A stretch of DNA of 64,000 nt from positions 1,740 to 65,739 of the forward strand of contig CAYSJS010000001.1 of the NCBI GenBank assembly GCA_964431415.1, read 5' to 3'. Each line of letters starts with the position of its first letter. Position 1 is the stretch's first letter. This DNA is from an uncultured Candidatus Saccharibacteria bacterium (GTDB taxonomy: Bacteria > Patescibacteriota > Saccharimonadia > Saccharimonadales > JACDBH01). A program made the position numbers and the translations under genes. Positions 1 to 64,000 of this stretch are shown piece after piece. Under the pieces are notes generated by a model. The model saw only the letters and a list, made by a program, of their open reading frames with translations, was not told the origin of the DNA and did not search any database.

Positions 1-1149
1 ATTGCAGCCGCGATTGAAGCCGACCAGAGCCGTGACGGCGTTAAAATCTTGAGTGTACTGAGCGCTGCAACCGCTCGCGGTATCCCGGTCAAGAGCTATG
101 GTGTCGACCCCGCAACCGGCCGTCTTGTCGCATCACGCCACCCAGTAGGTGTTATCGCCGCACAAAGTATCGGCGAGCCAGGTACGCAGCTAACTCTAAA
201 GACCTTCCATAGTGGTGGTGTGGCTGGTGCCGACATTACAACCGGTTTGCCGCGTGTTGAAGAGTTGTTTGAAGTACGCGCTCCAAAGGGTCAGGCGTAT
301 GTTTCTGACATCGATGGTGTGGCTAATGTATGGGAAGAGGGCGAAAACTACATTGTGCAGGTTACTGGTGACGAAAACCAAAAGGTTACCTTGCCGCTCG
401 AAGGCCGCACACCAAAAGTCGCCTCCGGATCCGACATTGCGATTGGTGATGTGATTGCCGAAGGTGCTAAGGGTGCAAGCCCGCTGATCGCGCCAATTGC
501 GGGTAAGGTTGACCTAACCGATAAAACAGCAACCATTAGCCCTGCAAAACAAGCGGTTGTGCGCTACGAAATCCCGGGCTTCAAACAAGTGGTTGTTAAA
601 GATGGCGACAAAGTAGTTGCAGGACAGAGATTGACGAACGGTTCTATTAACCTGCACGATCTCATGCGCCTCCAGGGTGTAGAGGCGACACAGCGCTACA
701 TCATGAACGAAATCTTGCGTATCTTCGCAAGCCAGGGTCAGAACATTGCCGACAAGCATTTAGAAATCATCGTGCGCCAAATGTTTGGCCGCGTACAGAT
801 TGAAGATGCGGGCGACAGCGACCTCGTTAACGGTGACGTTGCAAGCAAGCAAGCGGTGCTCGTACTCAACGAAGAGCTCGCTCGTGCAGGCAAGCAGCCA
901 GTGAAGTATAATCAGCTGCTGCTCGGTATTACGAAAGCAAGTCTTTCGACCGATTCGTTCTTGAGCGCTGCAAGCTTCCAAGATACAACGCGTGTGCTTA
1001 TCTCTGCCGCAACCAGTGGTCGCGTAGACTACCTGTACGGCTTGAAAGAAAACGTGATTCTTGGACGCCGCATTCCTGTGGGAACCGGTGCTAAATACAC
1101 CGAAGCCGAACAAGATCGCGCCGACGATCTCGTTACTCAGAACAGCTAA
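1..1149 (+). CDS. rpoC: DNA-directed RNA polymerase subunit beta' (C-terminal part; 5' end lies outside the window)
   Basis: Frame 1 is open from base 1. Translation carries conserved beta' C-terminal blocks (GEPGTQLTLKTFHSGGVAG, LLGITKASLSTDSFLSAASFQDTTRVL, ENVILGRRIPVGTG). Position upstream of rpsL-rpsG is typical. Confidence 0.93.
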   Translation: MAAAIEADQSRDGVKILSVLSAATARGIPVKSYGVDPATGRLVASRHPVGVIAAQSIGEPGTQLTLKTFHSGGVAGADITTGLPRVEELFEVRAPKGQAYVSDIDGVANVWEEGENYIVQVTGDENQKVTLPLEGRTPKVASGSDIAIGDVIAEGAKGASPLIAPIAGKVDLTDKTATISPAKQAVVRYEIPGFKQVVVKDGDKVVAGQRLTNGSINLHDLMRLQGVEATQRYIMNEILRIFASQGQNIADKHLEIIVRQMFGRVQIEDAGDSDLVNGDVASKQAVLVLNEELARAGKQPVKYNQLLLGITKASLSTDSFLSAASFQDTTRVLISAATSGRVDYLYGLKENVILGRRIPVGTGAKYTEAEQDRADDLVTQNS

Positions 1150-1172
1150 TTAGTAAACAAGTTAGCTGGGTG

Positions 1173-1222
1173 CAAGTGAGCAAGTGAAGACTTTTTATAA
1201 AGGGTTGGAACTTGCTCACTTG
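1173..1222 (+). terminator. Perfect 13-bp inverted repeat after rpoC (caagtgagcaagt / acttgctcacttg) with a 24-nt loop; no T-tract follows
   Basis: Read directly from the sequence: arms at 1173-1185 and 1210-1222. The function (terminator or processing site) is not established. Confidence 0.3.
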
Positions 1223-1256
1223 GTGTAAAAAGTAATATACAAGGTAGGATAACAAT

Positions 1257-1496
1257 ATGGGAATGACGATGAAGGGTCTACTTGATCCATATGTTTGTGA
1301 TTATGAATTGTGCCCAAATTTTCAGATAGCATTAGAAGGAGGCATGACTGACGATGAAGCGGCTGGTATTTGTTGTTCGGCTATGAAGCGCATTATAGGG
1401 GGAGACCCTGAAAGATCAGTTACTGCCGCTATGAATGGTGTAGAATGTGGACTTTTTCTAGCTCAAGTAGAAAATAATCAGCAAAAAGCTGAATGA
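1257..1496 (+). CDS. Hypothetical small Cys-rich protein (79 aa)
   Basis: ORF between rpoC and rpsL on the operon strand. No family recognised. Confidence 0.4.
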   Translation: MGMTMKGLLDPYVCDYELCPNFQIALEGGMTDDEAAGICCSAMKRIIGGDPERSVTAAMNGVECGLFLAQVENNQQKAE

Positions 1497-1566
1497 TTTT
1501 TATTTTCTGAAGCTGTTTACTGTGTAGGCTTGACAGATGTCCTAATACCACTTATGTCAATAGGAC

Positions 1567-1595
1567 TTGTGAACAACGAAACAATCTGTTAAAAT
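1567..1595 (+). promoter_or_regulatory. Candidate sigma-70-type promoter for rpsL (TTGTGA-N17-TAAAAT)
   Basis: Hexamers at 1567-1572 and 1590-1595 with a 17-nt spacer. The -35 is weak. Confidence 0.3.
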
Positions 1596-1692
1596 CTAGT
1601 GCAGAGTTTAAGTGTTATTAGATTCCTCGTGCTGAAGAAACTAATGACGCGACACAATTAATTAATAAGCCAGCGTATAGCGTGAGGCGTAT

Positions 1693-1739
1693 AGGGTGTA
1701 GGTAAACTACTTACCCCTAACACCTAACCGCTACACCCT
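1693..1739 (+). promoter_or_regulatory. rpsL leader element with two mutually exclusive pairings
   Basis: agggtgtaggtaa (1693-1705) can pair either with ttacccctaacacc (1711-1724) or with ctacaccct (1731-1739). The element lies just upstream of the GGAG RBS and the TTG start of rpsL. Confidence 0.3.
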
Positions 1740-1761
1740 GTTAAATCGGAGATTTAACACT

Positions 1762-2175
1762 TTGCCAACAATCAACCAACTTGTACGCAAGCCGCGTACC
1801 ATAACTAAGTCCAAGACCAAGAGTCCTGCGCTGCAGCGCGTGACGAACAGTCTTAAGACCAAGTCATACGAAAAAGCCGCTCCTTTTAAGCGCGGTGTTT
1901 GTATTAAAGTAACGACCAAAACACCAAAGAAACCAAACTCAGCCCTTCGCAAGGTTGCTCGTGTTCGTTTGAACAACGGCTACGAAGTGTGGGCATACAT
2001 CGGCGGTGAAGGTCACAACCTCCAGGAACACGCCGTGGTGCTTGTTCGTGGTGGACGCGTGCCGGATCTTCCAGGTGTTCGCTATCACATCGTTCGTGGG
2101 TCGCTTGACCTTCAGGGTGTTGCCAACCGCAAGCGCGGCCGCTCAAAGTACGGCGCAAAGAAGGACGGTAAGTAA
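1762..2175 (+). CDS. rpsL: 30S ribosomal protein S12
   Basis: PTINQLVRK..., [15 protein letters not shown] and [15 protein letters not shown] motifs. TTG start. Confidence 0.97.
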
Positions 2176-2176
2176 T

Positions 2177-2377
2177 ATGTCATACGACGCAAGAGAAGTA
2201 GAAGCCGCTTTAATTAATTATGATCCAGAAACGAGTGCCGCTAGACAGCGTAGGCTAGAGGCTCGAAATAGACTCGCTGCAGCTATGCTCGTTGAATCAA
2301 TTGAAGCTAGCGAAGTCGACAGGCAACAAAGTCCACTGCTTCCAGGTGTAGTGGTTGTCTTGGAAGGAGAAATGTAA
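2177..2377 (+). CDS. Orphan 66-aa protein inserted between rpsL and rpsG
   Basis: The ATG lies 1 nt after the rpsL TAA, and the ORF's own TAA overlaps the rpsG ATG (TAATG). The ORF fills the whole gap. No family recognised. Confidence 0.5.
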   Translation: MSYDAREVEAALINYDPETSAARQRRLEARNRLAAAMLVESIEASEVDRQQSPLLPGVVVVLEGEM

Positions 2378-2853
2378 TGCCACGTAAAGTAACCAAATCT
2401 CTCGTTCGAGAAGTCAAACCAGACCGTAAATACAACAACCAACAGGTAACACGTGTTATTAACCGCGTGATGCAAGATGGTAAAAAGCAAACTGCAGAAC
2501 GCCTTGTCTATGAGGGCATGGAAATTGCAGCCAAGAAGCTCAAAGTAGAAAACCCAGTTGAAGTGTTTGAAAAAGCGCTCAACAACATCAAACCATATCT
2601 AGAAACCCGGTCACGCCGCGTTGGTGGCGCAAACTACCAGATTCCTTTTGAAGTAAAAGGCCAGCGCCAGTATCACCTTATGACCATGTGGTTTGTACAA
2701 GCAGCCCGAAGCCGTAAAGGCATCGGCATGGCGGATCGTATTGCAATGGAACTCGTTGATGCCTTCAACGGCACAGGTACCGCTGTCAAGAAACGTGAAG
2801 ATGCGCACAAGATGGCAGAATCTAACCGAGCATTTGCACACTTTGCGAGGTAG
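2377..2853 (+). CDS. rpsG: 30S ribosomal protein S7
   Basis: MPRK... N-terminus, RVGGANYQIPFEV motif, synteny. Confidence 0.97.
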   Translation: MPRKVTKSLVREVKPDRKYNNQQVTRVINRVMQDGKKQTAERLVYEGMEIAAKKLKVENPVEVFEKALNNIKPYLETRSRRVGGANYQIPFEVKGQRQYHLMTMWFVQAARSRKGIGMADRIAMELVDAFNGTGTAVKKREDAHKMAESNRAFAHFAR

Positions 2854-2856
2854 AAA

Positions 2857-3093
2857 ATGGAAGTTCCTCAAAGTGTAATGAGTTTCGTCCAAAGACGGGT
2901 TGAAGCCGCAACGGGTAGACGTGAGATCTACGAAGGTCGCCTGTCTGTTGACCAAATGCATGGCCTTTCAGTGACGCCTGCTCAAGTTTTAATACGTGGC
3001 GCCCTTTGTACTTTGGAGGCTATTGCACAAGGCACAGAAGAATTTCTGACCTCAGATGAAAAGCTCGATGACTTATTTTCACGAAGAAAGTAA
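2857..3093 (+). CDS. Hypothetical 78-aa protein
   Basis: The ORF starts 3 nt after the rpsG stop on the same strand. No family recognised. Confidence 0.45.
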   Translation: MEVPQSVMSFVQRRVEAATGRREIYEGRLSVDQMHGLSVTPAQVLIRGALCTLEAIAQGTEEFLTSDEKLDDLFSRRK

Positions 3094-3134
3094 ACAGTAT
3101 ATGAAAATTATAAAGCCTGTATTGGCTTGAGGAT

Positions 3135-3344
3135 ATGATAATGAGTGAAGGTACGCCACAAAATGGATTTTCGCTTCTTCCTGAACGCTTCGCTCCGGAA
3201 GACCTTTCTGCGATCAGGGAGCTTGCAAGTGAACTCGATAATCCATCGATGGAAATCGTCAGGGCAGCCCTGGGAAGATTTGAGGAGCATATACTCAGAA
3301 GAAGAAATGAAGGTGGAGAAGGTACACCGCCCCCTACTATGTAG
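3135..3344 (+). CDS. Hypothetical 69-aa protein, weakly ribbon-helix-helix-like
   Basis: The segment FSLLPERFAPEDLSAIRELASELDNPSMEIVRAALGRF has a strand-helix-helix pattern (impression only). The start could instead be the ATG at 3141. Confidence 0.4.
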   Translation: MIMSEGTPQNGFSLLPERFAPEDLSAIRELASELDNPSMEIVRAALGRFEEHILRRRNEGGEGTPPPTM

Positions 3345-3367
3345 GTAGCACTACAGAAAGAAAAGCA

Positions 3368-3634
3368 ATGGCAGAAATTGGAGGAAGACTCAAAGACAAT
3401 GCGTTCACTAATGCTGGCTTTGCCGCTCTGGACGACATTGCTGCTGCAGCTCTAAGGAGAGGTCGTCAGGGCCGGGGCTGTGATATTGAACTGCAACTGG
3501 CTTCCACGGGCGATACGTATCCCCTCGACCCGAGCAGGATTTCAGCCATTCAAGACGCGGTTACCTCCACAACTCTGATGCCAGCTGACGCTGTTAGATG
3601 TGTCGCGATGATTGTTCATGGTGTCATAAAATAA
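3368..3634 (+). CDS. Hypothetical 88-aa protein
   Basis: Same-strand ORF. No family recognised. Confidence 0.4.
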   Translation: MAEIGGRLKDNAFTNAGFAALDDIAAAALRRGRQGRGCDIELQLASTGDTYPLDPSRISAIQDAVTSTTLMPADAVRCVAMIVHGVIK

Positions 3635-3716
3635 TAAAACATGCACGAGAATATCAAGAAGCGCTTTGAAGTGTGACGGCCGAGCATTACCTAATAAAAA
3701 AGTCAGGAGAAATACA

Positions 3717-4064
3717 GTGACACAGCAAGAAGCAGAAAATAGCAGAACCTCCCTTGTATTTGGCGTGTCCAGACAATCGGTAGAAGAGCAGTTTTTAAGC
3801 GGACAGGCCGAGAGTCCGTCGGCTATATATTTTGAGTTGTCGCGCCTCTACGTAGCACTTTCAGGATGTGTCGTAGTCGAGACCGACAATACGTTCTTGT
3901 CCGAAAGTGATTTGGCTACGGCCAAACGAGATGCAGAGGCGGCGCTTGCCTATAGTGTGGCGTATCGCAGTTTTTGCAGCGACACATTTCATAACGACAC
4001 CGTTCAACTTCAACTGCTTGCAGGCTATGTCGATAGCCTACTCAAGGCAAAAGACGAAAGCTAA
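3717..4064 (+). CDS. Hypothetical 115-aa acidic protein
   Basis: A GTG at 3717 is preceded by AGGAG (3704-3708). The longer ORF-track start at 3666 (TTG) lacks an RBS. Confidence 0.45.
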   Translation: MTQQEAENSRTSLVFGVSRQSVEEQFLSGQAESPSAIYFELSRLYVALSGCVVVETDNTFLSESDLATAKRDAEAALAYSVAYRSFCSDTFHNDTVQLQLLAGYVDSLLKAKDES

Positions 4065-4106
4065 AAGTATACGTAACTAGCCCTCCGGGCCAAAGGTAAG
4101 GACACC

Positions 4107-4135
4107 TTTACTACAGGGGTAAGCTGTAGTATAAT
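4107..4135 (+). promoter_or_regulatory. Candidate promoter for fusA (TTTACT-N17-TATAAT, preceded by gACACc)
   Basis: Hexamers at 4107-4112 and 4130-4135 with an exact 17-nt spacer. Confidence 0.5.
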
Positions 4136-4170
4136 AAGCCCCTGAAGGTACTAACGCAATAGATGCGGAA

Positions 4171-4256
4171 GTAGATAGTAGTTAGGAAGATGGCTCAAAG
4201 AAGGTTTTCTTTTATACGCCCTGTTCTATCTACCGCCTACTACCTACTAACTACTA
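4171..4256 (+). promoter_or_regulatory. fusA leader GTAG/CTAC inverted-repeat element
   Basis: gtagatagtagttagg (4171-4186) is complementary to ctatctac within 4226-4234 and to ctaactacta (4247-4256). The arm order A-B...A'-B' makes the two pairings competing or pseudoknot-like. Confidence 0.35.
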
Positions 4257-4274
4257 AATTACGAAGGAAGAACT

Positions 4275-6362
4275 ATGGCAGATAAAAAAACAGCAATGAA
4301 AATGATCCGCAACATGGGTATTATCGCTCATATTGACGCCGGTAAAACGACGACAACCGAAGGTATTTTGTACCGCACTGGCCTAAAGCACAAAATTGGC
4401 GCCGTGCACGAAGGCGAAACTACCACCGACTGGATGGCTCAGGAACGCGAGCGCGGTATTACTATTGTTTCTGCTGCAGTTACCTGTTACTGGAAGGGAC
4501 ACCAGATTAACATTATCGATACGCCGGGTCACATCGACTTTACAGTCGAGGTAGAACGTTCACTCCGCGTACTCGACGGAGCATGTGTTGTCTTTGACGG
4601 TAAAATGGGTGTTGAATCACAATCTGAGACGGTATGGCGCCAGGCTACCAAATACGGCGTGCCACGTATCTGCTTTATTAACAAGATTAACCAAACCGGC
4701 GGCGACTTCTACAAGAGCCTTGAATCTATTCATAACCGCCTCAGCAAGCGCGCATTCCCGGTCCACCTGCCAATTGGCTTTGAGCAGAGCATAAACGGTG
4801 TTGTCGACTTGGTTACAATGAAGGCGTACACCTACAAAGACTTTACCGATCACGAGCTGATCGAAGGCGAAATTCCCGCCGACATGATGGACGAGGTAAA
4901 GCGTTACCGCTCGCTTTTGATTGAAAATGCCGTTGCCGAAGACGAAGCAATGCTTGAAAAGTACTTCGAAGTGGGTGAAGAAGGTTTGAGCGAAGAAGAC
5001 ATCAAGCAGGCGATTCGTTCTGCGGTACTTTCTGGCAACTTCTTTGCAGTTACGGGCGGTGATGGTCGCGGAGTAATTGTAGAAAAACTTCTCGACATGT
5101 TTATGGACTACCTCCCAAGCCCGCTTGACCGCGGCAGCACATGGGGCACGCATCCAAAAACCGGTGACGAAATTGAGCGCCAGCCTGCTGAGGATCAGCC
5201 AATGGCCGGTCTTGCATTTAAGATCACAACCGACCCGTTTGTGGGTAAGCTTGCATATTTCCGTGTGTATTCTGGCAAGATTACGGCCGGGTCATATGTA
5301 CTCAACAGCTCAACAGGCGAAAAAGAGCGTATTGGACGCATTGTTCGTATGCAAGCAGACAAGCGCGAAGATGTGGCAGAAGTGTCTGCCGGTGACATCG
5401 CCGCAATCGTTGGCTTAAAAGGGACGACGACTGGCCACACATTGTGCGACCCAAATAATCCTATCGTACTTGAGAGCATTACCTTCCCAGAGCCTCCGGT
5501 TTCTATCGCTATCGAACCAAAGACAAAATCTGACCAAGAAAAAATGTCGATCGCTATGCAGCGCTTGGCTGAAGAAGATCCAACCTTCCGTATTAAAGTT
5601 GATGACGAAACCGGCCAGACGATCATCAGCGGCATGGGTGAGCTGCACCTAGAAATTATTGTTGACCGTATGAAGCGCGAATTTGACGTTGAAGCAAACA
5701 TTGGCGCACCGCAGGTTGCGTACCGCGAAACGATCCGTAAAGCCGATGTTGAAGCGCAAGGTAAGTTTATTCGTCAGTCTGGTGGACGCGGTCAGTACGG
5801 TGACGCATGGATCCGTATTTCGCCAAATGAGCAGGGTAAGGGCTTTGAATTTATTAACTCGATCAAGGGTGGTGTAATCCCTGGCGAGTACATTAAGCCT
5901 GTTGAAGCCGGTATTGTTGAAGCGATGACGACCGGTACGGTTGCTGGCTATCCGGTAGTAGATGTAATTGTTGAACTGTACGATGGTAGTTACCACGAAG
6001 TTGACTCCAACGAAATGGCCTTTAAGATTGCAGGGTCAATGGCCTTCCAGGAAGCAATGAAGAAAGCTAACCCGGTTTTGCTTGAGCCAATCATGAAAGT
6101 TGTTGTAATTACACCAGAAGAGTTCATGGGTGACGTAATCGGTGACTTAAACAGCAAGCGCGCTCGAATCGAGTCTATGGAAGATCTTCAAGCTGGAATC
6201 AAAGAGATAACCGCCTTTGTACCGCTTGGTGAAATGTTTGGCTACACGACTACGCTTAGAAGCTCTACAAAGGGCCGCGCAAGTTCAAGCATGGAGCTTG
6301 ACCACTACGCCGACGTGCCGAACCATGTTGCAGAGGCAATCGCCAGCAAACGCGCAAAATAA
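4275..6362 (+). CDS. fusA: Elongation factor G
   Basis: AHIDAGKTTTTE, DTPGHIDFT and NKINQ GTPase motifs. 695 aa, with full-length EF-G-like sequence. Confidence 0.97.
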   Translation: MADKKTAMKMIRNMGIIAHIDAGKTTTTEGILYRTGLKHKIGAVHEGETTTDWMAQERERGITIVSAAVTCYWKGHQINIIDTPGHIDFTVEVERSLRVLDGACVVFDGKMGVESQSETVWRQATKYGVPRICFINKINQTGGDFYKSLESIHNRLSKRAFPVHLPIGFEQSINGVVDLVTMKAYTYKDFTDHELIEGEIPADMMDEVKRYRSLLIENAVAEDEAMLEKYFEVGEEGLSEEDIKQAIRSAVLSGNFFAVTGGDGRGVIVEKLLDMFMDYLPSPLDRGSTWGTHPKTGDEIERQPAEDQPMAGLAFKITTDPFVGKLAYFRVYSGKITAGSYVLNSSTGEKERIGRIVRMQADKREDVAEVSAGDIAAIVGLKGTTTGHTLCDPNNPIVLESITFPEPPVSIAIEPKTKSDQEKMSIAMQRLAEEDPTFRIKVDDETGQTIISGMGELHLEIIVDRMKREFDVEANIGAPQVAYRETIRKADVEAQGKFIRQSGGRGQYGDAWIRISPNEQGKGFEFINSIKGGVIPGEYIKPVEAGIVEAMTTGTVAGYPVVDVIVELYDGSYHEVDSNEMAFKIAGSMAFQEAMKKANPVLLEPIMKVVVITPEEFMGDVIGDLNSKRARIESMEDLQAGIKEITAFVPLGEMFGYTTTLRSSTKGRASSSMELDHYADVPNHVAEAIASKRAK

Positions 6363-6363
6363 G

Positions 6364-6391
6364 TTGCATAATTCTTGATTGGTAGTATAGT
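6364..6391 (+). promoter_or_regulatory. Candidate promoter (TTGCAT-N16-TATAGT) placed 11 nt before the ATG at 6403
   Basis: Hexamers read from the sequence. The spacing implies a very short or absent 5' UTR. Confidence 0.3.
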
Positions 6392-6402
6392 TTCTTTCTA
6401 AA

Positions 6403-6999
6403 ATGGCAGAACGTGAAATTGTACGTCTACCGGATGAAATAGAAAATCGCGCACTCACGATCTTGTGCGAAGGCGTGTCGAGCATTCAGGTGTCAATGTC
6501 AAGGCGGAGCATTGCAGAAGTATTTGCGAGTCCTGATTACGACGTAATGGTCGACGGAATTAAAAAGCTAGAGGAGCTTTACAGCATACTCGATCCGCCG
6601 GCTATTGTACTAAGACCGTCTCAAGCTGAAGGTGTGGATATAGATAATCTTCCTTCTCACGACCTAGTCGCCAATGTCGCGAGCGCTATAGCTCTATCAC
6701 AGACCGCGACCTATGATCAAAGAATGGAACTACTAGAAACTTGGGCGGGTATATCGTCAGACGGTCCTTATAGGACTATGCCCTCGCCAGAAGCGGCTTG
6801 GGTTGTTGCACAGGAACAACTTATTGACCAACGGGAATGGGCGACGCTCTCCAGGAATGAGGGCAGGATATTCGAAACAACTGCAATGCTTGAAGAGATC
6901 TACGCGGCCGGTCATCGCCCGAATATAGTAAAACACCTTGGCATACTTGCGAGCGGTGTAATCGGTACACTTGCTCGCGCCGTTTGGTATAGACGTTAA
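6403..6999 (+). CDS. Hypothetical 198-aa protein
   Basis: ORF directly after fusA. No family recognised. Confidence 0.5.
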   Translation: MAEREIVRLPDEIENRALTILCEGVSSIQVSMSRRSIAEVFASPDYDVMVDGIKKLEELYSILDPPAIVLRPSQAEGVDIDNLPSHDLVANVASAIALSQTATYDQRMELLETWAGISSDGPYRTMPSPEAAWVVAQEQLIDQREWATLSRNEGRIFETTAMLEEIYAAGHRPNIVKHLGILASGVIGTLARAVWYRR

Positions 7000-7008
7000 T
7001 TTTTGTTC

Positions 7009-7037
7009 TTTACGGACAGTACAATAAAGCTTATACT
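7009..7037 (+). promoter_or_regulatory. Candidate promoter (TTTACG-N17-TATACT) ending 8 nt before the ATG at 7046
   Basis: Hexamers at 7009-7014 and 7032-7037. The geometry suggests a leaderless transcript. Confidence 0.3.
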
Positions 7038-7045
7038 TACTCGTA

Positions 7046-8278
7046 ATGAAGGGTAAAAGGGTAAAGTTTAACTGGCGCATGATAGCTTTGGCAGCAGCGC
7101 TGAGTTTGTCGGCGTTTATTAGACTGCCGGCAGCTGACGCAGCATGTCCTAACAATGCAGGCACGTATGGTTCTGTAAGCGGAAGCTTTACAATTCCAGC
7201 CGCTGGCACATATAAAGTGTGGAGCCGAATAATGCCCGATGCGTCATCGACTACAAACGATTCTTACACCTTAGAAATAGACGGCACCACCTGTGGGGTG
7301 ACGGTAGGTGATGCCGGTACTCTGCCCGCCAATACATGGACATGGGTTGATTACCAAAACGGCAACACTGCCAGCAAGGTTACGGTAACGCTCTCCGCCG
7401 GTACCCATACATACACGATGTTTGGACGAGAAAGCAATGTCATGGTTGATCGGGTTATCTTTGCTTCTAATGCAGCATGTGTAATTAGCGGTCTTGGCGA
7501 TAACTGCATACCTTCTGCTGGCGATACTACGTATCCTACGGTTTCTCTCACTGCGCCTACCAACGGAAGCACGGTGAGCAACACCGTTACCGTGACGGCG
7601 AACGCAGCTGACAACGTAGGAGTTGCCGCGGTTTCGTTTTACTTAGATGGCTCTGCGACGCCTTTTGCTACAGATTCAACCAGCCCATACAGCGTATCGT
7701 GGGTTACGTCTGGCGTGAGCAACGGCAGCCATACACTTACTGCCAAGGCAGCCGATACTTCCGGACTTGTAACTACTTCTTCCGGAGTGGCAGTTACTGT
7801 CGCAAACACGGTGCCTGACACCACCTCGCCTACCGTATCGTTCACTGCTCCTTCTGTGGGAGCAACCCTAAGCGGTACGACAACGGTTACTATGAACGCG
7901 AGTGACAATGTGGGTGTAACCAGAGTTGAACTCTATGCAGATGGCACGCTTATAGGCACAGATACACAGAGTCCGTATAACTTCAGCGTAAACACTACCA
8001 GCTATACAAATGGCAGCCATACATTTATGGCAAGAGCATATGATACTGCAAATAATACGCCGGGCCAGGCTTCGGTTACGGTAACAGTTAACAATGTTAT
8101 TGCAACGCCGAAGGCAGGTGATGTGAACGGTGACAACAAGATTGATGTGTTTGATGCCTCGATTTTGCTCTCGAACTGGGGCAAATCCGGGATGAGCAAG
8201 GCTCAAGGTGACCTGAATGCCGATGGAACCGTGAATGTGTTTGACGCTTCGATATTATTAGCAAACTGGGGGAAATAA
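7046..8278 (+). CDS. Secreted protein: signal peptide, CBM-like beta-sandwich, two Ig-like domains, C-terminal dockerin
   Basis: The N-terminal hydrophobic signal ends in AADA. Two tandem repeats of about 95 aa are present (PTVSLTAPTNGSTVSNTVTVTANAADNVGV... / PTVSFTAPSVGATLSGTTTVTMNASDNVGV...). The C-terminus has duplicated Ca-binding dockerin segments (GDVNGDNKIDVFDASILLSNWGK / GDLNADGTVNVFDASILLANWGK). Confidence 0.75.
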   Translation: MKGKRVKFNWRMIALAAALSLSAFIRLPAADAACPNNAGTYGSVSGSFTIPAAGTYKVWSRIMPDASSTTNDSYTLEIDGTTCGVTVGDAGTLPANTWTWVDYQNGNTASKVTVTLSAGTHTYTMFGRESNVMVDRVIFASNAACVISGLGDNCIPSAGDTTYPTVSLTAPTNGSTVSNTVTVTANAADNVGVAAVSFYLDGSATPFATDSTSPYSVSWVTSGVSNGSHTLTAKAADTSGLVTTSSGVAVTVANTVPDTTSPTVSFTAPSVGATLSGTTTVTMNASDNVGVTRVELYADGTLIGTDTQSPYNFSVNTTSYTNGSHTFMARAYDTANNTPGQASVTVTVNNVIATPKAGDVNGDNKIDVFDASILLSNWGKSGMSKAQGDLNADGTVNVFDASILLANWGK

Positions 8279-8281
8279 GGT

Positions 8282-9502
8282 ATGGGTGTGGTAAAACGAA
8301 CTAAAGCACTACTGCTTGCAGCGATTATGGTAGTCGTGCCGCTGTTCGCTTCTGGTCACGCAGCCGCTGCAGGCTCGGCAAGCTTTAGTTTGAGTCCAAC
8401 CGGCGGAAGCTTTGTGAAGGGCAGCACGCTTACTGTTACGGTTAATGTATCCAGTTCAGACCAGATCAATACCGTTCAAGCCGACATAACATATGACGCA
8501 GCAAAGCTGCAGTATGCTTCGATTGACGGCTCAGGCAGCGCGTTTGACTTCCCACTGGCTGCATCTGGCGGTGGCGGTTCGGTGCAAATCGCACGTGGAG
8601 TTTCTGGTGGCGCAACAGTAAGCGGAACCAAGAAACTTGCTTCAGTTAACTTCACTGTTTTGGTGTCCGGTACTACTGCAACACTGAGTTTTGCTTCCAG
8701 CTCGGCAATCTTGTCTCCTGGCGGCAGCGGTACGACAAACGTATGGAACGGTAATACTACGGGAGGTTCATATACTTTGACAGCTCCTGTTGAAAGTACG
8801 CCTCCACCAGCTAGCGGTTCATCCGGATCTTCGGGTTCTGGTTCAAGCGGTGGAAACAAGAATAATACGCCAGCCCAGCCCTCTAAGCCGGCACAGCCTG
8901 CCGCCCCCGCACAACCTGCTTCTCCCGAGCAGCCTGTTGTAACCAGCGCCCCAGCTGCGAATACCAAGCATCTTGTGGCAATCAAAGTCGTGGACAAAAA
9001 TGACAAAACCAAAAAATCGCTGGATGTGCGCTTGAACGGGGTGACTGTTAAGACTGATGACAAAGGTATTGCTAGCTTTTCTGATGTGCCAACCGGAACC
9101 CACACGGTGACGGTATTTACCTCAAAGGATGTTTCGACGGATATGACCATAGAGGTAAAAGACGGCGACACTACTGCGGTTCAAAGCTATACATTCAAAC
9201 TACCTCAGTCATCGAGCAAAAAATGGATGTATCTAATACTTATCATCCCTGCAGCAATCCTTATTGTTGGGTTGATTCTGGTGGTACGGAGTAAACTCAA
9301 AAATAAGTTAAAAAATGTATATCAAGGAACGGCTCCGGCTGCGTCGGCAATAACCGGTGATTTTGATGCACGTGCAGCCGGTGTACATAAATCATTAGCT
9401 GAAGAGGGTCAACCAGTGGCCCCGCCTGCAACCGTAATCCGTCCAACTGTAACCAACGAGACAGCCAACGAAACCGAGCACGAAAAAGAAAACGGAGAAT
9501 AA
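8282..9502 (+). CDS. Membrane-anchored cohesin-domain protein
   Basis: Domain order: signal peptide, cohesin-like module, linker, beta-sandwich segment, one TM helix. The cohesin-like module reads SASFSLSPTGGSFVKGSTLTVTVNV...VQADITYDAAKLQY...GTKKLASVNFTV. The linker is rich in Pro, Ala and Ser (PAQPSKPAQPAAPAQPASPEQP). The TM helix is WMYLILIIPAAILIVGLILVV. Confidence 0.7.
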   Translation: MGVVKRTKALLLAAIMVVVPLFASGHAAAAGSASFSLSPTGGSFVKGSTLTVTVNVSSSDQINTVQADITYDAAKLQYASIDGSGSAFDFPLAASGGGGSVQIARGVSGGATVSGTKKLASVNFTVLVSGTTATLSFASSSAILSPGGSGTTNVWNGNTTGGSYTLTAPVESTPPPASGSSGSSGSGSSGGNKNNTPAQPSKPAQPAAPAQPASPEQPVVTSAPAANTKHLVAIKVVDKNDKTKKSLDVRLNGVTVKTDDKGIASFSDVPTGTHTVTVFTSKDVSTDMTIEVKDGDTTAVQSYTFKLPQSSSKKWMYLILIIPAAILIVGLILVVRSKLKNKLKNVYQGTAPAASAITGDFDARAAGVHKSLAEEGQPVAPPATVIRPTVTNETANETEHEKENGE

Positions 9503-9504
9503 GA

Positions 9505-11892
9505 GTGCCGGTTCGGCAAATACAGCAGTCTCATCTTGCTGTTCGTAGAGTCATGACACGTTTTAACATATTCTATACAAGGAATAAGAGGTTTGTCGCG
9601 CCAGCTTTGTTTAGCATTGCCTTTGGTCTGCTTGGTCTTATTACGATTTTACTAACACAAGCGGCATCTACGGATTATTTGATAGAGCCGGAAACAGGGA
9701 CTCTCAGCGGAAATGCTGTATCGGTTAATGACGCCGGAGCATCAAATGGCTCCGCGGTTAAGTTTGCTGCAGCCAACGGCGGTAGCTGGAAGACACTAAA
9801 AATTGGCGCGGGTGGTTTTTTGACAGGGATAGATATGTCCAAAGACGGTACGACCCGTGTGGTCCGCACTGATACATACGGAGCATACATATGGCAAACA
9901 AACGAATGGAAGCAGCTGGTGACCAAATCCAGTATGCCGGCTGATGATATTTTGCCATTCACGGGCGGCGGGGTATTTGAAATCGCGGTCGCTCCATCTA
10001 ACGGTAATAGAATATATATGGCTTGGCACGGCACGGTATATATAAGCGAGAACAAAGGCTCTACCTGGTCTAAAACAACGCTAACCGGTAAGGTTTTTGA
10101 TGGCAATGACGGGTACAGAGTTAACGGCAGGAAGATGGTGGTCGATCCGATTAATCCGGACGTAGTCTACTTTGGAATCCCAAACGATGGCGTTTACGTA
10201 ACCACCAACAAAGGCTCTAGCTGGGCTAAGGTAAGTGCCATACCGGTTGCAAATGATGCAGGATACAGTGGCATGGCTTATTACGAAAACGGTGGCCAGA
10301 CTGCCGGAAAAACAAAGACCCTTATTATTCCGGTCTCTGGCGGTAGTGTATACCGTACTGCCGATGCGGGATCTACCTGGAGTAGCATAGGCGGAATCTC
10401 TGACATACAAACCGCTGCAATGTCTACCAATGGCACGTACTATGCTACGAGCTACCCGAACATTTACCGGTACAAGAATGGCGCTTGGTCTGTGATCCTT
10501 GCAAACACAAATGGAAATATGCATTCCGTAGCCGTGGATCCAAATGATCCAACTCATATTGTCTTAGGCCGTGAAAGCGGTGAGATCATCCAAAGCTATA
10601 ACGAGGGAGCTAGTTGGACGAACATCGCCTGGGACCTTAAACAGCGGGTTGCGACAGACATACCCTGGCTCGCCTGGACGGATGAAAATTACATGTCCAA
10701 TGGATTCATGATGTTTGACACGGCAGTACCAGACAAGCTTTGGTTTGCTCAAGGAATTGGCGTATGGCATCTTAAGCCATCGCAAAACGTAAACTCCTAC
10801 ACGTGGAACTCACAAAGCGCCGGAATTGAACAGTTAGTTATAAACGACATAATAAGTCCGCCTGGCGGTAAGCCGATTATTGCAGTATGGGACCGTGGAC
10901 ATTTTAGGATCAACGACCCCGACCAATACCCTGCGACCCACGGACCTACCAACGCTTTTGACAGCACCTGGGACTTGGATTATTCGGGGGGCACGCCTTC
11001 TTTCTTGGTTGCTAACTCCAGTAATTTTGTGCACAAAACAATCAATGCGGGTTATTCTAGCGATGGCGGTGTGACGTGGCAAAAGTTTGCATCAATGCCA
11101 GCCAATGCCGGAAATAACCCAGATATATATGGATATGGCGGCATTGCAGTTGGCGACACTAACCATATGGTATGGATGGGCGGATCAAGTAAGTGGCCTT
11201 ACTATACTGCCAACAGAGGAGCCTCATGGCAGCCCATATCTATGGCTGGTCTAAACCAAGCGACGGCCGATTTAAGCGGTTTTCAGTGGGGTATGTATTT
11301 GCATCGCCATACGGTCGCCTCCGACAAAGTTACTATGAATACTTTTTATCTGCTCTATCTTGCAGGCAACGACAATCAAATGGGTTTTTACCGTTCTACC
11401 GATGGAGGTGCCAACTGGTCCATTGTGGGCAGCATAGCAAATAACAGCGCAGTGTCTAATGATATACGATGGGCAAGCTATAATGCCGAACTTCAAGCCG
11501 TGCCAGGCAAAGCCGGCCACTTATTCTTTACGCCAGGACATTCCGGCACTAGTCCCGATTCGCTAACTCCTTCTGATCAAAAGTTCATACGCTCTACGGA
11601 TGGCGGAGCCACCTGGACGGCAGTCGGCAACGGCAGCGTAAAAGAAGTATATAAGTTTGGATATGGCAAAGCGAAGGACGCTGGCGGCTATCCTTCGATT
11701 TATATTATTGGATGGGTAAGCAACCAGTACGGCATATGGCGGTCAGATGATGAAGGAGTAACGTGGGCAAAGATTGGTGATTACCCAAACGACAGCCTTG
11801 ACTCCGTTGCGGCTATAAGTGGTGATATGAACACATATGGAACCGTCTACATCGGTCTGGGTGGCTCGGGTGCAGTGTATTACAAACTGTAA
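9505..11892 (+). CDS. BNR/Asp-box repeat beta-propeller protein (GH74/sortilin-like) with an N-terminal membrane anchor
   Basis: About nine Asp-box-like motifs are present (SENKGSTW, TTNKGSSW, TADAGSTW, SSDGGVTW, STDGGANW, STDGGATW, SDDEGVTW and others). GTG start with a GGAGA RBS. An ATG at 9553 is an alternative start. Confidence 0.7.
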   Translation: MPVRQIQQSHLAVRRVMTRFNIFYTRNKRFVAPALFSIAFGLLGLITILLTQAASTDYLIEPETGTLSGNAVSVNDAGASNGSAVKFAAANGGSWKTLKIGAGGFLTGIDMSKDGTTRVVRTDTYGAYIWQTNEWKQLVTKSSMPADDILPFTGGGVFEIAVAPSNGNRIYMAWHGTVYISENKGSTWSKTTLTGKVFDGNDGYRVNGRKMVVDPINPDVVYFGIPNDGVYVTTNKGSSWAKVSAIPVANDAGYSGMAYYENGGQTAGKTKTLIIPVSGGSVYRTADAGSTWSSIGGISDIQTAAMSTNGTYYATSYPNIYRYKNGAWSVILANTNGNMHSVAVDPNDPTHIVLGRESGEIIQSYNEGASWTNIAWDLKQRVATDIPWLAWTDENYMSNGFMMFDTAVPDKLWFAQGIGVWHLKPSQNVNSYTWNSQSAGIEQLVINDIISPPGGKPIIAVWDRGHFRINDPDQYPATHGPTNAFDSTWDLDYSGGTPSFLVANSSNFVHKTINAGYSSDGGVTWQKFASMPANAGNNPDIYGYGGIAVGDTNHMVWMGGSSKWPYYTANRGASWQPISMAGLNQATADLSGFQWGMYLHRHTVASDKVTMNTFYLLYLAGNDNQMGFYRSTDGGANWSIVGSIANNSAVSNDIRWASYNAELQAVPGKAGHLFFTPGHSGTSPDSLTPSDQKFIRSTDGGATWTAVGNGSVKEVYKFGYGKAKDAGGYPSIYIIGWVSNQYGIWRSDDEGVTWAKIGDYPNDSLDSVAAISGDMNTYGTVYIGLGGSGAVYYKL

Positions 11893-11960
11893 TTTGTCTG
11901 ATGCATATACACCTGTTCGCTTTATATCGTATGCATAAGATGCTACGCTAAAAACTGGTT

Positions 11961-12557
11961 ATGGCTAAAAATTTCTTAATGCCAACAAAATATGAAGCGG
12001 CAAGCATGTCGGCTTTTGCGGTGTTTGTTTTATTTGCCTTATCGGCTCCACCAATTATTAAACAATCAAATATAGATGTATATTTATTCTTAAGCGACCG
12101 TTTTAGCGGTTGGATTCACCTGCGCTTAGAAGGTCTCGATACGCCTCTTATTACTTCCGTTGTTACTTTCTTGCTTTGGTCGGTAGTGGGTGCACTCGTA
12201 TATATTCTTTTATGGGCAGGCGTAACGGTCGTGAAAGATCTCGATTCCCATATTTCGCCATTTAGACGACTCATGATCCCGAGAGATATAAAAGTCAAAA
12301 AAAGTATTGGGCTTGCACTTGCGCGTATAGGCGTTAGGTTGACGGCTTGCATTGCGCTTATTGCGTGGATTATCTATAGTTTTGAGGCTATTCTGCCGTA
12401 TGCCGTCTTGCTGTTTGGGAATGCATTTGTACGGATTGACCGCTACAGTCCTGTGCAGTTTATTATTGCGTTCTTGCTTACTATGGCGGTTTTTTATGTA
12501 TCCACTGTATTGGCGCGCTTGATTGCTCTTAGAAGCCGCGTGTTAAAAAGCAGTTAG
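11961..12557 (+). CDS. Hypothetical integral membrane protein (198 aa)
   Basis: Several hydrophobic segments in the translation. No family recognised. Confidence 0.5.
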   Translation: MAKNFLMPTKYEAASMSAFAVFVLFALSAPPIIKQSNIDVYLFLSDRFSGWIHLRLEGLDTPLITSVVTFLLWSVVGALVYILLWAGVTVVKDLDSHISPFRRLMIPRDIKVKKSIGLALARIGVRLTACIALIAWIIYSFEAILPYAVLLFGNAFVRIDRYSPVQFIIAFLLTMAVFYVSTVLARLIALRSRVLKSS

Positions 12558-12600
12558 GTGCGTTTCCAAAAGAAAAGCCTTAAAAGTTATTTGCTAACAC

Positions 12601-12629
12601 TTTACAAACCCTTTACGCTGCGGTATATT
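12601..12629 (+). promoter_or_regulatory. Candidate promoter upstream of tuf (TTTACA-N17-TATATT, preceded by AACAC)
   Basis: Hexamers at 12601-12606 and 12624-12629 with an exact 17-nt spacer. Confidence 0.5.
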
Positions 12630-12856
12630 TAATACATCTCGCGAGAGGGCATTGTTCGATTTGCTAACAAGTAGATCACAATATGGACCGCGAAAAGAAA
12701 ATTACAATATCAACTATCTAAACGATCTTTAATACATCGACACTAGAGACTGTTTTAAGGCCAAGAACTTGAAGGCATTTGCCAGTAAAGTCGCAGCTTT
12801 TGATACACTAGAGTGGGTGATGTAGTAGAATCGTTGAAGATAATAAAGGAGACAAA

Positions 12857-14041
12857 ATGGCAGATAGTTTTGATCGAACAAAGCCACACGTAAACGTCGG
12901 TACTATGGGTCACGTTGACCACGGTAAAACCACGCTTACGGCTGCAATTACAACCGTACTTGCAAAAAGAATGCCAACCGCTGTTAACAAGCCGGTTGCA
13001 TATGACCAAATTGACAATGCACCTGAAGAAAAAGCACGCGGTATAACCATCGCTACTTCTCACCAGGAATATGAGTCTGAAAAGCGCCACTACGCGCACG
13101 TCGACATGCCAGGTCACGCCGACTACGTTAAGAACATGATCACCGGTGCCGCTCAGATCGATGGCGCCATCTTGGTGGTTGCCGCAAACGACGGTCCGCT
13201 GCCACAAACCCGCGAACACGTTCTGCTTGCAAAGCAAGTGGGCGTACCATACATCTTGGTATTCATGAACAAGATGGACCTTGCAGATCCAGAGCTCATC
13301 GAGCTTGTAGAAATGGACATTCGCGAACTGCTTGCAAAGAACGGCTATGACGAAAACGCTCCAATCATCAAAGGTTCAGCAACCAAGGCTATGGCCGGTG
13401 ATGCTGAAGCTGAAGATGCAATCATGGAACTCGTTAAGGCTATGGATGACAACATTCCAGAACCAAAGCGCGAGCTCGACAAGCCATTTTTGATGAGTAT
13501 TGAAGACGTCTTTTCGATCAAGGGACGTGGAACAGTTGCTACCGGTCGTATTGACCAGGGTATCGTTAAGGTTAACGACGAAGTAGAAATCGTTGGTCTC
13601 CGCGACACCAAGAAGTCAGTTGTTACCGGTGTAGAAATGTTCAAAAAGAACCTCGACCAAGGTCAGGCCGGCGACAACGTTGGTATCTTGCTCCGCGGTA
13701 TCGAGCGTGAAGACATTGAGCGCGGTCAAGTTTTGGCAAAGCCAGGCTCGATCACTCCTCACACCGAATTCGAATCTGAAGTATATATCCTTACCAAAGA
13801 AGAAGGCGGTCGTCACACCCCATTCTTCAAGGGATACAAGCCTCAGTTCTACTTCCGTACAACGGATGTAACCGGCGAAGTTGAACTTCCTGCCGACAAA
13901 GAAATGGTTATGCCTGGTGATACTGTCACCTTTAAGGTAAAACTACTTGCTCCGATTGCTATGGAACAGGGTCTTAACTTTGCTATCCGCGAAGGTGGAC
14001 GTACTGTTGGTGCTGGTGTCGTAACTAAGATTACAAAATAG
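12857..14041 (+). CDS. tuf: Elongation factor Tu
   Basis: [21 protein letters not shown] and NKMD motifs. 394 aa. AAAGGAG RBS. Confidence 0.98.
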
Positions 14042-14065
14042 TCTTGCTGTAACGGCTCTAGCCAA

Positions 14066-14105
14066 AGAAGCCTCCTGGGATTTCCCCGGGAGGCTTCTTC
14101 TTTAA
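14066..14105 (+). terminator. Rho-independent terminator after tuf
   Basis: agaagcctcctggg / cccgggaggcttct form a 14-bp stem with one G-U pair, followed by ttctttaaa. Confidence 0.7.
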
Positions 14106-14158
14106 AGAGATACATTAAGCGCCGTTGTATAACTGGCTATTTATTATATATTATACCT

Positions 14159-14506
14159 ATGAATAATAATGAAATAAGCCCTGTTGCTTCGAATGCTGCA
14201 TTTCGGTTTGCAGAGCAAGGGACCATTGGTCGGACATTGGCGGCCACGATTATAGACACTCCTCAAAGCGAGAGAATTGCCCTGGCCGAGTCCTTGGCAA
14301 GTCTATCCGAGACACATGACGAAGAAGGTGTGCGTACGCGTGCCGGCTGGCTTGCCCGTCAGTTAGTCAAAGAAGTAATCGAAGAAGAACCTTTTTTGCA
14401 CTATGTAGCCGACAGAGAACCGACTTCGTATCGTGATAAACTCGGTAGGCGTGCATTTACGAATGGTCGGCATTCTTCAGGCTTTACACAGCACACCAGT
14501 CCTTAA
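14159..14506 (+). CDS. Hypothetical 115-aa protein
   Basis: ORF after the tuf terminator. No family recognised. Confidence 0.45.
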   Translation: MNNNEISPVASNAAFRFAEQGTIGRTLAATIIDTPQSERIALAESLASLSETHDEEGVRTRAGWLARQLVKEVIEEEPFLHYVADREPTSYRDKLGRRAFTNGRHSSGFTQHTSP

Positions 14507-14579
14507 CGAATACCGAAAAATCAGGCGGCTTATTACGTCATGGCGCTAAACTGTGCAAGCGTGTTATGCTTAAGCTTAA

Positions 14580-15290
14580 GTGAAAAAAGTTACAGCAAAC
14601 AATGTTTTGGCGTGCTTTTCGCCGCCTGTTATGATCGCGACCTTTCTCTTGGAAGGCATACTTGCTGTCTATACGTTCATGCAGTACCGCATGAGCACAA
14701 AGACCAGACTTATCATCCTATTACTTATTAATTTATCTTTGTTCCAGCTTGCTGAATTTTTGGTGTGCACAAACAGTAGTGTAGCCACGCAGGCATCGCG
14801 TTTTGGCTATGCATCGATCACCTTATTGCCGCCGCTCGGACTCTATTTGATGTCCGAGCTCACCTATCCAATGCGAAAAATAGCTGCATTGTTCATGTTT
14901 ATGAGTGCCGTAAGTATCATGGCTTACTTTCTGCTTTCTCCGTCTGCGTTTAACAGCTATCAGTGCACCGGCAATTACGTTATATTCCAGATCGGCACTT
15001 CGCAGATGCGTTTATATAGTCTGTACTACTTTGGTTTGATCGGGTTAAGTCTCTGGAAGGGCGCGCGGTTTTTGACCGAGCATCCAAAAGCCGCCAAAAA
15101 AGTTCGATCAGCCGTACGATGGTTTATAGCGGGGTATCTCGTCTTTATTGTGCCGGTTGCTGTGCTGGTAGTTTTTAACCCTAATACGAAAAAAGCGGTG
15201 CCATCTATCATGTGCGGTTTTGCCGTAAGCTTAGCCCTTATCTTAACGGCAAAAGTTGCACCCTATTCTCTTAAAAAACGGACAAACTAG
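14580..15290 (+). CDS. Hypothetical polytopic membrane protein (236 aa)
   Basis: About 6-7 hydrophobic helices. GTG start without a clear RBS, so the start is uncertain. Confidence 0.55.
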   Translation: MKKVTANNVLACFSPPVMIATFLLEGILAVYTFMQYRMSTKTRLIILLLINLSLFQLAEFLVCTNSSVATQASRFGYASITLLPPLGLYLMSELTYPMRKIAALFMFMSAVSIMAYFLLSPSAFNSYQCTGNYVIFQIGTSQMRLYSLYYFGLIGLSLWKGARFLTEHPKAAKKVRSAVRWFIAGYLVFIVPVAVLVVFNPNTKKAVPSIMCGFAVSLALILTAKVAPYSLKKRTN

Positions 15291-15352
15291 ATTTAATTAT
15301 GCTAAGCTTATCTATAAGAAAGATAAGCGTAAGCAATTAAGGAGAAAAAGCA

Positions 15353-15991
15353 GTGAACCCAGACGAACAAAACAACCAATCAGCTCCGGCGGCAGCACCG
15401 GTCGAGCCTTCTGTAAGCCCCGCTGGTCCACAGCCAGCGTCATATCAACCAGTGTCTACGCAGCCCACTACTGCCCCAAAGGGCAAGGGCAAAGGGTTGC
15501 TTATCGCTCTTTTAGCTCTGCTTCTCATCGGCGGCGGATCAGTGGCGGCATACCAAGTATTTATGAAAGATACAGACGAGAGCCCTGCGGCAAATAATAC
15601 CCAGACAACCGAACCTACCGACAGCACAGAGACAGGAGCAAGTTCGACTACGTTTAACGATTCCGCAAGACAAGCAGCGGTTACTGCATTAGTTGCGGAT
15701 CTTGAGCTCTACTATGGCAAGAAAGGTAATTACCCATCTGCTGCAGAAGTTACCAGCACGTCTTTTGCGTCATCGAGCCTGCCCACATTTAAAAAAGCAC
15801 AGGCGGCCTCAACCGAAACACAGGCAATGACGATTTCTGCCACTTTAAGCGACAGCACGTTTGCGTACAAGACAACGCCGGACGGATGCAACAACTCTTC
15901 AAAGCTCTGTAGTGCGTATGAAGTAAGCGTAAAAGTATCCGCGAAGCAAAAAGACGGCTCATACGTTTACAAAAAAGTATCCATGAACTAA
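15353..15991 (+). CDS. Membrane-anchored extracytoplasmic protein with a Pro-rich N-terminus; the segment after the TM helix is faintly pilin-like
   Basis: AAGGAG RBS and GTG start. TM helix LLIALLALLLIGGGSVAAY. ARQAAVTALVADLELYYGKKGNYPSA resembles the opening of pilin/pseudopilin globular domains (impression only). Confidence 0.5.
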   Translation: MNPDEQNNQSAPAAAPVEPSVSPAGPQPASYQPVSTQPTTAPKGKGKGLLIALLALLLIGGGSVAAYQVFMKDTDESPAANNTQTTEPTDSTETGASSTTFNDSARQAAVTALVADLELYYGKKGNYPSAAEVTSTSFASSSLPTFKKAQAASTETQAMTISATLSDSTFAYKTTPDGCNNSSKLCSAYEVSVKVSAKQKDGSYVYKKVSMN

Positions 15992-16006
15992 TCTCTGATA
16001 AAACAC

Positions 16007-16035
16007 TTTAAATACTTCAGCGAATGTTGTACAAT
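16007..16035 (+). promoter_or_regulatory. Candidate promoter for rpsJ (TTTAAA-N17-TACAAT, preceded by AACAC)
   Basis: Hexamers at 16007-16012 and 16030-16035 with a 17-nt spacer. Confidence 0.4.
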
Positions 16036-16114
16036 TAACCGGTAAACTAACGGTGATGACTAAAAGTCGTTACGAATGCTCTCTATAGCACCGTAAAGAT
16101 GTTACATCCACTTT

Positions 16115-16180
16115 GGTAGATAGAAGATAGTAGTAAGTAGATGGTTTAGACCAACTACTATCTACCAACTACTATCTACC
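16115..16180 (+). promoter_or_regulatory. Long imperfect hairpin in the rpsJ leader built from GTAGATAG/CTATCTAC units
   Basis: The 30-nt arms are 16115-16144 and 16151-16180, with loop tttaga. I count 22 of 30 positions complementary. The 3' arm is a tandem duplication of caactactatctac. The structure ends 12 nt before the AAAGGAG RBS. Confidence 0.5.
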
Positions 16181-16204
16181 TTGACACCTGAAAGGAGTCA
16201 TATT

Positions 16205-16555
16205 ATGGCGGAAGCCAAAAAACCAGCAGCACCAGCAGCTGCACCAGCACAAAAACAGCGAATTCGCATTCGTTTAAAGGCATATGACCATAAGGTCATC
16301 GACCAGTCTGCAAAGCAAATTGTCGACACTGCACTGCGTACCGGTGCAAGCATTGCCGGGCCAATTCCTTTGCCAACACGCCGCAATACGTTTACTGTGG
16401 TTAAAAGCCCGCACGTATTCAAAAAGGGCCGAGAGCAATTCGAAATGCGTATCCACAAGCGTCTTATTGACGTTTTTGAGCCAACACCAAAGACAATCGA
16501 CAGCCTCATGAACCTGAGCCTGCCAGCCGGCTGTGACGCCGAAATTAAGATGTAA
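16205..16555 (+). CDS. rpsJ: 30S ribosomal protein S10 with an Ala/Pro-rich N-terminal extension
   Basis: [18 protein letters not shown]... matches S10. The ATG at 16205 follows AAAGGAG. The ORF-track start at 16181 was trimmed. Confidence 0.95.
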
Positions 16556-16579
16556 ATAATCTTATGCAGTAAAGGGCTG

Positions 16580-16610
16580 AATCGGGTGGGGTTATCCACC
16601 CGATTTTTTT
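16580..16610 (+). terminator. Rho-independent terminator immediately after rpsJ
   Basis: aatcgggtgg / ccacccgatt form a perfect 10-bp stem with a 6-nt loop, followed by a 7-T run. Confidence 0.75.
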
Positions 16611-16637
16611 AACTAATTTACAGTAAAGGATGTAGAT

Positions 16638-17141
16638 ATGAGATCGAAACTAATGGTTACAGCAGCAGCTTTAACGGTAGGCGGTGGATTACTGACGGGT
16701 TGTAGTGAGCAACGTGCAAGCAGCAAGGAAGAGGCGAGTAACATGGCCTACGTAAGAGCGGTGGAAGACTTTCAAAAAGCAGACCATAAAGGAAGATATC
16801 GACAGCAGTTTCTAGATGATGATGCATATTTAGAACAAATAGGCGACGATGCTACGTGGTGGAAAAAAGGGAGCGACTGCTTGAGCGGTACAATCTACGA
16901 TACTGAGGCTGGCGCAGAACTCAGTACTGAAGACGATATTTTGATAGTGACACCAAATAGACACGGAGAAACGATACTGTACTTCACGGGAATCACACAT
17001 GCAGATACGGTATTAATCCCAGTTCCAGAAAAGGGTGTTGAAGAAATTTTAGAGAAGTTTAATTGCCCAGATGCATCTGACGTAAGAGAAGTAGCGTCGT
17101 ATGATCATCACCTGCTTGTCATAGATCCAAGAGACGAGTAA
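16638..17141 (+). CDS. Putative lipoprotein (167 aa)
   Basis: Signal peptide with lipobox LLTGC (MRSKLMVTAAALTVGGGLLTGCSEQ). Confidence 0.6.
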   Translation: MRSKLMVTAAALTVGGGLLTGCSEQRASSKEEASNMAYVRAVEDFQKADHKGRYRQQFLDDDAYLEQIGDDATWWKKGSDCLSGTIYDTEAGAELSTEDDILIVTPNRHGETILYFTGITHADTVLIPVPEKGVEEILEKFNCPDASDVREVASYDHHLLVIDPRDE

Positions 17142-17203
17142 GAGCATAGTTGTAATATGGTAGCAACGCTTTCGTCATTTTAGTTTTCTAGTAAACTAAG
17201 TGT

Positions 17204-18109
17204 ATGAATCATTTTGGCGCAAGCTTTTCGTTAATATATGCAAGGGAGATGCGGGTAGAACCAAAGGCCTGTCTTGAGGCGGCATTGGAAGACTTAGGAG
17301 TACGTAGGCTCAGATTAATGAGTTACTGGGACGTGCACGAAAAAACTCGCGGCAGCTATGACTTTACCGAATTAGACTGGCAAATTGACATGGCAGAACA
17401 GCATGGGGCAGAAGTATCGCTTTGTTTGGGCCTGCGTCAGCCGCGCTGGCCCGAAAGTCACTGGCCGGAGTGGGCGCTGCAGCTTCCAGATACAGAATGG
17501 CAAGCGGCTCTCTATAGCTTTATAGAAATAGTAGTAAAGAGATATAAAGACAGAAAGTGCATCATTAGCTATCAGCTTGAAAATGAGGCACTCCTAAAGT
17601 CATTTGGACTGCGGAGTAACTTCGACAGAAAAAGACTGGTACGAGAATTTAAACTCGTAAAGCAACTTGACCCATCTCGCCCGGTAATAATGACGACGTC
17701 CGATGCCTGGGGCATCCCGTGGCGCAGACCTTTGCCCGATATTGTCGGCTTTTCAATCTATCGCTACTTATTTGACGCAAAAAAGAACCGGTACGTAAAA
17801 AGCACAAGACGTGCAAGGTTTTATAGGTTCCGCGCTGTACTTATACGTATACTTCGTTTCAGAAAAACATATATCCATGAGCTGCAAGCCGAACCTTGGG
17901 GACCAAAAGCAACCATCGAATTGCCTGTAGATGAGCAGGCAAAAAGCATGAACCTTGCACATGTTCAGGAGGCCGTCCAGTACGCCCAAGATACAACCTT
18001 GCTTCCGGCAGATCTCTGGGGACTGGAATGGTGGTTCTGGCTGAAAACAAAACACGGCCAAACCGAAATATGGAATTACTTGAAACAAGTTTATAAAAGT
18101 ACACACTAA
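17204..18109 (+). CDS. Putative clan GH-A (TIM-barrel) glycoside hydrolase-like protein
   Basis: W..HE...G.YDF..LD.. opening and YQLENEA (a candidate acid/base NE motif) resemble GH5/GH42-type barrels. Assignment by motif only. Confidence 0.45.
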   Translation: MNHFGASFSLIYAREMRVEPKACLEAALEDLGVRRLRLMSYWDVHEKTRGSYDFTELDWQIDMAEQHGAEVSLCLGLRQPRWPESHWPEWALQLPDTEWQAALYSFIEIVVKRYKDRKCIISYQLENEALLKSFGLRSNFDRKRLVREFKLVKQLDPSRPVIMTTSDAWGIPWRRPLPDIVGFSIYRYLFDAKKNRYVKSTRRARFYRFRAVLIRILRFRKTYIHELQAEPWGPKATIELPVDEQAKSMNLAHVQEAVQYAQDTTLLPADLWGLEWWFWLKTKHGQTEIWNYLKQVYKSTH

Positions 18110-18131
18110 TACGTGTAGAATATACAACAGA

Positions 18132-18161
18132 TTGACAAGTGTTATGTTTCTATGCTAATCT
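18132..18161 (+). promoter_or_regulatory. Candidate promoter for rplC and downstream genes (TTGACA-N18-TAATCT with TG extension)
   Basis: Hexamers at 18132-18137 and 18156-18161. Confidence 0.35.
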
Positions 18162-18287
18162 GTATCAGTATATTAAATTGATGTGCCATTAGAACTTGGT
18201 AAATCAGTGAGTCCACCCCTGTTGGATACTGCTGGTCACCAAGATTTTTGATAGCGTGTCTCATAAAAAATAAGGTTTTATCCAACT

Positions 18288-18905
18288 ATGAAAGCTTTAC
18301 TTACGCGAAAGGTCGGCATGACAAGCCTCGTCTCTCCAGACGGTGTTATGACTGCTGTTACCTTGCTTTCCGCTAGTCCTTGTGTCATTACACAAGTAAA
18401 AACTGCTGAAGCCGATGGCTATCAAGCGGTACAGCTTGGCATGGAAATTGCTAAGCAGCCAACTAAAGCAGCCGAAGGCCATGCCAAAAAGGCTGAAGTT
18501 GCACCATCAAAAGTAGTCCGCGAAATTCGCGTAGACGAAATAACAGAAGATCTGACCGTCGGCACCGAACTTAAGGCCGACGTTTTTAGTGTCGGAGACG
18601 AAGTACAAGTAACTGGAACCTCAAAAGGTAAAGGTTTTGCTGGTACTATCAAACGCCACAACTTCCATCGCCAACGCAAAACACACGGTGGTAAGGGTGA
18701 TACACGTAAGGTTGGTTCAATCGGCTCAATGTACCCACAGCGCATTTTCCGCGGAAAGCGCATGGCCGGACGCATGGGTCATGACCAAGTAACCGTTAAG
18801 GGTCTTAAGGTTGCTCTTGTCGACACCGATCTTAACGTTATTGCCGTAACAGGCGCTGTACCTGGTCCGCGTCACAGCGTCGTTATTCTGAAAGGAGCCA
18901 AATAA
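18288..18905 (+). CDS. rplC: 50S ribosomal protein L3
   Basis: KVGMTS..., GKGFAGTIKRHNFHRQ motifs, synteny. Confidence 0.95.
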   Translation: MKALLTRKVGMTSLVSPDGVMTAVTLLSASPCVITQVKTAEADGYQAVQLGMEIAKQPTKAAEGHAKKAEVAPSKVVREIRVDEITEDLTVGTELKADVFSVGDEVQVTGTSKGKGFAGTIKRHNFHRQRKTHGGKGDTRKVGSIGSMYPQRIFRGKRMAGRMGHDQVTVKGLKVALVDTDLNVIAVTGAVPGPRHSVVILKGAK

Positions 18906-19609
18906 TGAGCGTTCCAACATTTACTAAGTCCGGCACAAAGGCTACAACTGCAGCAAAGCTGCCAAAAGGCATATTTGACCTAGAAGTTACTAATCATGAA
19001 CTTTTGAAGCAGGCTTACACTGCCTATATGTCAAACAGCCGCACTGTAAACGCACGCACACTCACTCGCGGCGAAGTTTCTGGTGGCGGCAAGAAGCCAT
19101 GGAAGCAAAAGGGTACAGGCCGTGCACGTTTCGGTTCAATCCGTGTTCCAATTTGGCGCGGTGGTGGTATTACTTTTGGTCCAACAGGCAACGAAAACTT
19201 CACGAAAGAACTCCCTGTAAAGACCAAGCGTCAAGCTATTCGTCAAGCACTCAGTGTTAAGAATGCAGCAATAATTGTTGTTGAAACATTTGACGTAAGC
19301 GCTGGCAAAGTGGCTCCAGTTGTTACGTTCTTAGAAAAGATTGGCGCAACTCGTAACGTACTCGTTGTTGTAGAAAGCAAAGATGCAATGACTACCCGTG
19401 CCACCAAGAACATCCCTAACCTTAAAGTGGTGCAGGCTCGATATCTGAATGTGTATGATCTGCTCAATGCCGACTCCATCGTAATGACAGAGAAGTCACT
19501 CGATATAGTAGCTGAATGGCTCACACCTACCGGCAAAGAGTTAGGAGACAAGAGTCAGGAGACAAGAGTGGCTTCAAAGATTAGTAAAACAGAGGAGAAA
19601 AACTCATGA
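18905..19609 (+). CDS. rplD: 50S ribosomal protein L4 (with a C-terminal extension)
   Basis: SGGGKKPWKQKGTGRARFGS motif. TAATG overlap with rplC. Confidence 0.95.
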   Translation: MSVPTFTKSGTKATTAAKLPKGIFDLEVTNHELLKQAYTAYMSNSRTVNARTLTRGEVSGGGKKPWKQKGTGRARFGSIRVPIWRGGGITFGPTGNENFTKELPVKTKRQAIRQALSVKNAAIIVVETFDVSAGKVAPVVTFLEKIGATRNVLVVVESKDAMTTRATKNIPNLKVVQARYLNVYDLLNADSIVMTEKSLDIVAEWLTPTGKELGDKSQETRVASKISKTEEKNS

Positions 19610-19655
19610 CTCACAACTCATGCCTCATAACTCTGCGACCAAAGGGAGCATTGTA

Positions 19656-20027
19656 ATGAAAGATTTACATATGATTCCGCGCATTAGCGAAAAGGCTTAC
19701 GCACAGAGCCAGCGCGAAAATATTAAGACATATGTCTTTGAAGTACCCGCTTCTTCAAACAAACACACGGTTGCACGTGCTATTACCGCCCAGTATGACG
19801 TGGTTGTTACAAGCGTAAGAACCACAACCGCAAAGGGTAAAGTGAAACAAAGTTACCGCAAAGGCGGCCGCCCAATCACTGGTGTACGTTCTGATGTAAA
19901 GAAAGCCTATGTTACCCTGCGCGCCGGCGATAGCTTACCGCTCTTTGTTGAAGAAGCCAAAGAAGAGGAAAAGCAAGTAAAGGCTGCGGCTAAGGCTGCC
20001 AAGAAAGCAAAGAAGGAGACAAAATAA
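19656..20027 (+). CDS. rplW: 50S ribosomal protein L23 (Lys-rich C-terminal tail)
   Basis: L23-like core (KTYVFEVPASSNKHTVARAI). The ATG at 19656 follows AAAGGGAG. The ORF-track start at 19620 was trimmed. Confidence 0.9.
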   Translation: MKDLHMIPRISEKAYAQSQRENIKTYVFEVPASSNKHTVARAITAQYDVVVTSVRTTTAKGKVKQSYRKGGRPITGVRSDVKKAYVTLRAGDSLPLFVEEAKEEEKQVKAAAKAAKKAKKETK

Positions 20028-20881
20028 TGGCTATAAAAGCATATCGCCCTACGACTCCTGGCCAGCGCGGCATGACCACGCAGGATTTTGACACGATTAC
20101 CACAAAGAAGCCGCTTAAGAGCTTAGTAGTGGTAAAGAAGAAGATTTCCGGCCGCAACAACATGGGCCGCATTACGACCCGTCACCAAGGTGGCGGCGTG
20201 CGTCAGTTTTATCGTCTCGTTAACTTTAATCTTCCTGCGGGCACTAAGGCCGTAGTAGAAGAAATAGAATACGACCCAAACCGCTCCGCACGTATTGCAC
20301 GCATTAAAGATCAAGACAATAAGTATCACTATATTTTAGCTGGCAGCGGTATCGTACAGGGCCGCACGGTTGAAGCGGGCGAAGATGCTCCTGTAGAAGC
20401 CGGCAATCGTTTGCCACTCAAAAGCATCCCTGTTGGTAGCACCATTTATGCGATTGAGCTTCAGGTTGGCCGCGGCGCACAGCTTGTTCGCAGCGCCGGA
20501 AATAATGCACAGCTTATGGCAAAAGAGGGCGAGTACGCTCAGGTTCGCTTGCCATCAGGCGAAATCCGCAAAGTACTTGTTGACTGCATGGCTACACTTG
20601 GCACCGTCGGTAACGAACAGCACCAAAACATCAAGATTGGTAAAGCTGGACGCAACCGCAAGAAGGGCATCCGCCCATCTGTACGTGGCGTTGTAATGAA
20701 CGCCGTTGATCACCCACACGGTGGTGGTGACGGTGGTCGTCACGGTGTTGGTGGTGGTAAAAACCATGGTGCTGCTCCACGCACACCTTGGGGTATCAAG
20801 ACTCTTGGCTATAAGACTCGCAAGCGTAAGTCAACCAGCAAGATGATCGTAAAGAGCCGACATGCGGCGAAGAGGAAATAA
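20027..20881 (+). CDS. rplB: 50S ribosomal protein L2
   Basis: GRNNMGRITTRHQGGG and HPHGGGDG motifs. Confidence 0.97.
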   Translation: MAIKAYRPTTPGQRGMTTQDFDTITTKKPLKSLVVVKKKISGRNNMGRITTRHQGGGVRQFYRLVNFNLPAGTKAVVEEIEYDPNRSARIARIKDQDNKYHYILAGSGIVQGRTVEAGEDAPVEAGNRLPLKSIPVGSTIYAIELQVGRGAQLVRSAGNNAQLMAKEGEYAQVRLPSGEIRKVLVDCMATLGTVGNEQHQNIKIGKAGRNRKKGIRPSVRGVVMNAVDHPHGGGDGGRHGVGGGKNHGAAPRTPWGIKTLGYKTRKRKSTSKMIVKSRHAAKRK

Positions 20882-20883
20882 TC

Positions 20884-21132
20884 ATGAGCACTTTTGAACA
20901 AACACCAGACAGTTGGAATGCAGGATTTGAAACTGCTCAATTATTTCCATCTACACCAACAAGTTTTGATCCTCAGCGCAGGTTATTTGCTGCCGCTTGT
21001 GAGGCTGCTCAATGCGGTGTCTCTGGCGTTCCTAACGGCGATAGTCTACTTACTGATCAAGAATTTATTGATGGATTCAGAACAGGTCTCATGCATACGA
21101 CCATAGCAGTAGAAGGAGAAGGAAATGTCTAG
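20884..21132 (+). CDS. Orphan 82-aa acidic protein inserted between rplB and rpsS
   Basis: The ATG is 2 nt after the rplB stop. Its 3' end overlaps the rpsS start by 8 nt and contains the rpsS RBS (GAAGGAGAAGG). No family recognised. Confidence 0.5.
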
Positions 21133-21394
21133 ATCATTAAAGAAAGGTCCATTTATCGACCCAAAGCTTGCAAAGAAAATTGCAGCTTTGGGCGCAGAAG
21201 ACCGCACAATCATCAAAACGTGGGCACGCAGCAGTGTGATTAGCCCTGACTTTGTCGGTCGTACACTTGCTATACATAACGGCAAAGTACATGTGCCGGT
21301 ATTCATTACCGAAAACATGGTTGGCCACAAACTTGGTGAATTTAGCCCAACACGTAAATTCCGCTCTCATGGCGGTAAGATGGCGAAAGGTTAA
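21125..21394 (+). CDS. rpsS: 30S ribosomal protein S19
   Basis: [12 protein letters not shown]..., [11 protein letters not shown]. Confidence 0.97.
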
Positions 21395-21399
21395 ACCAT

Positions 21400-21777
21400 A
21401 TGAGCGTTATAGCAATTGCAAAATCAGTCCGCATTAGCCCGCGCAAAGTAAGCGTGGTAGCTAGTTTGGTACGCGGACGAAGCGTTTCTGACGCCCTCGT
21501 GATCCTTTCACACACGCCGCGCAGTTCAGCTACACCAGTGCTTAAGACCATAAAAAGCGCAGCCGCCAATGCAGACCACAACCACAATTACCGCCCAGAC
21601 AGCTTGCGCATCGTTGAAATCAGTGTAACGCCTGGCCCACGCAGCAAGCGATTCCGTCCGGTTAGCCGTGGTATGGCACACCCGTACCAGAAGCGCACCA
21701 GCCACATTCGTGTTGTTGTTGACGGTGAGCAGCGCGCACCCAAGAAGCCGGTAGCGGCAAAGAAAGCGGAGAAATAA
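21400..21777 (+). CDS. rplV: 50S ribosomal protein L22
   Basis: ISPRKVSVVASLVRG motif, synteny. Confidence 0.95.
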   Translation: MSVIAIAKSVRISPRKVSVVASLVRGRSVSDALVILSHTPRSSATPVLKTIKSAAANADHNHNYRPDSLRIVEISVTPGPRSKRFRPVSRGMAHPYQKRTSHIRVVVDGEQRAPKKPVAAKKAEK

Positions 21778-21778
21778 T

Positions 21779-22408
21779 ATGGGACAAAAAGTAAACCCAG
21801 TCAGCATGCGTCTCCAGGTCAATAAAGACTGGCGCAGCAAATGGTTTGTTGGGAAGCGCGAATACGCCGACTACCTAACAAAGGACCTCGAAGTACGTCG
21901 CATGATCACCAAGAAGACCGGTTCACGCGCGGCAATTAACAAAGTAGACATTGAACGCAGCCCGAACCTCGTTACGGTCACTATAGTAACTGCAAAAGCC
22001 GGTGTTGTAATTGGCCGCGGCGGTGCAGGTGCTCAGGAGCTGAAAGCTGCTATTGAGCGCATCTATAAAGTACCGGTTCGCGTTAATATAGAAGAGATCA
22101 AGAAGCCGGAACTGTACGCAAAGCTTGTAGCCGAAAACATTGCACACCAGCTCGAACGACGTATCGCTTTCCGCCGCGCCATTAAGTCAGCTAGCGCTGC
22201 AACTATGCGTGCTGGTGCAAAGGGTATTCGTATACAGATGTCGGGTCGCTTAAACGGCGCCGAAATGAGCCGCCGCGAAAAAGAAGTACAGGGTTCCGTA
22301 CCGCTTCACACACTTCGTGCAGATATTGACTACGCGCAGGTTGACGCCCAGACACCAACCGGCATCATCGGTATTAAAGTCTGGATTTACAAAGGTGAGG
22401 TAGCCTAA
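21779..22408 (+). CDS. rpsC: 30S ribosomal protein S3
   Basis: MGQKVNP..., [10 protein letters not shown] motif. Confidence 0.97.
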
Positions 22409-22409
22409 T

Positions 22410-22823
22410 ATGTTGATGCCTAGCCGAACCAAGTACCGAAAAGTACGAAAAGGCAAGATCCGTGGTGTTGCTACCAGCGGTAACTACATCGCGCACGGTT
22501 CATTTGCCCTTCAGTCACAAGAAAATGCGCGCATCACCTCCCGCCAGATCGAAGCAGCTCGTCAGGCAATGACTCGCTACATCAAGCGTGGGGGACAGAT
22601 CTGGATCCGTATTTTCCCGCATACTCCTGTTACTAAAAAGCCACAGGACGTTAAGATGGGTAGCGGTAAAGGAAGCCCGGAATATTTTGCAGCTAAAGTC
22701 CACGCCGGCACCATTATGTTTGAAATGGACGGCATTAGCGAAGAAATCGCCCGCGAAGCAATGCGCCTCGCCGCACATAAACTACCTGTCAAGACGAAGT
22801 TTCTTGTCAAGGAGGTAAAATAA
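22410..22823 (+). CDS. rplP: 50S ribosomal protein L16
   Basis: [15 protein letters not shown]... N-terminus, synteny. Confidence 0.97.
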
Positions 22824-22825
22824 TC

Positions 22826-23026
22826 ATGAAAATTACTGATATCCGAAAGCAATCCACAACCGAACTCACCGCGCAAGCAACGGCACTCCGCGACGAAATC
22901 GCTGAGCTCAAGCGCCGCATGCATCTTGGCGAAGTTCAAAATGTGCGTGTTGTTCGCCTCAAGCGCAAGGATTTGGCCCGTATCTTAACCGTTCTGAGTG
23001 AGCAGCTCGCAAAGGAGAACATGTAA
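22826..23026 (+). CDS. rpmC: 50S ribosomal protein L29
   Basis: 66-aa helical protein in the L29 position (LRDEIAELKRRMHLGEVQN). Confidence 0.9.
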   Translation: MKITDIRKQSTTELTAQATALRDEIAELKRRMHLGEVQNVRVVRLKRKDLARILTVLSEQLAKENM

Positions 23027-23325
23027 TGGCACGCGTATTAATTGGGAATGTCACCAGCGACAAAGGCGATAAGACTATCGTTATTTCCGTGCATACCCGC
23101 AAAACCCATCCTATATATAAGAAACAGTATTCCGTGACGCAGAAGATTATGGCTCACGACGAAAAGAATGAAGCAAAAGAAGGTGACCGCGTAGAGGTTA
23201 CCGAATGCCGCCCGCTCAGTGCACGCAAGCGTTTCACGCTTACGAAGATCGTCGAAAAGGCTAAGATATTGCATGTTGAACCGGAAGCCACCGCTGAAGT
23301 AAGCAAAGAAGGCGAGGAGGCGTAA
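23026..23325 (+). CDS. rpsQ: 30S ribosomal protein S17
   Basis: [16 protein letters not shown]...[22 protein letters not shown]. Confidence 0.95.
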
Positions 23326-23326
23326 T

Positions 23327-23695
23327 ATGATTCAACAAGAAACACGTCTCGTTGTCGCCGACAACAGTGGCGCAAAGGAAATCCTTTGTATCCGCGTTTT
23401 GGGCGGTACACGACGCCGCTATGCACACGTTGGCGACATCATCGTTGCTACCGTTAAGCAAGCAAACCCAAGCGGCGCAGTCAAAAAGAAATCAGTTGTT
23501 AAGGCAGTAGTAGTACGAACCCGCAACGCCATTCGCCGACCAGACGGCTCAACCATTCGTTTTGACGACAATGCAGCGGTTATCATCGGTGAAGATAAAC
23601 TACCAAAAGGTACACGTATCTTTGGGCCAGTTCCACGCGAACTACGCGACCAAGGATATGCTAAGATCATCAGCCTTGCGCCGGAGGTCCTATAA
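23327..23695 (+). CDS. rplN: 50S ribosomal protein L14
   Basis: [18 protein letters not shown]... Confidence 0.98.
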
Positions 23696-24039
23696 TGAAT
23701 ACTCAAACCAAGAAACAAGCATTCAAGATTCGCCTTAAGGTCGGAGATACTGTTATTGTGCGAAGCGGTAAATACAAGGGTAAGACGGGTAAGATAACCG
23801 CTACTCATCCATTTGAAAACAAAGTTACCGTTGAAGGCATTAATATTGTCAAAAAGCATGTTAAGCCTAACCGCACACATCCCCAGGGCGACATTGTTGA
23901 AATTACCAAGCCTATTTGGGTAAGCAAGGTTGGGATCGTAGAGCCAACCAGCAAGAAAGCAAGCAAGATTGAGCACAAAGTTGACGCTAAAGGTGTAAAA
24001 ACCCGTGTATTCAAGCGCACCGGCAAGGAGATAAAGTAA
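23695..24039 (+). CDS. rplX: 50S ribosomal protein L24
   Basis: KVGDTVIVRSGKYKGKTGKI (KOW motif), synteny. Confidence 0.95.
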   Translation: MNTQTKKQAFKIRLKVGDTVIVRSGKYKGKTGKITATHPFENKVTVEGINIVKKHVKPNRTHPQGDIVEITKPIWVSKVGIVEPTSKKASKIEHKVDAKGVKTRVFKRTGKEIK

Positions 24040-24275
24040 TGGGTAGATTTGAAGTTCAATTGCAACCAGGTGAAGCTTGGGTAAGTGGCGGTTTAAGATA
24101 TGCCGATGGATATATAGGAGCTATGGATAGTAATGACCTAGATACTTTATACGTGCAAAGACGTGCTGCTGAAGAAAGACTAAGGGGTGAGCAGCCCAAC
24201 AATCCGGCTTTGCCGGATGATGGCGCGATGAGCGGGGATATTTCCCGCTCATGGGCCGATAAGGAGATCAAGTAA
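24039..24275 (+). CDS. Orphan 78-aa acidic protein inserted between rplX and rplE
   Basis: Both ends are TAATG overlaps: rplX stop with its own ATG at 24037-24041, and its own stop with the rplE ATG at 24273-24277. No family recognised. Confidence 0.55.
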   Translation: MGRFEVQLQPGEAWVSGGLRYADGYIGAMDSNDLDTLYVQRRAAEERLRGEQPNNPALPDDGAMSGDISRSWADKEIK

Positions 24276-24853
24276 TGGCCACTAAAACTACTACCGTTGC
24301 AACCGGCGCACGCTTAAAGAGTCTGTACAACGACAAATACGCCGCCGAACTCCTTAAGGAGCTTGAGCTTGCAAACGTACACCAGGTTCCTAAACTTCAG
24401 AAGATCACCATCAATGTTGGTCTTGGACGCGCAAAAGATGACAAAAAGTTGATTGAAGTGGCCGCAAATACACTCACTAAGATTACTGGCCAGCATCCTG
24501 TTGAAACCGTCGCCAAGCAGTCTATCGCAAGCTTTAAGCTCCGTGAAGGCAACAAAATTGGCCTTAAAGTTACTCTCCGCGGCGACCGCATGTACGAATT
24601 CATGGACAGACTTGTAAACATCGTACTGCCACGGCTTCGCGACTTCCACGGTGTCAGCGCAAAAGCGTTCGACCGCCAGGGCAACTACGCGCTTGGCCTA
24701 AGCGAACAGTCAGTTTTTCCTGAGCTTACCTTTGAAGAAACCACCACTCCACACGGATTGCAGGTACTATTCACAATTAAGTCAGAAGAACCAGCACATG
24801 CCAGGGCACTGCTCACAAAGTTTGGCATGCCATTTGAAAAGGAGAATAAATAA
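24275..24853 (+). CDS. rplE: 50S ribosomal protein L5
   Basis: [25 protein letters not shown]... Confidence 0.97.
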
Positions 24854-25122
24854 TGGCGAAGAAATCGATTATCGTACGCGATTTGAAGCGACAGAAAATG
24901 ATTAAGCAGTATGCCGCAAAGCGTGCAGAACTTAAAGCACTAGGTGACCTTGAAGGTTTGGCTAAATTGCCACGCAACTCAAGCCCAACCCGCTGGAAGA
25001 ACCGCTGTAGCGAAACCGGCCGTCCACGTGGCTATATGCGCACGTTTGGTCTCAGCCGTCTTAGCTTCCGTGAGCATGCAAGCAAGGGCGAAATCCCTGG
25101 TGTAACGAAAGCGAGCTGGTAA
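24853..25122 (+). CDS. rpsN: 30S ribosomal protein S14 (long form, lacking the Cys4 zinc motif)
   Basis: [24 protein letters not shown]. 89 aa with only one Cys. Confidence 0.95.
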
Positions 25123-25526
25123 TGAGTATAATCACAACCGATCCAATTGCAGACATGCTGACACGTATACGTAACGCCATTGGCGTACGTAAGAGCGTTG
25201 TCACTATGCCGCACAGCAAACTAAAAGAATCAGTAGCAGGCGTCTTAAAGACACAAAATTTTATTGACGACTTTTCTGCAGAAACATCTGACGCGGGCTA
25301 CAAAACTCTGCGCATCGTTATTAACAGCGAAAGCAGCAATGCTCGTATAACCGAAATCGAACGCCTCAGCCGTCCGGGTCGCCGCTGGTACTCTAGTGCC
25401 GACGAGATTCCAGTCGTTAAGCGCGGTCGCGGTATTGTTGTTGTGTCCACCAGCAAAGGCGTGATGACAGGCAAAGATGCCAAAAATCAGCGCTTAGGCG
25501 GTGAATTAATTTGTAAAGTGTACTAA
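25122..25526 (+). CDS. rpsH: 30S ribosomal protein S8
   Basis: TDPIADMLTRIRNA motif. Confidence 0.97.
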   Translation: MSIITTDPIADMLTRIRNAIGVRKSVVTMPHSKLKESVAGVLKTQNFIDDFSAETSDAGYKTLRIVINSESSNARITEIERLSRPGRRWYSSADEIPVVKRGRGIVVVSTSKGVMTGKDAKNQRLGGELICKVY

Positions 25527-25535
25527 GGAGAGCAT

Positions 25536-26075
25536 ATGAGTCGAATAGGAAAACTACCTATCCAAATACCATCCGGTGTGACAATCACTGTCGACCAAGG
25601 TGCTGTAACGGTCAGCGGTTCAAAAGGAACACTGAGTCAGGCATTATTGCCCGGCGTAACGGTTACAGTTAATGACAAAGAAGTAGTCGTAACAAGAGAT
25701 AACGACGAACCAAAAAACCGCGCAAAGCACGGTTTGATGCGTAGCCTCATTAATAATATGGTTGTTGGCGTATCCCAAGGTTTTAGCAAGCAGCTAGAAA
25801 TTAATGGCGTGGGTTATCGTGTTGCGACACAAGGTGCCAACCTCAAGCTTAACCTCGGCTTTTCGCACGATGTCATCTTCGCGATTCCTACGGGTATAAC
25901 AGCCGGAATTGAGCAGAACGTTATTACGATCAGCGGTATAGACAAACAGCAAGTTGGCCAGGTTGCCGCCGATATTCGTAAGCTCAAGAAGCCAGAACCG
26001 TATAAAGGCAAGGGCATTAAGTACGTCGGTGAGCGTATTATTCGCAAGTCCGGTAAGTCAGGTAAGGAAAAATAG
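25536..26075 (+). CDS. rplF: 50S ribosomal protein L6
   Basis: [15 protein letters not shown]... Confidence 0.97.
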
Positions 26076-26077
26076 CC

Positions 26078-26434
26078 ATGAATATTTTAGCTAAAAAATT
26101 ACACAATCGCCGCCAGCGCAAAGCTCGCATCCGAGCATCACTCAGTGGCACCGCTACACGTCCACGCCTGAGCATACACGTAAGTAACCTGCACGTAAGC
26201 GCACAGGTTATTGATGACACGACCGGCAGAACACTCGCAGCCGCAACCACAGTTGGACAAAAAGCACTGAAAGGTACTATGACCGAAAAAGCAACATGGG
26301 TAGGTACGGAAATAGCAAAGAAAGCAAAAGCCGCTAAGATCACACAAGTTGTATTTGACCGCAATGGTCGCGGATATCATGGCCGCGTTAAGGCACTGGC
26401 TGAAGCAGCACGTGCAGGAGGATTGGAGTTCTAA
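26078..26434 (+). CDS. rplR: 50S ribosomal protein L18
   Basis: [20 protein letters not shown]..., [19 protein letters not shown]. Confidence 0.95.
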
Positions 26435-26435
26435 T

Positions 26436-26996
26436 ATGCAACCATCACGAAACGACCACAGAAAACCACAAGAAGCTCCTGAAGAGAAGCAATTCGATGA
26501 AAGAATTATTCACGTTAACCGCGTGGCACGCGTTGTAAAAGGCGGCCGCCGCTTTAGATTCCAGGCGCTTGTCGTAGTTGGTGACAGAAAAAACAAAGTC
26601 GGTATTGGCGTAAGCAAGGGTGCTGACGTTACGGCTGCTGTGACCAAAGCAACCGACGTTGCTAAGAAACACATGATGACCGTAAACCTGTATAAAGGCA
26701 CTGTGCCGCACGAGACCTTTGGACGAGTTGGTGGCGCTAAGATTTTGATCAAACCTGCGGCTCCGGGTACCGGATTGATCGCCGGTGGCGTAGTGCGAAC
26801 TGTTTTGGAAGTAGCTGGTGTTAGCAACGTGCTGAGCAAATCACTTGGCTCAACAAACAAGATCAACACCGCATATGCGACCCTTGAAGCACTTGATGCA
26901 CTAGAACCAAGCAAAAACTGGGTCACGACCAAAAACAGCAAGCCAGCAAGCAAACCGGTCGCAAAAGAAAAAGCAGCCAAGGCAGAGGTAAAATAA
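26436..26996 (+). CDS. rpsE: 30S ribosomal protein S5
   Basis: VNRVARVVKGGRRFRFQALVVVGD. The ATG at 26436 comes right after the rplR stop. The ORF-track start at 26349 overlaps rplR and was trimmed. Confidence 0.95.
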   Translation: MQPSRNDHRKPQEAPEEKQFDERIIHVNRVARVVKGGRRFRFQALVVVGDRKNKVGIGVSKGADVTAAVTKATDVAKKHMMTVNLYKGTVPHETFGRVGGAKILIKPAAPGTGLIAGGVVRTVLEVAGVSNVLSKSLGSTNKINTAYATLEALDALEPSKNWVTTKNSKPASKPVAKEKAAKAEVK

Positions 26997-26997
26997 T

Positions 26998-27471
26998 ATG
27001 AAATTTCACGAACTAAAGACAGTTACCAAAGTAGGAAAAGGCAAGAGCCGCGTTGGTCGTGGTATTGCTGCCGGACAAGGTAAAACAGCTGGTCGCGGTA
27101 CTAAAGGATATGGCTCACGTACCGGCTCGACTCGCCGCCCAGGATTTGAAGGTGGACAGAATCCTCTTATGCAGCGTTTACCAAAACTCCGCGGTTTTGC
27201 AAGCAAGCACCCAAAGCCAGAACTTGTTAAGCTCAGTGATTTAGCAAAAATCAAAGGCACAGTTGACGCTTTTAGTGCATATGAAGCGGGAATTATCAGC
27301 AGTCCCTACGTCATTGTCAAACTGATTGGGAGCGGCACGGTCAGCGGCAAACACACCGTAAAACTTCCTTTGGCTACTAAATCTGCTATCGAAGCAGTCA
27401 CTAAGGCTGGCGGCACCTTTACGGTCACTCCACAGGTTGCACGCACTGCCAAAGAAACCGTCGAAGCCTAA
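26998..27471 (+). CDS. rplO: 50S ribosomal protein L15
   Basis: GRGIAAGQGKTAGRGTKG motif. Starts 1 nt after the rpsE stop, so there is no room for rpmD. Confidence 0.95.
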   Translation: MKFHELKTVTKVGKGKSRVGRGIAAGQGKTAGRGTKGYGSRTGSTRRPGFEGGQNPLMQRLPKLRGFASKHPKPELVKLSDLAKIKGTVDAFSAYEAGIISSPYVIVKLIGSGTVSGKHTVKLPLATKSAIEAVTKAGGTFTVTPQVARTAKETVEA

Positions 27472-27603
27472 AAAGAAAAGTCCTACGGCGAGGCAGGGTG
27501 TTGTTATTCTGTATAAGTACGCAACAAAAGTTTGGCTTTTTACTGATCGTACGGTTAAATAATTAGTAGATCTAAACTAGAGAAAAAGCGAGAGAGGGTT
27601 AAC

Positions 27604-29109
27604 GTGAACTGGAAAACCATTAGTTTGTCATTAAAAAACGGCGATATGCGAAAACGCATCTTTGCAGTCTTAGGCATGCTTTTGGTTTTTCGCTTTTTAG
27701 CACATATACCTATACCACTCAGCAACCCGGAAACACTGAAGCAAATCATAGAAAACGCTTTTAATTCTGCGCAATCCTCATCTTTCGTAAGCTTTATCAA
27801 TGTGCTGAGCGGCGGTGCGCTGGCTAACTTTTCTATAATGCTGGTTGGTATGGGGCCATATATTAATGCGTCCATTATTATTCAGCTTCTTACGCGTGCA
27901 ATTCCAAAGCTTGAAGCCCTCAATAAAGAAGGTGAGTTTGGACGCAAGAAGCTCAACCAATACACCCGCATGTTGGCGTTTCCGCTTGCCATCATCCAGT
28001 CTGTAGGCATGATCTACCTGGTTAGACAGGTCGCTAGCAGCTATAGTGGACTTGGCGATATTACGGCCGGTAGCAGCTTGGCGCAGTGGGTTCTGATGGT
28101 TGCAGCCCTCACCGGCGGGTCAATGATACTTATGTGGCTCGGCGAGTTGATTACCGAAAAAAGCGTTGGCAACGGTATAAGCTTAGTCATTACTGTAGGT
28201 ATTGTCAGCGGTCTTCCAAGCACTATTTCGAGCATTGTGAGCAGCGTATATGACAGCGCACATAAGTGGCACATACTCGGACTCAATCTACCTTTTAACC
28301 GAACGGCTTTTTATTATGCGCTCATTATGTTGGTGGCGGTCATAACCGTAACCTGGCTGGTGGTAAAAATAAATGAAGCCGCTCGCAATATTACTGTTAA
28401 CTACGCAAAACGCGTCCAAGGAAGCAGAGCTTACGGAGGCGTTACTACCACGCTGCCCATCAAGCTCATCGCAGCAGGAGTAATCCCGATTATCTTTGCG
28501 GTTGCCTTCTTAAGCGTACCAAGTTATGTCGGACAAATATTAACGTCCTCTACCACCGAAAAATGGTCAACCCTGGGTACAAACTTGGTTACCTGGTTCC
28601 AAAACCCAAGTTCAACCACCTTTGCGGCTGGCGGATTTACGCCGTACATATATCCGATCGTATACTTTGTGCTGGTAGTAGTTTTTACGTACTTCTATAC
28701 CAGCGTTACCTTTAACGCTAAAGAAATTGCCGAGAACCTGCAGCAGCAGGGCGGCTTTATAGGTGATGTGCGAGCCGGTAAACAGACTGAAAAGTACCTT
28801 ACTAAGGTCGTTAACCGACTTACCCTTTTTGGTTCGTTCAGTTTGGGCTTGCTGGCGCTCATGCCAATCTTAGCTCAGGCGTTCCTGAAAGTTAACATCG
28901 CTATCGGCGGTACAAGCATTCTCATCTTAGTTTCTGTCGCTCTTGAGACTCTGCGAGCAGTTGAATCCAGGGCACTGATGGTAACGTATGACCAGTATTC
29001 TGAACCGAGCTACCTTGTGGGTGAAGATGATGGGCCGGTTGAGAAAAAGCGTCGCTTCATGCGTTTTAAGACGAGATCGGCCAAGAAAAAACCGAAAGCT
29101 AAAAGCTAG
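27604..29109 (+). CDS. secY: Preprotein translocase subunit SecY (with a basic C-terminal extension)
   Basis: About ten hydrophobic helices. SecY-like blocks (LGMGPYINASIIIQLL, GNGISL). Synteny after rplO. Confidence 0.93.
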   Translation: MNWKTISLSLKNGDMRKRIFAVLGMLLVFRFLAHIPIPLSNPETLKQIIENAFNSAQSSSFVSFINVLSGGALANFSIMLVGMGPYINASIIIQLLTRAIPKLEALNKEGEFGRKKLNQYTRMLAFPLAIIQSVGMIYLVRQVASSYSGLGDITAGSSLAQWVLMVAALTGGSMILMWLGELITEKSVGNGISLVITVGIVSGLPSTISSIVSSVYDSAHKWHILGLNLPFNRTAFYYALIMLVAVITVTWLVVKINEAARNITVNYAKRVQGSRAYGGVTTTLPIKLIAAGVIPIIFAVAFLSVPSYVGQILTSSTTEKWSTLGTNLVTWFQNPSSTTFAAGGFTPYIYPIVYFVLVVVFTYFYTSVTFNAKEIAENLQQQGGFIGDVRAGKQTEKYLTKVVNRLTLFGSFSLGLLALMPILAQAFLKVNIAIGGTSILILVSVALETLRAVESRALMVTYDQYSEPSYLVGEDDGPVEKKRRFMRFKTRSAKKKPKAKS

Positions 29110-29133
29110 CTCGTTTTTAAGGTAATAAAACAC

Positions 29134-29163
29134 TTTACAAACAGCGGTTAACTCTGTTATAAT
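29134..29163 (+). promoter_or_regulatory. Candidate promoter for infA (TTTACA-N18-TATAAT, preceded by AACAC)
   Basis: Hexamers at 29134-29139 and 29158-29163. Confidence 0.5.
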
Positions 29164-29178
29164 CCCAAGTTGATATTT

Positions 29179-29400
29179 ATGGCCAAAAACAAGGAAGTCA
29201 TTGAGCTAGCCGGTACGATCACCGAGACATTACCGGGCACACAGTTTCGTGTCCAACTTGAGAATGGCCATCAAATCATAGCCCACGTTGCAGGCAAAAT
29301 GCGCAAGCACTTTATCCGCATCGTCCCGGGTGATAGCGTAACGGTTGAGTTAACCCCATACGACCTTACCAAAGGACGTATCACTTACCGTAAGAGCTAA
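29179..29400 (+). CDS. infA: Translation initiation factor IF-1
   Basis: [45 protein letters not shown]. The ATG at 29179 was chosen over the TTG at 29170. Confidence 0.95.
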
Positions 29401-29537
29401 AAGAGGTTAGTACTTTCACAGTTAGGCACCAGGGCTGGAGATTACACTCCGAATTGTGCCTTTTTGTGAAGATACTTTCAAAGTATTTATTAATAATTTA
29501 ACGCAGTGTGTCACTTCTTTAGAAAGGAGAGATCCGT

Positions 29538-29654
29538 ATGAAAGTACGTGCGAGCATCAAAAAGATCAGCCCGGACGACAAAATCGTTCGCCGCAAAGGA
29601 CGTTTATACGTCATAAACAAGTTTAAACCAAAGCATAAGCAGAGGCAGGGTTAA
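29538..29654 (+). CDS. rpmJ: 50S ribosomal protein L36 (38 aa; below the ORF-track cutoff)
   Basis: Manual translation gives [38 protein letters not shown]. An AAAGGAGAG RBS lies at 29523-29531. Located between infA and rpsM as expected. Confidence 0.9.
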
Positions 29655-29656
29655 AT

Positions 29657-30043
29657 ATGGCACGTATAGCTGGTGTAACCATTCCTTCAGAAAAGCAGAT
29701 TGGCATTGCCCTTACATATGTATACGGCATCGGTCCAAAAACTGCAGCAAGTGTCTTAGCAAAAGCAAAAGTCGACACGACAGTTCGCGTGAAGAATCTT
29801 ACCGACGATGAGCTAGGCCGTATTACTGATGTTATTGCCGCCGACCTCACCGTTGAAGGTGAGCTGCAGCGCATCGTAACTGCAAATATCAAGCGCCTTA
29901 AGGACATTAAAGCATATCGTGGCCTACGTCACGCCGCTAACCTTCCATCGCGCGGACAGCGCACGCGCACTAACGCGCGCACACGCCGCGGCAAGAAGGT
30001 TACTGTCGGTGGAACCGCTAAAAAAGTAGCTTCGAAGACTTAA
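29657..30043 (+). CDS. rpsM: 30S ribosomal protein S13
   Basis: MARIAGVTIP...YGIGPKTA...YRGLRH. Confidence 0.97.
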   Translation: MARIAGVTIPSEKQIGIALTYVYGIGPKTAASVLAKAKVDTTVRVKNLTDDELGRITDVIAADLTVEGELQRIVTANIKRLKDIKAYRGLRHAANLPSRGQRTRTNARTRRGKKVTVGGTAKKVASKT

Positions 30044-30061
30044 AAGGAAAGGAAATAGCAT

Positions 30062-30514
30062 ATGTCTGATACAACTCCCACCACTCCTGCAGAAGTCACG
30101 CCAGCTACCGTTGAAGCAGCAACTCCTGCCGTCGCCGCACCAAAACGCAAAAAACTGAAGCGCTCGGTGCCATTTGGTCAAGTACACATTCTTGCAACAT
30201 TTAACAATACCATCATTACCGTCACCGACCCTAAAGGCGGCGCATTGACTTTTTCTAGCGCCGGCGCATGCGGTTTCCGCGGCTCTAAAAAAGGTACTGC
30301 TTATGCAGCCCAGGTAGCAGCAGAAAAAGCACTCGGCGAAGCAAAACAGTCTCATGGACTCGTAAAAGCTGACGTGTACGTTCGCGGCATTGGTCTTGGC
30401 CGAGAAGCCGCTATCCGCGCAATGCAGGTAGCAGGTATAGCTGTAGAAGGTATACACGATGTAACCGGCGTGCCACACGGTGGTGTTCGCCCGAAGAAAG
30501 CACGAAGGGTTTAA
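30062..30514 (+). CDS. rpsK: 30S ribosomal protein S11 (Thr/Pro/Ala-rich N-terminal extension)
   Basis: HILATFNNTIITVTDPKG...GFRGSKKGT. Confidence 0.96.
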   Translation: MSDTTPTTPAEVTPATVEAATPAVAAPKRKKLKRSVPFGQVHILATFNNTIITVTDPKGGALTFSSAGACGFRGSKKGTAYAAQVAAEKALGEAKQSHGLVKADVYVRGIGLGREAAIRAMQVAGIAVEGIHDVTGVPHGGVRPKKARRV

Positions 30515-30517
30515 ACT

Positions 30518-31129
30518 ATGAGCAAAGCATCTATTGTTAAACAGAGCCGCCGCGAAGGTTACGCGCTGCACCCTAAAGCCCTAAAGGCAATGGTGAAGCG
30601 CACCAGTCTTCCTGGCGTACAGGGTGGACGCAACCAAAGAGCAAAATCAAGCCAGTACTCACTGCAGCTCCGTGAAAAGCAAAAAGTGAAGCGGCTGTAT
30701 GGGCTTTTGGAGAGACAGTTCGAAAATCTCATGAAAGAAGCCAGCCGTACTGAAGGTCAGTCAGGACAGACACTTCTTCGTTTTTTGGAGCAGAGACTTG
30801 ACAACGTTATCTACCGCGCAGGATTTGCGCCAAGCCGCCCAGCTGCTCGTCAGCTCGTGACTCACGGACACTTCATGCTGAATGGCCGCCGTGTTGACAT
30901 TCCTTCTATTCGCGTAAAGGCCGGCGACGAAATCGTTGCACGACCACATAGCGCTAACAACAGTTACTTCCAGCGGCTTGATGAAGTAAGCCCCAGCGCC
31001 GAAACAAGCCTCAGTTGGATGAAAGTGAATCGCAAGAAGCTAGCCGTTACTGTAACTGGCCAGCCGACAAGAGATGAAGCTGAACCTGAGATCAAAGAGC
31101 AATTAATTGTAGAATACTACTCACGCTAG
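30518..31129 (+). CDS. rpsD: 30S ribosomal protein S4
   Basis: S4-domain block LERRLDNVIYRAGFA...ARQLVTHGHF. Synteny. Confidence 0.96.
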   Translation: MSKASIVKQSRREGYALHPKALKAMVKRTSLPGVQGGRNQRAKSSQYSLQLREKQKVKRLYGLLERQFENLMKEASRTEGQSGQTLLRFLEQRLDNVIYRAGFAPSRPAARQLVTHGHFMLNGRRVDIPSIRVKAGDEIVARPHSANNSYFQRLDEVSPSAETSLSWMKVNRKKLAVTVTGQPTRDEAEPEIKEQLIVEYYSR

Positions 31130-31149
31130 GGAGGCGGGGAACAATCACT

Positions 31150-32088
31150 ATGTCAAAACAGATCCACACACCAACACTCAGCAAGGTCGACGACCACACT
31201 ACTACGAGCAGTACTTTCGTTATCGAACCTTTGCACACCGGCTACGGTATGACCCTCGGTAACTCTATCCGCCGCGTTTTGCTTTCAAGCATTGCCGGCG
31301 CAGCAATTACCGCTTTTAAGATCGAAGGCGCAACCCACGAGTTTACAACCGTTAAGGGCGTAAAAGAAGATGTCGTTGACATCATGCTGAACCTCAAGGG
31401 CGTTCGCTTCCGTGTATACAGCCAGGAACCACAAACCCTGCGTATTGTTAAAAAAGGTAAGGGCGTTGTTACTGCTAAAGATATTCAGCTGAATGCCGAT
31501 GTCGAAGTAGTAAACCCAGGCCATGTAATTGCTACGGTTGACGATGACAAGACCACCTTTACTATGGACCTCGTCGTCGAAACAGGCCGCGGCTACCGCT
31601 CTATAGACGAAAGCGCAGCCAAAAAGGCGAGCGATATGATCGCACTTGACGCAATCTTTAGCCCGGTACTCCGCGTTAGGTACAAGGTAGAGAACACCCG
31701 CGTTGGTCAAACCACTGACCTCGACAAGTTACTTCTTACTGTAGAGACTGACGGTTCGATCACCCCACGCGATGCCTTTGAAGAGGCAAATGCGATTTTG
31801 GTCAACCAATATACAGCTCTTGCTGGTCAGACCCGCGTTGAAGCACCTGCACCGTTAATCGACAGTGCTGCAAAAACCGGTGAAAGCGGCGACGAAGCAC
31901 CCGCACTCATGACTCCAATCGAAGACCTGAACCTGAGCGCACGCACTACCAACGCACTCATCAATAACGAAATTCACACACTGAAGGACTTATTTAGCCT
32001 TGGTGATGCCGAACTTCGCGACCTAAAAGGTTTTGGCAGCAAAGCACTTGATGAAGTCAAAGAAAAAATGGCGGAGTTGGAGCTTTAG
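31150..32088 (+). CDS. rpoA: DNA-directed RNA polymerase subunit alpha
   Basis: IEPLHTGYGMTLGNSIRRVLLSSI..., C-terminal domain LNLSARTTNAL. Synteny. Confidence 0.96.
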   Translation: MSKQIHTPTLSKVDDHTTTSSTFVIEPLHTGYGMTLGNSIRRVLLSSIAGAAITAFKIEGATHEFTTVKGVKEDVVDIMLNLKGVRFRVYSQEPQTLRIVKKGKGVVTAKDIQLNADVEVVNPGHVIATVDDDKTTFTMDLVVETGRGYRSIDESAAKKASDMIALDAIFSPVLRVRYKVENTRVGQTTDLDKLLLTVETDGSITPRDAFEEANAILVNQYTALAGQTRVEAPAPLIDSAAKTGESGDEAPALMTPIEDLNLSARTTNALINNEIHTLKDLFSLGDAELRDLKGFGSKALDEVKEKMAELEL

Positions 32089-32090
32089 AT

Positions 32091-32546
32091 ATGCATCGAC
32101 ACGGATATAAAGGCCGCAAATTCGGCCGTGAACGAGATCAGCGCGCCGCCCTCATTAAGGGCTTGGCTTCTGCGCTCGTTGATCATGGAGCAATAGAAAC
32201 CACACTTCCAAAAGCAAAAGCTGTAGTACCCTACACAGAAAAACTCATCACTAAAGCTAAGCGCGGCGATCTTCACAACCGCCGCCAAGTGATTAGCTCA
32301 CTAAACACGCTCGCGACCGCTCACAAGCTCGTTGACGAGATAGCACCAAAGCTAACCCACCGCGTAAGCGGACACTTGCGCATCGAAAAGATCGGCACAC
32401 GCCGCGGTGACAACAGCGACATGGCACGCGTAAGTTTTGTTGATGACCTAAAGCAGGCTCCGGTGGCAAAGCCAGCCGCGCCAGCAGAGTCAAGAGTCAA
32501 GAGTAAAGAGTCAAGAAAAGCTCCAAAGACAAAGGAGACGAAATAA
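32091..32546 (+). CDS. rplQ: 50S ribosomal protein L17 (C-terminal low-complexity extension)
   Basis: MHRHGYKGRKFGRERDQR...TTLPKAK. Confidence 0.95.
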   Translation: MHRHGYKGRKFGRERDQRAALIKGLASALVDHGAIETTLPKAKAVVPYTEKLITKAKRGDLHNRRQVISSLNTLATAHKLVDEIAPKLTHRVSGHLRIEKIGTRRGDNSDMARVSFVDDLKQAPVAKPAAPAESRVKSKESRKAPKTKETK

Positions 32547-32986
32547 TGAAGACTTATTCTGCTAAACCAAGTGACGTAACCCGAGCATGGTACATTGTTG
32601 ACGCTTCAGAAGCACCGCTCGGACGCGTTGCTACCAAGATCGCAACTCTGCTGACCGGCAAAGGTAAACCAATGTTTACAAAACACATCGACTGCGGCGA
32701 CTACGTTGTCGTCATTAACGCCGACAAAGTTGTGGTAACCGGCAAAAAAACCGAAGATAAGATGTACTACCACCACAGCCAATTCCCAGGTGGGTTAAAA
32801 GAGCTTCGCCTTAAAGAAGTTATGGTGAAGGATCCAACCAAGGTACTCACAGAAGCAGTTCGCGGCATGTTGCCTGTTAACAAACTTCGCCCAGAACGCT
32901 TGCAGCGTCTTAAAGTATATGCCGGTGCAGAACATAATCACGCCGCACAGCAACCCATTGCAGTGAGCGTGAAAGGAGATAAATAA
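32546..32986 (+). CDS. rplM: 50S ribosomal protein L13
   Basis: WYIVDASEAPLGRVATKIATLLTGKGKP... Confidence 0.96.
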   Translation: MKTYSAKPSDVTRAWYIVDASEAPLGRVATKIATLLTGKGKPMFTKHIDCGDYVVVINADKVVVTGKKTEDKMYYHHSQFPGGLKELRLKEVMVKDPTKVLTEAVRGMLPVNKLRPERLQRLKVYAGAEHNHAAQQPIAVSVKGDK

Positions 32987-32988
32987 TT

Positions 32989-33384
32989 ATGGCGAAAGAT
33001 ACCTATTTCTACGCTCTAGGCCGTCGTAAGCGCGCTACAGCTCGTGTCCGCCTCCAGAGCGGCAAAGGCTCTATTGTGATCAACGACAAGCCTGCAGAAG
33101 AATACTTGAGTGGCAGCGAATATCTGCTTACTGAGCTTAAGCAGCCATTTGCCGTGATTGAAAAAGATGCTTTTGACGTAACCGTCAGAGTTGACGGCGG
33201 CGGCTTGGCCGGCCAAGTTGATGCAATCCGCTTAGGAATTGCCAAGACTCTTGCTGCCATGAATGAAGATCTAAAAGGCACGTTGAAACGTGCAGAACTT
33301 CTTGGACGCGATCCTCGCGAGAAAGAACGCAAGAAGTTTGGTCTGAAGAAGGCCCGCAAGCAACGCCAGTTCACAAAACGCTAG
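32989..33384 (+). CDS. rpsI: 30S ribosomal protein S9
   Basis: GRRKRATARVRLQSGKGSIVIN... with C-terminal ...KKARKQRQFTKR. Confidence 0.96.
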   Translation: MAKDTYFYALGRRKRATARVRLQSGKGSIVINDKPAEEYLSGSEYLLTELKQPFAVIEKDAFDVTVRVDGGGLAGQVDAIRLGIAKTLAAMNEDLKGTLKRAELLGRDPREKERKKFGLKKARKQRQFTKR

Positions 33385-33435
33385 TTTGGCTTCATATTTT
33401 CGGCTGATAGCATTGTCTAATTCTGTGTTCCTCCT

Positions 33436-33455
33436 GGCTGTATAAATATACAGCC
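33436..33455 (+). other. Perfect 9-bp palindrome ggctgtata-aa-tatacagcc after rpsI
   Basis: Read directly from the sequence. No T-tract follows. Confidence 0.3.
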
Positions 33456-33487
33456 ACTTGCGGTACTCGAATTACCCGCGCTACAGC

Positions 33488-33566
33488 CAAAAATCTGTAA
33501 CCCAAACATCGCATTTTAGGAATAACCAACCATCAAAGAAATTTGATTGAGGTGGTTTTTTCTTTT
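33488..33566 (+). repeat. Unit A of a duplicated element of about 77 nt that ends in a terminator-like hairpin
   Basis: caaaaatctgtaacccaaacatcgcattttaggaataacc... is followed by an imperfect hairpin (aaccaaccatcaa / ttgattgaggtggtt) and a T-run. Confidence 0.5.
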
Positions 33567-33641
33567 GGCTTTGCTCAAATACGGCAAGCTGCGCTCAAAT
33601 CCACCAAGATTCCTTATCTTTTTGCAGCTCGTGATAACAAA

Positions 33642-33718
33642 CAAAAATCCGTAACCAAAAACACCGCATTTTAGGGAGAACCACCTCGAAGTAAAATACG
33701 GGGTGGTTCTTGTTTTTA
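33642..33718 (+). repeat. Unit B of the same duplicated element
   Basis: caaaaatccgtaaccaaaaacaccgcattttagggagaacc... is followed by a hairpin (agaaccacc / ggtggttct) and tgttttt. Confidence 0.5.
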
Positions 33719-33765
33719 TACGTAATACTATATACGAAATACGGCATACGTTTTATACTTTAGGT

Positions 33766-34029
33766 ATGTTTAAGCATGAGCGTATACGCGAAGAGGACTA
33801 CTGGCTCTTTCTTATTGTTTTTATCAATATTCTGTCTGGCGGGATTGCCATGTATGCTTCGGTTCTGACATTTCGTCTACCGGCTCTTATTTTGTTCTGT
33901 CTCGGTTTATGGTTCACTTCAAACAAGATCCGTAGAGACTACTCGCCAAAAAGAGGACGCATTCATGTTGTATCTACTATTTTGCTTTCCGCCCTCCTCA
34001 CGCTCGGCGTACACGTATTGACAAATTAA
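33766..34029 (+). CDS. Hypothetical small membrane protein (87 aa)
   Basis: The ATG at 33766 was chosen because the ORF-track start at 33703 lies inside repeat unit B. Two or three hydrophobic helices. Confidence 0.45.
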   Translation: MFKHERIREEDYWLFLIVFINILSGGIAMYASVLTFRLPALILFCLGLWFTSNKIRRDYSPKRGRIHVVSTILLSALLTLGVHVLTN

Positions 34030-34146
34030 TAGTATAGAAGTAAAGTTACGCATCATGACAGCACTGAACAAAAAAGCCTATTGGTTTACCGACACACTCG
34101 TGGCGGTTTGTTCTGTGCGCTCCTAAAATAAGAGAATATTGATTAC

Positions 34147-34172
34147 ACCGCCACCAAGCAAGGCGGTTTTTT
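34147..34172 (+). terminator. Candidate rho-independent terminator
   Basis: accgcc / ggcggt form a 6-bp stem with a 9-nt loop, followed by a T6 run. Confidence 0.45.
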
Positions 34173-34187
34173 AATTTTAAGGAGAAA

Positions 34188-34364
34188 ATGACGATGGAAT
34201 CAGTAGAAAAAGTACGAGAAGAACTAAACCCGGATCTGCGGCTTGCGGTTAACGCCGCGCTAGAAGATGTGCGTGTTACACCAGTAACACCAGAAGATCC
34301 GCAAGATTCGCTTAGACGCTCTGTCGGCGTAACGGGTACCACACTTTTTACGGTGGATATATAG
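34188..34364 (+). CDS. Hypothetical 58-aa protein (below the ORF-track cutoff)
   Basis: Manual translation gives MTMESVEKVREELNPDLRLAVNAALEDVRVTPVTPEDPQDSLRRSVGVTGTTLFTVDI. A strong AAGGAG RBS lies 6 nt upstream. Confidence 0.4.
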   Translation: MTMESVEKVREELNPDLRLAVNAALEDVRVTPVTPEDPQDSLRRSVGVTGTTLFTVDI

Positions 34365-34419
34365 CTAGAATGGCTGGATTAATCTTTAATGACAATAACT
34401 TACGTTATAATGAAAGCAT

Positions 34420-35592
34420 ATGAGTAAAAAAGTAATTTTAACAGGTATTAGAGCCAATAACGATCTTACGATCGGTAATTATTTTGGCGCAATTATGCCC
34501 ATTATAGACATGGCTAAAAGGCGTTCGGAAGAATATCAAGTTAATCTGTTCGTACCTGACCTTCATAGCTTCACAACGCCCATCGACCATGCGGCTCTGC
34601 AGGCTCAAATTATGCATAACTTACGCATTTTTGTTGCGGCTGGCTTACCCTTAGACAAACCGGATGTGCATATTTACCGCCAAAGTTATATCCCGGCCCA
34701 TAGCGAGCTCACCTGGATCTTGGATTGCTTTACAGGAATGGGTGAGCTGGAGCGCATGACGCAATATAAAGATAAATCAGGTTTCCAAAACAACTATGAA
34801 CAGGCTTTGATGGAGCAGTTAGCTGCCGGTGACTATGGGTTTGAAGTGAAGCAGTCGAGCACTCCGCAAAATCCTGATTTTGTTATCAGAGACGAAAACG
34901 GCAACTACTTGAGCGTAGAAATTAAAGTTAAAAGGCAGATTGGACCAAGTGTGGGGTTGTTTAATTATCCTGTGCTTATGGCCGCGGATATTCTGTTATA
35001 CGACACCACGTATGTACCGGTCGGCGAAGACCAGACACAGCACCTTGAATTTACCCGCGATATTGCTGAGCGTATGAACGCAAAGTTCGGCAAGCTATTC
35101 GTAATCCCAGAAGCAGTAAAAAAACAGCACGAGTTTTTCGGGAAGGACCAGGGGCTTCGCATTAAAGATCTGCAGGATCCGTCTAAAAAAATGAGTAAGA
35201 GTGACGAAACAGGCAAGGGTGTTATATTCCTGGGCGACACCCCGGAAGCTGCAGCAAAGAAAATTATGAGTGCTACCACAGACTCACTGGGAGCGATACA
35301 CTTTGACTGGCAAAATCAGCCGGGCATTACTAACTTATTGCAAATTCTGGCTCTTGCTACAGAGAGGCCGCAAGAAGACGTCGTGAAACAGTGGGAAGGT
35401 AAGGGCGCGTACGGCGAGCTAAAGAAAGCTGTTGCCGAAGCCGTGACTGGCTTTTTGCAAGGCCTTCAGGGTCAGTTAAACAATGTAGATAGTGCGGCTA
35501 TTACCAAGAAACTTGAAGAATCCGAGGAACGCATGTGCGAAAAAGCAGGGGAAACATTACTACGGGCACAGAAAGCAGTTGGCTTACGCTAA
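34420..35592 (+). CDS. trpS: Tryptophan--tRNA ligase with an internal insertion
   Basis: TIGNYFGA (HIGH-equivalent, as in E. coli TIGN), YPVLMAADILLY, VPVGEDQTQHLEFTRDIAERMN and KMSKS motifs. Confidence 0.9.
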   Translation: MSKKVILTGIRANNDLTIGNYFGAIMPIIDMAKRRSEEYQVNLFVPDLHSFTTPIDHAALQAQIMHNLRIFVAAGLPLDKPDVHIYRQSYIPAHSELTWILDCFTGMGELERMTQYKDKSGFQNNYEQALMEQLAAGDYGFEVKQSSTPQNPDFVIRDENGNYLSVEIKVKRQIGPSVGLFNYPVLMAADILLYDTTYVPVGEDQTQHLEFTRDIAERMNAKFGKLFVIPEAVKKQHEFFGKDQGLRIKDLQDPSKKMSKSDETGKGVIFLGDTPEAAAKKIMSATTDSLGAIHFDWQNQPGITNLLQILALATERPQEDVVKQWEGKGAYGELKKAVAEAVTGFLQGLQGQLNNVDSAAITKKLEESEERMCEKAGETLLRAQKAVGLR

Positions 35593-35602
35593 ATACAATC
35601 AT

Positions 35603-36472
35603 ATGCCAAGACAATGGATTACCGTTACCGAAGAATTAGCCGGCAAAAGAACTGACAAATTAATTGCCGACTATTTTCCGTCATATCCGCGAACAGCACT
35701 GCATAAACTGTTTGCAAGTGAGCACGTCCTTTTAAACGGCAAGGTAACTAAACCGGGAATCAAGGTACGCCTTAATGACACCCTACGGGTTGACCTTTCG
35801 CCGCTCGAAATTACCATTGCCGATATAGATCTGCCAATCCTCTACGAAGACAAGGATGTACTAGTGATAAATAAACCATCTGGTGTTATATCTCATGCAC
35901 GAGGCAGGTATTTTGACGAACCATCGGTTGCTTCATTCGTCCGCCAAAAAGTTGCCGAGCTAACCGGCGAGCGCAGCGGTATCGTCCACAGGCTCGACAG
36001 AGCAACCAGCGGCGTCATGATTTGTGCCAAGAACACCGATGCGCTGAGCTGGCTGCAAAGACAATTTAGCGAGCGAAAGGTGCAGAAAACGTATATGGCA
36101 GTCGTATTCGGCTCACTGCCCACAGAAGAGGGTTTAATAGACATGCCGATTGCCCGGAATCCTTTAAAACCAGTAACCTTCCACGTGCACGAAAGCGGAA
36201 AGCACGCCACCACTCACTACCGTGTTATAAGCCAGAATAACGGCTATAGTTTAGTGGAACTAAAACCAGTTACCGGCCGCACCCACCAGCTCAGAGTGCA
36301 TCTAGCTCAACTTGGTCATCCGATTGTGGGCGACGACCTATACCACGGCGAAAGCGCAGAACGTCTGATGCTGCATGCGCATTCGCTTACCATCGCCCTT
36401 CCATCAAAAGAAATAGTCACATTCGAGGCGCCGCTGCCCGAAGCATTTAACCGCTACTATGTAAGCCCATGA
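35603..36472 (+). CDS. RluA-family (RluD-like) pseudouridine synthase with an N-terminal S4 domain
   Basis: HRLDRATSGVMICAKN catalytic motif. The ATG at 35603 comes after the trpS stop. The longer ORF-track start overlaps trpS. Confidence 0.85.
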   Translation: MPRQWITVTEELAGKRTDKLIADYFPSYPRTALHKLFASEHVLLNGKVTKPGIKVRLNDTLRVDLSPLEITIADIDLPILYEDKDVLVINKPSGVISHARGRYFDEPSVASFVRQKVAELTGERSGIVHRLDRATSGVMICAKNTDALSWLQRQFSERKVQKTYMAVVFGSLPTEEGLIDMPIARNPLKPVTFHVHESGKHATTHYRVISQNNGYSLVELKPVTGRTHQLRVHLAQLGHPIVGDDLYHGESAERLMLHAHSLTIALPSKEIVTFEAPLPEAFNRYYVSP

Positions 36473-37344
36473 ACAGCCAGCTTCTTATTCATCCCCGGAC
36501 AGCCTCGCAGCTCAAAAGATTCATATTAGACCAACATCATGGTCTCATCCTTGCCGGGCCGGAAGGATCAGGCAAAGAAACACTTGCCATGCACGTAGCC
36601 GCCGAGTTGCTTGGTATTTCGCCAAAAGCATTACAACAGTACCCCTATTACACGGTGGTGAATCCAAAAGAGCAGTCTATATCGATCGACGAAGTAAGAG
36701 CCGCCCAGAAGTTACTCACTCTCCGCACCCCGCACACCGCTCAAGTAATCAGGCGCGTAATTCTGGTCATAAATGCCGAACGAATGCGCTCCGAAGCTCA
36801 AAATGCGTTCCTAAAGAGTTTAGAGGAACCACCCGAGGACACATGTATTATTTTTACGACCGCGTCCGTTACCGGTTTACTGGACACCATACGTTCCCGG
36901 ATGCGTACCATTGAAGTATTGCCCATCGACATAGTCGCAGCAAAAACACATTACCGCACAAAAGGAATCTCTGCCGAATCAGTAGAGAAGAATTATGCGC
37001 TATCACAGGGTCAGGCCGGACTACTTCATTCGCTACTAGACGGCAGCGAGGCGCATGAGCTAAAGGAGTGGGTCTTGGCCGCAAAACAACTGCTTGCCAA
37101 GACACCTGGCGAAAGGCTTATGGACATAGACGAGCTAAGTAAAGACAAGGGCTCGGTTTTGCTACTTTTAAATGCGCTTGGACGGATGACGCACGCTGCT
37201 TTGTTGCATGCCGGAAGAACCGGCGCCCGTGCCAGTATTGAAAGATGGAGCAAAAGTTCGGAGGCTGTACTTGCCGCCAAAGAATCAGTTCGGATGAACG
37301 TAAACACGAAACTCGTGCTTGATCAGCTTTTCCTTAATCTGTAA
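36469..37344 (+). CDS. holB: DNA polymerase III delta'-like AAA+ clamp-loader subunit
   Basis: LILAGPEGSGKETLA Walker-A-like motif and TIRSRMRTIEV (SRC-like) motif. Confidence 0.6.
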   Translation: MNSQLLIHPRTASQLKRFILDQHHGLILAGPEGSGKETLAMHVAAELLGISPKALQQYPYYTVVNPKEQSISIDEVRAAQKLLTLRTPHTAQVIRRVILVINAERMRSEAQNAFLKSLEEPPEDTCIIFTTASVTGLLDTIRSRMRTIEVLPIDIVAAKTHYRTKGISAESVEKNYALSQGQAGLLHSLLDGSEAHELKEWVLAAKQLLAKTPGERLMDIDELSKDKGSVLLLLNALGRMTHAALLHAGRTGARASIERWSKSSEAVLAAKESVRMNVNTKLVLDQLFLNL

Positions 37345-37408
37345 AAGACGTGGGCGCCGCCACAAGGAACGCTACCCTCTAAGCGTAAAATGCGATATAC
37401 TACCATAC

Positions 37409-38062
37409 ATGCTTGAATTAGCGTTTGTTGTTGGTTTTGGTTTTTTAGCCTTCCGCAGCTCTAAAGTTAAAGAAACCGAACTTTCTAATGTTTCTCTCCG
37501 TATTAGCGACCGTATGAGTAAACTCTGGGATATTGCCCAGGCAGGCATGCGTGAAAACCGCTTTCTCCGCGCCGAAAAGGCGTTGCTTACCATCCTAAAA
37601 ATCGACCAAAAAAATGCCGCTGCCTACAACCGACTCGGTATTTTGTACGCTAAACAAAAGGAATACAAGGATGCTATCGACTGCTTTGAGATCGCTAGCT
37701 CCATTCAACCGAGCGCATCTTCTCTCCATAACTTAGGTCTTATTTACTTCGAAACGGAAAACTATGAAAAGGCCGCTTTGGCATTTGAGATGGCTCTCAA
37801 TCTAGAAAGCAACCTTGCTGCCCGGCACATCGCCTATGCCAAAGTCCAGGAAAAGTTAGGCAACCAAAAACTGATGATTATCGAGCTCGAGAAGGCAAGT
37901 GAACTAGAACCCAACCCCGAAACGTTTGGCCTGCTGCTACGGGCATACGAGGCAAATGATATGCAGGCCGAGGCCGACGTAATCAAAGCAAAGCTAGACA
38001 AGCTAATCATGCCTGCCGGGAAGCCGCGCCGGGTACTACGACCGCGCAAGGTAGTAATATAG
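37409..38062 (+). CDS. TPR-repeat protein with an N-terminal TM helix
   Basis: Consecutive TPR-like 34-mers (AAAYNRLGILYAKQKEYKDAIDCFEIASSIQP...). The ATG at 37409 was chosen. Confidence 0.65.
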   Translation: MLELAFVVGFGFLAFRSSKVKETELSNVSLRISDRMSKLWDIAQAGMRENRFLRAEKALLTILKIDQKNAAAYNRLGILYAKQKEYKDAIDCFEIASSIQPSASSLHNLGLIYFETENYEKAALAFEMALNLESNLAARHIAYAKVQEKLGNQKLMIIELEKASELEPNPETFGLLLRAYEANDMQAEADVIKAKLDKLIMPAGKPRRVLRPRKVVI

Positions 38063-38143
38063 TCGGCATTATAACCGCGCTTCGATGATGTGGCTTGACC
38101 ATGTGCGTTTAACTAGGGTATAAGTTGTTCTAAAGGAAAGTAC

Positions 38144-39118
38144 ATGGAAAACCAAACACACTACATGCAAACGCCCTTGTGGGCAAACATAAAAAAACAG
38201 TATGGTTGGAAAAACTATCAAGTTGTTGTGCCCGAGCTTCCGGCCGGTTCGGTTACCGTCTATACAAGGCGGGTGCCCGGGCTTGGAACAGTGTGCTATG
38301 CTCCGGGTTTATACGGTATAAACGAGAAAAATGTTACAGCGCTTACCGAAGCCATCAAAAAAACGGCACCAAAAAGTGCTTTTGTGTTTCGGCTGGAGAG
38401 CAACGACCGTGCTTCCAATGAAGTTCTGTCGGCACTTCAGCAGGCAGCCTGGAAGAAAACCGCCAAGCACGTACAGTACCGGCATACGGTACAACTAGAT
38501 CTAACCCTGCCAGACAACGACTTATGGATGAGCCTAAAATCGCGCGGACGTTACGAAATTTTGCAAGCCGAGAAGTTTGGCGTAGTGCCAGAAGAAGTTG
38601 AAACAACAGACGAAAACCTCGAAAAGATGTATGAACTTATGCAGATAACCTCAAGCCGTAATGCATTTTTTATCCGGGATAAAGATTTTACCATGGCGTA
38701 TTGGAAAGCCTTCCGTGAAGCAGGCCAGCTGCGGCTATTTTTTGCCTCGCACGAAGCCGATACGCTTGCAGGCGCCGTCGTAATAACAAATGGTATACAT
38801 GCGTGGTATAAAGACGGTGGTTCGGTACGTCTTAAGTCTAAACTCATGGCCGCTCGATTACTCCAGTGGGACATTGTAAAAACACTCAAAAAACAAGGCT
38901 TCACACAGTATGACCTAGGCGGCATACCAGAACCCGACACACATCAAGACAGCTCAATGAAGGGTATTTACGTCTTTAAAACCGCCTATTCAAAGGACAC
39001 AATCTCATTATTACCGACACTGGAACTCCCGCTTTCCAAAAGTTACACATTGTGGCCAAAAGCAGAAAAACAGTGGCTCCGCGCCTATAACTTCTTCGCT
39101 CACAATCTTTGGTGGTAG
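38144..39118 (+). CDS. FemAB-family peptidoglycan interpeptide-bridge aminoacyltransferase-like protein
   Basis: Length and blocks (QTPLWANIKKQYGW..., RGRYEILQAEKFGV..., YKDGGS) resemble FemX/FemAB family proteins. Confidence 0.6.
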   Translation: MENQTHYMQTPLWANIKKQYGWKNYQVVVPELPAGSVTVYTRRVPGLGTVCYAPGLYGINEKNVTALTEAIKKTAPKSAFVFRLESNDRASNEVLSALQQAAWKKTAKHVQYRHTVQLDLTLPDNDLWMSLKSRGRYEILQAEKFGVVPEEVETTDENLEKMYELMQITSSRNAFFIRDKDFTMAYWKAFREAGQLRLFFASHEADTLAGAVVITNGIHAWYKDGGSVRLKSKLMAARLLQWDIVKTLKKQGFTQYDLGGIPEPDTHQDSSMKGIYVFKTAYSKDTISLLPTLELPLSKSYTLWPKAEKQWLRAYNFFAHNLWW

Positions 39119-39167
39119 ATGTTAATTAAGTATTGACTTAATTAAGCCATTTGCTTATCATGGGCAT

Positions 39168-39473
39168 ATGGATAAGTTTTACGCGCTCGCAGCCCCAATA
39201 CGCCGAGAAATCATCGCACTGTTATCGGACGGCGCACAACTAAACGCCACTACAATTGCCGAGAAGTTCGACCTTACCGCTCCGGCAATATCTCAGCACT
39301 TGAAAGTTTTACTCGACTGTAAACTGGTGCGTATGCACAAACAGGCGCAAAAACGAATTTATGAACTTAACCCCATTGCTATTGCCGAGGTAGAATCTTG
39401 GGCGCGCGAAATTGCAAAACATCTGAACCCACTCCCTAGCAGTTCCAGTCAAGACAATAGAAAAAGCGCATAA
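39168..39473 (+). CDS. ArsR/SmtB-family winged-helix transcriptional regulator
   Basis: LAAPIRREIIALLSDG...ATTIAEKFDLTAPAISQHLKVLLDCKLV. Confidence 0.85.
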   Translation: MDKFYALAAPIRREIIALLSDGAQLNATTIAEKFDLTAPAISQHLKVLLDCKLVRMHKQAQKRIYELNPIAIAEVESWAREIAKHLNPLPSSSSQDNRKSA

Positions 39474-39478
39474 ATCTT

Positions 39479-40675
39479 ATGTTAACTCTTCCCAATGAAA
39501 CTCCTTTTACGCACACCTCACAGGAGGCCACTCTGCCTGATGGCGTAACAAATGAGCTATTTGGTATTAATGTAGACGCTCTCTTACGATTTGGCAGAAT
39601 TGCCGTTGACTCTACTCTTATGCCAAGCGGCGTCGAGAGGGGACTGCGCTTATTACCGCAAGCCGTGAAATTCGTGCCACTTATAGAATCAATCCAAACC
39701 GGTTCTTCGCCAAGTCCAGAAGAACTCCAACCCTACAGACAAGTAGTCCGGGAAACGTTTGTTCCGATAGCATTCGTAGAAAAGGTTGCTGCAAAACTGG
39801 GCGAAAAGGTATCGGGTGCGCTTAACAACAAATTAGACGCAAAAATTGTTGCAAAAACCGAAGAAGCCACCTACAAAACAAGCGAAACTATCAAAGAACA
39901 CCTCGAAGACGTGCAGCATGTGGCCGGTTTTGAGAATCCAAGAGAACAGTTTGCAACCGAAATAAGCCTGCTCTCTCGTACGGTGAGCGCAGCCATACGC
40001 CAGGAACGCAATGCACGCATCAGTGGTGCCGTGAGCAAACAAGAAGCCATCCCTGGTTTTAAAGGAGTGGCGTTGAAAGTAATACAGAAAGTAAAAGGTT
40101 TCTTTAAGCGACTCTTTGGAAAAAAGGCACCTCAGACGGAGATCACTGCTTACGATGCGGGGCTCGGTATTCATAAAGTGGTGCAGCAGTTTAAAGAGTT
40201 CCCGGATGTTATGGGCAGCGAAAATAGATTTCCTCTTTTGAATCGATTTATTCAAAAAGCAATACCGAAAACGAGAACTGTCTATCCGGACTATTACGCA
40301 GTGGCAGCTCCGGAAATCTTAAGCTTCCTATATTCGGGCGGGCGCCCGGAAGATTATGACTCTGAACTGGTCGCAAGCATCACTCGTAACCCTCACGATG
40401 TACGGTTTATTACCCGGTACGGGCGTCTTGCTGATCGCTTAGCCAGGATCCGAAACGCATCACACACCCTTATCCCCGCTTTTAAAGAGTTACTACCTGA
40501 ATCTAACAAGCAGATTTTAGATGCGCTTCATAAAGCACAGGTATTCTTCCGTCCTAAACCATATTGTATCCCTGATGCCACGAACAAAGAAAACAATACA
40601 GCTCCGCAGCCAATAACCGCACGCGCTAAATCTTTCTTCGCCAGAATCGGTAAGAAGTTTAGACAAAAGAAATAA
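39479..40675 (+). CDS. Hypothetical 398-aa protein
   Basis: Long ORF 5 nt after the ArsR gene. No family recognised. Confidence 0.55.
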   Translation: MLTLPNETPFTHTSQEATLPDGVTNELFGINVDALLRFGRIAVDSTLMPSGVERGLRLLPQAVKFVPLIESIQTGSSPSPEELQPYRQVVRETFVPIAFVEKVAAKLGEKVSGALNNKLDAKIVAKTEEATYKTSETIKEHLEDVQHVAGFENPREQFATEISLLSRTVSAAIRQERNARISGAVSKQEAIPGFKGVALKVIQKVKGFFKRLFGKKAPQTEITAYDAGLGIHKVVQQFKEFPDVMGSENRFPLLNRFIQKAIPKTRTVYPDYYAVAAPEILSFLYSGGRPEDYDSELVASITRNPHDVRFITRYGRLADRLARIRNASHTLIPAFKELLPESNKQILDALHKAQVFFRPKPYCIPDATNKENNTAPQPITARAKSFFARIGKKFRQKK

Positions 40676-40676
40676 C

Positions 40677-41861
40677 TTAGCCGCCGGTGTAGCCGCCGAC
40701 AAACTGAATTAAGTAATAACACCAAAGCGCTGCATACACCGCCAAGACCGGCCCGTATAGTGCCTTGTAGCGGCGCAGAACCTCGAGAACCATCCAATGC
40801 AGCGGAAATGCCATAAGAATGTAGCGGCTAAATCCGTCAAAGTTACCACTAATAAGCGGCGTCAGCGCGTACAACATAAGATATATAACGTAGCTCCACC
40901 GCTTTCGCTTCACGAAGTACCAGACGCTCGCCATCAGCAGCAAGAAGCCGAGTACGCTGACCGCGCTTACAGTATCGCCCAGTGTGGCAAAATAGTTACT
41001 TCCAAAGCGGTTCCACGCCTTTTCGGCAACCAAAAATTGCAGCGGGTTCCCAAACTCTTTCATCAAGAAAACCATATACATACCAAGGGGTATAAGTCCG
41101 GCCAGCCCATACATAATAATCTTTCTCAGCTGATACTTTGCTTCTAGGAGCAGCAAAAGTACAAACAAGAGTAAGAAAAGCCCGTTGAGCCTTGTGGTGC
41201 ATGCGAAGGCTGCAAACCCCACTGCCCACACCGGCCGTTTCTGCAGAGCAAAATATATGGCTCCGAGCGCTAGTGCAGCAAATAAACTTTCCGTATAGAC
41301 GCCGACACTAAACACCGCTGTCGGAAAGAATAGAAATAGACAGGCCGCAATAATATAATCTTCTAGTTTTTTCAGACGAAATAGCCTGCTCACTATTTTT
41401 AAGTAAAAGTACACAGCAAAAACAAGACTCGCCCAGCTCACCAACGCAGCACCTAAAAGATACGAGCCGACAAAATACGACACGATGCTCCCGAGTAGTG
41501 GATAAAGCGGGAAAAAGGCGGTATGGACAGACTCAAGATAGCCATATTTGGCGATACTTAAATAAAATCTACTATCCCACTTGGCGAATGAGTTTAGAGA
41601 ATTAGTTACTTCATAGGGGTAATTTGCTGTAGCGGCAATATTCGAAGGCACAACATTTTTTGTATAAAGCCCCAGGCAAATCGTAAAGACAATATATAGT
41701 AGCGTAATTAAAAGGCTCAAAGACAGTATAGGGTGGCTTTTTACATACTCGAGCACTTGTTTTCTCATGCCAGACAGCGTGCTTTTCATATAGCGATAGT
41801 ATAAAGGGTGCGAAACGAATTCACGAATTTTCACTAGAATAGTATGGTTGTTTAGACGCAC
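40677..41861 (-). CDS. Polytopic membrane protein, GT-C/PIG-V-like glycosyltransferase candidate
   Basis: About 10 TM helices. The first loop contains KWDSRFYLSIAKYGY, reminiscent of PIG-V/mannosyltransferase-type GT-C enzymes. Confidence 0.45.
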   Translation of the reverse strand: MRLNNHTILVKIREFVSHPLYYRYMKSTLSGMRKQVLEYVKSHPILSLSLLITLLYIVFTICLGLYTKNVVPSNIAATANYPYEVTNSLNSFAKWDSRFYLSIAKYGYLESVHTAFFPLYPLLGSIVSYFVGSYLLGAALVSWASLVFAVYFYLKIVSRLFRLKKLEDYIIAACLFLFFPTAVFSVGVYTESLFAALALGAIYFALQKRPVWAVGFAAFACTTRLNGLFLLLFVLLLLLEAKYQLRKIIMYGLAGLIPLGMYMVFLMKEFGNPLQFLVAEKAWNRFGSNYFATLGDTVSAVSVLGFLLLMASVWYFVKRKRWSYVIYLMLYALTPLISGNFDGFSRYILMAFPLHWMVLEVLRRYKALYGPVLAVYAALWCYYLIQFVGGYTGG

Positions 41862-41919
41862 TTCAATCGTCGAGGCGCAACTTGGGAGAAGTAATCACTG
41901 GCAAGAAACGACTTCCTAA

Positions 41920-41948
41920 TTGTCAGCGGCCGCCACATCTGTTAAAAT
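41920..41948 (+). promoter_or_regulatory. Candidate promoter for the tRNA-Thr/Tyr pair (TTGTCA-N17-TAAAAT)
   Basis: Hexamers at 41920-41925 and 41943-41948. The tRNA begins 13 nt downstream. Confidence 0.45.
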
Positions 41949-41960
41949 GCCTCGGTACGC

Positions 41961-42035
41961 GCCGCCTTAGCTCAGTGGTAGAGCAACAGTTTTGTAAACT
42001 GTGGGTCGTCGGTTCAAATCCGACAGGCGGCTCCA
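41961..42035 (+). tRNA. tRNA-Thr (anticodon UGU), CCA encoded
   Basis: Manual cloverleaf: acceptor GCCGCCT/AGGCGGC, anticodon arm ACAGT-TTTGTAA-ACTGT, T arm GTCGG-TTCAAAT-CCGAC. Confidence 0.9.
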
Positions 42036-42051
42036 ATTACTTTAAAAATAT

Positions 42052-42137
42052 GCAGGGTTAGTGAAGCGGTCAAACACGACAGACTGTAAATCTGTTGGCA
42101 TTCGCCTTCGTAGGTTCGAATCCTACACCCTGCACCA
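42052..42137 (+). tRNA. tRNA-Tyr (anticodon GUA) with a long variable arm, CCA encoded
   Basis: Acceptor GCAGGGT/ACCCTGC, anticodon arm ACAGA-CTGTAAA-TCTGT, T arm GTAGG-TTCGAAT-CCTAC. Confidence 0.9.
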
Positions 42138-42182
42138 TATAGCTCATACATAGCGGACTTCTCTGTTTGTTATGATAAAGGC

Positions 42183-42653
42183 ATGAAGTATTTTGTCGTA
42201 AGACATGCACAAACCGATGCAAACAGAATAACTCGAGCTGCATTTGGCGTGGAAGGTGCGCCGATTAATGACACCGGCAAAGAACAAGCTAAATCATTAA
42301 AGCGCATATTACTAGAGAAAGGCATCGACCCCGAGACAGAACCCGTGGCAGTATCCGAGCTTTTACGAGCAAGACAGACAGCAGAGGTTGCTGGCTTCAA
42401 ACGGATTTTTATAAACGGTTTGCTTAATGAAGTAAACGCAGATAATCCGGAAAAGACTTTAGACCTAATCTCTCAAGCAAAAGTTCCGGAAATGGCAGCT
42501 AGAGCCGCTCAAGCACTTATAGCCAACCCGCCATCAGAACAAGTATGGGTAACCCACGGACTACTAATAGCAGCCCTTGAATCTGAATTAGGAATTTCTA
42601 ATATGGACAAGTTTATTCCGGACTATTGCGAAGTACGAGAAATTGAATTCTAA
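42183..42653 (+). CDS. Histidine phosphatase (phosphoglycerate mutase-like) family protein
   Basis: N-terminal VVRHAQTDAN (RHG-type motif) and later THG. Confidence 0.7.
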   Translation: MKYFVVRHAQTDANRITRAAFGVEGAPINDTGKEQAKSLKRILLEKGIDPETEPVAVSELLRARQTAEVAGFKRIFINGLLNEVNADNPEKTLDLISQAKVPEMAARAAQALIANPPSEQVWVTHGLLIAALESELGISNMDKFIPDYCEVREIEF

Positions 42654-42738
42654 GATAAAGAGCGATAACTTTTATCCTACTTGAGCATTAAACTCAAAAA
42701 AATTGTAATGTTATTGTCAAAATTATATAATTAGCTTT

Positions 42739-43086
42739 ATGTCAAAGCATGAAGTAAATGTAGATCGTATTGCCAGTTACTTAACAAGACACCGCAACGT
42801 GCCACCAGAGCGCGAAGGCTGGTTTTCGCCTTATGAAATTAGTGTGGGACTTCGACAAGATGAGGGGAGAGGAATAAGTTCTTTCAAGCTTTTTCCTGCG
42901 TTAGATCTTCTACTAGCGGCTGAACCGCCTGTCATAGAAGACACTTGGATGCAGACTGACTCAGAAGAAAACCCAATAACAGAAGTAAGGTTCACTCATC
43001 CGGATCAGCCAAAAGATGCGCGTCGATACTATCGAGCACTAGGGAATGTACAGAATTGCGTAACAGTAGTTAATCCGCCAAACTAA
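42739..43086 (+). CDS. Hypothetical 115-aa protein
   Basis: ORF only. No family recognised. Confidence 0.45.
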   Translation: MSKHEVNVDRIASYLTRHRNVPPEREGWFSPYEISVGLRQDEGRGISSFKLFPALDLLLAAEPPVIEDTWMQTDSEENPITEVRFTHPDQPKDARRYYRALGNVQNCVTVVNPPN

Positions 43087-43165
43087 ACTATAAACCTTGC
43101 ATGGTAATTATAGAACTATTTGCCACCGGTACCTCACTGCGATACGACCCTGGTATACTTAATGC

Positions 43166-43381
43166 ATGAACTGCCCTAGCTGTGAAAAACCAATGCGAAA
43201 AGTTCAGTGGGGAATAACCAATAACTTTAAAGTTGGCAAAGACTTTAAGGAATACGACAAGTTTACGTACGAATGTAAGGCTGATGACACCTGGGTAACG
43301 GTCGAGACGCCACTTGCTGAGAAAAAGTCCTCAAAACACACTGCAAGCCCGGCCCCCGAAAAGAGCAGTAAGCACAAATAA
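43166..43381 (+). CDS. Hypothetical 71-aa protein with an N-terminal CxxC
   Basis: MNCPSCEKPM... plus one later Cys (YECK). An incomplete zinc-ribbon-like pattern. Confidence 0.4.
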   Translation: MNCPSCEKPMRKVQWGITNNFKVGKDFKEYDKFTYECKADDTWVTVETPLAEKKSSKHTASPAPEKSSKHK

Positions 43382-43383
43382 TT

Positions 43384-43860
43384 ATGATCCACGCTGTCGC
43401 ATACATTTTATTTATACTTCCTTTTACTGCCTGGCTCGGACATGAGCTGAAACGCCCCTATATTTTGTATAAACACTGGGGCTGGTTGGCGGGCGCCTTC
43501 ACGACAGGCATTGTCGGCGCAGTGCTTTCATACGTCTATGATGATAAGTTCGGTAACTTTTTACTGCATGCTAGCGGCGGTTTTGCGAGTTGCTTGTTAT
43601 ATATATACCTGCTTAAAACATTAAAGCTGCGTTTTACCTGGTCGCTTACTATAGTATTACTATTTGGATTTGTCTCTGCTCTTGGCGTACTAAACGAGCT
43701 CTTTGAATACGCATATGAGCTACTACACTTAGGAACGATGAGTTTTGACACGCACGACACCTGGAGAGACTTCGTCGCAAACACCACAGGCGCTATATTC
43801 GCATGGATGCTTTACCGCGTTGTAATTTTGGCACGCCGTTCATTCGCTCATAAACGGTAA
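43384..43860 (+). CDS. Hypothetical membrane protein (158 aa)
   Basis: Four to five hydrophobic helices. Starts 2 nt after the previous ORF. Confidence 0.5.
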   Translation: MIHAVAYILFILPFTAWLGHELKRPYILYKHWGWLAGAFTTGIVGAVLSYVYDDKFGNFLLHASGGFASCLLYIYLLKTLKLRFTWSLTIVLLFGFVSALGVLNELFEYAYELLHLGTMSFDTHDTWRDFVANTTGAIFAWMLYRVVILARRSFAHKR

Positions 43861-43905
43861 TAACAACATGCGGGAAAGAAGGATTTACGGTTCAGGCTCA
43901 ACACC

Positions 43906-43934
43906 TTTCATAAAGGCGTCTAACACGGTATAAT
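43906..43934 (+). promoter_or_regulatory. Candidate promoter for tRNA-Thr(GGU) (TTTCAT-N17-TATAAT, preceded by AACACC)
   Basis: Hexamers at 43906-43911 and 43929-43934. The tRNA starts 16 nt downstream. Confidence 0.5.
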
Positions 43935-43949
43935 ATGCAGGTTATTTAG

Positions 43950-44024
<75 letters not shown>

Positions 44025-44082
44025 GTATAACTAATTTCAATGTTCGTTTTACCTATACTCGAAATGCCACTGGCATTTCTCC

Positions 44083-44119
44083 GGTCTCGGGTTCAAGTCC
44101 CGATCGTGGCTCCAGTATA
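44083..44119 (+). repeat. Exact 37-bp duplicate of the tRNA-Thr(GGU) 3' portion (variable region, T arm, 3' acceptor, CCA, plus 5 nt)
   Basis: ggtctcgggttcaagtcccgatcgtggctccagtata occurs at 43993-44029 and again at 44083-44119. It is preceded by a perfect 8-bp hairpin, gaaatgcc-act-ggcatttc (44061-44079). Confidence 0.85.
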
Positions 44120-44128
44120 CTTGTATAT

Positions 44129-44443
44129 ATGACTTCAGAATTCTTACCCATAGGAGACCCAATTCTTCAGGCCCGAGACATACAGCGTCACTCAGGTTGG
44201 GCTGCGCTTGGACTTTTGGGTACCGGAGCCGTGAGCATATGTGCCAGCGTGCGCTACGGTGACACTACTCTCGGTCTGTTAGGCATGGGGCTTGTTACTG
44301 GCGCGGGCATGGCTTTCGCACCCTGCGATGAAGCAACAGAATATACCGACAGACAGGTAGAGAGCGAGCTTACGGCACTTACAACCGACCCAAGCGAAAG
44401 AGCAGCGTGTGCATTACAAGTATGGGGCGTTCAAGAAAGCTAA
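44129..44443 (+). CDS. Hypothetical 104-aa protein with hydrophobic segments
   Basis: The ATG at 44129 was chosen. The ORF-track version (43964) reads through the tRNA and its duplicate. Confidence 0.4.
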   Translation: MTSEFLPIGDPILQARDIQRHSGWAALGLLGTGAVSICASVRYGDTTLGLLGMGLVTGAGMAFAPCDEATEYTDRQVESELTALTTDPSERAACALQVWGVQES

Positions 44444-44453
44444 GCGGCCCCTC

Positions 44454-44482
44454 TTGGCAAAGAGTAGCCGATCTGTTACAAT
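44454..44482 (+). promoter_or_regulatory. Candidate promoter for rpmG (TTGGCA-N17-TACAAT)
   Basis: Hexamers at 44454-44459 and 44477-44482. Confidence 0.4.
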
Positions 44483-44524
44483 AGCTGGTAAAGCTTTATT
44501 AATTTGAATATATAGGTAATAGTA

Positions 44525-44728
44525 ATGGCTAAAAAAGGCGAAAAACGGAAGATTATCGGTATGGTGAGCGAACTTTCTGGTCACCGCACGTACTACACAA
44601 CCAAAAATACCATGAACACTCCAGAGAAACTTCGTTTAAAGAAGTATGATCCGGTAGCACGCACCCATGCATGGTACGAAGAAACCAAGAAAAATCTTGG
44701 CCGAAACACCGTTAACCCAAAGAAATAA
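44525..44728 (+). CDS. rpmG: 50S ribosomal protein L33 (Cys-less form with a C-terminal extension)
   Basis: [46 protein letters not shown] aligns with the L33 core. The four zinc-binding Cys positions are replaced. Confidence 0.85.
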
Positions 44729-44746
44729 GTCGCGGATATCATAAGG

Positions 44747-44776
44747 AAAACCGAGCCATCGTGCTCGGTTTTTTAT
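44747..44776. terminator. Bidirectional rho-independent terminator between rpmG and zwf
   Basis: aaaaccgagc / gctcggtttt stem with a 6-nt loop, flanked by an A-run and a T-run. Confidence 0.75.
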
Positions 44777-44780
44777 TTCT

Positions 44781-46187
44781 TTACGGATATAGTACTGATA
44801 CATCCGGGCCCTTGCTGCCTTTTTCGTATTCTATAAGCCCATCGCTAGAACGCGTCCAGGCTTCTACCGCAGGCGTTACGACCCGCCAAGACTCACGTAT
44901 CTCATCCGCGGTCGCAAACAAGGTATGATCACCCCTAAAGGCATCTACAAGTACCCGCTCGTACGCCGTCGGCTTGAATTCTACGCCCTCAAAAGCGGTT
45001 TTATAATTAAAGTTCATTTCAACGTGCTGCACTTCGTCATCAAAACCGGGCTTTTTTACTCTTAGACTCAGTTCTATTCCTTCCTTGGGGAAGATACGAA
45101 AACTTAAGACGTCATGATGCGGCGAGTTTTTGGTCGGCTTGAATACGACATTTACTTCGCTGACTTTATGCTCAAGAGCCTTGCCTGAAGAAACAATCAG
45201 GGGTACATCGTGCCACCGCTCATCGCTTGACGTAAATCGAAAGGCCGCAAACGTCTCTATGCGGGAATCTGGATTAGACACCTCATCCTTGTAGCCAACG
45301 TACTGCCCCCTTACCGCATCCGTATGCGGATCGGCCTGGCTCAGCAGTTTAAGCGCCGCCAGCTTTTTGTTGTGTATGAGATCCGACGTGAGTTCGTCCG
45401 GCTGCTCCATAATAATAAGCGCCAATATCTGCAGCAGATGACTCTGAATAAGATCGCGTACCGCACCGGTTTGTTCATAAAACGCAACCCGGCCTTCTAT
45501 ATCTAAACGTTCGTTGGCAATTACCTCTATGTATTCGATGTAGTGCTTATTCCATAGCGGTTCAAAAATTGGGTTACTGAACCGAAAGGTGAGGAAGTTT
45601 TGGACAGTTTCTTTGGCGAGATAATGATCAATCCTGAAAATCTGCTCCTCAGAGAAATATTGAGCCGTTCTTTTTATGAGATCTTCAGCGTCTGCCAGGT
45701 TGCCGCCAAAAGGTTTTTCGGCCAACAGACGCGTTTGTGCGCTGCCAGACTGCGCAACTCCATGCAAGCCGTTTTGTCCTAGCTTTTCAATAATCTGTCC
45801 TGCTGCTGCCGGCGGCACAGACAGATAAAATAACCGGTTCATTGGCAGGCCATGCTCTGCTTCCACGGAATCTAAGTGCTGCTTAAGCTGCTGATAGGCT
45901 GCGTCATCCGCCACGTCCATATGACGAAGCGTTAAGCGCTTCTTTAGCTTTTGTACTGCTGCTGGGTCGCATATGCCATCCACCTCACTCACGCACAGTT
46001 CAATGCTCGCCAGGAGATCGTCTAATTGCATATCGCCTCTGGTAAGGCCAATAATCTCCGTGTGGTCGTCCAACATGTCATACTTTACGAGATGGTACAG
46101 AGAAGGAAGAATATACCGTTTAGCAAGATCGCCCGTGATCCCAAAGACGACTAATATGCCCGGTTCTACCACCTTTTCTGAACTCAT
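44781..46187 (-). CDS. zwf: Glucose-6-phosphate 1-dehydrogenase
   Basis: FGITGDLAKR, EKPFGGNLADAEDL and RIDHYLAKE motifs. Confidence 0.93.
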   Translation of the reverse strand: MSSEKVVEPGILVVFGITGDLAKRYILPSLYHLVKYDMLDDHTEIIGLTRGDMQLDDLLASIELCVSEVDGICDPAAVQKLKKRLTLRHMDVADDAAYQQLKQHLDSVEAEHGLPMNRLFYLSVPPAAAGQIIEKLGQNGLHGVAQSGSAQTRLLAEKPFGGNLADAEDLIKRTAQYFSEEQIFRIDHYLAKETVQNFLTFRFSNPIFEPLWNKHYIEYIEVIANERLDIEGRVAFYEQTGAVRDLIQSHLLQILALIIMEQPDELTSDLIHNKKLAALKLLSQADPHTDAVRGQYVGYKDEVSNPDSRIETFAAFRFTSSDERWHDVPLIVSSGKALEHKVSEVNVVFKPTKNSPHHDVLSFRIFPKEGIELSLRVKKPGFDDEVQHVEMNFNYKTAFEGVEFKPTAYERVLVDAFRGDHTLFATADEIRESWRVVTPAVEAWTRSSDGLIEYEKGSKGPDVSVLYP

Positions 46188-46189
46188 GG

Positions 46190-47149
46190 CTACGCTTCCT
46201 CTTTTTTTGAGCCGGTATTTAAAACCTGACCACTGGCTATAATCTCTTCCACATTTACCGCATGTCCGCCAAATTTGTTCCTGAGCGCCGCAAGCAGCTT
46301 AGTAGAAAAGTTCGTTGTGCCATTCTGGCTCTCCAGTCGCACATCAAAAGACGCCTGTATAGCCGCCAGAAGAACGCCTAATGCTTGTGCGGTTTCTAAC
46401 GCCCAGCGAGCTTCGCCACTTTCTGCCACAACTCCATCGTTACCGGTGAGCTCCGGATTTTCCCTGAGGACATCACGGCACAGCTCATTCAGCCAAGATG
46501 TTACGACGCTATGATGCTGCCAGACATCACCAGCCGCACCTAGGTCTATATTTTGGTATGGGCCTTCTTTTAGCAGCCTATATCCTTCTGCTAGGGACTC
46601 CATCATGCCGTATTCTACTGCGTTATGTACCATTTTTACGTATTGTCCGGCTCCGCTGTCACCGAAGCGAAAGTAAGCACCTTCCGGCTGAGCGAGCGTC
46701 TGAAATACTGGTTCTACCGCATTAAATGCAGCCTCTTCGCCGCCGATCATCATTGAAAAGCCGTTTTGGTACCCCCAGACCCCGCCACTCGTACCACTGT
46801 CTAAAAGTGTTGAACCGGCAGCAGCCACTTTTTCGGCACGCTGCCTGGTAAGACGATAGTCCGAGTTGCCGCCATCTATTATAATGCTCCCTTTTGGTAC
46901 TATGGCCAGCCATTCGTCTAACTGGGTATCTATGACATCAGCCGGGACCATAACCCACACAACAACCTGGGCGTCACCGAACGCGGCCACAGCATCCGCC
47001 TTCTGATAGGCAGCGGTCGCCCCATAGGTAACCGCCTCATCGACCTTATCTTTGCTGCGGTTGTGAGCGATCACGGTATGACCGCCTTCACTAAGCTTAC
47101 GCGCCACCTGCATTCCCATACGTCCCAGTCCGGCAACAGCTATTTTCAT
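46190..47149 (-). CDS. gnd: 6-phosphogluconate dehydrogenase, short (about 300 aa) decarboxylating type
   Basis: MKIAVAGLGRMGMQVARKL Rossmann N-terminus and GAGQYVKMVHNAVEYGMM block. Confidence 0.85.
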   Translation of the reverse strand: MKIAVAGLGRMGMQVARKLSEGGHTVIAHNRSKDKVDEAVTYGATAAYQKADAVAAFGDAQVVVWVMVPADVIDTQLDEWLAIVPKGSIIIDGGNSDYRLTRQRAEKVAAAGSTLLDSGTSGGVWGYQNGFSMMIGGEEAAFNAVEPVFQTLAQPEGAYFRFGDSGAGQYVKMVHNAVEYGMMESLAEGYRLLKEGPYQNIDLGAAGDVWQHHSVVTSWLNELCRDVLRENPELTGNDGVVAESGEARWALETAQALGVLLAAIQASFDVRLESQNGTTNFSTKLLAALRNKFGGHAVNVEEIIASGQVLNTGSKKEEA

Positions 47150-48288
47150 GAATTTTCCTTTGTGATTATGTTTGCCACCGTGCTCGCAACCCGAGGATCA
47201 AAAACACTGGGGATAATGCAGTCCGGCGTTGGATCATCAACTAAAGAGGCAATGGCTTTAGCGGCCAATAATTTATGGTTATCGGTAATTTTTCCAACCT
47301 TATTATCGAAAGCACCTCTAAATATTCCTGGAAAAACCAATACGTTGTTTACTTGGTTCGGAAAGTCGCTTCGCCCGGTTGCCACCACAAGCGCACCGGC
47401 ATTTTTTGCGTCTTCAGGCATAATTTCCGGAACAGGGTTCGCCATTGCAAAAATAATGGGGTTAGGCGCCATGGTTTTAATCATGTCACCGGTCAATAAC
47501 CCAGCCTGTGAAAGCCCGATGAATACATGCGCTCCTTTTAGAGCATCTTCAAGACTTCCATCTATCCCAGCAATGTTAAGATCAAGCAGCTTCTTTTTTT
47601 CGTCGTTTAGGTCGGTGCGCTTAGGACCAATAATTCCTTTGCTGTCCACCATCAAAATATCGGTAGCTCCGGCTTTTTCAATCAGCCGCGCAACTGCCGT
47701 ACCTGCGGCACCAGCGCCCACAACCACAATCCTGCATTCCTCCAGTTTATAGCCACCACTTTTGAGTTTTAATGCGTTATAAAGAGCGGCGAGGGTTACG
47801 ATAGCGGTTGCGTGCTGATCGTCATGCATAACCGGTATATTCAGGCTGGCTTTTAGCCTATCTTCTACTTCAAAGCAGATAGGTGCCGCAATATCTTCAA
47901 GGTTGATACCTCCAAAACTTGGCGCAATTGCTTGAACGGCAGCAACAATTTCGTCGGCCGTGTGGACATTTAAAACAATCGGCACCGCATCAACCCCGGC
48001 AAAGTGTTTAAAGAGCATCGCTTTGCCTTCCATCACCGGCATCGCACCTTCTGGCCCAATATCACCAAGCCCCAGCACTGCAGAACCGTCTGAAACAATT
48101 GCTACAAGATTGTTCGTCCAGGTATAGTCACGCAGGGTTTCGGGATGCTGTGCAACATAGCTCGAGACCGCTCCCACCCCCGGGGTATAAAAAAGTTTTA
48201 AGGTTTCCGGCGTCACCTCGCCGCGCAGCCCGGTAGTAATCTTGCCTTTTAGGTCTTTGTGAAGTTTTAGTGCAGCTTCTTCGTTCAT
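47146..48288 (-). CDS. NAD(P)-dependent malic enzyme (short form without a PTA domain)
   Basis: YTPGVGAVS, DGSAVLGLGDIGP, FGGINLEDI and VVGAGAAGTA motifs. Confidence 0.88.
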   Translation of the reverse strand: MNEEAALKLHKDLKGKITTGLRGEVTPETLKLFYTPGVGAVSSYVAQHPETLRDYTWTNNLVAIVSDGSAVLGLGDIGPEGAMPVMEGKAMLFKHFAGVDAVPIVLNVHTADEIVAAVQAIAPSFGGINLEDIAAPICFEVEDRLKASLNIPVMHDDQHATAIVTLAALYNALKLKSGGYKLEECRIVVVGAGAAGTAVARLIEKAGATDILMVDSKGIIGPKRTDLNDEKKKLLDLNIAGIDGSLEDALKGAHVFIGLSQAGLLTGDMIKTMAPNPIIFAMANPVPEIMPEDAKNAGALVVATGRSDFPNQVNNVLVFPGIFRGAFDNKVGKITDNHKLLAAKAIASLVDDPTPDCIIPSVFDPRVASTVANIITKENS

Positions 48289-48953
48289 AGTGCTCCTATT
48301 TGGTTATTGAATATGGTAACGCTGGGTAAATGTCGGAATATCTGGGCGGGCTGTTCATACAGAGGCACCATCTCATCGCGAAGGCGCTGCAGTGCAGGCA
48401 TCTTTTCTGGGCCGAATGCTCCCGCAAACGCTTCTTTAACATGCGACAGGGCAAAGGGAGTAAGCGTGATTCGCCGATACGTACCGGCGTCGTACCCCAC
48501 CACCCATTTTTCGTCCGCGGTAGCAGCGGGCGACTGCGGCAATATACCGGCAGTGTGTCCGTCTGCCCCCATCCCAAAGAACCCGATGATATGCTCGGCA
48601 TCTGTAAATGCGCGCGCATATGCGTCTTCGGCGTTTTGTACCGTTGTGTCAAAATCTTGGCCGGTAAGCATATCTTTAAACCGAGCACTACTTGGATCAA
48701 ACCCGGCCTTAATAAGCTGAGCATAGTTTGAATCCGGGTGACCGGGGCTACCGTAGCGTTCGTCGGTCAGCATGACCGTAAGGTGTGCGGTTAGTTCGGC
48801 TGCGATGTTATCCATAACGGCAACTGCAATCGCAATATTTGAGCCGCCTGGTATGAGCCACAGCACTTTTCTTTGCTGCGTCAAAGATTCATTTAGCGCC
48901 GCAAGTAATGCACGTTCTAGGCCTGCCGTTCCCTCACTTTTTTCAAACTGCAT
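48285..48953 (-). CDS. pgl: 6-phosphogluconolactonase
   Basis: LIPGGSN..., MLTDERYG and GADGHTAGILP motifs. Overlaps the malic-enzyme gene by 4 nt. Confidence 0.75.
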   Translation of the reverse strand: MQFEKSEGTAGLERALLAALNESLTQQRKVLWLIPGGSNIAIAVAVMDNIAAELTAHLTVMLTDERYGSPGHPDSNYAQLIKAGFDPSSARFKDMLTGQDFDTTVQNAEDAYARAFTDAEHIIGFFGMGADGHTAGILPQSPAATADEKWVVGYDAGTYRRITLTPFALSHVKEAFAGAFGPEKMPALQRLRDEMVPLYEQPAQIFRHLPSVTIFNNQIGAL

Positions 48954-49025
48954 GTATCTAGTGTACTACTATGACCCGCCCAACTGCTATACGTATTGCC
49001 GATAACGTTATACGATATAAAAAGC

Positions 49026-49424
49026 ATGGCAGGATACAGCGATAAACCCCTCATAGACAAGCTCGGCTTCAAGAAAGGGCAGCTTGTGTACTTCAAGAAT
49101 GCTCCACCAGAATACACGGATGCGCTTGGTAAAATTCCGGAGGGCATATTTATCGCTAAACGACTCAACCGACCGGTTGATGTGATGCACTGTTTTTATA
49201 CTCAGGCGAAAGATCTTGCGAAAGACACAACCGCATTTATGCAGTACCTTGAACTTAACGGCATGTTATGGGTAAGCTGGCCGAAGAAAAGTTCGGGCGT
49301 CAAAACGGACATTACCGAACAGACACTACGCGATATATTGTTGCCGCTTAATCTGGTGGATATAAAAGTATGCGCCGTTACCGATGTGTGGAGTGGTCTT
49401 AAATTTGTATGGAGAAAAAGTTGA
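49026..49424 (+). CDS. DUF3052-family protein
   Basis: YSDKPLIDKLGFKKGQ... and LWVSWPKKSSGVKTDITEQTLRD...VDIKVCAVTDVWSGLKFVWRK match my recollection of DUF3052. The ATG at 49026 was chosen. Confidence 0.65.
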   Translation: MAGYSDKPLIDKLGFKKGQLVYFKNAPPEYTDALGKIPEGIFIAKRLNRPVDVMHCFYTQAKDLAKDTTAFMQYLELNGMLWVSWPKKSSGVKTDITEQTLRDILLPLNLVDIKVCAVTDVWSGLKFVWRKS

Positions 49425-49807
49425 GCGGCGATCCGCTTGCCTCAATAACCCCTGAGTGGCTTTTCGTGTATTCCGTCGACCATGACGTACCCCCAGAACG
49501 ACTCAAGGACACCGAAAGACAGCTGCATGACTTTGACGCCTCGCTTCTGCCTTTAGGCGAGGGTCTTGTAAAGATGGCTCTGCATTCTTGTCTAGCAAGC
49601 CAAGCGGACGCACTTGCGGTCACCTATTACTCCCTGCGTATCGCTCTTCGGCGTGCAAACGCCGAACCAATAGAGATAACTGAAGTTTTTGCGCGGCACA
49701 TCAGCCATGAAACCTCTACCAGACGCCTCCCGCACGTCAAACTCTCCTCTATGCTGCCTCGCCTAGACTTTGAGTTTACTACCTTTGCTGACATAGAAGC
49801 TTTATAG
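49409..49807 (+). CDS. Hypothetical 132-aa protein
   Basis: Overlaps the upstream gene by 16 nt. No family recognised. Confidence 0.45.
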   Translation: MEKKLSGDPLASITPEWLFVYSVDHDVPPERLKDTERQLHDFDASLLPLGEGLVKMALHSCLASQADALAVTYYSLRIALRRANAEPIEITEVFARHISHETSTRRLPHVKLSSMLPRLDFEFTTFADIEAL

Positions 49808-49808
49808 C

Positions 49809-51155
49809 CTAAAAGTCCTTTACTGCACCAAAGGCGATGCGGTCGAGGATCTCGCCTTGCATATCCATCATGGTTGCCGGCGTCACTACAAACTCGCCGT
49901 AACGGTTATTTATGCCGTCTAGCGCATCACTCAGGCGGCGCTCGGCACTCATCGAACGCAGGCGCTTCACCTCGTTTGTCATAATACTTGTATCAACCGT
50001 CTCAAAAAGGTTCAGCTGTTCCGGGTCGACCGGCTCTAGGTCAAAAGCGGTAATCGCCATGCCGCGAACCTTGTTATATATCTCCGCTTGGTCGAGCAAG
50101 TGCTTGGCGGCCTGAAAAACGCTCGCCGTGCTATATATTCGGTATCCAACCTTCTCGCCATGATGCCACGCCCGCTTGCTGGCTAGGTTCTCGCCGCCTA
50201 AAAAGCCATTTGTTCGTTCGCCCATTTCCTGATAGTTTATAAAGCTCAAATACAAGTGGATGCCGCCAGCTGTTACACCCGACTTGCGGATACGCCGACC
50301 GACTTTTTCACATAGTTTAAGCAGGAGCCGCGCCAGCTCGTCGCGGTCCCAGGTTTTATGAGGCAGGGCATATTGATGCCCAATCTGCGTCCGCTTGCTC
50401 TCGTAACGGTCGACTTCGTACCCACGCAGGCGTAAGTACCAATGTCTCCCGTTGATACTCTGAAACACGACTTTTTGCAGCATACGCATGTCTGCATGCA
50501 AAAAGTCTAGCGGCGTCATAATGCCATACATCTGGAGCCGCCGTCTGTACCGCACGTTAATGCCAGGCAGGTCTACTAGATCCATGTTACAGTAACGGTC
50601 CTCTAGATTGGCGTGGTCAATGGTTAACATGCCGTCCGGTTTACCAAACCCAGCCGCGTACTTTGCCAAAAAGCGGTTGGGACCAATACCGATGTTTACC
50701 GTTACCGCTTCACCGAGCCGCTCACGGATCTTTTGCTTAATTTCGGTTCCAATTTCTTCCATCGTTTTCCCGCTGCGAAGAGCGGGTGAGCCGCTTAAGT
50801 CCAGCACAAATTCATCAATCGACTTCGGCACAACGTCGCTGGTGTATTCCAGCATGAGTTCTTTAAAACGCCGATGCGCTTCGCGGTACTTAGCTGGATC
50901 GGGCGTCATAATGACGATGCCCGGGCACATTTCCCGCGCCTCCCGCACATTAACCCCTAGCTTCACGCCAAGCCGCTTAGCCTCGTAGCTGGCCGCTAAA
51001 ACAAAACCCTTGGGCGTATCGTAAGCCGCCACCCCAATCGGCCGCCCTCGAAGCAATCGGTTGGCTTGTTGCTCGATAATGGCAAAGCACGAGTTAAGGT
51101 CAATATGCATGACCCGTGCTGGAGCAGTATTATATGAAAGCACATTATTGTTCAT
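49809..51155 (-). CDS. Y-family (UmuC/ImpB-like) translesion DNA polymerase
   Basis: MHIDLNSCFAIIEQQANRLLRGRPIGVAA (catalytic Asp block) and SIDEFVLDL (DE block). The N-terminal pattern is closer to UmuC than to DinB. Confidence 0.85.
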   Translation of the reverse strand: MNNNVLSYNTAPARVMHIDLNSCFAIIEQQANRLLRGRPIGVAAYDTPKGFVLAASYEAKRLGVKLGVNVREAREMCPGIVIMTPDPAKYREAHRRFKELMLEYTSDVVPKSIDEFVLDLSGSPALRSGKTMEEIGTEIKQKIRERLGEAVTVNIGIGPNRFLAKYAAGFGKPDGMLTIDHANLEDRYCNMDLVDLPGINVRYRRRLQMYGIMTPLDFLHADMRMLQKVVFQSINGRHWYLRLRGYEVDRYESKRTQIGHQYALPHKTWDRDELARLLLKLCEKVGRRIRKSGVTAGGIHLYLSFINYQEMGERTNGFLGGENLASKRAWHHGEKVGYRIYSTASVFQAAKHLLDQAEIYNKVRGMAITAFDLEPVDPEQLNLFETVDTSIMTNEVKRLRSMSAERRLSDALDGINNRYGEFVVTPATMMDMQGEILDRIAFGAVKDF

Positions 51156-51276
51156 AGTCGTACTTTGTTATTGAAGACGTCGCTGACCGCCCAAGACCAC
51201 CCGAAGGGCTTGGCATTATCACTCTAGAGATCTGCCGATTTGTGTTAGACCACACCATGCCCGTCGACACGCCCTC

Positions 51277-51468
51277 CTAACGTTCCTCTTTAGTCGCACC
51301 GGTTTCGATCGATTGACGGGCGCGCTGCATCACCTCGTTTAGCCGCAATACCGAATGACTCTCGGCCACATCTTCATAATGCAGGCGATAATCTTTAAGC
51401 TCGTTCCGCATGGCCGCCAGCATACGGCGCACTTCTTGACGCTGTGTTCTGTTTTTTCGGTTTTTCAT
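51277..51468 (-). CDS. Hypothetical 63-aa basic helical protein
   Basis: ORF co-oriented with, and 121 nt upstream of, the polymerase gene. Confidence 0.4.
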   Translation of the reverse strand: MKNRKNRTQRQEVRRMLAAMRNELKDYRLHYEDVAESHSVLRLNEVMQRARQSIETGATKEER

Positions 51469-51653
51469 AACTTTATCCTTCTTTCTTCCTTAGTATTTAC
51501 CCATCTGTCTAAACCGCTTCGTCTCATGCTGTTGTCCTTTCGTATTCAACTACGTACCTTACGTTGGTACTTGTAAGCAAACTGTTATGGGTGGATGTAG
51601 CCCAGGACGAAAGGCGAGCACCGGAGCGCAGCCTTTCGCCCGGAATACGCCGC

Positions 51654-51944
51654 TCATGCAGTTTGCCTATACTCAACGACCATATCGCTAGCTGTCATAT
51701 ATTCCTCCAATGTCCACTGTAACGTGTCGGTGTTGAGAGCAAGCTTAAAATACGCTTGCCCAAGTATGTCGGCGATAGAAAAGTGGTGAACAAGCAGATC
51801 ACCCTGTTTCGTCTTATGCCAAAAATCTATTTTTCCCAGCGCGTATTCCTGACCGTTCCAGTTCAGACGATGCGGCTTGAAGCTACGGCTTTTTGCGTTG
51901 TAGAACCATATAACACTTACGGGTTCATCTAAACTTTCCCTCAT
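51654..51944 (-). CDS. Unknown 96-aa protein, paralog A
   Basis: Shares the pattern W..Q.Y.LG...FW....G..LVHH......G.Y.F.LA..T..L.W.LE with the 52245-52556 product. The ATG at 51944 follows AAGGAGG. ATGA overlap with the upstream small ORF. Confidence 0.6.
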   Translation of the reverse strand: MRESLDEPVSVIWFYNAKSRSFKPHRLNWNGQEYALGKIDFWHKTKQGDLLVHHFSIADILGQAYFKLALNTDTLQWTLEEYMTASDMVVEYRQTA

Positions 51945-52132
51945 AATGACATGCACCTCCTTGTCCTGCTTCTTGGCAGAGCCAAGAACCCGCCAAGGAT
52001 TTTGCCATATCGCGGCGTTGCCGATTGTGCTGCTCGTTCACCGTATACTAAATACGCCTCACTGCGCTGCTCATCGGCGCCTAGCGCTATTGGCAAATGC
52101 ATGCCATTCTGCGCGAAAGTACTTTCTCTCAT
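51941..52132 (-). CDS. Hypothetical 63-aa protein coupled to paralog A
   Basis: Same 32-nt RBS and first-codon block as paralog A (MRES...). Its stop overlaps the start of paralog A. Confidence 0.4.
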   Translation of the reverse strand: MRESTFAQNGMHLPIALGADEQRSEAYLVYGERAAQSATPRYGKILGGFLALPRSRTRRCMSL

Positions 52133-52244
52133 GATGACACGCACCTCCTTGTGGAGATTGCAGGGTATAGCGGATAGCGTTTAGGGTTTAGCAAAGCCGC
52201 AGCTACTTCACCCTGACCGCTGCACGCCGCACGCTTGTCTTGGC

Positions 52245-52556
52245 TCATAATGCACCTACCAATCTCTGACTGTTCCAAAGCGGCGCCCGGCTAGGCGTAA
52301 GTGGCGTAGCCTTTTCGAGCTTCCAGGTAAGATTTTCCGTTTCCATGGCAAGCTGAAAGGTGTACGTACCGGCTGTATCACCCACTGTGTAGTGATGCAC
52401 TAACGCGTTGCCTTTGTGTTCGGCATACCAGAACTGCACACCGCCTAAATCATAATTTTCATCCTGCCAACGCAATTGCACAGGCCTGGTGTAACCGTCT
52501 ACAAAAGAGAAGTGAACTTCAACCCCAGAACTAGAATTTTTATTTATTTCCCACAT
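52245..52556 (-). CDS. Unknown 103-aa protein, paralog B
   Basis: The ATG at 52556 is 5 nt from GGAGG. Paralogous to the 51654-51944 product. Confidence 0.6.
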   Translation of the reverse strand: MWEINKNSSSGVEVHFSFVDGYTRPVQLRWQDENYDLGGVQFWYAEHKGNALVHHYTVGDTAGTYTFQLAMETENLTWKLEKATPLTPSRAPLWNSQRLVGAL

Positions 52557-52599
52557 AGAAACCTCCAAATATAACTAACCTTCTATGGCTCATGCAACT

Positions 52600-52636
52600 C
52601 ATCAGCAGTATCGGCAAAGCCGATCCTCAGCTGATG
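52600..52636 (-). promoter_or_regulatory. Nested stem-loop in the 5' region of the paralog/polymerase operon
   Basis: catcagc/gctgatg (7 bp) enclose atcggc/gccgat (6 bp). Read directly from the sequence. Confidence 0.35.
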
Positions 52637-52680
52637 ATCTTGGATAATCGCTGCGTTGGCTTACTGCGGTACTCACTTCA

Positions 52681-52696
52681 CCGTATTTGAATACGG
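52681..52696. promoter_or_regulatory. 16-bp palindrome CCGTATT-tg-AATACGG, a candidate operator
   Basis: 7+7 perfect inverted repeat, 125 nt upstream of the paralog B start. Confidence 0.3.
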
Positions 52697-53028
52697 CTCG
52701 TTGCGTTCCTCGTTGCCGCCTTGCGCTTATTCCAAGTGCAAAACCCATATTTTTAATGAAAGAAGTTGCCATTTTTAACAAAATGACGAAAAATATTTGG
52801 AAACTTGTATGTAGGAACCCTTTATGTCCCGGAGGACGGGAGCACATACATCGTTTGATGTAAGCCTGCAAGGAGGAGACTTTTAAAAGTAGCCCTCACA
52901 TGACTAGCTTTAGTATACACCCACACTAACCATATGCGTCAACACAAACATGGTTTAACTTTTACATCAATGATAGAGCAAAGCTGAACGCTTTTGGTTA
53001 TAAATATAGACGGTGATAAAGTACTGTT

Positions 53029-53802
53029 ATGTCTCCTAAAAAACGCGACCCAAAAGACGAAAATACCAAGAAAGAGCGAAACGTCAAGAAGGCTCTTGTA
53101 GAGTTACGTCAGACGGCACCCAGCAGCGAATTTAGTACAGATTTTATTGACAGAATGCTATTCCATATGGGCGGTCGTTCTTACGACAAATATGGCGCAG
53201 TAGCCGAAAGATACCCCAAGAAAGAGCAGGCGTTACAAAAGATAGTCGATCGTTTTACGAAATATTTGTACACACGCAACCGCAAGTTCCTTATAGACGC
53301 AGCAAACTTTAGCATGATTGAATTCATGCACCCCAGTATAGAAGGAGCATTCTTTGCCGGTACTGATTCAGATGCAAGTCCGGGCAGAATTATGGATGGC
53401 GGCGAACAAAGCGCCAGAAGGAACCAGGATATTGAGCAGGCAGTCACCGCCAAGCCCAACCCAATTAAAATAGTTATCGAGACAGAAACGCCCGACTCAG
53501 AGTATCAAGTATCATTCTTTCAGGGCATGATCAATAGAATGGGGGTATCATTTGCTAAATATGGTGCCGTTAAAGATGGCTATCCTTATGATGTAAATGC
53601 AGCCGAAAGCATACTGCTGAGAATCAAGAAATATGAAGATTCACAGAACACAGAGTTCCTTATAGACGTAGCTAACTTCTGTATGATCGAGTACATGTTC
53701 CCGTCATTGGTAAGGACGCACTATAATCCTATAGAAGACCTGAGTACGGTCGGCAGGGCTGCGGTGAGTAGTGTTGTTGCGCAAAATATCGCGACGATAT
53801 AG
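53029..53802 (+). CDS. Unknown 257-aa protein made of two tandem homologous helical domains
   Basis: Internal repeat: FIDRMLFHMGGRSYDKYGAVAERYP...NRKFLIDAANFSMIEFMHPS versus FFQGMINRMGVSFAKYGAVKDGYP...NTEFLIDVANFCMIEYMFPS. Confidence 0.6.
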   Translation: MSPKKRDPKDENTKKERNVKKALVELRQTAPSSEFSTDFIDRMLFHMGGRSYDKYGAVAERYPKKEQALQKIVDRFTKYLYTRNRKFLIDAANFSMIEFMHPSIEGAFFAGTDSDASPGRIMDGGEQSARRNQDIEQAVTAKPNPIKIVIETETPDSEYQVSFFQGMINRMGVSFAKYGAVKDGYPYDVNAAESILLRIKKYEDSQNTEFLIDVANFCMIEYMFPSLVRTHYNPIEDLSTVGRAAVSSVVAQNIATI

Positions 53803-53852
53803 CAGGTGACATTATTTTAAGTTTTCGGTACACTGTTACAGGTTACAAACAA

Positions 53853-53928
53853 AGGGGAGTAGCTCAGCTGGTAGAGTACCGGTCTCCAAAACCGATGGTC
53901 GCAGGTTCGATCCCTGTCTCCCCTGCCA
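53853..53928 (+). tRNA. tRNA-Trp (anticodon CCA), CCA encoded
   Basis: Acceptor AGGGGAG/CTCCCCT, anticodon arm CCGGT-CTCCAAA-ACCGA (one C-A mismatch), T arm GCAGG-TTCGATC-CCTGT. Confidence 0.88.
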
Positions 53929-53939
53929 AGCATAAGCAC
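53920..53939 (+). repeat. Copy 0 of the direct repeat (tRNA-Trp 3' end plus 11 nt): cccctgccaagcataagcac
   Basis: Read directly. Also forms the left arm of a hairpin, caagcataagcac/gtgtttgtgcttg (53927-53964). Confidence 0.7.
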
Positions 53940-53998
53940 TTTGACAATGGAGTGTTTGTGCTTGCAAGTTCTATTGCATACTGGTAACATTCATCCTT

Positions 53999-54289
53999 AT
54001 GGCAACACATGAATCAGTAAATGCCGCAATTATAGCGATAAATACATATCAAAAAGATCATCCAGTTAGAACAGCAACTTGGGCAGGCCAAGTTATTGGG
54101 GTAGTAGGAGTTAAGGCTGAAGACGGAACCCCAGGATATGGTATAGGCATAAGTGAATCTACTATGAGGCCACATACAGCCCTCTATGACAAAAGAATAT
54201 CTAGAATCTTGGCGAGTAAAGGACTAGCCGATGTATCGGTTCATGTTATAGAGGTGGATCCTTATTATTTGGATCCTAATTGGCAGTGA
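53999..54289 (+). CDS. Hypothetical 96-aa protein
   Basis: ORF only. Confidence 0.45.
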   Translation: MATHESVNAAIIAINTYQKDHPVRTATWAGQVIGVVGVKAEDGTPGYGIGISESTMRPHTALYDKRISRILASKGLADVSVHVIEVDPYYLDPNWQ

Positions 54290-54357
54290 TTTCTAATCCT
54301 TATATTGAATAAAGTTCCAAAAAGAGTCGACTAGCTCCTGCCAAATATAAGTAGTTT

Positions 54358-54387
54358 AAAAAGAACTTCGTCTGGAGTTCTTTTTTG
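54358..54387. terminator. Bidirectional terminator between convergent genes
   Basis: agaacttc / ggagttct form an 8-bp stem with one G-U pair and a 4-nt loop. Flanked by an A-run and a T6 run. Confidence 0.6.
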
Positions 54388-54390
54388 TTA

Positions 54391-54927
54391 TTATTTTACC
54401 AATAAAAAAGTAGATACGTTCCAAATAATAACTAGCAACAATAAAGGAGATTCCCAATACCCAGCTTTTAAGATACTTCTTAGTACATATTGCACTATTA
54501 AGAGGAGGACAGTAGAAACTATTATCACAATACTGATCGTGTTATTGATGGTATGAATTTGAAAAGTCAGTAAACACATACCCAGAGTTATTAAGGCAAC
54601 ACTGGCTTGAACTAGTTTTCTGTGAAGAATAATATGTTTTGTTACAACTATAGAAGAAGCTATCAAGAGAATGCTGCCAGCCAACATTAAACTACTGATT
54701 GCTTGTTTATGTTCAATGTTCAAAGTCTCAATAATATAGAGCGCATAAAAAAGCTGAAGGGTAGTAAATACAGAAATTACAACTATAAACCTTGTTTTAC
54801 TCCGCTTGCTCTTAGCTAAGGCCGAGATAGGTTTTTTTAATAAACTATATCTTTTATCTAACGATGCAAGCCATATTAAGCTCAAAACAATAAAGAGTAT
54901 ATTAAAAATACTAAGATAAACAAGCAT
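54391..54927 (-). CDS. Hypothetical polytopic membrane protein (178 aa) in a visibly AT-rich segment
   Basis: Five to six hydrophobic helices with Ile/Leu/Lys-rich, AT-biased codons. Confidence 0.5.
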   Translation of the reverse strand: MLVYLSIFNILFIVLSLIWLASLDKRYSLLKKPISALAKSKRSKTRFIVVISVFTTLQLFYALYIIETLNIEHKQAISSLMLAGSILLIASSIVVTKHIILHRKLVQASVALITLGMCLLTFQIHTINNTISIVIIVSTVLLLIVQYVLRSILKAGYWESPLLLLVIIWNVSTFLLVK

Positions 54928-55037
54928 TACGGATATAATACCAAAGCATCAGATAATGCTTAAGTTTCTTGCTATAACTACAATCTTAAACATTTCAAGC
55001 ATGTTTTTCTTAACAATGTTCCTTCTCATTCCTGCTT

Positions 55038-55057
55038 GCCCTACCAAGCATAAGCAC
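55038..55057 (+). repeat. Copy 1 of the tRNA-Trp 3'-end repeat: gccctaccaagcataagcac
   Basis: 18 of 20 nt identical to copy 0. Confidence 0.65.
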
Positions 55058-55130
55058 GTTGTGCAAGAACAAAGCATTTATGGCATAAGTTATGCTTTAC
55101 TATTAAGCCAGTATATTTTATAATATAAAT

Positions 55131-55523
55131 ATGTCACAAAATAGCTGGATACCGATGGGCGATTCTGAACGTTTATTCGACCTGACCGAAGGGGCGATTG
55201 TTAGCCATTTAGCTTTACCTCAAGGTACTGATATGGATCGAATCCTGGTGCATGGCGGCCGCCTAGAGAGATTAACGCGGTGGGCAGGCGCAAAACAATT
55301 AGTTTTAGCCGGGGCAGATTTAGGATACGAGCGTCCCGATATGGCCGATATAGATGCCGCCGCCGATGGAGTCACAACTTTAATAGGACTCAGAAAACAG
55401 CCGAAACAAGATTTATCGAGCCCTCAATACATCGACGACAACAATCCGGTTCGCAGAAACCCAGTTGACGGCTTGATGCGAGGAACGAACCAAATACCAA
55501 GCATGGTATTTGGCAGCTTATAA
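55131..55523 (+). CDS. Hypothetical 130-aa protein
   Basis: ORF only. Overlaps the next ORF by 14 nt. Confidence 0.45.
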   Translation: MSQNSWIPMGDSERLFDLTEGAIVSHLALPQGTDMDRILVHGGRLERLTRWAGAKQLVLAGADLGYERPDMADIDAAADGVTTLIGLRKQPKQDLSSPQYIDDNNPVRRNPVDGLMRGTNQIPSMVFGSL

Positions 55524-55974
55524 AGCAGATTCGTTGGTATTGCACTTAGATAAAGCCGGTTTGGCTGACCGAGTTAAAGATGACCCAAAAAATGAAAAAT
55601 CATTTATAGACGAAACGATTTGGGCCAAACATTTAGATAAAGAGGTTCGAAACGGTATTCTCACAGGAGCAGAAGCTAGATACGTTGGCGATCATCGGCT
55701 GAACGCCGCATTTCTTGCATTAGCTAATGCCTATTACATTAAGGACATCTACACTATGTTCACCACAGGCCAGCCGACAGGCTGGGGCATGGGTGTATTA
55801 GCCGCGAAGACTGTCCAGATGATGGTAGGCACTTATCGCATCAGAACAGGAGAAGCGACAGCGAGAGATCACAACTGGACAGCACTCATCATTCCAGAGT
55901 ATCGAACAGACAGGTTACTGATGACTGCGTTATGCTCTAAAATGGGCGGTAAAGTAATAAAAGCTGCTGCCTGA
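55510..55974 (+). CDS. Hypothetical 154-aa protein (TTG start)
   Basis: ORF only. Could be the 3' part of a frameshifted single gene together with 55131-55523. Confidence 0.4.
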   Translation: MAAYKADSLVLHLDKAGLADRVKDDPKNEKSFIDETIWAKHLDKEVRNGILTGAEARYVGDHRLNAAFLALANAYYIKDIYTMFTTGQPTGWGMGVLAAKTVQMMVGTYRIRTGEATARDHNWTALIIPEYRTDRLLMTALCSKMGGKVIKAAA

Positions 55975-55999
55975 AATTGTTACAAAAGCACTCGACTAA

Positions 56000-56019
56000 C
56001 CCCTGCCAAGCACAAACAG
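56000..56019 (+). repeat. Copy 2 of the tRNA-Trp 3'-end repeat: cccctgccaagcacaaacag
   Basis: 17 of 20 nt identical to copy 0. Confidence 0.6.
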
Positions 56020-56063
56020 CATAGAAGAGGACATCGTTAGGTCTCTTTTGGTATTATTAAGCT

Positions 56064-56459
56064 ATGCAAAACGGTCGGCTCATACGGCTCATTAGTTCAG
56101 AAGATCATGACATTTCCCGTGATGAATTAGTGAATATCATTAGAAAAACCGGCACAGACAGGTATGACCGGAGGCGGAAACATATATTTTTTGATTTTTA
56201 CGGCAAACACGACTTTGACTTTTTTGCCGGCAGATCTAGCACCGAGAGTCTCGAGGAAGATATTAAGGAAGCGGTACGTTTATTCCCCGAAAGAACCAAA
56301 GGCGACAGAGGCAATGCGGTACATCCAGACATCGTGATTATCTACGACAGCAGCAAGTGCACCGAACTAGACGGCGTCTATGATTATAAAAGCGGCAGCG
56401 ACTGTTTTAAGTTCAAAACAAACCCGCTCGATGCTTTGGTTGAGGTGAGGGTTGTTTAA
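56064..56459 (+). CDS. Hypothetical 131-aa protein
   Basis: ORF only. Its last 52 nt are repeated at 57703-57754. Confidence 0.5.
   Translation: MQNGRLIRLISSEDHDISRDELVNIIRKTGTDRYDRRRKHIFFDFYGKHDFDFFAGRSSTESLEEDIKEAVRLFPERTKGDRGNAVHPDIVIIYDSSKCTELDGVYDYKSGSDCFKFKTNPLDALVEVRVV
56401..56452 (+). repeat. 52-nt direct repeat, copy 1 (3' end of the 56064-56459 gene)
   Basis: actgttttaagttcaaaacaaacccgctcgatgctttggttgaggtgagggt. Confidence 0.8.
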
Positions 56460-56479
56460 GTCTGTCACGAGCCATTATG

Positions 56480-57565
56480 TTAATAGCTTTCGACAGCCCC
56501 ATCAGTGAGAGCACGAATGAAGTCATCAAGCTGCGTTTGCACGGCACTGGTATAGATGCCTTTACTTGCGTTAGCAAAATACGTTTTTACTTTACTGTCG
56601 TATATATTTTGTGCTTCTTGTGAACTTTCATTGAGTCCTTTTGCTTTTATTTCATCAAGTACGGTCTTATATAAAGCGTCAAATTCAGGATCGGTTGGCT
56701 TTAAGTTAGCATATACGACCTCGGTGTTCTCGCCATTAGTGGCTACAACGTACATTGTAAACTCAGTCAAACTAGTATCTAGGCTGCAACACGTATGGTG
56801 GGACGCAACAAGAACGCCCTTAAGACTTCCCGAGGTATTCATTACAGTTTCCATCCGTTGCATGTCTACAGGACCGTCGCTTGCCTGGAACAGCCACTGA
56901 AATTGTGGCCCATACTCTGCTAGTACATTCTTTTTATTCTCTGATACCTTGTTTAACAGATTGTATATGCTCTGATTACCAATACTTTTTTCACCTGCCG
57001 CATCATGCAATACATAGGTCGTTTTACTTCCAAGCATATTGAATTTCACCTCTCCATGCTTCTCTGAAGAATCGGTCAGCGATGTCTTGCTAACCATAAA
57101 ATAGGCATTCTCAGAGTCACTCGCATAATACACATTGCGTTTATAGTTCACTTTTGTCTCATACAGCCACTTTGAATTGGGTTTGAGTGTGAGTGATATT
57201 TTGTCTTTTTTTAAGATAACCGTCCCTGGAGATTTTACAAAACCCGCTTCAGTTTCTTCTTTGACTTTTTCTTTGGTTGCGCCATTCTGGTCAGCGTTCG
57301 AGCTAGTATCCGTCTCAACGTTTTGATCATTTGTTGCATCCGGCAGAATTACCTTGCTATCTGAGTTTTGAGATGCGTTTTTCCCGCCATATGCAATTAC
57401 TATAATCATTGCCACTACGAATAGTGATGCTATGACTGCAGCTACAATAAGCCTCTTTTTTGTAACAAGTTTTTTGAGTGGTTCAGACTTCGTAACCGGA
57501 TCCTTAACGAAACCGCTGCTTTGATCCAGAGCAGCATTTATATTCTCGTCGTTTTTATCCTCCAT
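56480..57565 (-). CDS. Hypothetical membrane-anchored extracytoplasmic protein (361 aa)
   Basis: Acidic N-terminus, single TM helix (LIVAAVIASLFVVAMIIVIAY), then a large C-terminal domain. Confidence 0.55.
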   Translation of the reverse strand: MEDKNDENINAALDQSSGFVKDPVTKSEPLKKLVTKKRLIVAAVIASLFVVAMIIVIAYGGKNASQNSDSKVILPDATNDQNVETDTSSNADQNGATKEKVKEETEAGFVKSPGTVILKKDKISLTLKPNSKWLYETKVNYKRNVYYASDSENAYFMVSKTSLTDSSEKHGEVKFNMLGSKTTYVLHDAAGEKSIGNQSIYNLLNKVSENKKNVLAEYGPQFQWLFQASDGPVDMQRMETVMNTSGSLKGVLVASHHTCCSLDTSLTEFTMYVVATNGENTEVVYANLKPTDPEFDALYKTVLDEIKAKGLNESSQEAQNIYDSKVKTYFANASKGIYTSAVQTQLDDFIRALTDGAVESY

Positions 57566-57702
57566 ATATAATCCGTATTTAAGTTTATACTGTCATATTA
57601 CCATAACCATCTTTAACACAATATGCATGAGGATAAACAGAACACTTACATTATCTTGGCTGACACCAGCAACCCACAAACAAGATGCCGCTTTACATAA
57701 AA

Positions 57703-57754
57703 ACTGTTTTAAGTTCACAACAAATCCGCTCGATGCTTTGGTTGAGGTAAGAGT
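57703..57754 (+). repeat. 52-nt direct repeat, copy 2 (4 mismatches), inside a short remnant ORF (57627-57809)
   Basis: actgttttaagttcacaacaaatccgctcgatgctttggttgaggtaagagt. Both copies translate to CFKF.TNPLDALVEVRV. Confidence 0.8.
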
Positions 57755-57856
57755 AATCCATTCAGAAAGAAAACACCAGACACAGTCATCCCCGCTTTCA
57801 CAAGGCTAGACAATACCTCTTTTGTTTAAAACAAACGGCATATGTATTCTTGAACT

Positions 57857-58693
57857 ATGTCAAACCCCAATGCCTACTTACAAAACCTTCATGCCCGGCT
57901 GGAAGAACTTCGGACTGGAGATAGGGCATACCAACTTGCTAGTGACGCAATAGTAGAAACCCTTCCCTATGTTCACGCAAACGCCGTTGAAACGGAAAAT
58001 CAACGTTTGCTCGACGTAGGCTGTGGCCTGGGTTTTTTATCTGTAAGACTGGCAGAACGGGAAAACGCCGAAGTGGTAGGCATAGATCCATCTGCCGAGG
58101 CTATTGAACTAGCAAGAAAAGAGCATGCACATGTTACTAATGTGAGGTATTACACCGCAGCAGCTGAAGAGTTTCCGGAGATGATGAAACGCCTTGGAGA
58201 AGAACCATTCGACAGGGCAGTTTTAAACATGGTACTACACTCTTTAGATGATAAAGCTTGTCTCGACGCCCTAAGCGGCGTACACCGAGCATTAGTTCCT
58301 TATGGAGGGGTTACACTTGTTGTACCCGACGAACTTTGGACAATGAGGAAGCTCATACAGCACGCCCAGCGCCAGGGAATGGAGCGCGACGAAGGCATGG
58401 CTTGGGTACGTGACATGCTTGGCGAAAAATCGGTCGAAATAGATATAGCAATACATGGTCATGAGCCATGGCCAGAACCTATTACAATATACAATCGTAG
58501 CGTTCAAGATTATGGCAGTTTGCTGAATGCTGCGAACTTTGGTTTCGAAATAGCTTTTGAAACCGAAACGGACGGAGTAGCAACGAGGACGACAAAGGAA
58601 GTCGACTACTGGGAGTTTAAAGACTACTTGAGTGGATTTGAACTAAGCATACACGATAGACACATTCTTGTAAGTGCGGCATGTCCTAAATAG
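57857..58693 (+). CDS. Class I SAM-dependent methyltransferase
   Basis: Motif I LLDVGCGLGFLS and post-I VVGIDPS. Confidence 0.75.
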   Translation: MSNPNAYLQNLHARLEELRTGDRAYQLASDAIVETLPYVHANAVETENQRLLDVGCGLGFLSVRLAERENAEVVGIDPSAEAIELARKEHAHVTNVRYYTAAAEEFPEMMKRLGEEPFDRAVLNMVLHSLDDKACLDALSGVHRALVPYGGVTLVVPDELWTMRKLIQHAQRQGMERDEGMAWVRDMLGEKSVEIDIAIHGHEPWPEPITIYNRSVQDYGSLLNAANFGFEIAFETETDGVATRTTKEVDYWEFKDYLSGFELSIHDRHILVSAACPK

Positions 58694-58789
58694 CTATGAA
58701 AAGCATTGAGTAGCGGTGCAGTCTCTTGGCATAGGCCGATTCGGAACTTTATTGCGCTAAACACATTCGTCAGATACCATACACTTATA

Positions 58790-59488
58790 ATGAATATAAC
58801 GAACAAAACAATCCTTATCAGTGGCGCTAGCGATGGTATAGGCAAATCTATAGCTCTCGCTTTGTCTAAATGTAATGTCAAACTCATACTTCTTGGCAGG
58901 GACGAAGCTAAGCTCTCTGACGTAAAAAACCAGTGTGAAGCCAATGGCTCGCAAGCAGAATACCACGCTTTTGATATCACCAACGGTGCAGCGCTTGAAG
59001 CAGCGGCCAATAACATAAAACAAAATGGCTCGGTAGATGTGATCATTAACAATGCAGGCATTTGGCACAAATCCACCCCGCTCGGGCAACTTGATCCAAC
59101 CCTTATTGAAAACGTTATCGCTACCAACCTTACTGCTCATATGCAGCTCACGCGGCTTTTTATCGACGACATGAAAAGCCAGGAAACGGCCATCATAAAT
59201 ATCGTCTCTAGCGCCGGAATGCAGGGCAAAGCAGGCCGAACAGCATACGCTGCCAGCAAGTATGGCGTACGCGGCTTTACTGAAGCGCTCAGGGACGAAA
59301 CGTATGGTGATCCGATTCGAATAGGTGCGGTATTTCAAGGCGGCACCAACACGCAGATGTTCAATAAAGCCGACGAACAGATGAACCTAGAAAAATACAC
59401 CAACCCGGATGACCTGGCTGATGTGATCGCATTTATGCTCACGCGCCCGCCAAAACTATGGATCAACGAAGTCCACGTGAGCTACTAA
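58790..59488 (+). CDS. Short-chain dehydrogenase/reductase (SDR) family oxidoreductase
   Basis: ISGASDGIGKS (TGxxxGxG-type), NNAG and YAASKYGVRG (YxxxK) motifs. The ATG at 58790 was chosen. Confidence 0.85.
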   Translation: MNITNKTILISGASDGIGKSIALALSKCNVKLILLGRDEAKLSDVKNQCEANGSQAEYHAFDITNGAALEAAANNIKQNGSVDVIINNAGIWHKSTPLGQLDPTLIENVIATNLTAHMQLTRLFIDDMKSQETAIINIVSSAGMQGKAGRTAYAASKYGVRGFTEALRDETYGDPIRIGAVFQGGTNTQMFNKADEQMNLEKYTNPDDLADVIAFMLTRPPKLWINEVHVSY

Positions 59489-59638
59489 GATGCCGCTTGA
59501 TATTGGGGTAGGACTACTGCTCGGGGCTGATAGCTGCCGTAGTATTTGCGTACTAACTCGTACTTAGGCGCGGGTTATGCTTGCAACACGAACACTTTAT
59601 GCGCTTTAATACAATCCAAACTATAAAAGGGATAAACC

Positions 59639-60028
59639 ATGGTAGAAATTTTTGAGCAAGGTCTTCCACAGATACCAGGAACTGTTAACAACGAAAACGT
59701 ACTGGTCGAAGCATCGGCAGATACAGCAGTCGAAGCAACAGTTTCGAGAAGGCCTACGCTTACTGAGCTACACCGGATCGCCGACGGGCTTCTGGAAGCA
59801 GACCCAGAGTCTCCTTACGTCCAACAAACCGCTAGCTCTCTGCTCCGCGCGGTAGAGCTGATAAAAACTTTTGGCCACCAAGGGAGCAGCGACGCAGAGG
59901 ATCTCCCCGTAGACGAAGCCGTATGTGCCCAAGGCATTCAAAGATTCCTTCATAGAGCTACCATCGAGGAAATGAGGGCATCCCATAGCGCCAAACCAGC
60001 ATTCCCATACGACATTTTTGACCTCTAG
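59639..60028 (+). CDS. Hypothetical 129-aa acidic protein
   Basis: ORF only. Confidence 0.45.
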   Translation: MVEIFEQGLPQIPGTVNNENVLVEASADTAVEATVSRRPTLTELHRIADGLLEADPESPYVQQTASSLLRAVELIKTFGHQGSSDAEDLPVDEAVCAQGIQRFLHRATIEEMRASHSAKPAFPYDIFDL

Positions 60029-60099
60029 AAGCGGACCCTGGCTCGTTACTCCGATTTCTTTCTTTATTTACTTTATGGCGCCCCATTCAAGCATTAAAA

Positions 60100-60921
60100 A
60101 TGCTTAAGGCTATTGCAATATTGTTCGATTGGCCAATAATAGGCAGCATGAAAACACAACATGTACTTACTTCAATAAAACGGGCGATCATATATTCTGT
60201 TGTGGTAGGCGGATCCTTGTTCGCATACAGCCACTATATTAGCGATAAACCGGTGGATTTCGAATGGGCGTGGTATGCAGCCGTCATTACATCATCGATG
60301 ATAGTAGTGGCAATCAGCGCCGTTTTGTGGAATAAAGTTTATAAAAAGTATGAATTTCTTACACAGGAGCATGGCTTCGACATAGACAACGCTTTAGTGG
60401 ACTACTATGCAGCGGATTGGGGGAAAAGTGTAATACCGCCAAAAAGCGCGGTAAACTCTGCCATTGAGCTTATCTTTGCAGAGCAGAACGGCGTGTTAAA
60501 ATTTATCGAAAAGTACCGAGATTCACAAAAAGTTATTAATACTTTTGAACTTCCGCTAACCGCTATCAAAAAAGTGCGTCAACGTCCCTCGACGACAGGC
60601 GATGGTGGTGGCGGAGCTTATGAACAGCTACTTTATATTGAGGGATTGTCGGAAAAACTCAGTGATACTACTCGATCACATGATCATTTAGTATGGGGGA
60701 ATATTGTACGAGACGACTTTAATATGGTGCATGCATCTGCGTTAATTTCAATTGGCAGGAACACAAGCACGCAAGCCTGTAAAAGAATTCTCATAAAGGG
60801 TATGGTACAAAAACTTAATATAGACTTTTCAACAAGACATAGCGGCATCCGTAGAGAGACGACATTTGAAAAAGAACATTTAAACGGCCAGGCCGACTTC
60901 TGGTCCGATTTGCGTCCGTAA
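60100..60921 (+). CDS. Hypothetical protein with two N-terminal TM helices (273 aa)
   Basis: ORF plus hydrophobic segments. An ATG at 60148 is an alternative start. Confidence 0.5.
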   Translation: MLKAIAILFDWPIIGSMKTQHVLTSIKRAIIYSVVVGGSLFAYSHYISDKPVDFEWAWYAAVITSSMIVVAISAVLWNKVYKKYEFLTQEHGFDIDNALVDYYAADWGKSVIPPKSAVNSAIELIFAEQNGVLKFIEKYRDSQKVINTFELPLTAIKKVRQRPSTTGDGGGGAYEQLLYIEGLSEKLSDTTRSHDHLVWGNIVRDDFNMVHASALISIGRNTSTQACKRILIKGMVQKLNIDFSTRHSGIRRETTFEKEHLNGQADFWSDLRP

Positions 60922-61118
60922 TGAATTAATTTTATACGATATCTCCCTTATACCAACACTTACGCATGCCCCTCGTATTCAAAAACGTTGAAGTGCTGCT
61001 TAAAGAAATTGACAAAATAGCCCGCGCCTTACGATCAGCGAGTTATGCCAAAACGGCGTAATATGCAGGGCTTTTTTGCTTATAACGAATATGCGAAAAA
61101 CAGTAATCATGTAGAATA

Positions 61119-61715
61119 ATGCTTATGGCGCTGCAAAACATACTAGACGAAGCATCGGACTATAAATTAATAGATGCCGTATCGTATGTTCGGCCAGCGG
61201 TTTTGGACCTTGGCCTATCACCAGAGCAGATAGCTTATGTGCTCCTTTCGAGAAACTTCTACATCTCCGCACTCTACGCGGGAGTAGTAGACTACCGCGC
61301 CTCATTTACAGCGCTCAGCAATAGTGATATGCATCGGCTCACGCAGCATATACACGAAATGGGCGTCAATATCGAAGAACAGACAATCCGCACGATACTC
61401 CTGAAAGAATCGGAGTATGCGAAAAGCATCAAAGCGGTACCGGACAATTATGTTGTTTTTGATCTGGACGAAAAGGAGTTGGAGGGACAAAAAGAACATG
61501 TAGTACCCCAAGAACTTCTTGGACAAGCCACGCCATTTTCGCGCATGGATGAAATCTTCCATTCTACAAAAGAGACACACGAAAAGACCGCTATAGAAGA
61601 TGACGCCACGCAACATGCAGCACTAAAATACATTATCGCCGGCGTCTTAATCGCGCTAATTGACTTTTTCTATATTATTCCAGGCCTAACCGATTTTATC
61701 GCGAGGAGATTATAA
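61119..61715 (+). CDS. Hypothetical 198-aa protein with a C-terminal TM helix
   Basis: ORF only. Tail-anchor-like ALKYIIAGVLIALIDFFYIIPGL. Confidence 0.5.
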   Translation: MLMALQNILDEASDYKLIDAVSYVRPAVLDLGLSPEQIAYVLLSRNFYISALYAGVVDYRASFTALSNSDMHRLTQHIHEMGVNIEEQTIRTILLKESEYAKSIKAVPDNYVVFDLDEKELEGQKEHVVPQELLGQATPFSRMDEIFHSTKETHEKTAIEDDATQHAALKYIIAGVLIALIDFFYIIPGLTDFIARRL

Positions 61716-61716
61716 A

Positions 61717-62145
61717 ATGAGCGTAGAAGACGTAAAGACGCGCGGTGAAATACGAGCTAAGAAGGCGTTTTATTCTTTCCTGGGGGTAATTCTTGTTATT
61801 ACTGTACTGGCAGTAGCAACCAACATATCCCACACTCGCTATTCCTTAAAGATACAAGAAGCAATTCCGAAGTTTTGCCCGGGAGCGACAAACTTAAAAG
61901 TGCACGTAAAATTTCATCGACGTCAATATTATGTAGAGAGTGTGGACTGGACTATGCCAGACCATGCATATATCCACTGGGAGCCATCTCAGCAGAAGAT
62001 GCCTAAGCCAATGCTACAAGCGATAGTTGACTGTCAACAGTATTGGGATAAGTGCGAAAAACAAGATCTGCAATTTGTATGCACAAGGAAAGACGGGCTA
62101 GAATACACCGAATCGATAGACGATTATATTCTTAATTATTTATAA
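61717..62145 (+). CDS. Hypothetical 142-aa protein with an N-terminal TM helix and a Cys-containing ectodomain
   Basis: Starts 1 nt after the previous stop. Confidence 0.5.
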   Translation: MSVEDVKTRGEIRAKKAFYSFLGVILVITVLAVATNISHTRYSLKIQEAIPKFCPGATNLKVHVKFHRRQYYVESVDWTMPDHAYIHWEPSQQKMPKPMLQAIVDCQQYWDKCEKQDLQFVCTRKDGLEYTESIDDYILNYL

Positions 62146-62179
62146 GTCAGTCCAGGCCAAAAACCACTTTAAACGTCGT

Positions 62180-62207
62180 TTGAAAATATTTTCATCTGTT
62201 ATACAAT
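62180..62207 (+). promoter_or_regulatory. Candidate promoter (TTGAAA-N16-TACAAT)
   Basis: Hexamers at 62180-62185 and 62202-62207. Implies a leader of about 105 nt before the 62320 ATG. Confidence 0.4.
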
Positions 62208-62319
62208 AGGTGAATGATACTATTCCCAAGCAGAAGAGTTGTGGCAACGCCTGTGAACTCCGACCATACTCTATCTTTTTGGAAAACACCGACACAAAGA
62301 AGGGAAGCGTAATACCAAA

Positions 62320-62982
62320 ATGGAAAAAATTGTGCCTGAAAAACCATGCTTAATACTCTTGTACGGCTTTCCTGGAGCAGGTAAAACATACTTTTCTCGC
62401 CAGTTCTGCGAAGAAGTTCAGGCAGCTCATCTAGAAGAAGATCGCATTCGGTTTGAGTTATTCGAGAAGCCGCGGTACACCAAGCAAGAAAACTACGCGC
62501 TTAGCCGCATTATGGAATATATGACCGGGGAGTTTTTGACCGCAGGCGTGAGCGTAGTGTACGACACAAACGCCATGCGCTTAAGTCAACGGCGAGCATT
62601 GCGAGAAATCGCCCGCAGGCAAAAAGCCGAGGTGCTGGTGGTATGGTTCCAGCTCGATGCCGACACAGCATTTATCCGCAACTACAAACGCGACAGACGG
62701 CGTCTAGACGATCGCTTTGCCGCAGGCTATAACGCCGATCAATTCAAAGAACTGGCGGCTCACATGCAACAACCCGAACCTACCGAAGATTTCGTAGTGA
62801 TAAGCGGCAAACACACCTATGTCTCCCAGCGCAGTGGCGTGATCAAAAAACTCTCTGACATGCGCGTCGTTCGCCCCTCGGCGGCAATGCATAAAATGAT
62901 CAAACCCGAGCTTGTGAATCTTATTCCGAACGGACAAAGACAACACCACCCCGACGGACGCCGGTCTATTACCCTTAACTAA
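62320..62982 (+). CDS. P-loop ATPase/kinase (AAA_33 / zeta-toxin-like fold class)
   Basis: Walker A in LLYGFPGAGKTYFSRQF. About 170-aa core followed by a basic tail. Confidence 0.6.
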   Translation: MEKIVPEKPCLILLYGFPGAGKTYFSRQFCEEVQAAHLEEDRIRFELFEKPRYTKQENYALSRIMEYMTGEFLTAGVSVVYDTNAMRLSQRRALREIARRQKAEVLVVWFQLDADTAFIRNYKRDRRRLDDRFAAGYNADQFKELAAHMQQPEPTEDFVVISGKHTYVSQRSGVIKKLSDMRVVRPSAAMHKMIKPELVNLIPNGQRQHHPDGRRSITLN

Positions 62983-62984
62983 TT

Positions 62985-63692
62985 ATGTCGAGTAAAGACG
63001 TCGAACTAGACGGCATAGGACTGGTTCGCATTATAAAGCGACGCGGGAGCCGTACTATTCGACTTACGTTTGACGAAAAGGGCGATGTGCGCGTCAGCAT
63101 ACCATACTGGATACCATTTAGCTCGGGAGTAGCTTTTGCCAAAGAACGGAAAGAATGGATAATAAAGCATCGCCCGGAGCGTGGTAGACTTTTTGCATCA
63201 GGGGACAAGATCGGCAAAGCTCATCATATGACGATCGAGGGCTCACCTGTGTACACCACCGTACAAGTGCGACTCAAAGGCAGCGAGATCCTGGTAAAAC
63301 ATCCAAGTTCAAAGGCTGCTAACGACCCAAGTGTGCAGGCCGCGGCCGAAAGAGGAGCCAAGAAAGCCCTCCTTAAAGAAGGTAACCGACTACTGCCGCA
63401 GCGTCTGAGCATTCTTGCCGAACAACACGGATTTCGGTTTCGCTCTGTTACGGTAAAGCAACTAAAAACCAAATGGGGCAGCTGTAACCAAAATCATGAA
63501 ATTACTTTAAATTACTACCTGCTGCAGCTCCCGTGGAACTTAATAGACTATGTACTTATCCATGAGCTCGTGCACACCGAGCACCTCAATCATAGCGAGG
63601 CATTTTGGCAGCGGTTTGAACAAGCGCTCCCGGGTGCCAAAAAAATCCGCAAAGAACTCCGCACATATAAAACATCCGTTATTGCAAAGTAG
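62985..63692 (+). CDS. YgjP/DUF45-type zinc metallohydrolase
   Basis: KWGSCN followed by the HExxH motif in VLIHELVHTEHLNHSEAFW. Confidence 0.75.
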   Translation: MSSKDVELDGIGLVRIIKRRGSRTIRLTFDEKGDVRVSIPYWIPFSSGVAFAKERKEWIIKHRPERGRLFASGDKIGKAHHMTIEGSPVYTTVQVRLKGSEILVKHPSSKAANDPSVQAAAERGAKKALLKEGNRLLPQRLSILAEQHGFRFRSVTVKQLKTKWGSCNQNHEITLNYYLLQLPWNLIDYVLIHELVHTEHLNHSEAFWQRFEQALPGAKKIRKELRTYKTSVIAK

Positions 63693-63697
63693 CGAGA

Positions 63698-63892
63698 TTA
63701 CCTTTGGGTTACAATTTTGACAAGATTATATAGTGAAAAGCCACCACCAATAAAAATGCATCCAGTGCCTAATTCTTGTAGTGCTTCACTATCTTGATTT
63801 TTTAGGATACATCCAAGCGCCACTACACCTAAACCCGCACATAAGGCCTTCCTATTTGTATAGCCACTATCGGCTGTGGGTTCTCTGTTCAT
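63698..63892 (-). CDS. Hypothetical small membrane protein (64 aa)
   Basis: Two hydrophobic segments. Convergent with the DUF45 gene. Confidence 0.4.
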   Translation of the reverse strand: MNREPTADSGYTNRKALCAGLGVVALGCILKNQDSEALQELGTGCIFIGGGFSLYNLVKIVTQR

Positions 63893-64000
63893 GACGCTAT
63901 ATTATTATATAATACCAAATCCTGCAAACTTATGTAGTTACCGGTGATATATCCGTAATCTAACAGGTCATCAGTCTATATTATCACTGTACTACTTGCA

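Follow-up and report, generated by a model that had tools for sequence, protein, structure and literature searches.

The 3' end of a tRNA-Trp gene in this Saccharibacteria genome is the target of DNA integration (the attB/attL side), and the short foreign units lined up behind it are probably the outcome of serial site-specific integration followed by decay. In the window, that is, the whole 64-kb stretch of DNA that was analysed, the intact gene is followed by three displaced copies of its own 3' end, which together with the reference copy at the tRNA itself make four. These copies, hereafter junctions, bound three units of 415, 703 and 962 bp with one gene each (Table 1). The units belong to an island of about 8.4 kb extending from tRNA-Trp to a conserved kinase/YgjP/secE/nusG block, whose last part (secE-nusG-rplK-rplA) follows the YgjP-like protein beyond the window.

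Table 1. Features of the tRNA-Trp island, in positions of the window
Feature	Position	Strand	Remarks
tRNA-Trp(CCA) gene, intact	53853-53928	+	ARAGORN; Rfam RF00005, 64.4 bits
Junction 1, reference copy	53910-53943	+	Last 19 nt of the tRNA and 15 nt downstream
Unit 1 cargo, 96-aa ORF	53999-54289	+	No family match; singleton cluster; unit 39% GC
Junction 2, fourth copy	54314-54361 (core 54325-54358)	+	Leave-one-out E=5.6e-4
Bidirectional terminator-like site, 12-bp hairpin	54358-54385		T/A runs on either side; between convergent genes
Unit 2 cargo, 178-aa hydrophobic (membrane-type) ORF	54391-54927	-	No family match; unit 31% GC
Junction 3	55028-55061	+	82% identity to junction 1 over 34 nt
Unit 3 cargo, one gene in 130-aa and 154-aa ORFs	55131-55974	+	Frameshift near 55492-55502
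Junction 4	55979-56026 (core 55990-56023)	+	Leave-one-out E=1.2e-4
131-aa ORF	56064-56459	+	Small Saccharibacteria family, about 40 homologs, 53-85% identity
Left copy of the 52-nt repeat	56401-56452	+	3' end of the 131-aa gene
361-aa ORF, N-terminal hydrophobic segment	56480-57565	-	Near-orphan; unit 40% GC
Displaced, diverged 3'-end remnant of a 131-aa-family gene	57655-57754	+	Last 52 nt 92% identical to 56401-56452
Remainder of the island: methyltransferase, short-chain dehydrogenase, four ORFs without family match	57857-62145	+	
Distal boundary: AAA_33 kinase and YgjP-like protein	62320-63692	+	Conserved in 70-71 of 80 loci

The 20-mer across the 3' end of the tRNA gene, CCCCTGCCAAGCATAAGCAC, is exact at 53920-53939 and, as the initial annotation had reported, recurs at 55038-55057 with 2 mismatches (18/20) and at 56000-56019 with 3 mismatches (17/20). 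No further copy was found on either strand in the rest of the 64 kb. None of 100 dinucleotide-preserving shuffles yielded any match, compared to three real occurrences within 2.1 kb. The three copies first described are thus real, but the count is four: a weaker copy with its core at 54325-54358, CTCCTGCCAAATATAAGTAG, is located between the two convergent genes and was regained at E=5.6e-4 by a profile trained on the other three junctions alone. Indeed, in the leave-one-out profiles each junction was the top non-training match, with E-values ranging from 5e-5 to 0.014. The first of the two cassettes originally proposed does contain convergent genes with a terminator-like site, but it is made of two units with the fourth copy between them. 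Every copy is direct and lies exclusively on the 3' side of the tRNA.

The junctions differ in how much of the tRNA they retain. In junction 3 the similarity to the tRNA end runs from the T-loop to position +15, while junction 4 keeps the last 9-10 nt of the tRNA only. Junctions 2 and 4 have 48 nt in common (71%); the left arm of this stretch does not resemble the tRNA (GTTCCAAAAAGAGTCGACTAGC in junction 2; GTTnCAAAAnnAnTCGACTAnC for the arm common to both). Identity of the cores to the tRNA end is 62-82%, with identical stretches of only 8-14 nt. The junction 2 core, CTCCTGCCAAAT, matches the tRNA-Trp end of L022, one of the closest species, at 12 of 12 positions and the window's own tRNA at 9 of 12. 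All junctions run on into a hairpin (located at ~53924-53966 after junction 1), a T-run and then a TATTATTAAGC-like stretch, and junctions 2-4 have in common a module of about 90 nt that reaches past the tRNA-derived core.

These downstream elements raise the possibility that a functional intergenic signal, for instance a terminator, a processing site or a promoter block, has spread locally as the repeated module, and that this module resembles the tRNA end only incidentally or through a common RNA-processing signal. Behind every copy come a hairpin, a T-run and an AT-rich -10-like stretch, ahead of the next gene, and A(G/A)(C/T)ATAAG-like sequences stand right after tRNA-Trp in several relatives. 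However, the module was found nowhere else in the window or the remaining island, the hairpin sequences differ between copies without any conservation, and folding of the junctions gives nothing more than short terminator-like hairpins, with unremarkable z-scores (-2.5 to +1.0). Local duplication of the tRNA end is favoured over a common signal because the repeats of relatives track their own acceptor stems, as described below, and we regard a spreading signal as extremely improbable.

The search for further copies or RNA genes in the island gave no other member of the series. Neither pseudo-tRNA bodies nor other RNA families were found within it. The sequence at 57655-57682, considered as a fifth att copy, proved upon gapped alignment to be part of the diverged 3' coding remnant of a 131-aa-family gene. 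No significant att copy follows this remnant (57655-57754), and none was detected in 57857-62145. An inverted att-like match at 58876-58901, inside the dehydrogenase gene, had E >= 0.45 in every profile search and was attributed to chance.

The three units are foreign in composition, with a GC content of 31-45% versus 49-50% in the flanking core. Their genes gave no match to Pfam, PHROG or NCBIfam and are near-orphans. The strands are mixed along the island, the 178-aa and 361-aa genes being on the minus strand. Promoter-like and terminator-like signals at the junctions belong to the units, the -10-box-like AT-rich stretch standing after the hairpin and T-run, ahead of the next gene. The second cassette had been described as two overlapping ORFs. 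These ORFs, 55131-55523 and 55510-55974, are one frameshifted gene, since a single 260-aa homolog, P0002, covers both, aligning in frame +3 and then in frame +1. The sequence of unit 3 is identical across independent assemblies. A weak match to this gene (38% and 27% identity) is present at the tRNA-Trp locus of L053; around the unit 3 homologs of L053 and L105, no att-like flanks were found.

Comparison of the locus in 80 related species revealed that it is hypervariable and that only the kinase and YgjP are conserved (70-71/80). For the genes at 53029-62145, the tRNA-Trp locus of these species yielded no homologs except weak matches in two of them, L053 and L084, the latter a 26% match to the dehydrogenase. 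In the closest species, L022-L024, all island ORFs that were called are singletons. Contigs of the same species from about 16 samples show one fixed arrangement without junction polymorphism, but they are at least 99.95% identical and effectively represent one clone. Strain look-ups by exact protein (u257, the methyltransferase, the kinase and two near-identical variants) all returned the same order, and a look-up with the 107-aa core protein found nothing. A comparison of strains and relatives had been proposed in order to reveal whether the arrangement is fixed. The order is indeed identical within the species; this is only half informative, because the contigs are effectively one clone and other species share no island genes.

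Partial repeats of the tRNA-Trp 3' end are also present downstream of the gene in about 10 of some 50 relatives, each with its own tRNA sequence. Repeats exceeding the shuffled null were found in L085, L030 (23 nt, perfect), L070, L065, L044, L031, L032, L081 and L094, and the copies track the acceptor-stem sequence of each species. They bound recombinase-less islets that encode ParE/RHH with a His phosphatase, an HD-domain protein or a NUDIX protein; islets of this kind between tRNA-Trp repeats occur in at least 4 other species.

No recombinase was detected in the 64-kb window by phmmer, tblastn or motif scan on all window ORFs, nor by Pfam on 30 of them, in agreement with the initial annotation. 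For the island, the searches combined Pfam on the ORFs, the recombinases of relatives as phmmer and tblastn queries, and a box-II motif scan. A possible serine-recombinase remnant at 53929-53995 was discarded, as a profile of the non-tRNA part of the family C-terminus gives no match there; tblastn of the L022 recombinase C-terminus against 53992-53867 gave E=2e-7, which is mostly antisense tRNA signal.

In three relatives, recombinase genes adjoin the tRNA-Trp 3' end and converge on the tRNA: a 535-aa large serine recombinase in L022, a 583-aa large serine recombinase in L068 and a tyrosine integrase in L063. The window has no homology to these three loci past the tRNA, and the far ends of the L022 and L068 elements were not found within the available contigs. 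The family of the L022 recombinase comprises at least 327 proteins, including some that NCBI labels as Saccharibacteria or Saccharimonadales, and in most of 40 inspected C-termini the end of the ORF is an antisense reading of a tRNA 3' end. Members of this family also adjoin tRNA-Met and tRNA-Asn. In L112, two serine-recombinase elements stand in tandem at tRNA-Met with an 18-nt partial att copy between them, so that this contig, which carries the L022 recombinase family, is a direct precedent for accretion. In L111, a replication-protein gene lies beside a serine recombinase. Searches of viral contigs gave no relative of the L022 recombinase or of the 361-aa gene. The presence of the same signature, and of recombinases, in relatives, in addition to the direct, 3'-only orientation of the copies and the low GC content of the segments, supports the early proposal that the repeats are att-type duplications left by successive integrations.

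According to the preferred scenario, mobile elements would have integrated one after another at the 3' end of tRNA-Trp by site-specific recombination. Each arrival would have supplied its own tRNA 3' end, the one that completes the gene today, while displacing the previous att copy and element farther from the tRNA. Loss of the recombinase and maintenance modules would have followed, leaving single cargo genes with their own terminator and promoter-like signals, parted by increasingly degenerate att copies. That the units entered as larger recombinase-bearing elements is inferred, as are the type of recombinase responsible and the order of events. At present, the units are most probably chromosomal DNA that is fixed and decaying.

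Signs of decay are the frameshift in unit 3, the degenerate cores and, in L107, a serine recombinase reduced to its last 155 residues beside tRNA-Asn. The proposal of decayed islets made in the initial annotation fits better than that of a cassette array, given the frameshifted unit, the degeneracy of the cores and the single arrangement found in about 16 samples. Several observations nevertheless argue against the preferred scenario. Three consecutive units are each down to one gene, yet both flanking att copies survive. The recombinase gene and the tRNA-proximal att overlap in intact serine-recombinase elements, and a random deletion of the gene would therefore usually take the att copy too. 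No recombinase fragment was found in the window, and the ~90-nt module in junctions 2-4 is also expected from cassettes with a common recombination site. Finally, the degeneracy of the repeats does not rise steadily with distance from the tRNA: core identities are, in this order, 62%, 82% and 62%.

Alternatively, the units could be small cassettes that lack a recombinase gene but remain mobilisable, the enzyme being supplied from another part of the genome or by an incoming element. Each would then carry a recombination site of about 50-90 bp and be excised and integrated at the tRNA-Trp end, in the manner of streptococcal CIMEs, staphylococcal pseudo-SCC elements and, in a looser sense, integron cassettes. 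In favour of this reading are the organisation of the units as single genes of 415-962 bp, each with terminator and promoter-like signals of its own, the module extending past the core in junctions 2-4 and the non-tRNA left arm of junctions 2 and 4, the recombinase-less tRNA-Trp islets of at least 4 other species, and the existence in this phylum of a large family of tRNA-targeting serine recombinases. In L117, which holds the closest homolog of the 131-aa gene, a junction-3-like sequence located ~70 nt after this homolog beats 200/200 shuffles, but the match is weak, since about 0.17 such matches per contig are expected from the tRNA-end weight matrix. Further att-like copies in L117 (1396-1415 and 'TTAGCTACCC' motifs) were not significant. 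On the other hand, recent recombination would give identical cores, whereas those observed are degenerate; one cargo gene is frameshifted; junction polymorphism is absent from the contigs of about 16 samples; the near-orphan cargo shows no sign of circulation; and no recombinase was detected in the 64 kb. Homologs of the unit 3 gene and of the 131-aa gene occupy other places in other genomes and also lack significant att-like flanks. Altogether, we consider that still mobilisable cassettes are unlikely. A defined form of this idea, namely a Saccharibacteria cassette system in which single-gene, recombinase-less units with a common ~90-nt junction site are captured at and released from the tRNA-Trp 3' end, appears decidedly unlikely. 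Its enzyme would be a tRNA-targeting large serine recombinase of the ~513-aa family, acting in trans, whose ORF ends inside the tRNA gene.

The part of the island that follows junction 4 offers a different kind of repeat. The 361-aa gene, for which a single homolog (26% identity) was found among 1.84 billion representatives, stands between two direct copies of a 52-nt sequence (56401-56452 and 57703-57754, 92% identity), and with gaps the homology of the copies stretches to about 100 nt. Here the repeated sequence is the 3' end of a protein gene and not of a tRNA. This counts in favour of an origin of the repeats that involves no site-specific recombinase, by Campbell-type or homology-facilitated recombination of foreign DNA, for example upon natural transformation: circular or linear DNA with short homology to the tRNA end or to a gene 3' end would leave direct repeats flanking the insert. 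The copies moreover differ like diverged alleles, the junction 2 core agreeing at 12/12 positions with the L022-type tRNA allele. However, RecA-dependent recombination would have had a very short homology to work on (20-34 nt at 62-82% identity), and the repeat blocks start where recombinase att sites do, either in the T-loop or within the last 6-10 nt of the tRNA; classes of sublocation of recombinase att sites in tRNA genes were reportedly defined by Williams in 2002. The recombinase genes of relatives at exactly the tRNA-Trp 3' position and the element-side arm common to junctions 2 and 4 also argue against this origin, which we find highly unlikely.

Serial integration followed by decay, which we retain, has implications for a clade with genomes of about 0.9 Mb. 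Little has been written on gene acquisition in Saccharibacteria, and our literature search found nothing specific. The present data reveal that foreign DNA has repeatedly entered genomes of this clade at the tRNA-Trp 3' end: recombinases of two types, large serine and tyrosine, act at this tRNA, and the closest species differ in their gene set there. The locus thus provides a concrete and checkable place for studying gene flux in episymbionts. Recombinase-less units between att scars are the expected product of decay and, alone, leave current understanding unchanged. The locus would matter more if the mini-cassettes were mobile. If the cassette system were true, episymbionts with ultra-small genomes would have a functional counterpart of integron or SCC arrays that is anchored at a tRNA.

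Among known systems, integron arrays resemble the locus in their short, mostly one-gene units, recurring site and fixed anchor. They differ from it in that the locus has no intI and no attC structure, its genes lie on both strands and have their own expression signals, and the sequence that recurs duplicates a tRNA end. No attC core site (RYYYAAC ... GTTRRRY) was found by a pattern search of positions 53801-58000, and no intI or other tyrosine recombinase signal was detected in the window. The integron-like array suggested in the initial annotation is thus not supported, given the lack of attC-type cores, the use of both strands and the promoter-like and terminator-like signals of the units themselves; integron cassettes mostly share one orientation and lack promoters. 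Its satellite-like variant is not supported either, as Pfam, PHROG and NCBIfam searches of the unit genes gave no hallmark gene of PICI-like satellites.

CIMEs and pseudo-SCC elements offer another parallel. CIMEs are cis-mobilisable elements left by streptococcal elements of the ICESt1/ICESt3 type, and staphylococcal pseudo-SCC/SCC composite islands occupy the 3' end of rlmH (orfX), where the recombinases are large serine recombinases, as they likewise are in relatives here. Mobilisation of CIMEs and pseudo-SCC elements by a resident or incoming recombinase has been proven experimentally. They have in common with the tRNA-Trp locus the tandem recombinase-less cassettes at the 3' end of a conserved gene, with direct att copies between them. 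In contrast, the att copies are degenerate here and mobility was not seen in assembled contigs.

Islander catalogues tRNA-gene-associated islands and islets with displaced 3' tRNA fragments (PMC4383910). The present island is alike in having an intact tRNA at one end, displaced 3' copies and foreign, variable content: a boundary tRNA, a repeat beyond chance, and atypical composition and variation were all found, but an integrase inside was not. It also departs from typical tRNA islands in the size of its units (0.4-1 kb, one gene) and in the presence of four att copies within 2.1 kb. In Prochlorococcus tycheposons, successive integrations at tRNA genes have been described in which newcomers displace older elements, with partial tRNAs and degenerate remnants (10.1101/2020.12.28.424599). 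Although the phylum is another one and the tycheposon hallmark genes are absent from the window, with only the L111 replication-protein gene beside a recombinase, in another contig, being tycheposon-like, the two systems share a streamlined genome, partial tRNAs and tandem accretion at the level of the island, and tyrosine and large serine recombinases. The tRNA-Trp locus is thus most likely a further example of a known route of island building and not an integron-like system.

An intact tRNA-Trp(CCA) gene is followed in the window by direct copies of its own 3' end, which we term junctions (see the table below). The 20-mer formed by the last 9 tRNA nt and the 11 nt that follow them is found at positions 53920, 55038 (2 mismatches) and 56000 (3 mismatches), exactly as the initial annotation had described, and was matched in 0 of 100 dinucleotide-preserving shuffles. 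A search for more copies on both strands of the whole 64 kb yielded none. Another copy, the fourth and a weaker one, is located at 54325-54358, precisely between two convergent genes formerly assigned to one cassette. It is the top non-training match in the window (E=5.6e-4) for a profile of the three remaining junctions, and leave-one-out profiles recover each other junction too (E from 5e-5 to 0.014). The cassettes are therefore bounded by repeats, as had been proposed, but number three and not two: each of these units holds one gene, and their start-to-start spacings are 415, 703 and 962 bp.

Features of the window at and around tRNA-Trp
Feature	Position	Strand	Remarks
Big_7 + dockerin protein gene beside cohesin-domain protein gene	7046-9502		cellulosome-type interaction pair
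G6PD, 6PGD, malic enzyme, 6-phosphogluconolactonase genes	44781-48953		between rpmG and the tRNA-Trp region
Two small paralogous ORFs (100 aa; 107 aa)	51654-51956; 52245-52568		no Pfam family; pair kept together in relatives L024, L028, L031
257-aa ORF	53029-53802		directly upstream of tRNA; internal duplication 53259-53333 vs 53628-53702, 71% (DNA)
tRNA-Trp(CCA)	53853-53928	+	intact
Junction 1	53910-53943
Unit 1, 96-aa ORF		+	unit GC 39%
Junction 2	54314-54361
Unit 2, 178-aa hydrophobic ORF		-	unit GC 31%
Junction 3	55028-55061
Unit 3, frameshifted gene	55131-55974	+	unit GC 45%
Junction 4	55979-56026
52-nt repeat, left copy	56401-56452		3' end of 131-aa gene
52-nt repeat, right copy	57703-57754		terminus of ~100-nt diverged remnant of the 131-aa gene's 3' region
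AAA_33 kinase gene	62320-62982		conserved
YgjP-like protein gene	62985-63692		conserved

Junction 3 is 82% identical to the tRNA-Trp end over 34 nt, from the T-loop to 15 nt beyond CCA. Junctions 2 and 4 keep just 9-10 terminal tRNA nt and have in common a non-tRNA left arm (71% identity over 48 nt). The core of junction 2, CTCCTGCCAAAT, matches the type of tRNA-Trp allele found in L022 (the nearest relative judged by NusG) at 12/12 positions versus 9/12 for the window's own tRNA, as expected of a displaced or imported tRNA end. Each junction leads, by way of a short hairpin and then a T-run, to a TATTATTAAGC-like stretch before the next gene, and the hairpins are ordinary terminator-like stems. 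That the repeat is purely regulatory is a less likely reading, which we consider very improbable. A profile search with the whole module over the window, rest of the island included, found no additional copy. An inverted 26-nt match to the tRNA-end repeat (77% complementary, 58876-58901, in a dehydrogenase gene) was not significant (profile E >=0.45).

None of the unit genes has a match in Pfam, PHROGs or NCBIfam. All units are lower in GC (see the table) than the conserved genes on either side, which have a GC content of 49-50%. Unit 3, initially annotated as two overlapping ORFs, proved to contain a single gene: its sole homolog among 5.8 billion proteins (260 aa) spans both frames, matching frame +3 over 55182-55502 and frame +1 over 55492-55968. 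Since independent assemblies also carry the frameshift, it is not an assembly error. Homologs of this gene sit elsewhere, beside pentose-phosphate genes in a JGI contig (L105) and behind nusG in the relative L053, with no significant att-like flanks in either. In L105, it is G6PD, 6PGD and lactonase genes that adjoin the homolog, which is intact; among the 80 relatives described below, homologs of these three are found at the locus in L024 only, without malic enzyme there.

Further into the island, a 361-aa gene (unit GC 40%), with one relative (26% identical) among 1.84 billion cluster representatives, is flanked by a 52-nt direct repeat of 92% identity. The geometry is that of the tRNA site: insertion into a gene 3' end, the insert bringing a new end in its place. 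What had looked like a fifth att copy, at 57655, belongs to the coding remnant of the 131-aa gene. Unlike the others, the 131-aa gene has ~40 homologs (53-85% identity), which in contigs L115 and L116 lie behind an AddA-like helicase, away from tRNA. The closest one, 85% identical, is found in contig L117 (GCA_035905205.1) and is followed ~70 nt later by TCATCCTGCTAGCCTTGCCAAACATA (L117:549-574), which resembles junction 3 and a tRNA-Trp 3' end. This sequence scores better than 200/200 shuffles, yet a tRNA-end weight matrix expects ~0.17 such matches per contig. Small ORFs follow one another along this 3.5-kb contig, which may represent a second array delimited by att copies.

Contigs encoding exactly identical proteins extend beyond the window into secE-nusG-rplK-rplA, and a search with NusG gave 80 species-level loci, nearly all labelled Candidatus Saccharibacteria or Saccharimonadales. 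Only the AAA_33 kinase and the YgjP-like protein are conserved across them (70-71 of 80 loci). The genes at 53029-62145 have no homologs at these loci except two weak cases: L053 has a weak match to the frameshifted gene, and L084 one of 26% to the dehydrogenase. Among complete genomes L024 is the closest, and it is collinear with the window upstream (from G6PD through the DinB polymerase to the two small paralogous ORFs); its tRNA-Trp adjoins the kinase directly but lies on the other strand, and the 2.3 kb behind the tRNA 3' end hold unrelated genes. All called island ORFs of L022, L023 and L024 are singletons, none being common to other relatives. Behind the tRNA-Trp 3' end there is thus a hypervariable spot. 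In the window this island measures ~8.4 kb (53929 to ~62300), of which the att-delimited units form the proximal 2.1 kb. The 5' side of tRNA-Trp is variable as well, since the 257-aa ORF has no homolog at the locus in the 80 related species. Relative to nusG, the orientation of tRNA-Trp flips among close relatives: the window and L023 have it on the + strand, as do eight others, but L022 and L024 have it on the - strand, like ~40 others. This suggests repeated inversion of tRNA-Trp along with its island.

Contigs encoding the same proteins, from ~16 samples, share at least 99.95% identity with the window and show the identical arrangement at every junction covered. The strain comparison proposed initially thus revealed no junction polymorphism, but with their low coverage these contigs represent in effect a single clone and argue only weakly against ongoing movement; the loci of other species do not share the island genes. 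Among contigs L001-L020, several independent low-coverage assemblies break at 55061-55358 or 57713-57795, close to junction 3 and the right 52-nt repeat copy. Low coverage or unresolved strain variants could explain these breaks.

tRNA-Trp is a real integration site in the clade, as indicated by repeats, abutting recombinases and a recombinase family. We aligned each relative's own tRNA-Trp 3' end to the 9 kb behind it, against shuffled controls. A partial direct repeat that outscored all of these controls was present at nine loci in addition to the window: L085 (34 nt, 2.07 kb away), L030 (23 nt, perfect, 0.79 kb), L070 (1.55 kb), L065 (0.85 kb), and L044, L031, L032, L081 and L094 (68-161 nt). 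Because the copies track each species' acceptor stem, these repeats are local gene duplications and not a shared motif. No recombinase is encoded in the islets they enclose, whose products are ParE/RHH together with a histidine phosphatase, an HD-domain protein, a NUDIX protein or unknowns. At three loci a recombinase gene converges on and abuts the tRNA-Trp 3' end: L022 and L068 have large serine recombinases, and L063 the catalytic end of a tyrosine integrase.

The L022 serine recombinase (L022:550-2157) is one of a family of large serine recombinases of ~513 aa that numbers at least 327 members (E<1e-20; among them P0019-P0138 and those of contigs L111-L114), some labelled by NCBI as coming from Saccharibacteria/Saccharimonadales MAGs. 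Most of 40 inspected C-termini end in an antisense reading of a tRNA 3' end (e.g. ...VAATGIEPVT, ...GTGFEPAT). Members abut tRNA-Trp, tRNA-Met (L112, L113) and tRNA-Asn (L106, L107); in L111 a rolling-circle-type replication-protein gene and a 51-aa ORF lie immediately upstream of the recombinase. At tRNA-Met(CAT), L112:4110-11431 holds two tandem elements with recombinases 60% identical, parted by an 18-nt partial att copy (5650-5667; 17/18 versus the tRNA end plus 12 nt). At tRNA-Asn(GTT), just 155 C-terminal recombinase residues are left, 65% identical to those of L022 (L107:1881-2388 and L106:414-921). Accretion at a tRNA and recombinase decay are therefore both documented in this family's contigs.

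No serine or tyrosine recombinase or fragment was detected in the window by phmmer, tblastn and a box-II motif scan of all ORFs, or by Pfam on 30 ORFs, which bears out the initial remark that it contains no integrase. An apparent recombinase C-terminus remnant right after tRNA-Trp failed a profile test. The locus has no integron attC core sites and no pseudo-tRNA bodies, and the window no phage or satellite hallmark genes; the integron-like or satellite-like array suggested at first fails on every defining feature.

The best-supported account of these units is that elements integrated site-specifically at the tRNA-Trp 3' end one after another and that the recombinase modules were lost afterwards. 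Each incoming element would supply the tRNA's new 3' end and push the old end distally. Islander (PMC4383910) builds on this established principle, and a matching pattern is described in the tycheposon study (10.1101/2020.12.28.424599). The match of the junction 2 core to the L022-type allele fits this account, as does the element-side arm common to junctions 2 and 4, which implies that units 1 and 3 derived from related elements. The block geometry suggests two site types: identity begins in the T-loop both at junction 3 and in the L085, L030 and L070 islets, and 9-10 nt before the tRNA end at junctions 2 and 4, nearer the L112 serine-recombinase site. Williams is said to have found in 2002 that a T-loop start is usual for tyrosine integrases. 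The assignment of an enzyme to a given junction is an inference.

The weak point of serial integration is that three successive elements were each cut to one gene with both flanking att copies surviving; an intact serine-recombinase element has its recombinase gene overlapping the proximal att. Such trimming could result from deletion by a recombinase via secondary sites within the element. True mini-cassettes mobilised in trans could also yield one-gene units with both att copies, and they gain a little from the junction-3-like sequence in L117, but the degenerate cores, the frameshift in unit 3, the fixed arrangement and the near-orphan cargo genes make them unlikely. Integration driven by homologous recombination is a less likely route, one that we hold to be decidedly improbable.

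As a tRNA-anchored genomic island that carries att scars, the locus is of a kind already known. Its Saccharibacteria setting and very small unit size appear little described, literature searches having found nothing specific. For tracing gene flux in an ultra-small genome it is a useful marker, but its mechanism is the expected one. It differs from intact genomic islands in having no integrase in the window, and it shares no defining feature with integrons or phage satellites. With no recombinase of their own, the units resemble remnants such as CIMEs and pseudo-SCC elements as well as the degenerate ones in tycheposon-built islands, likenesses that we draw with no claim of membership.
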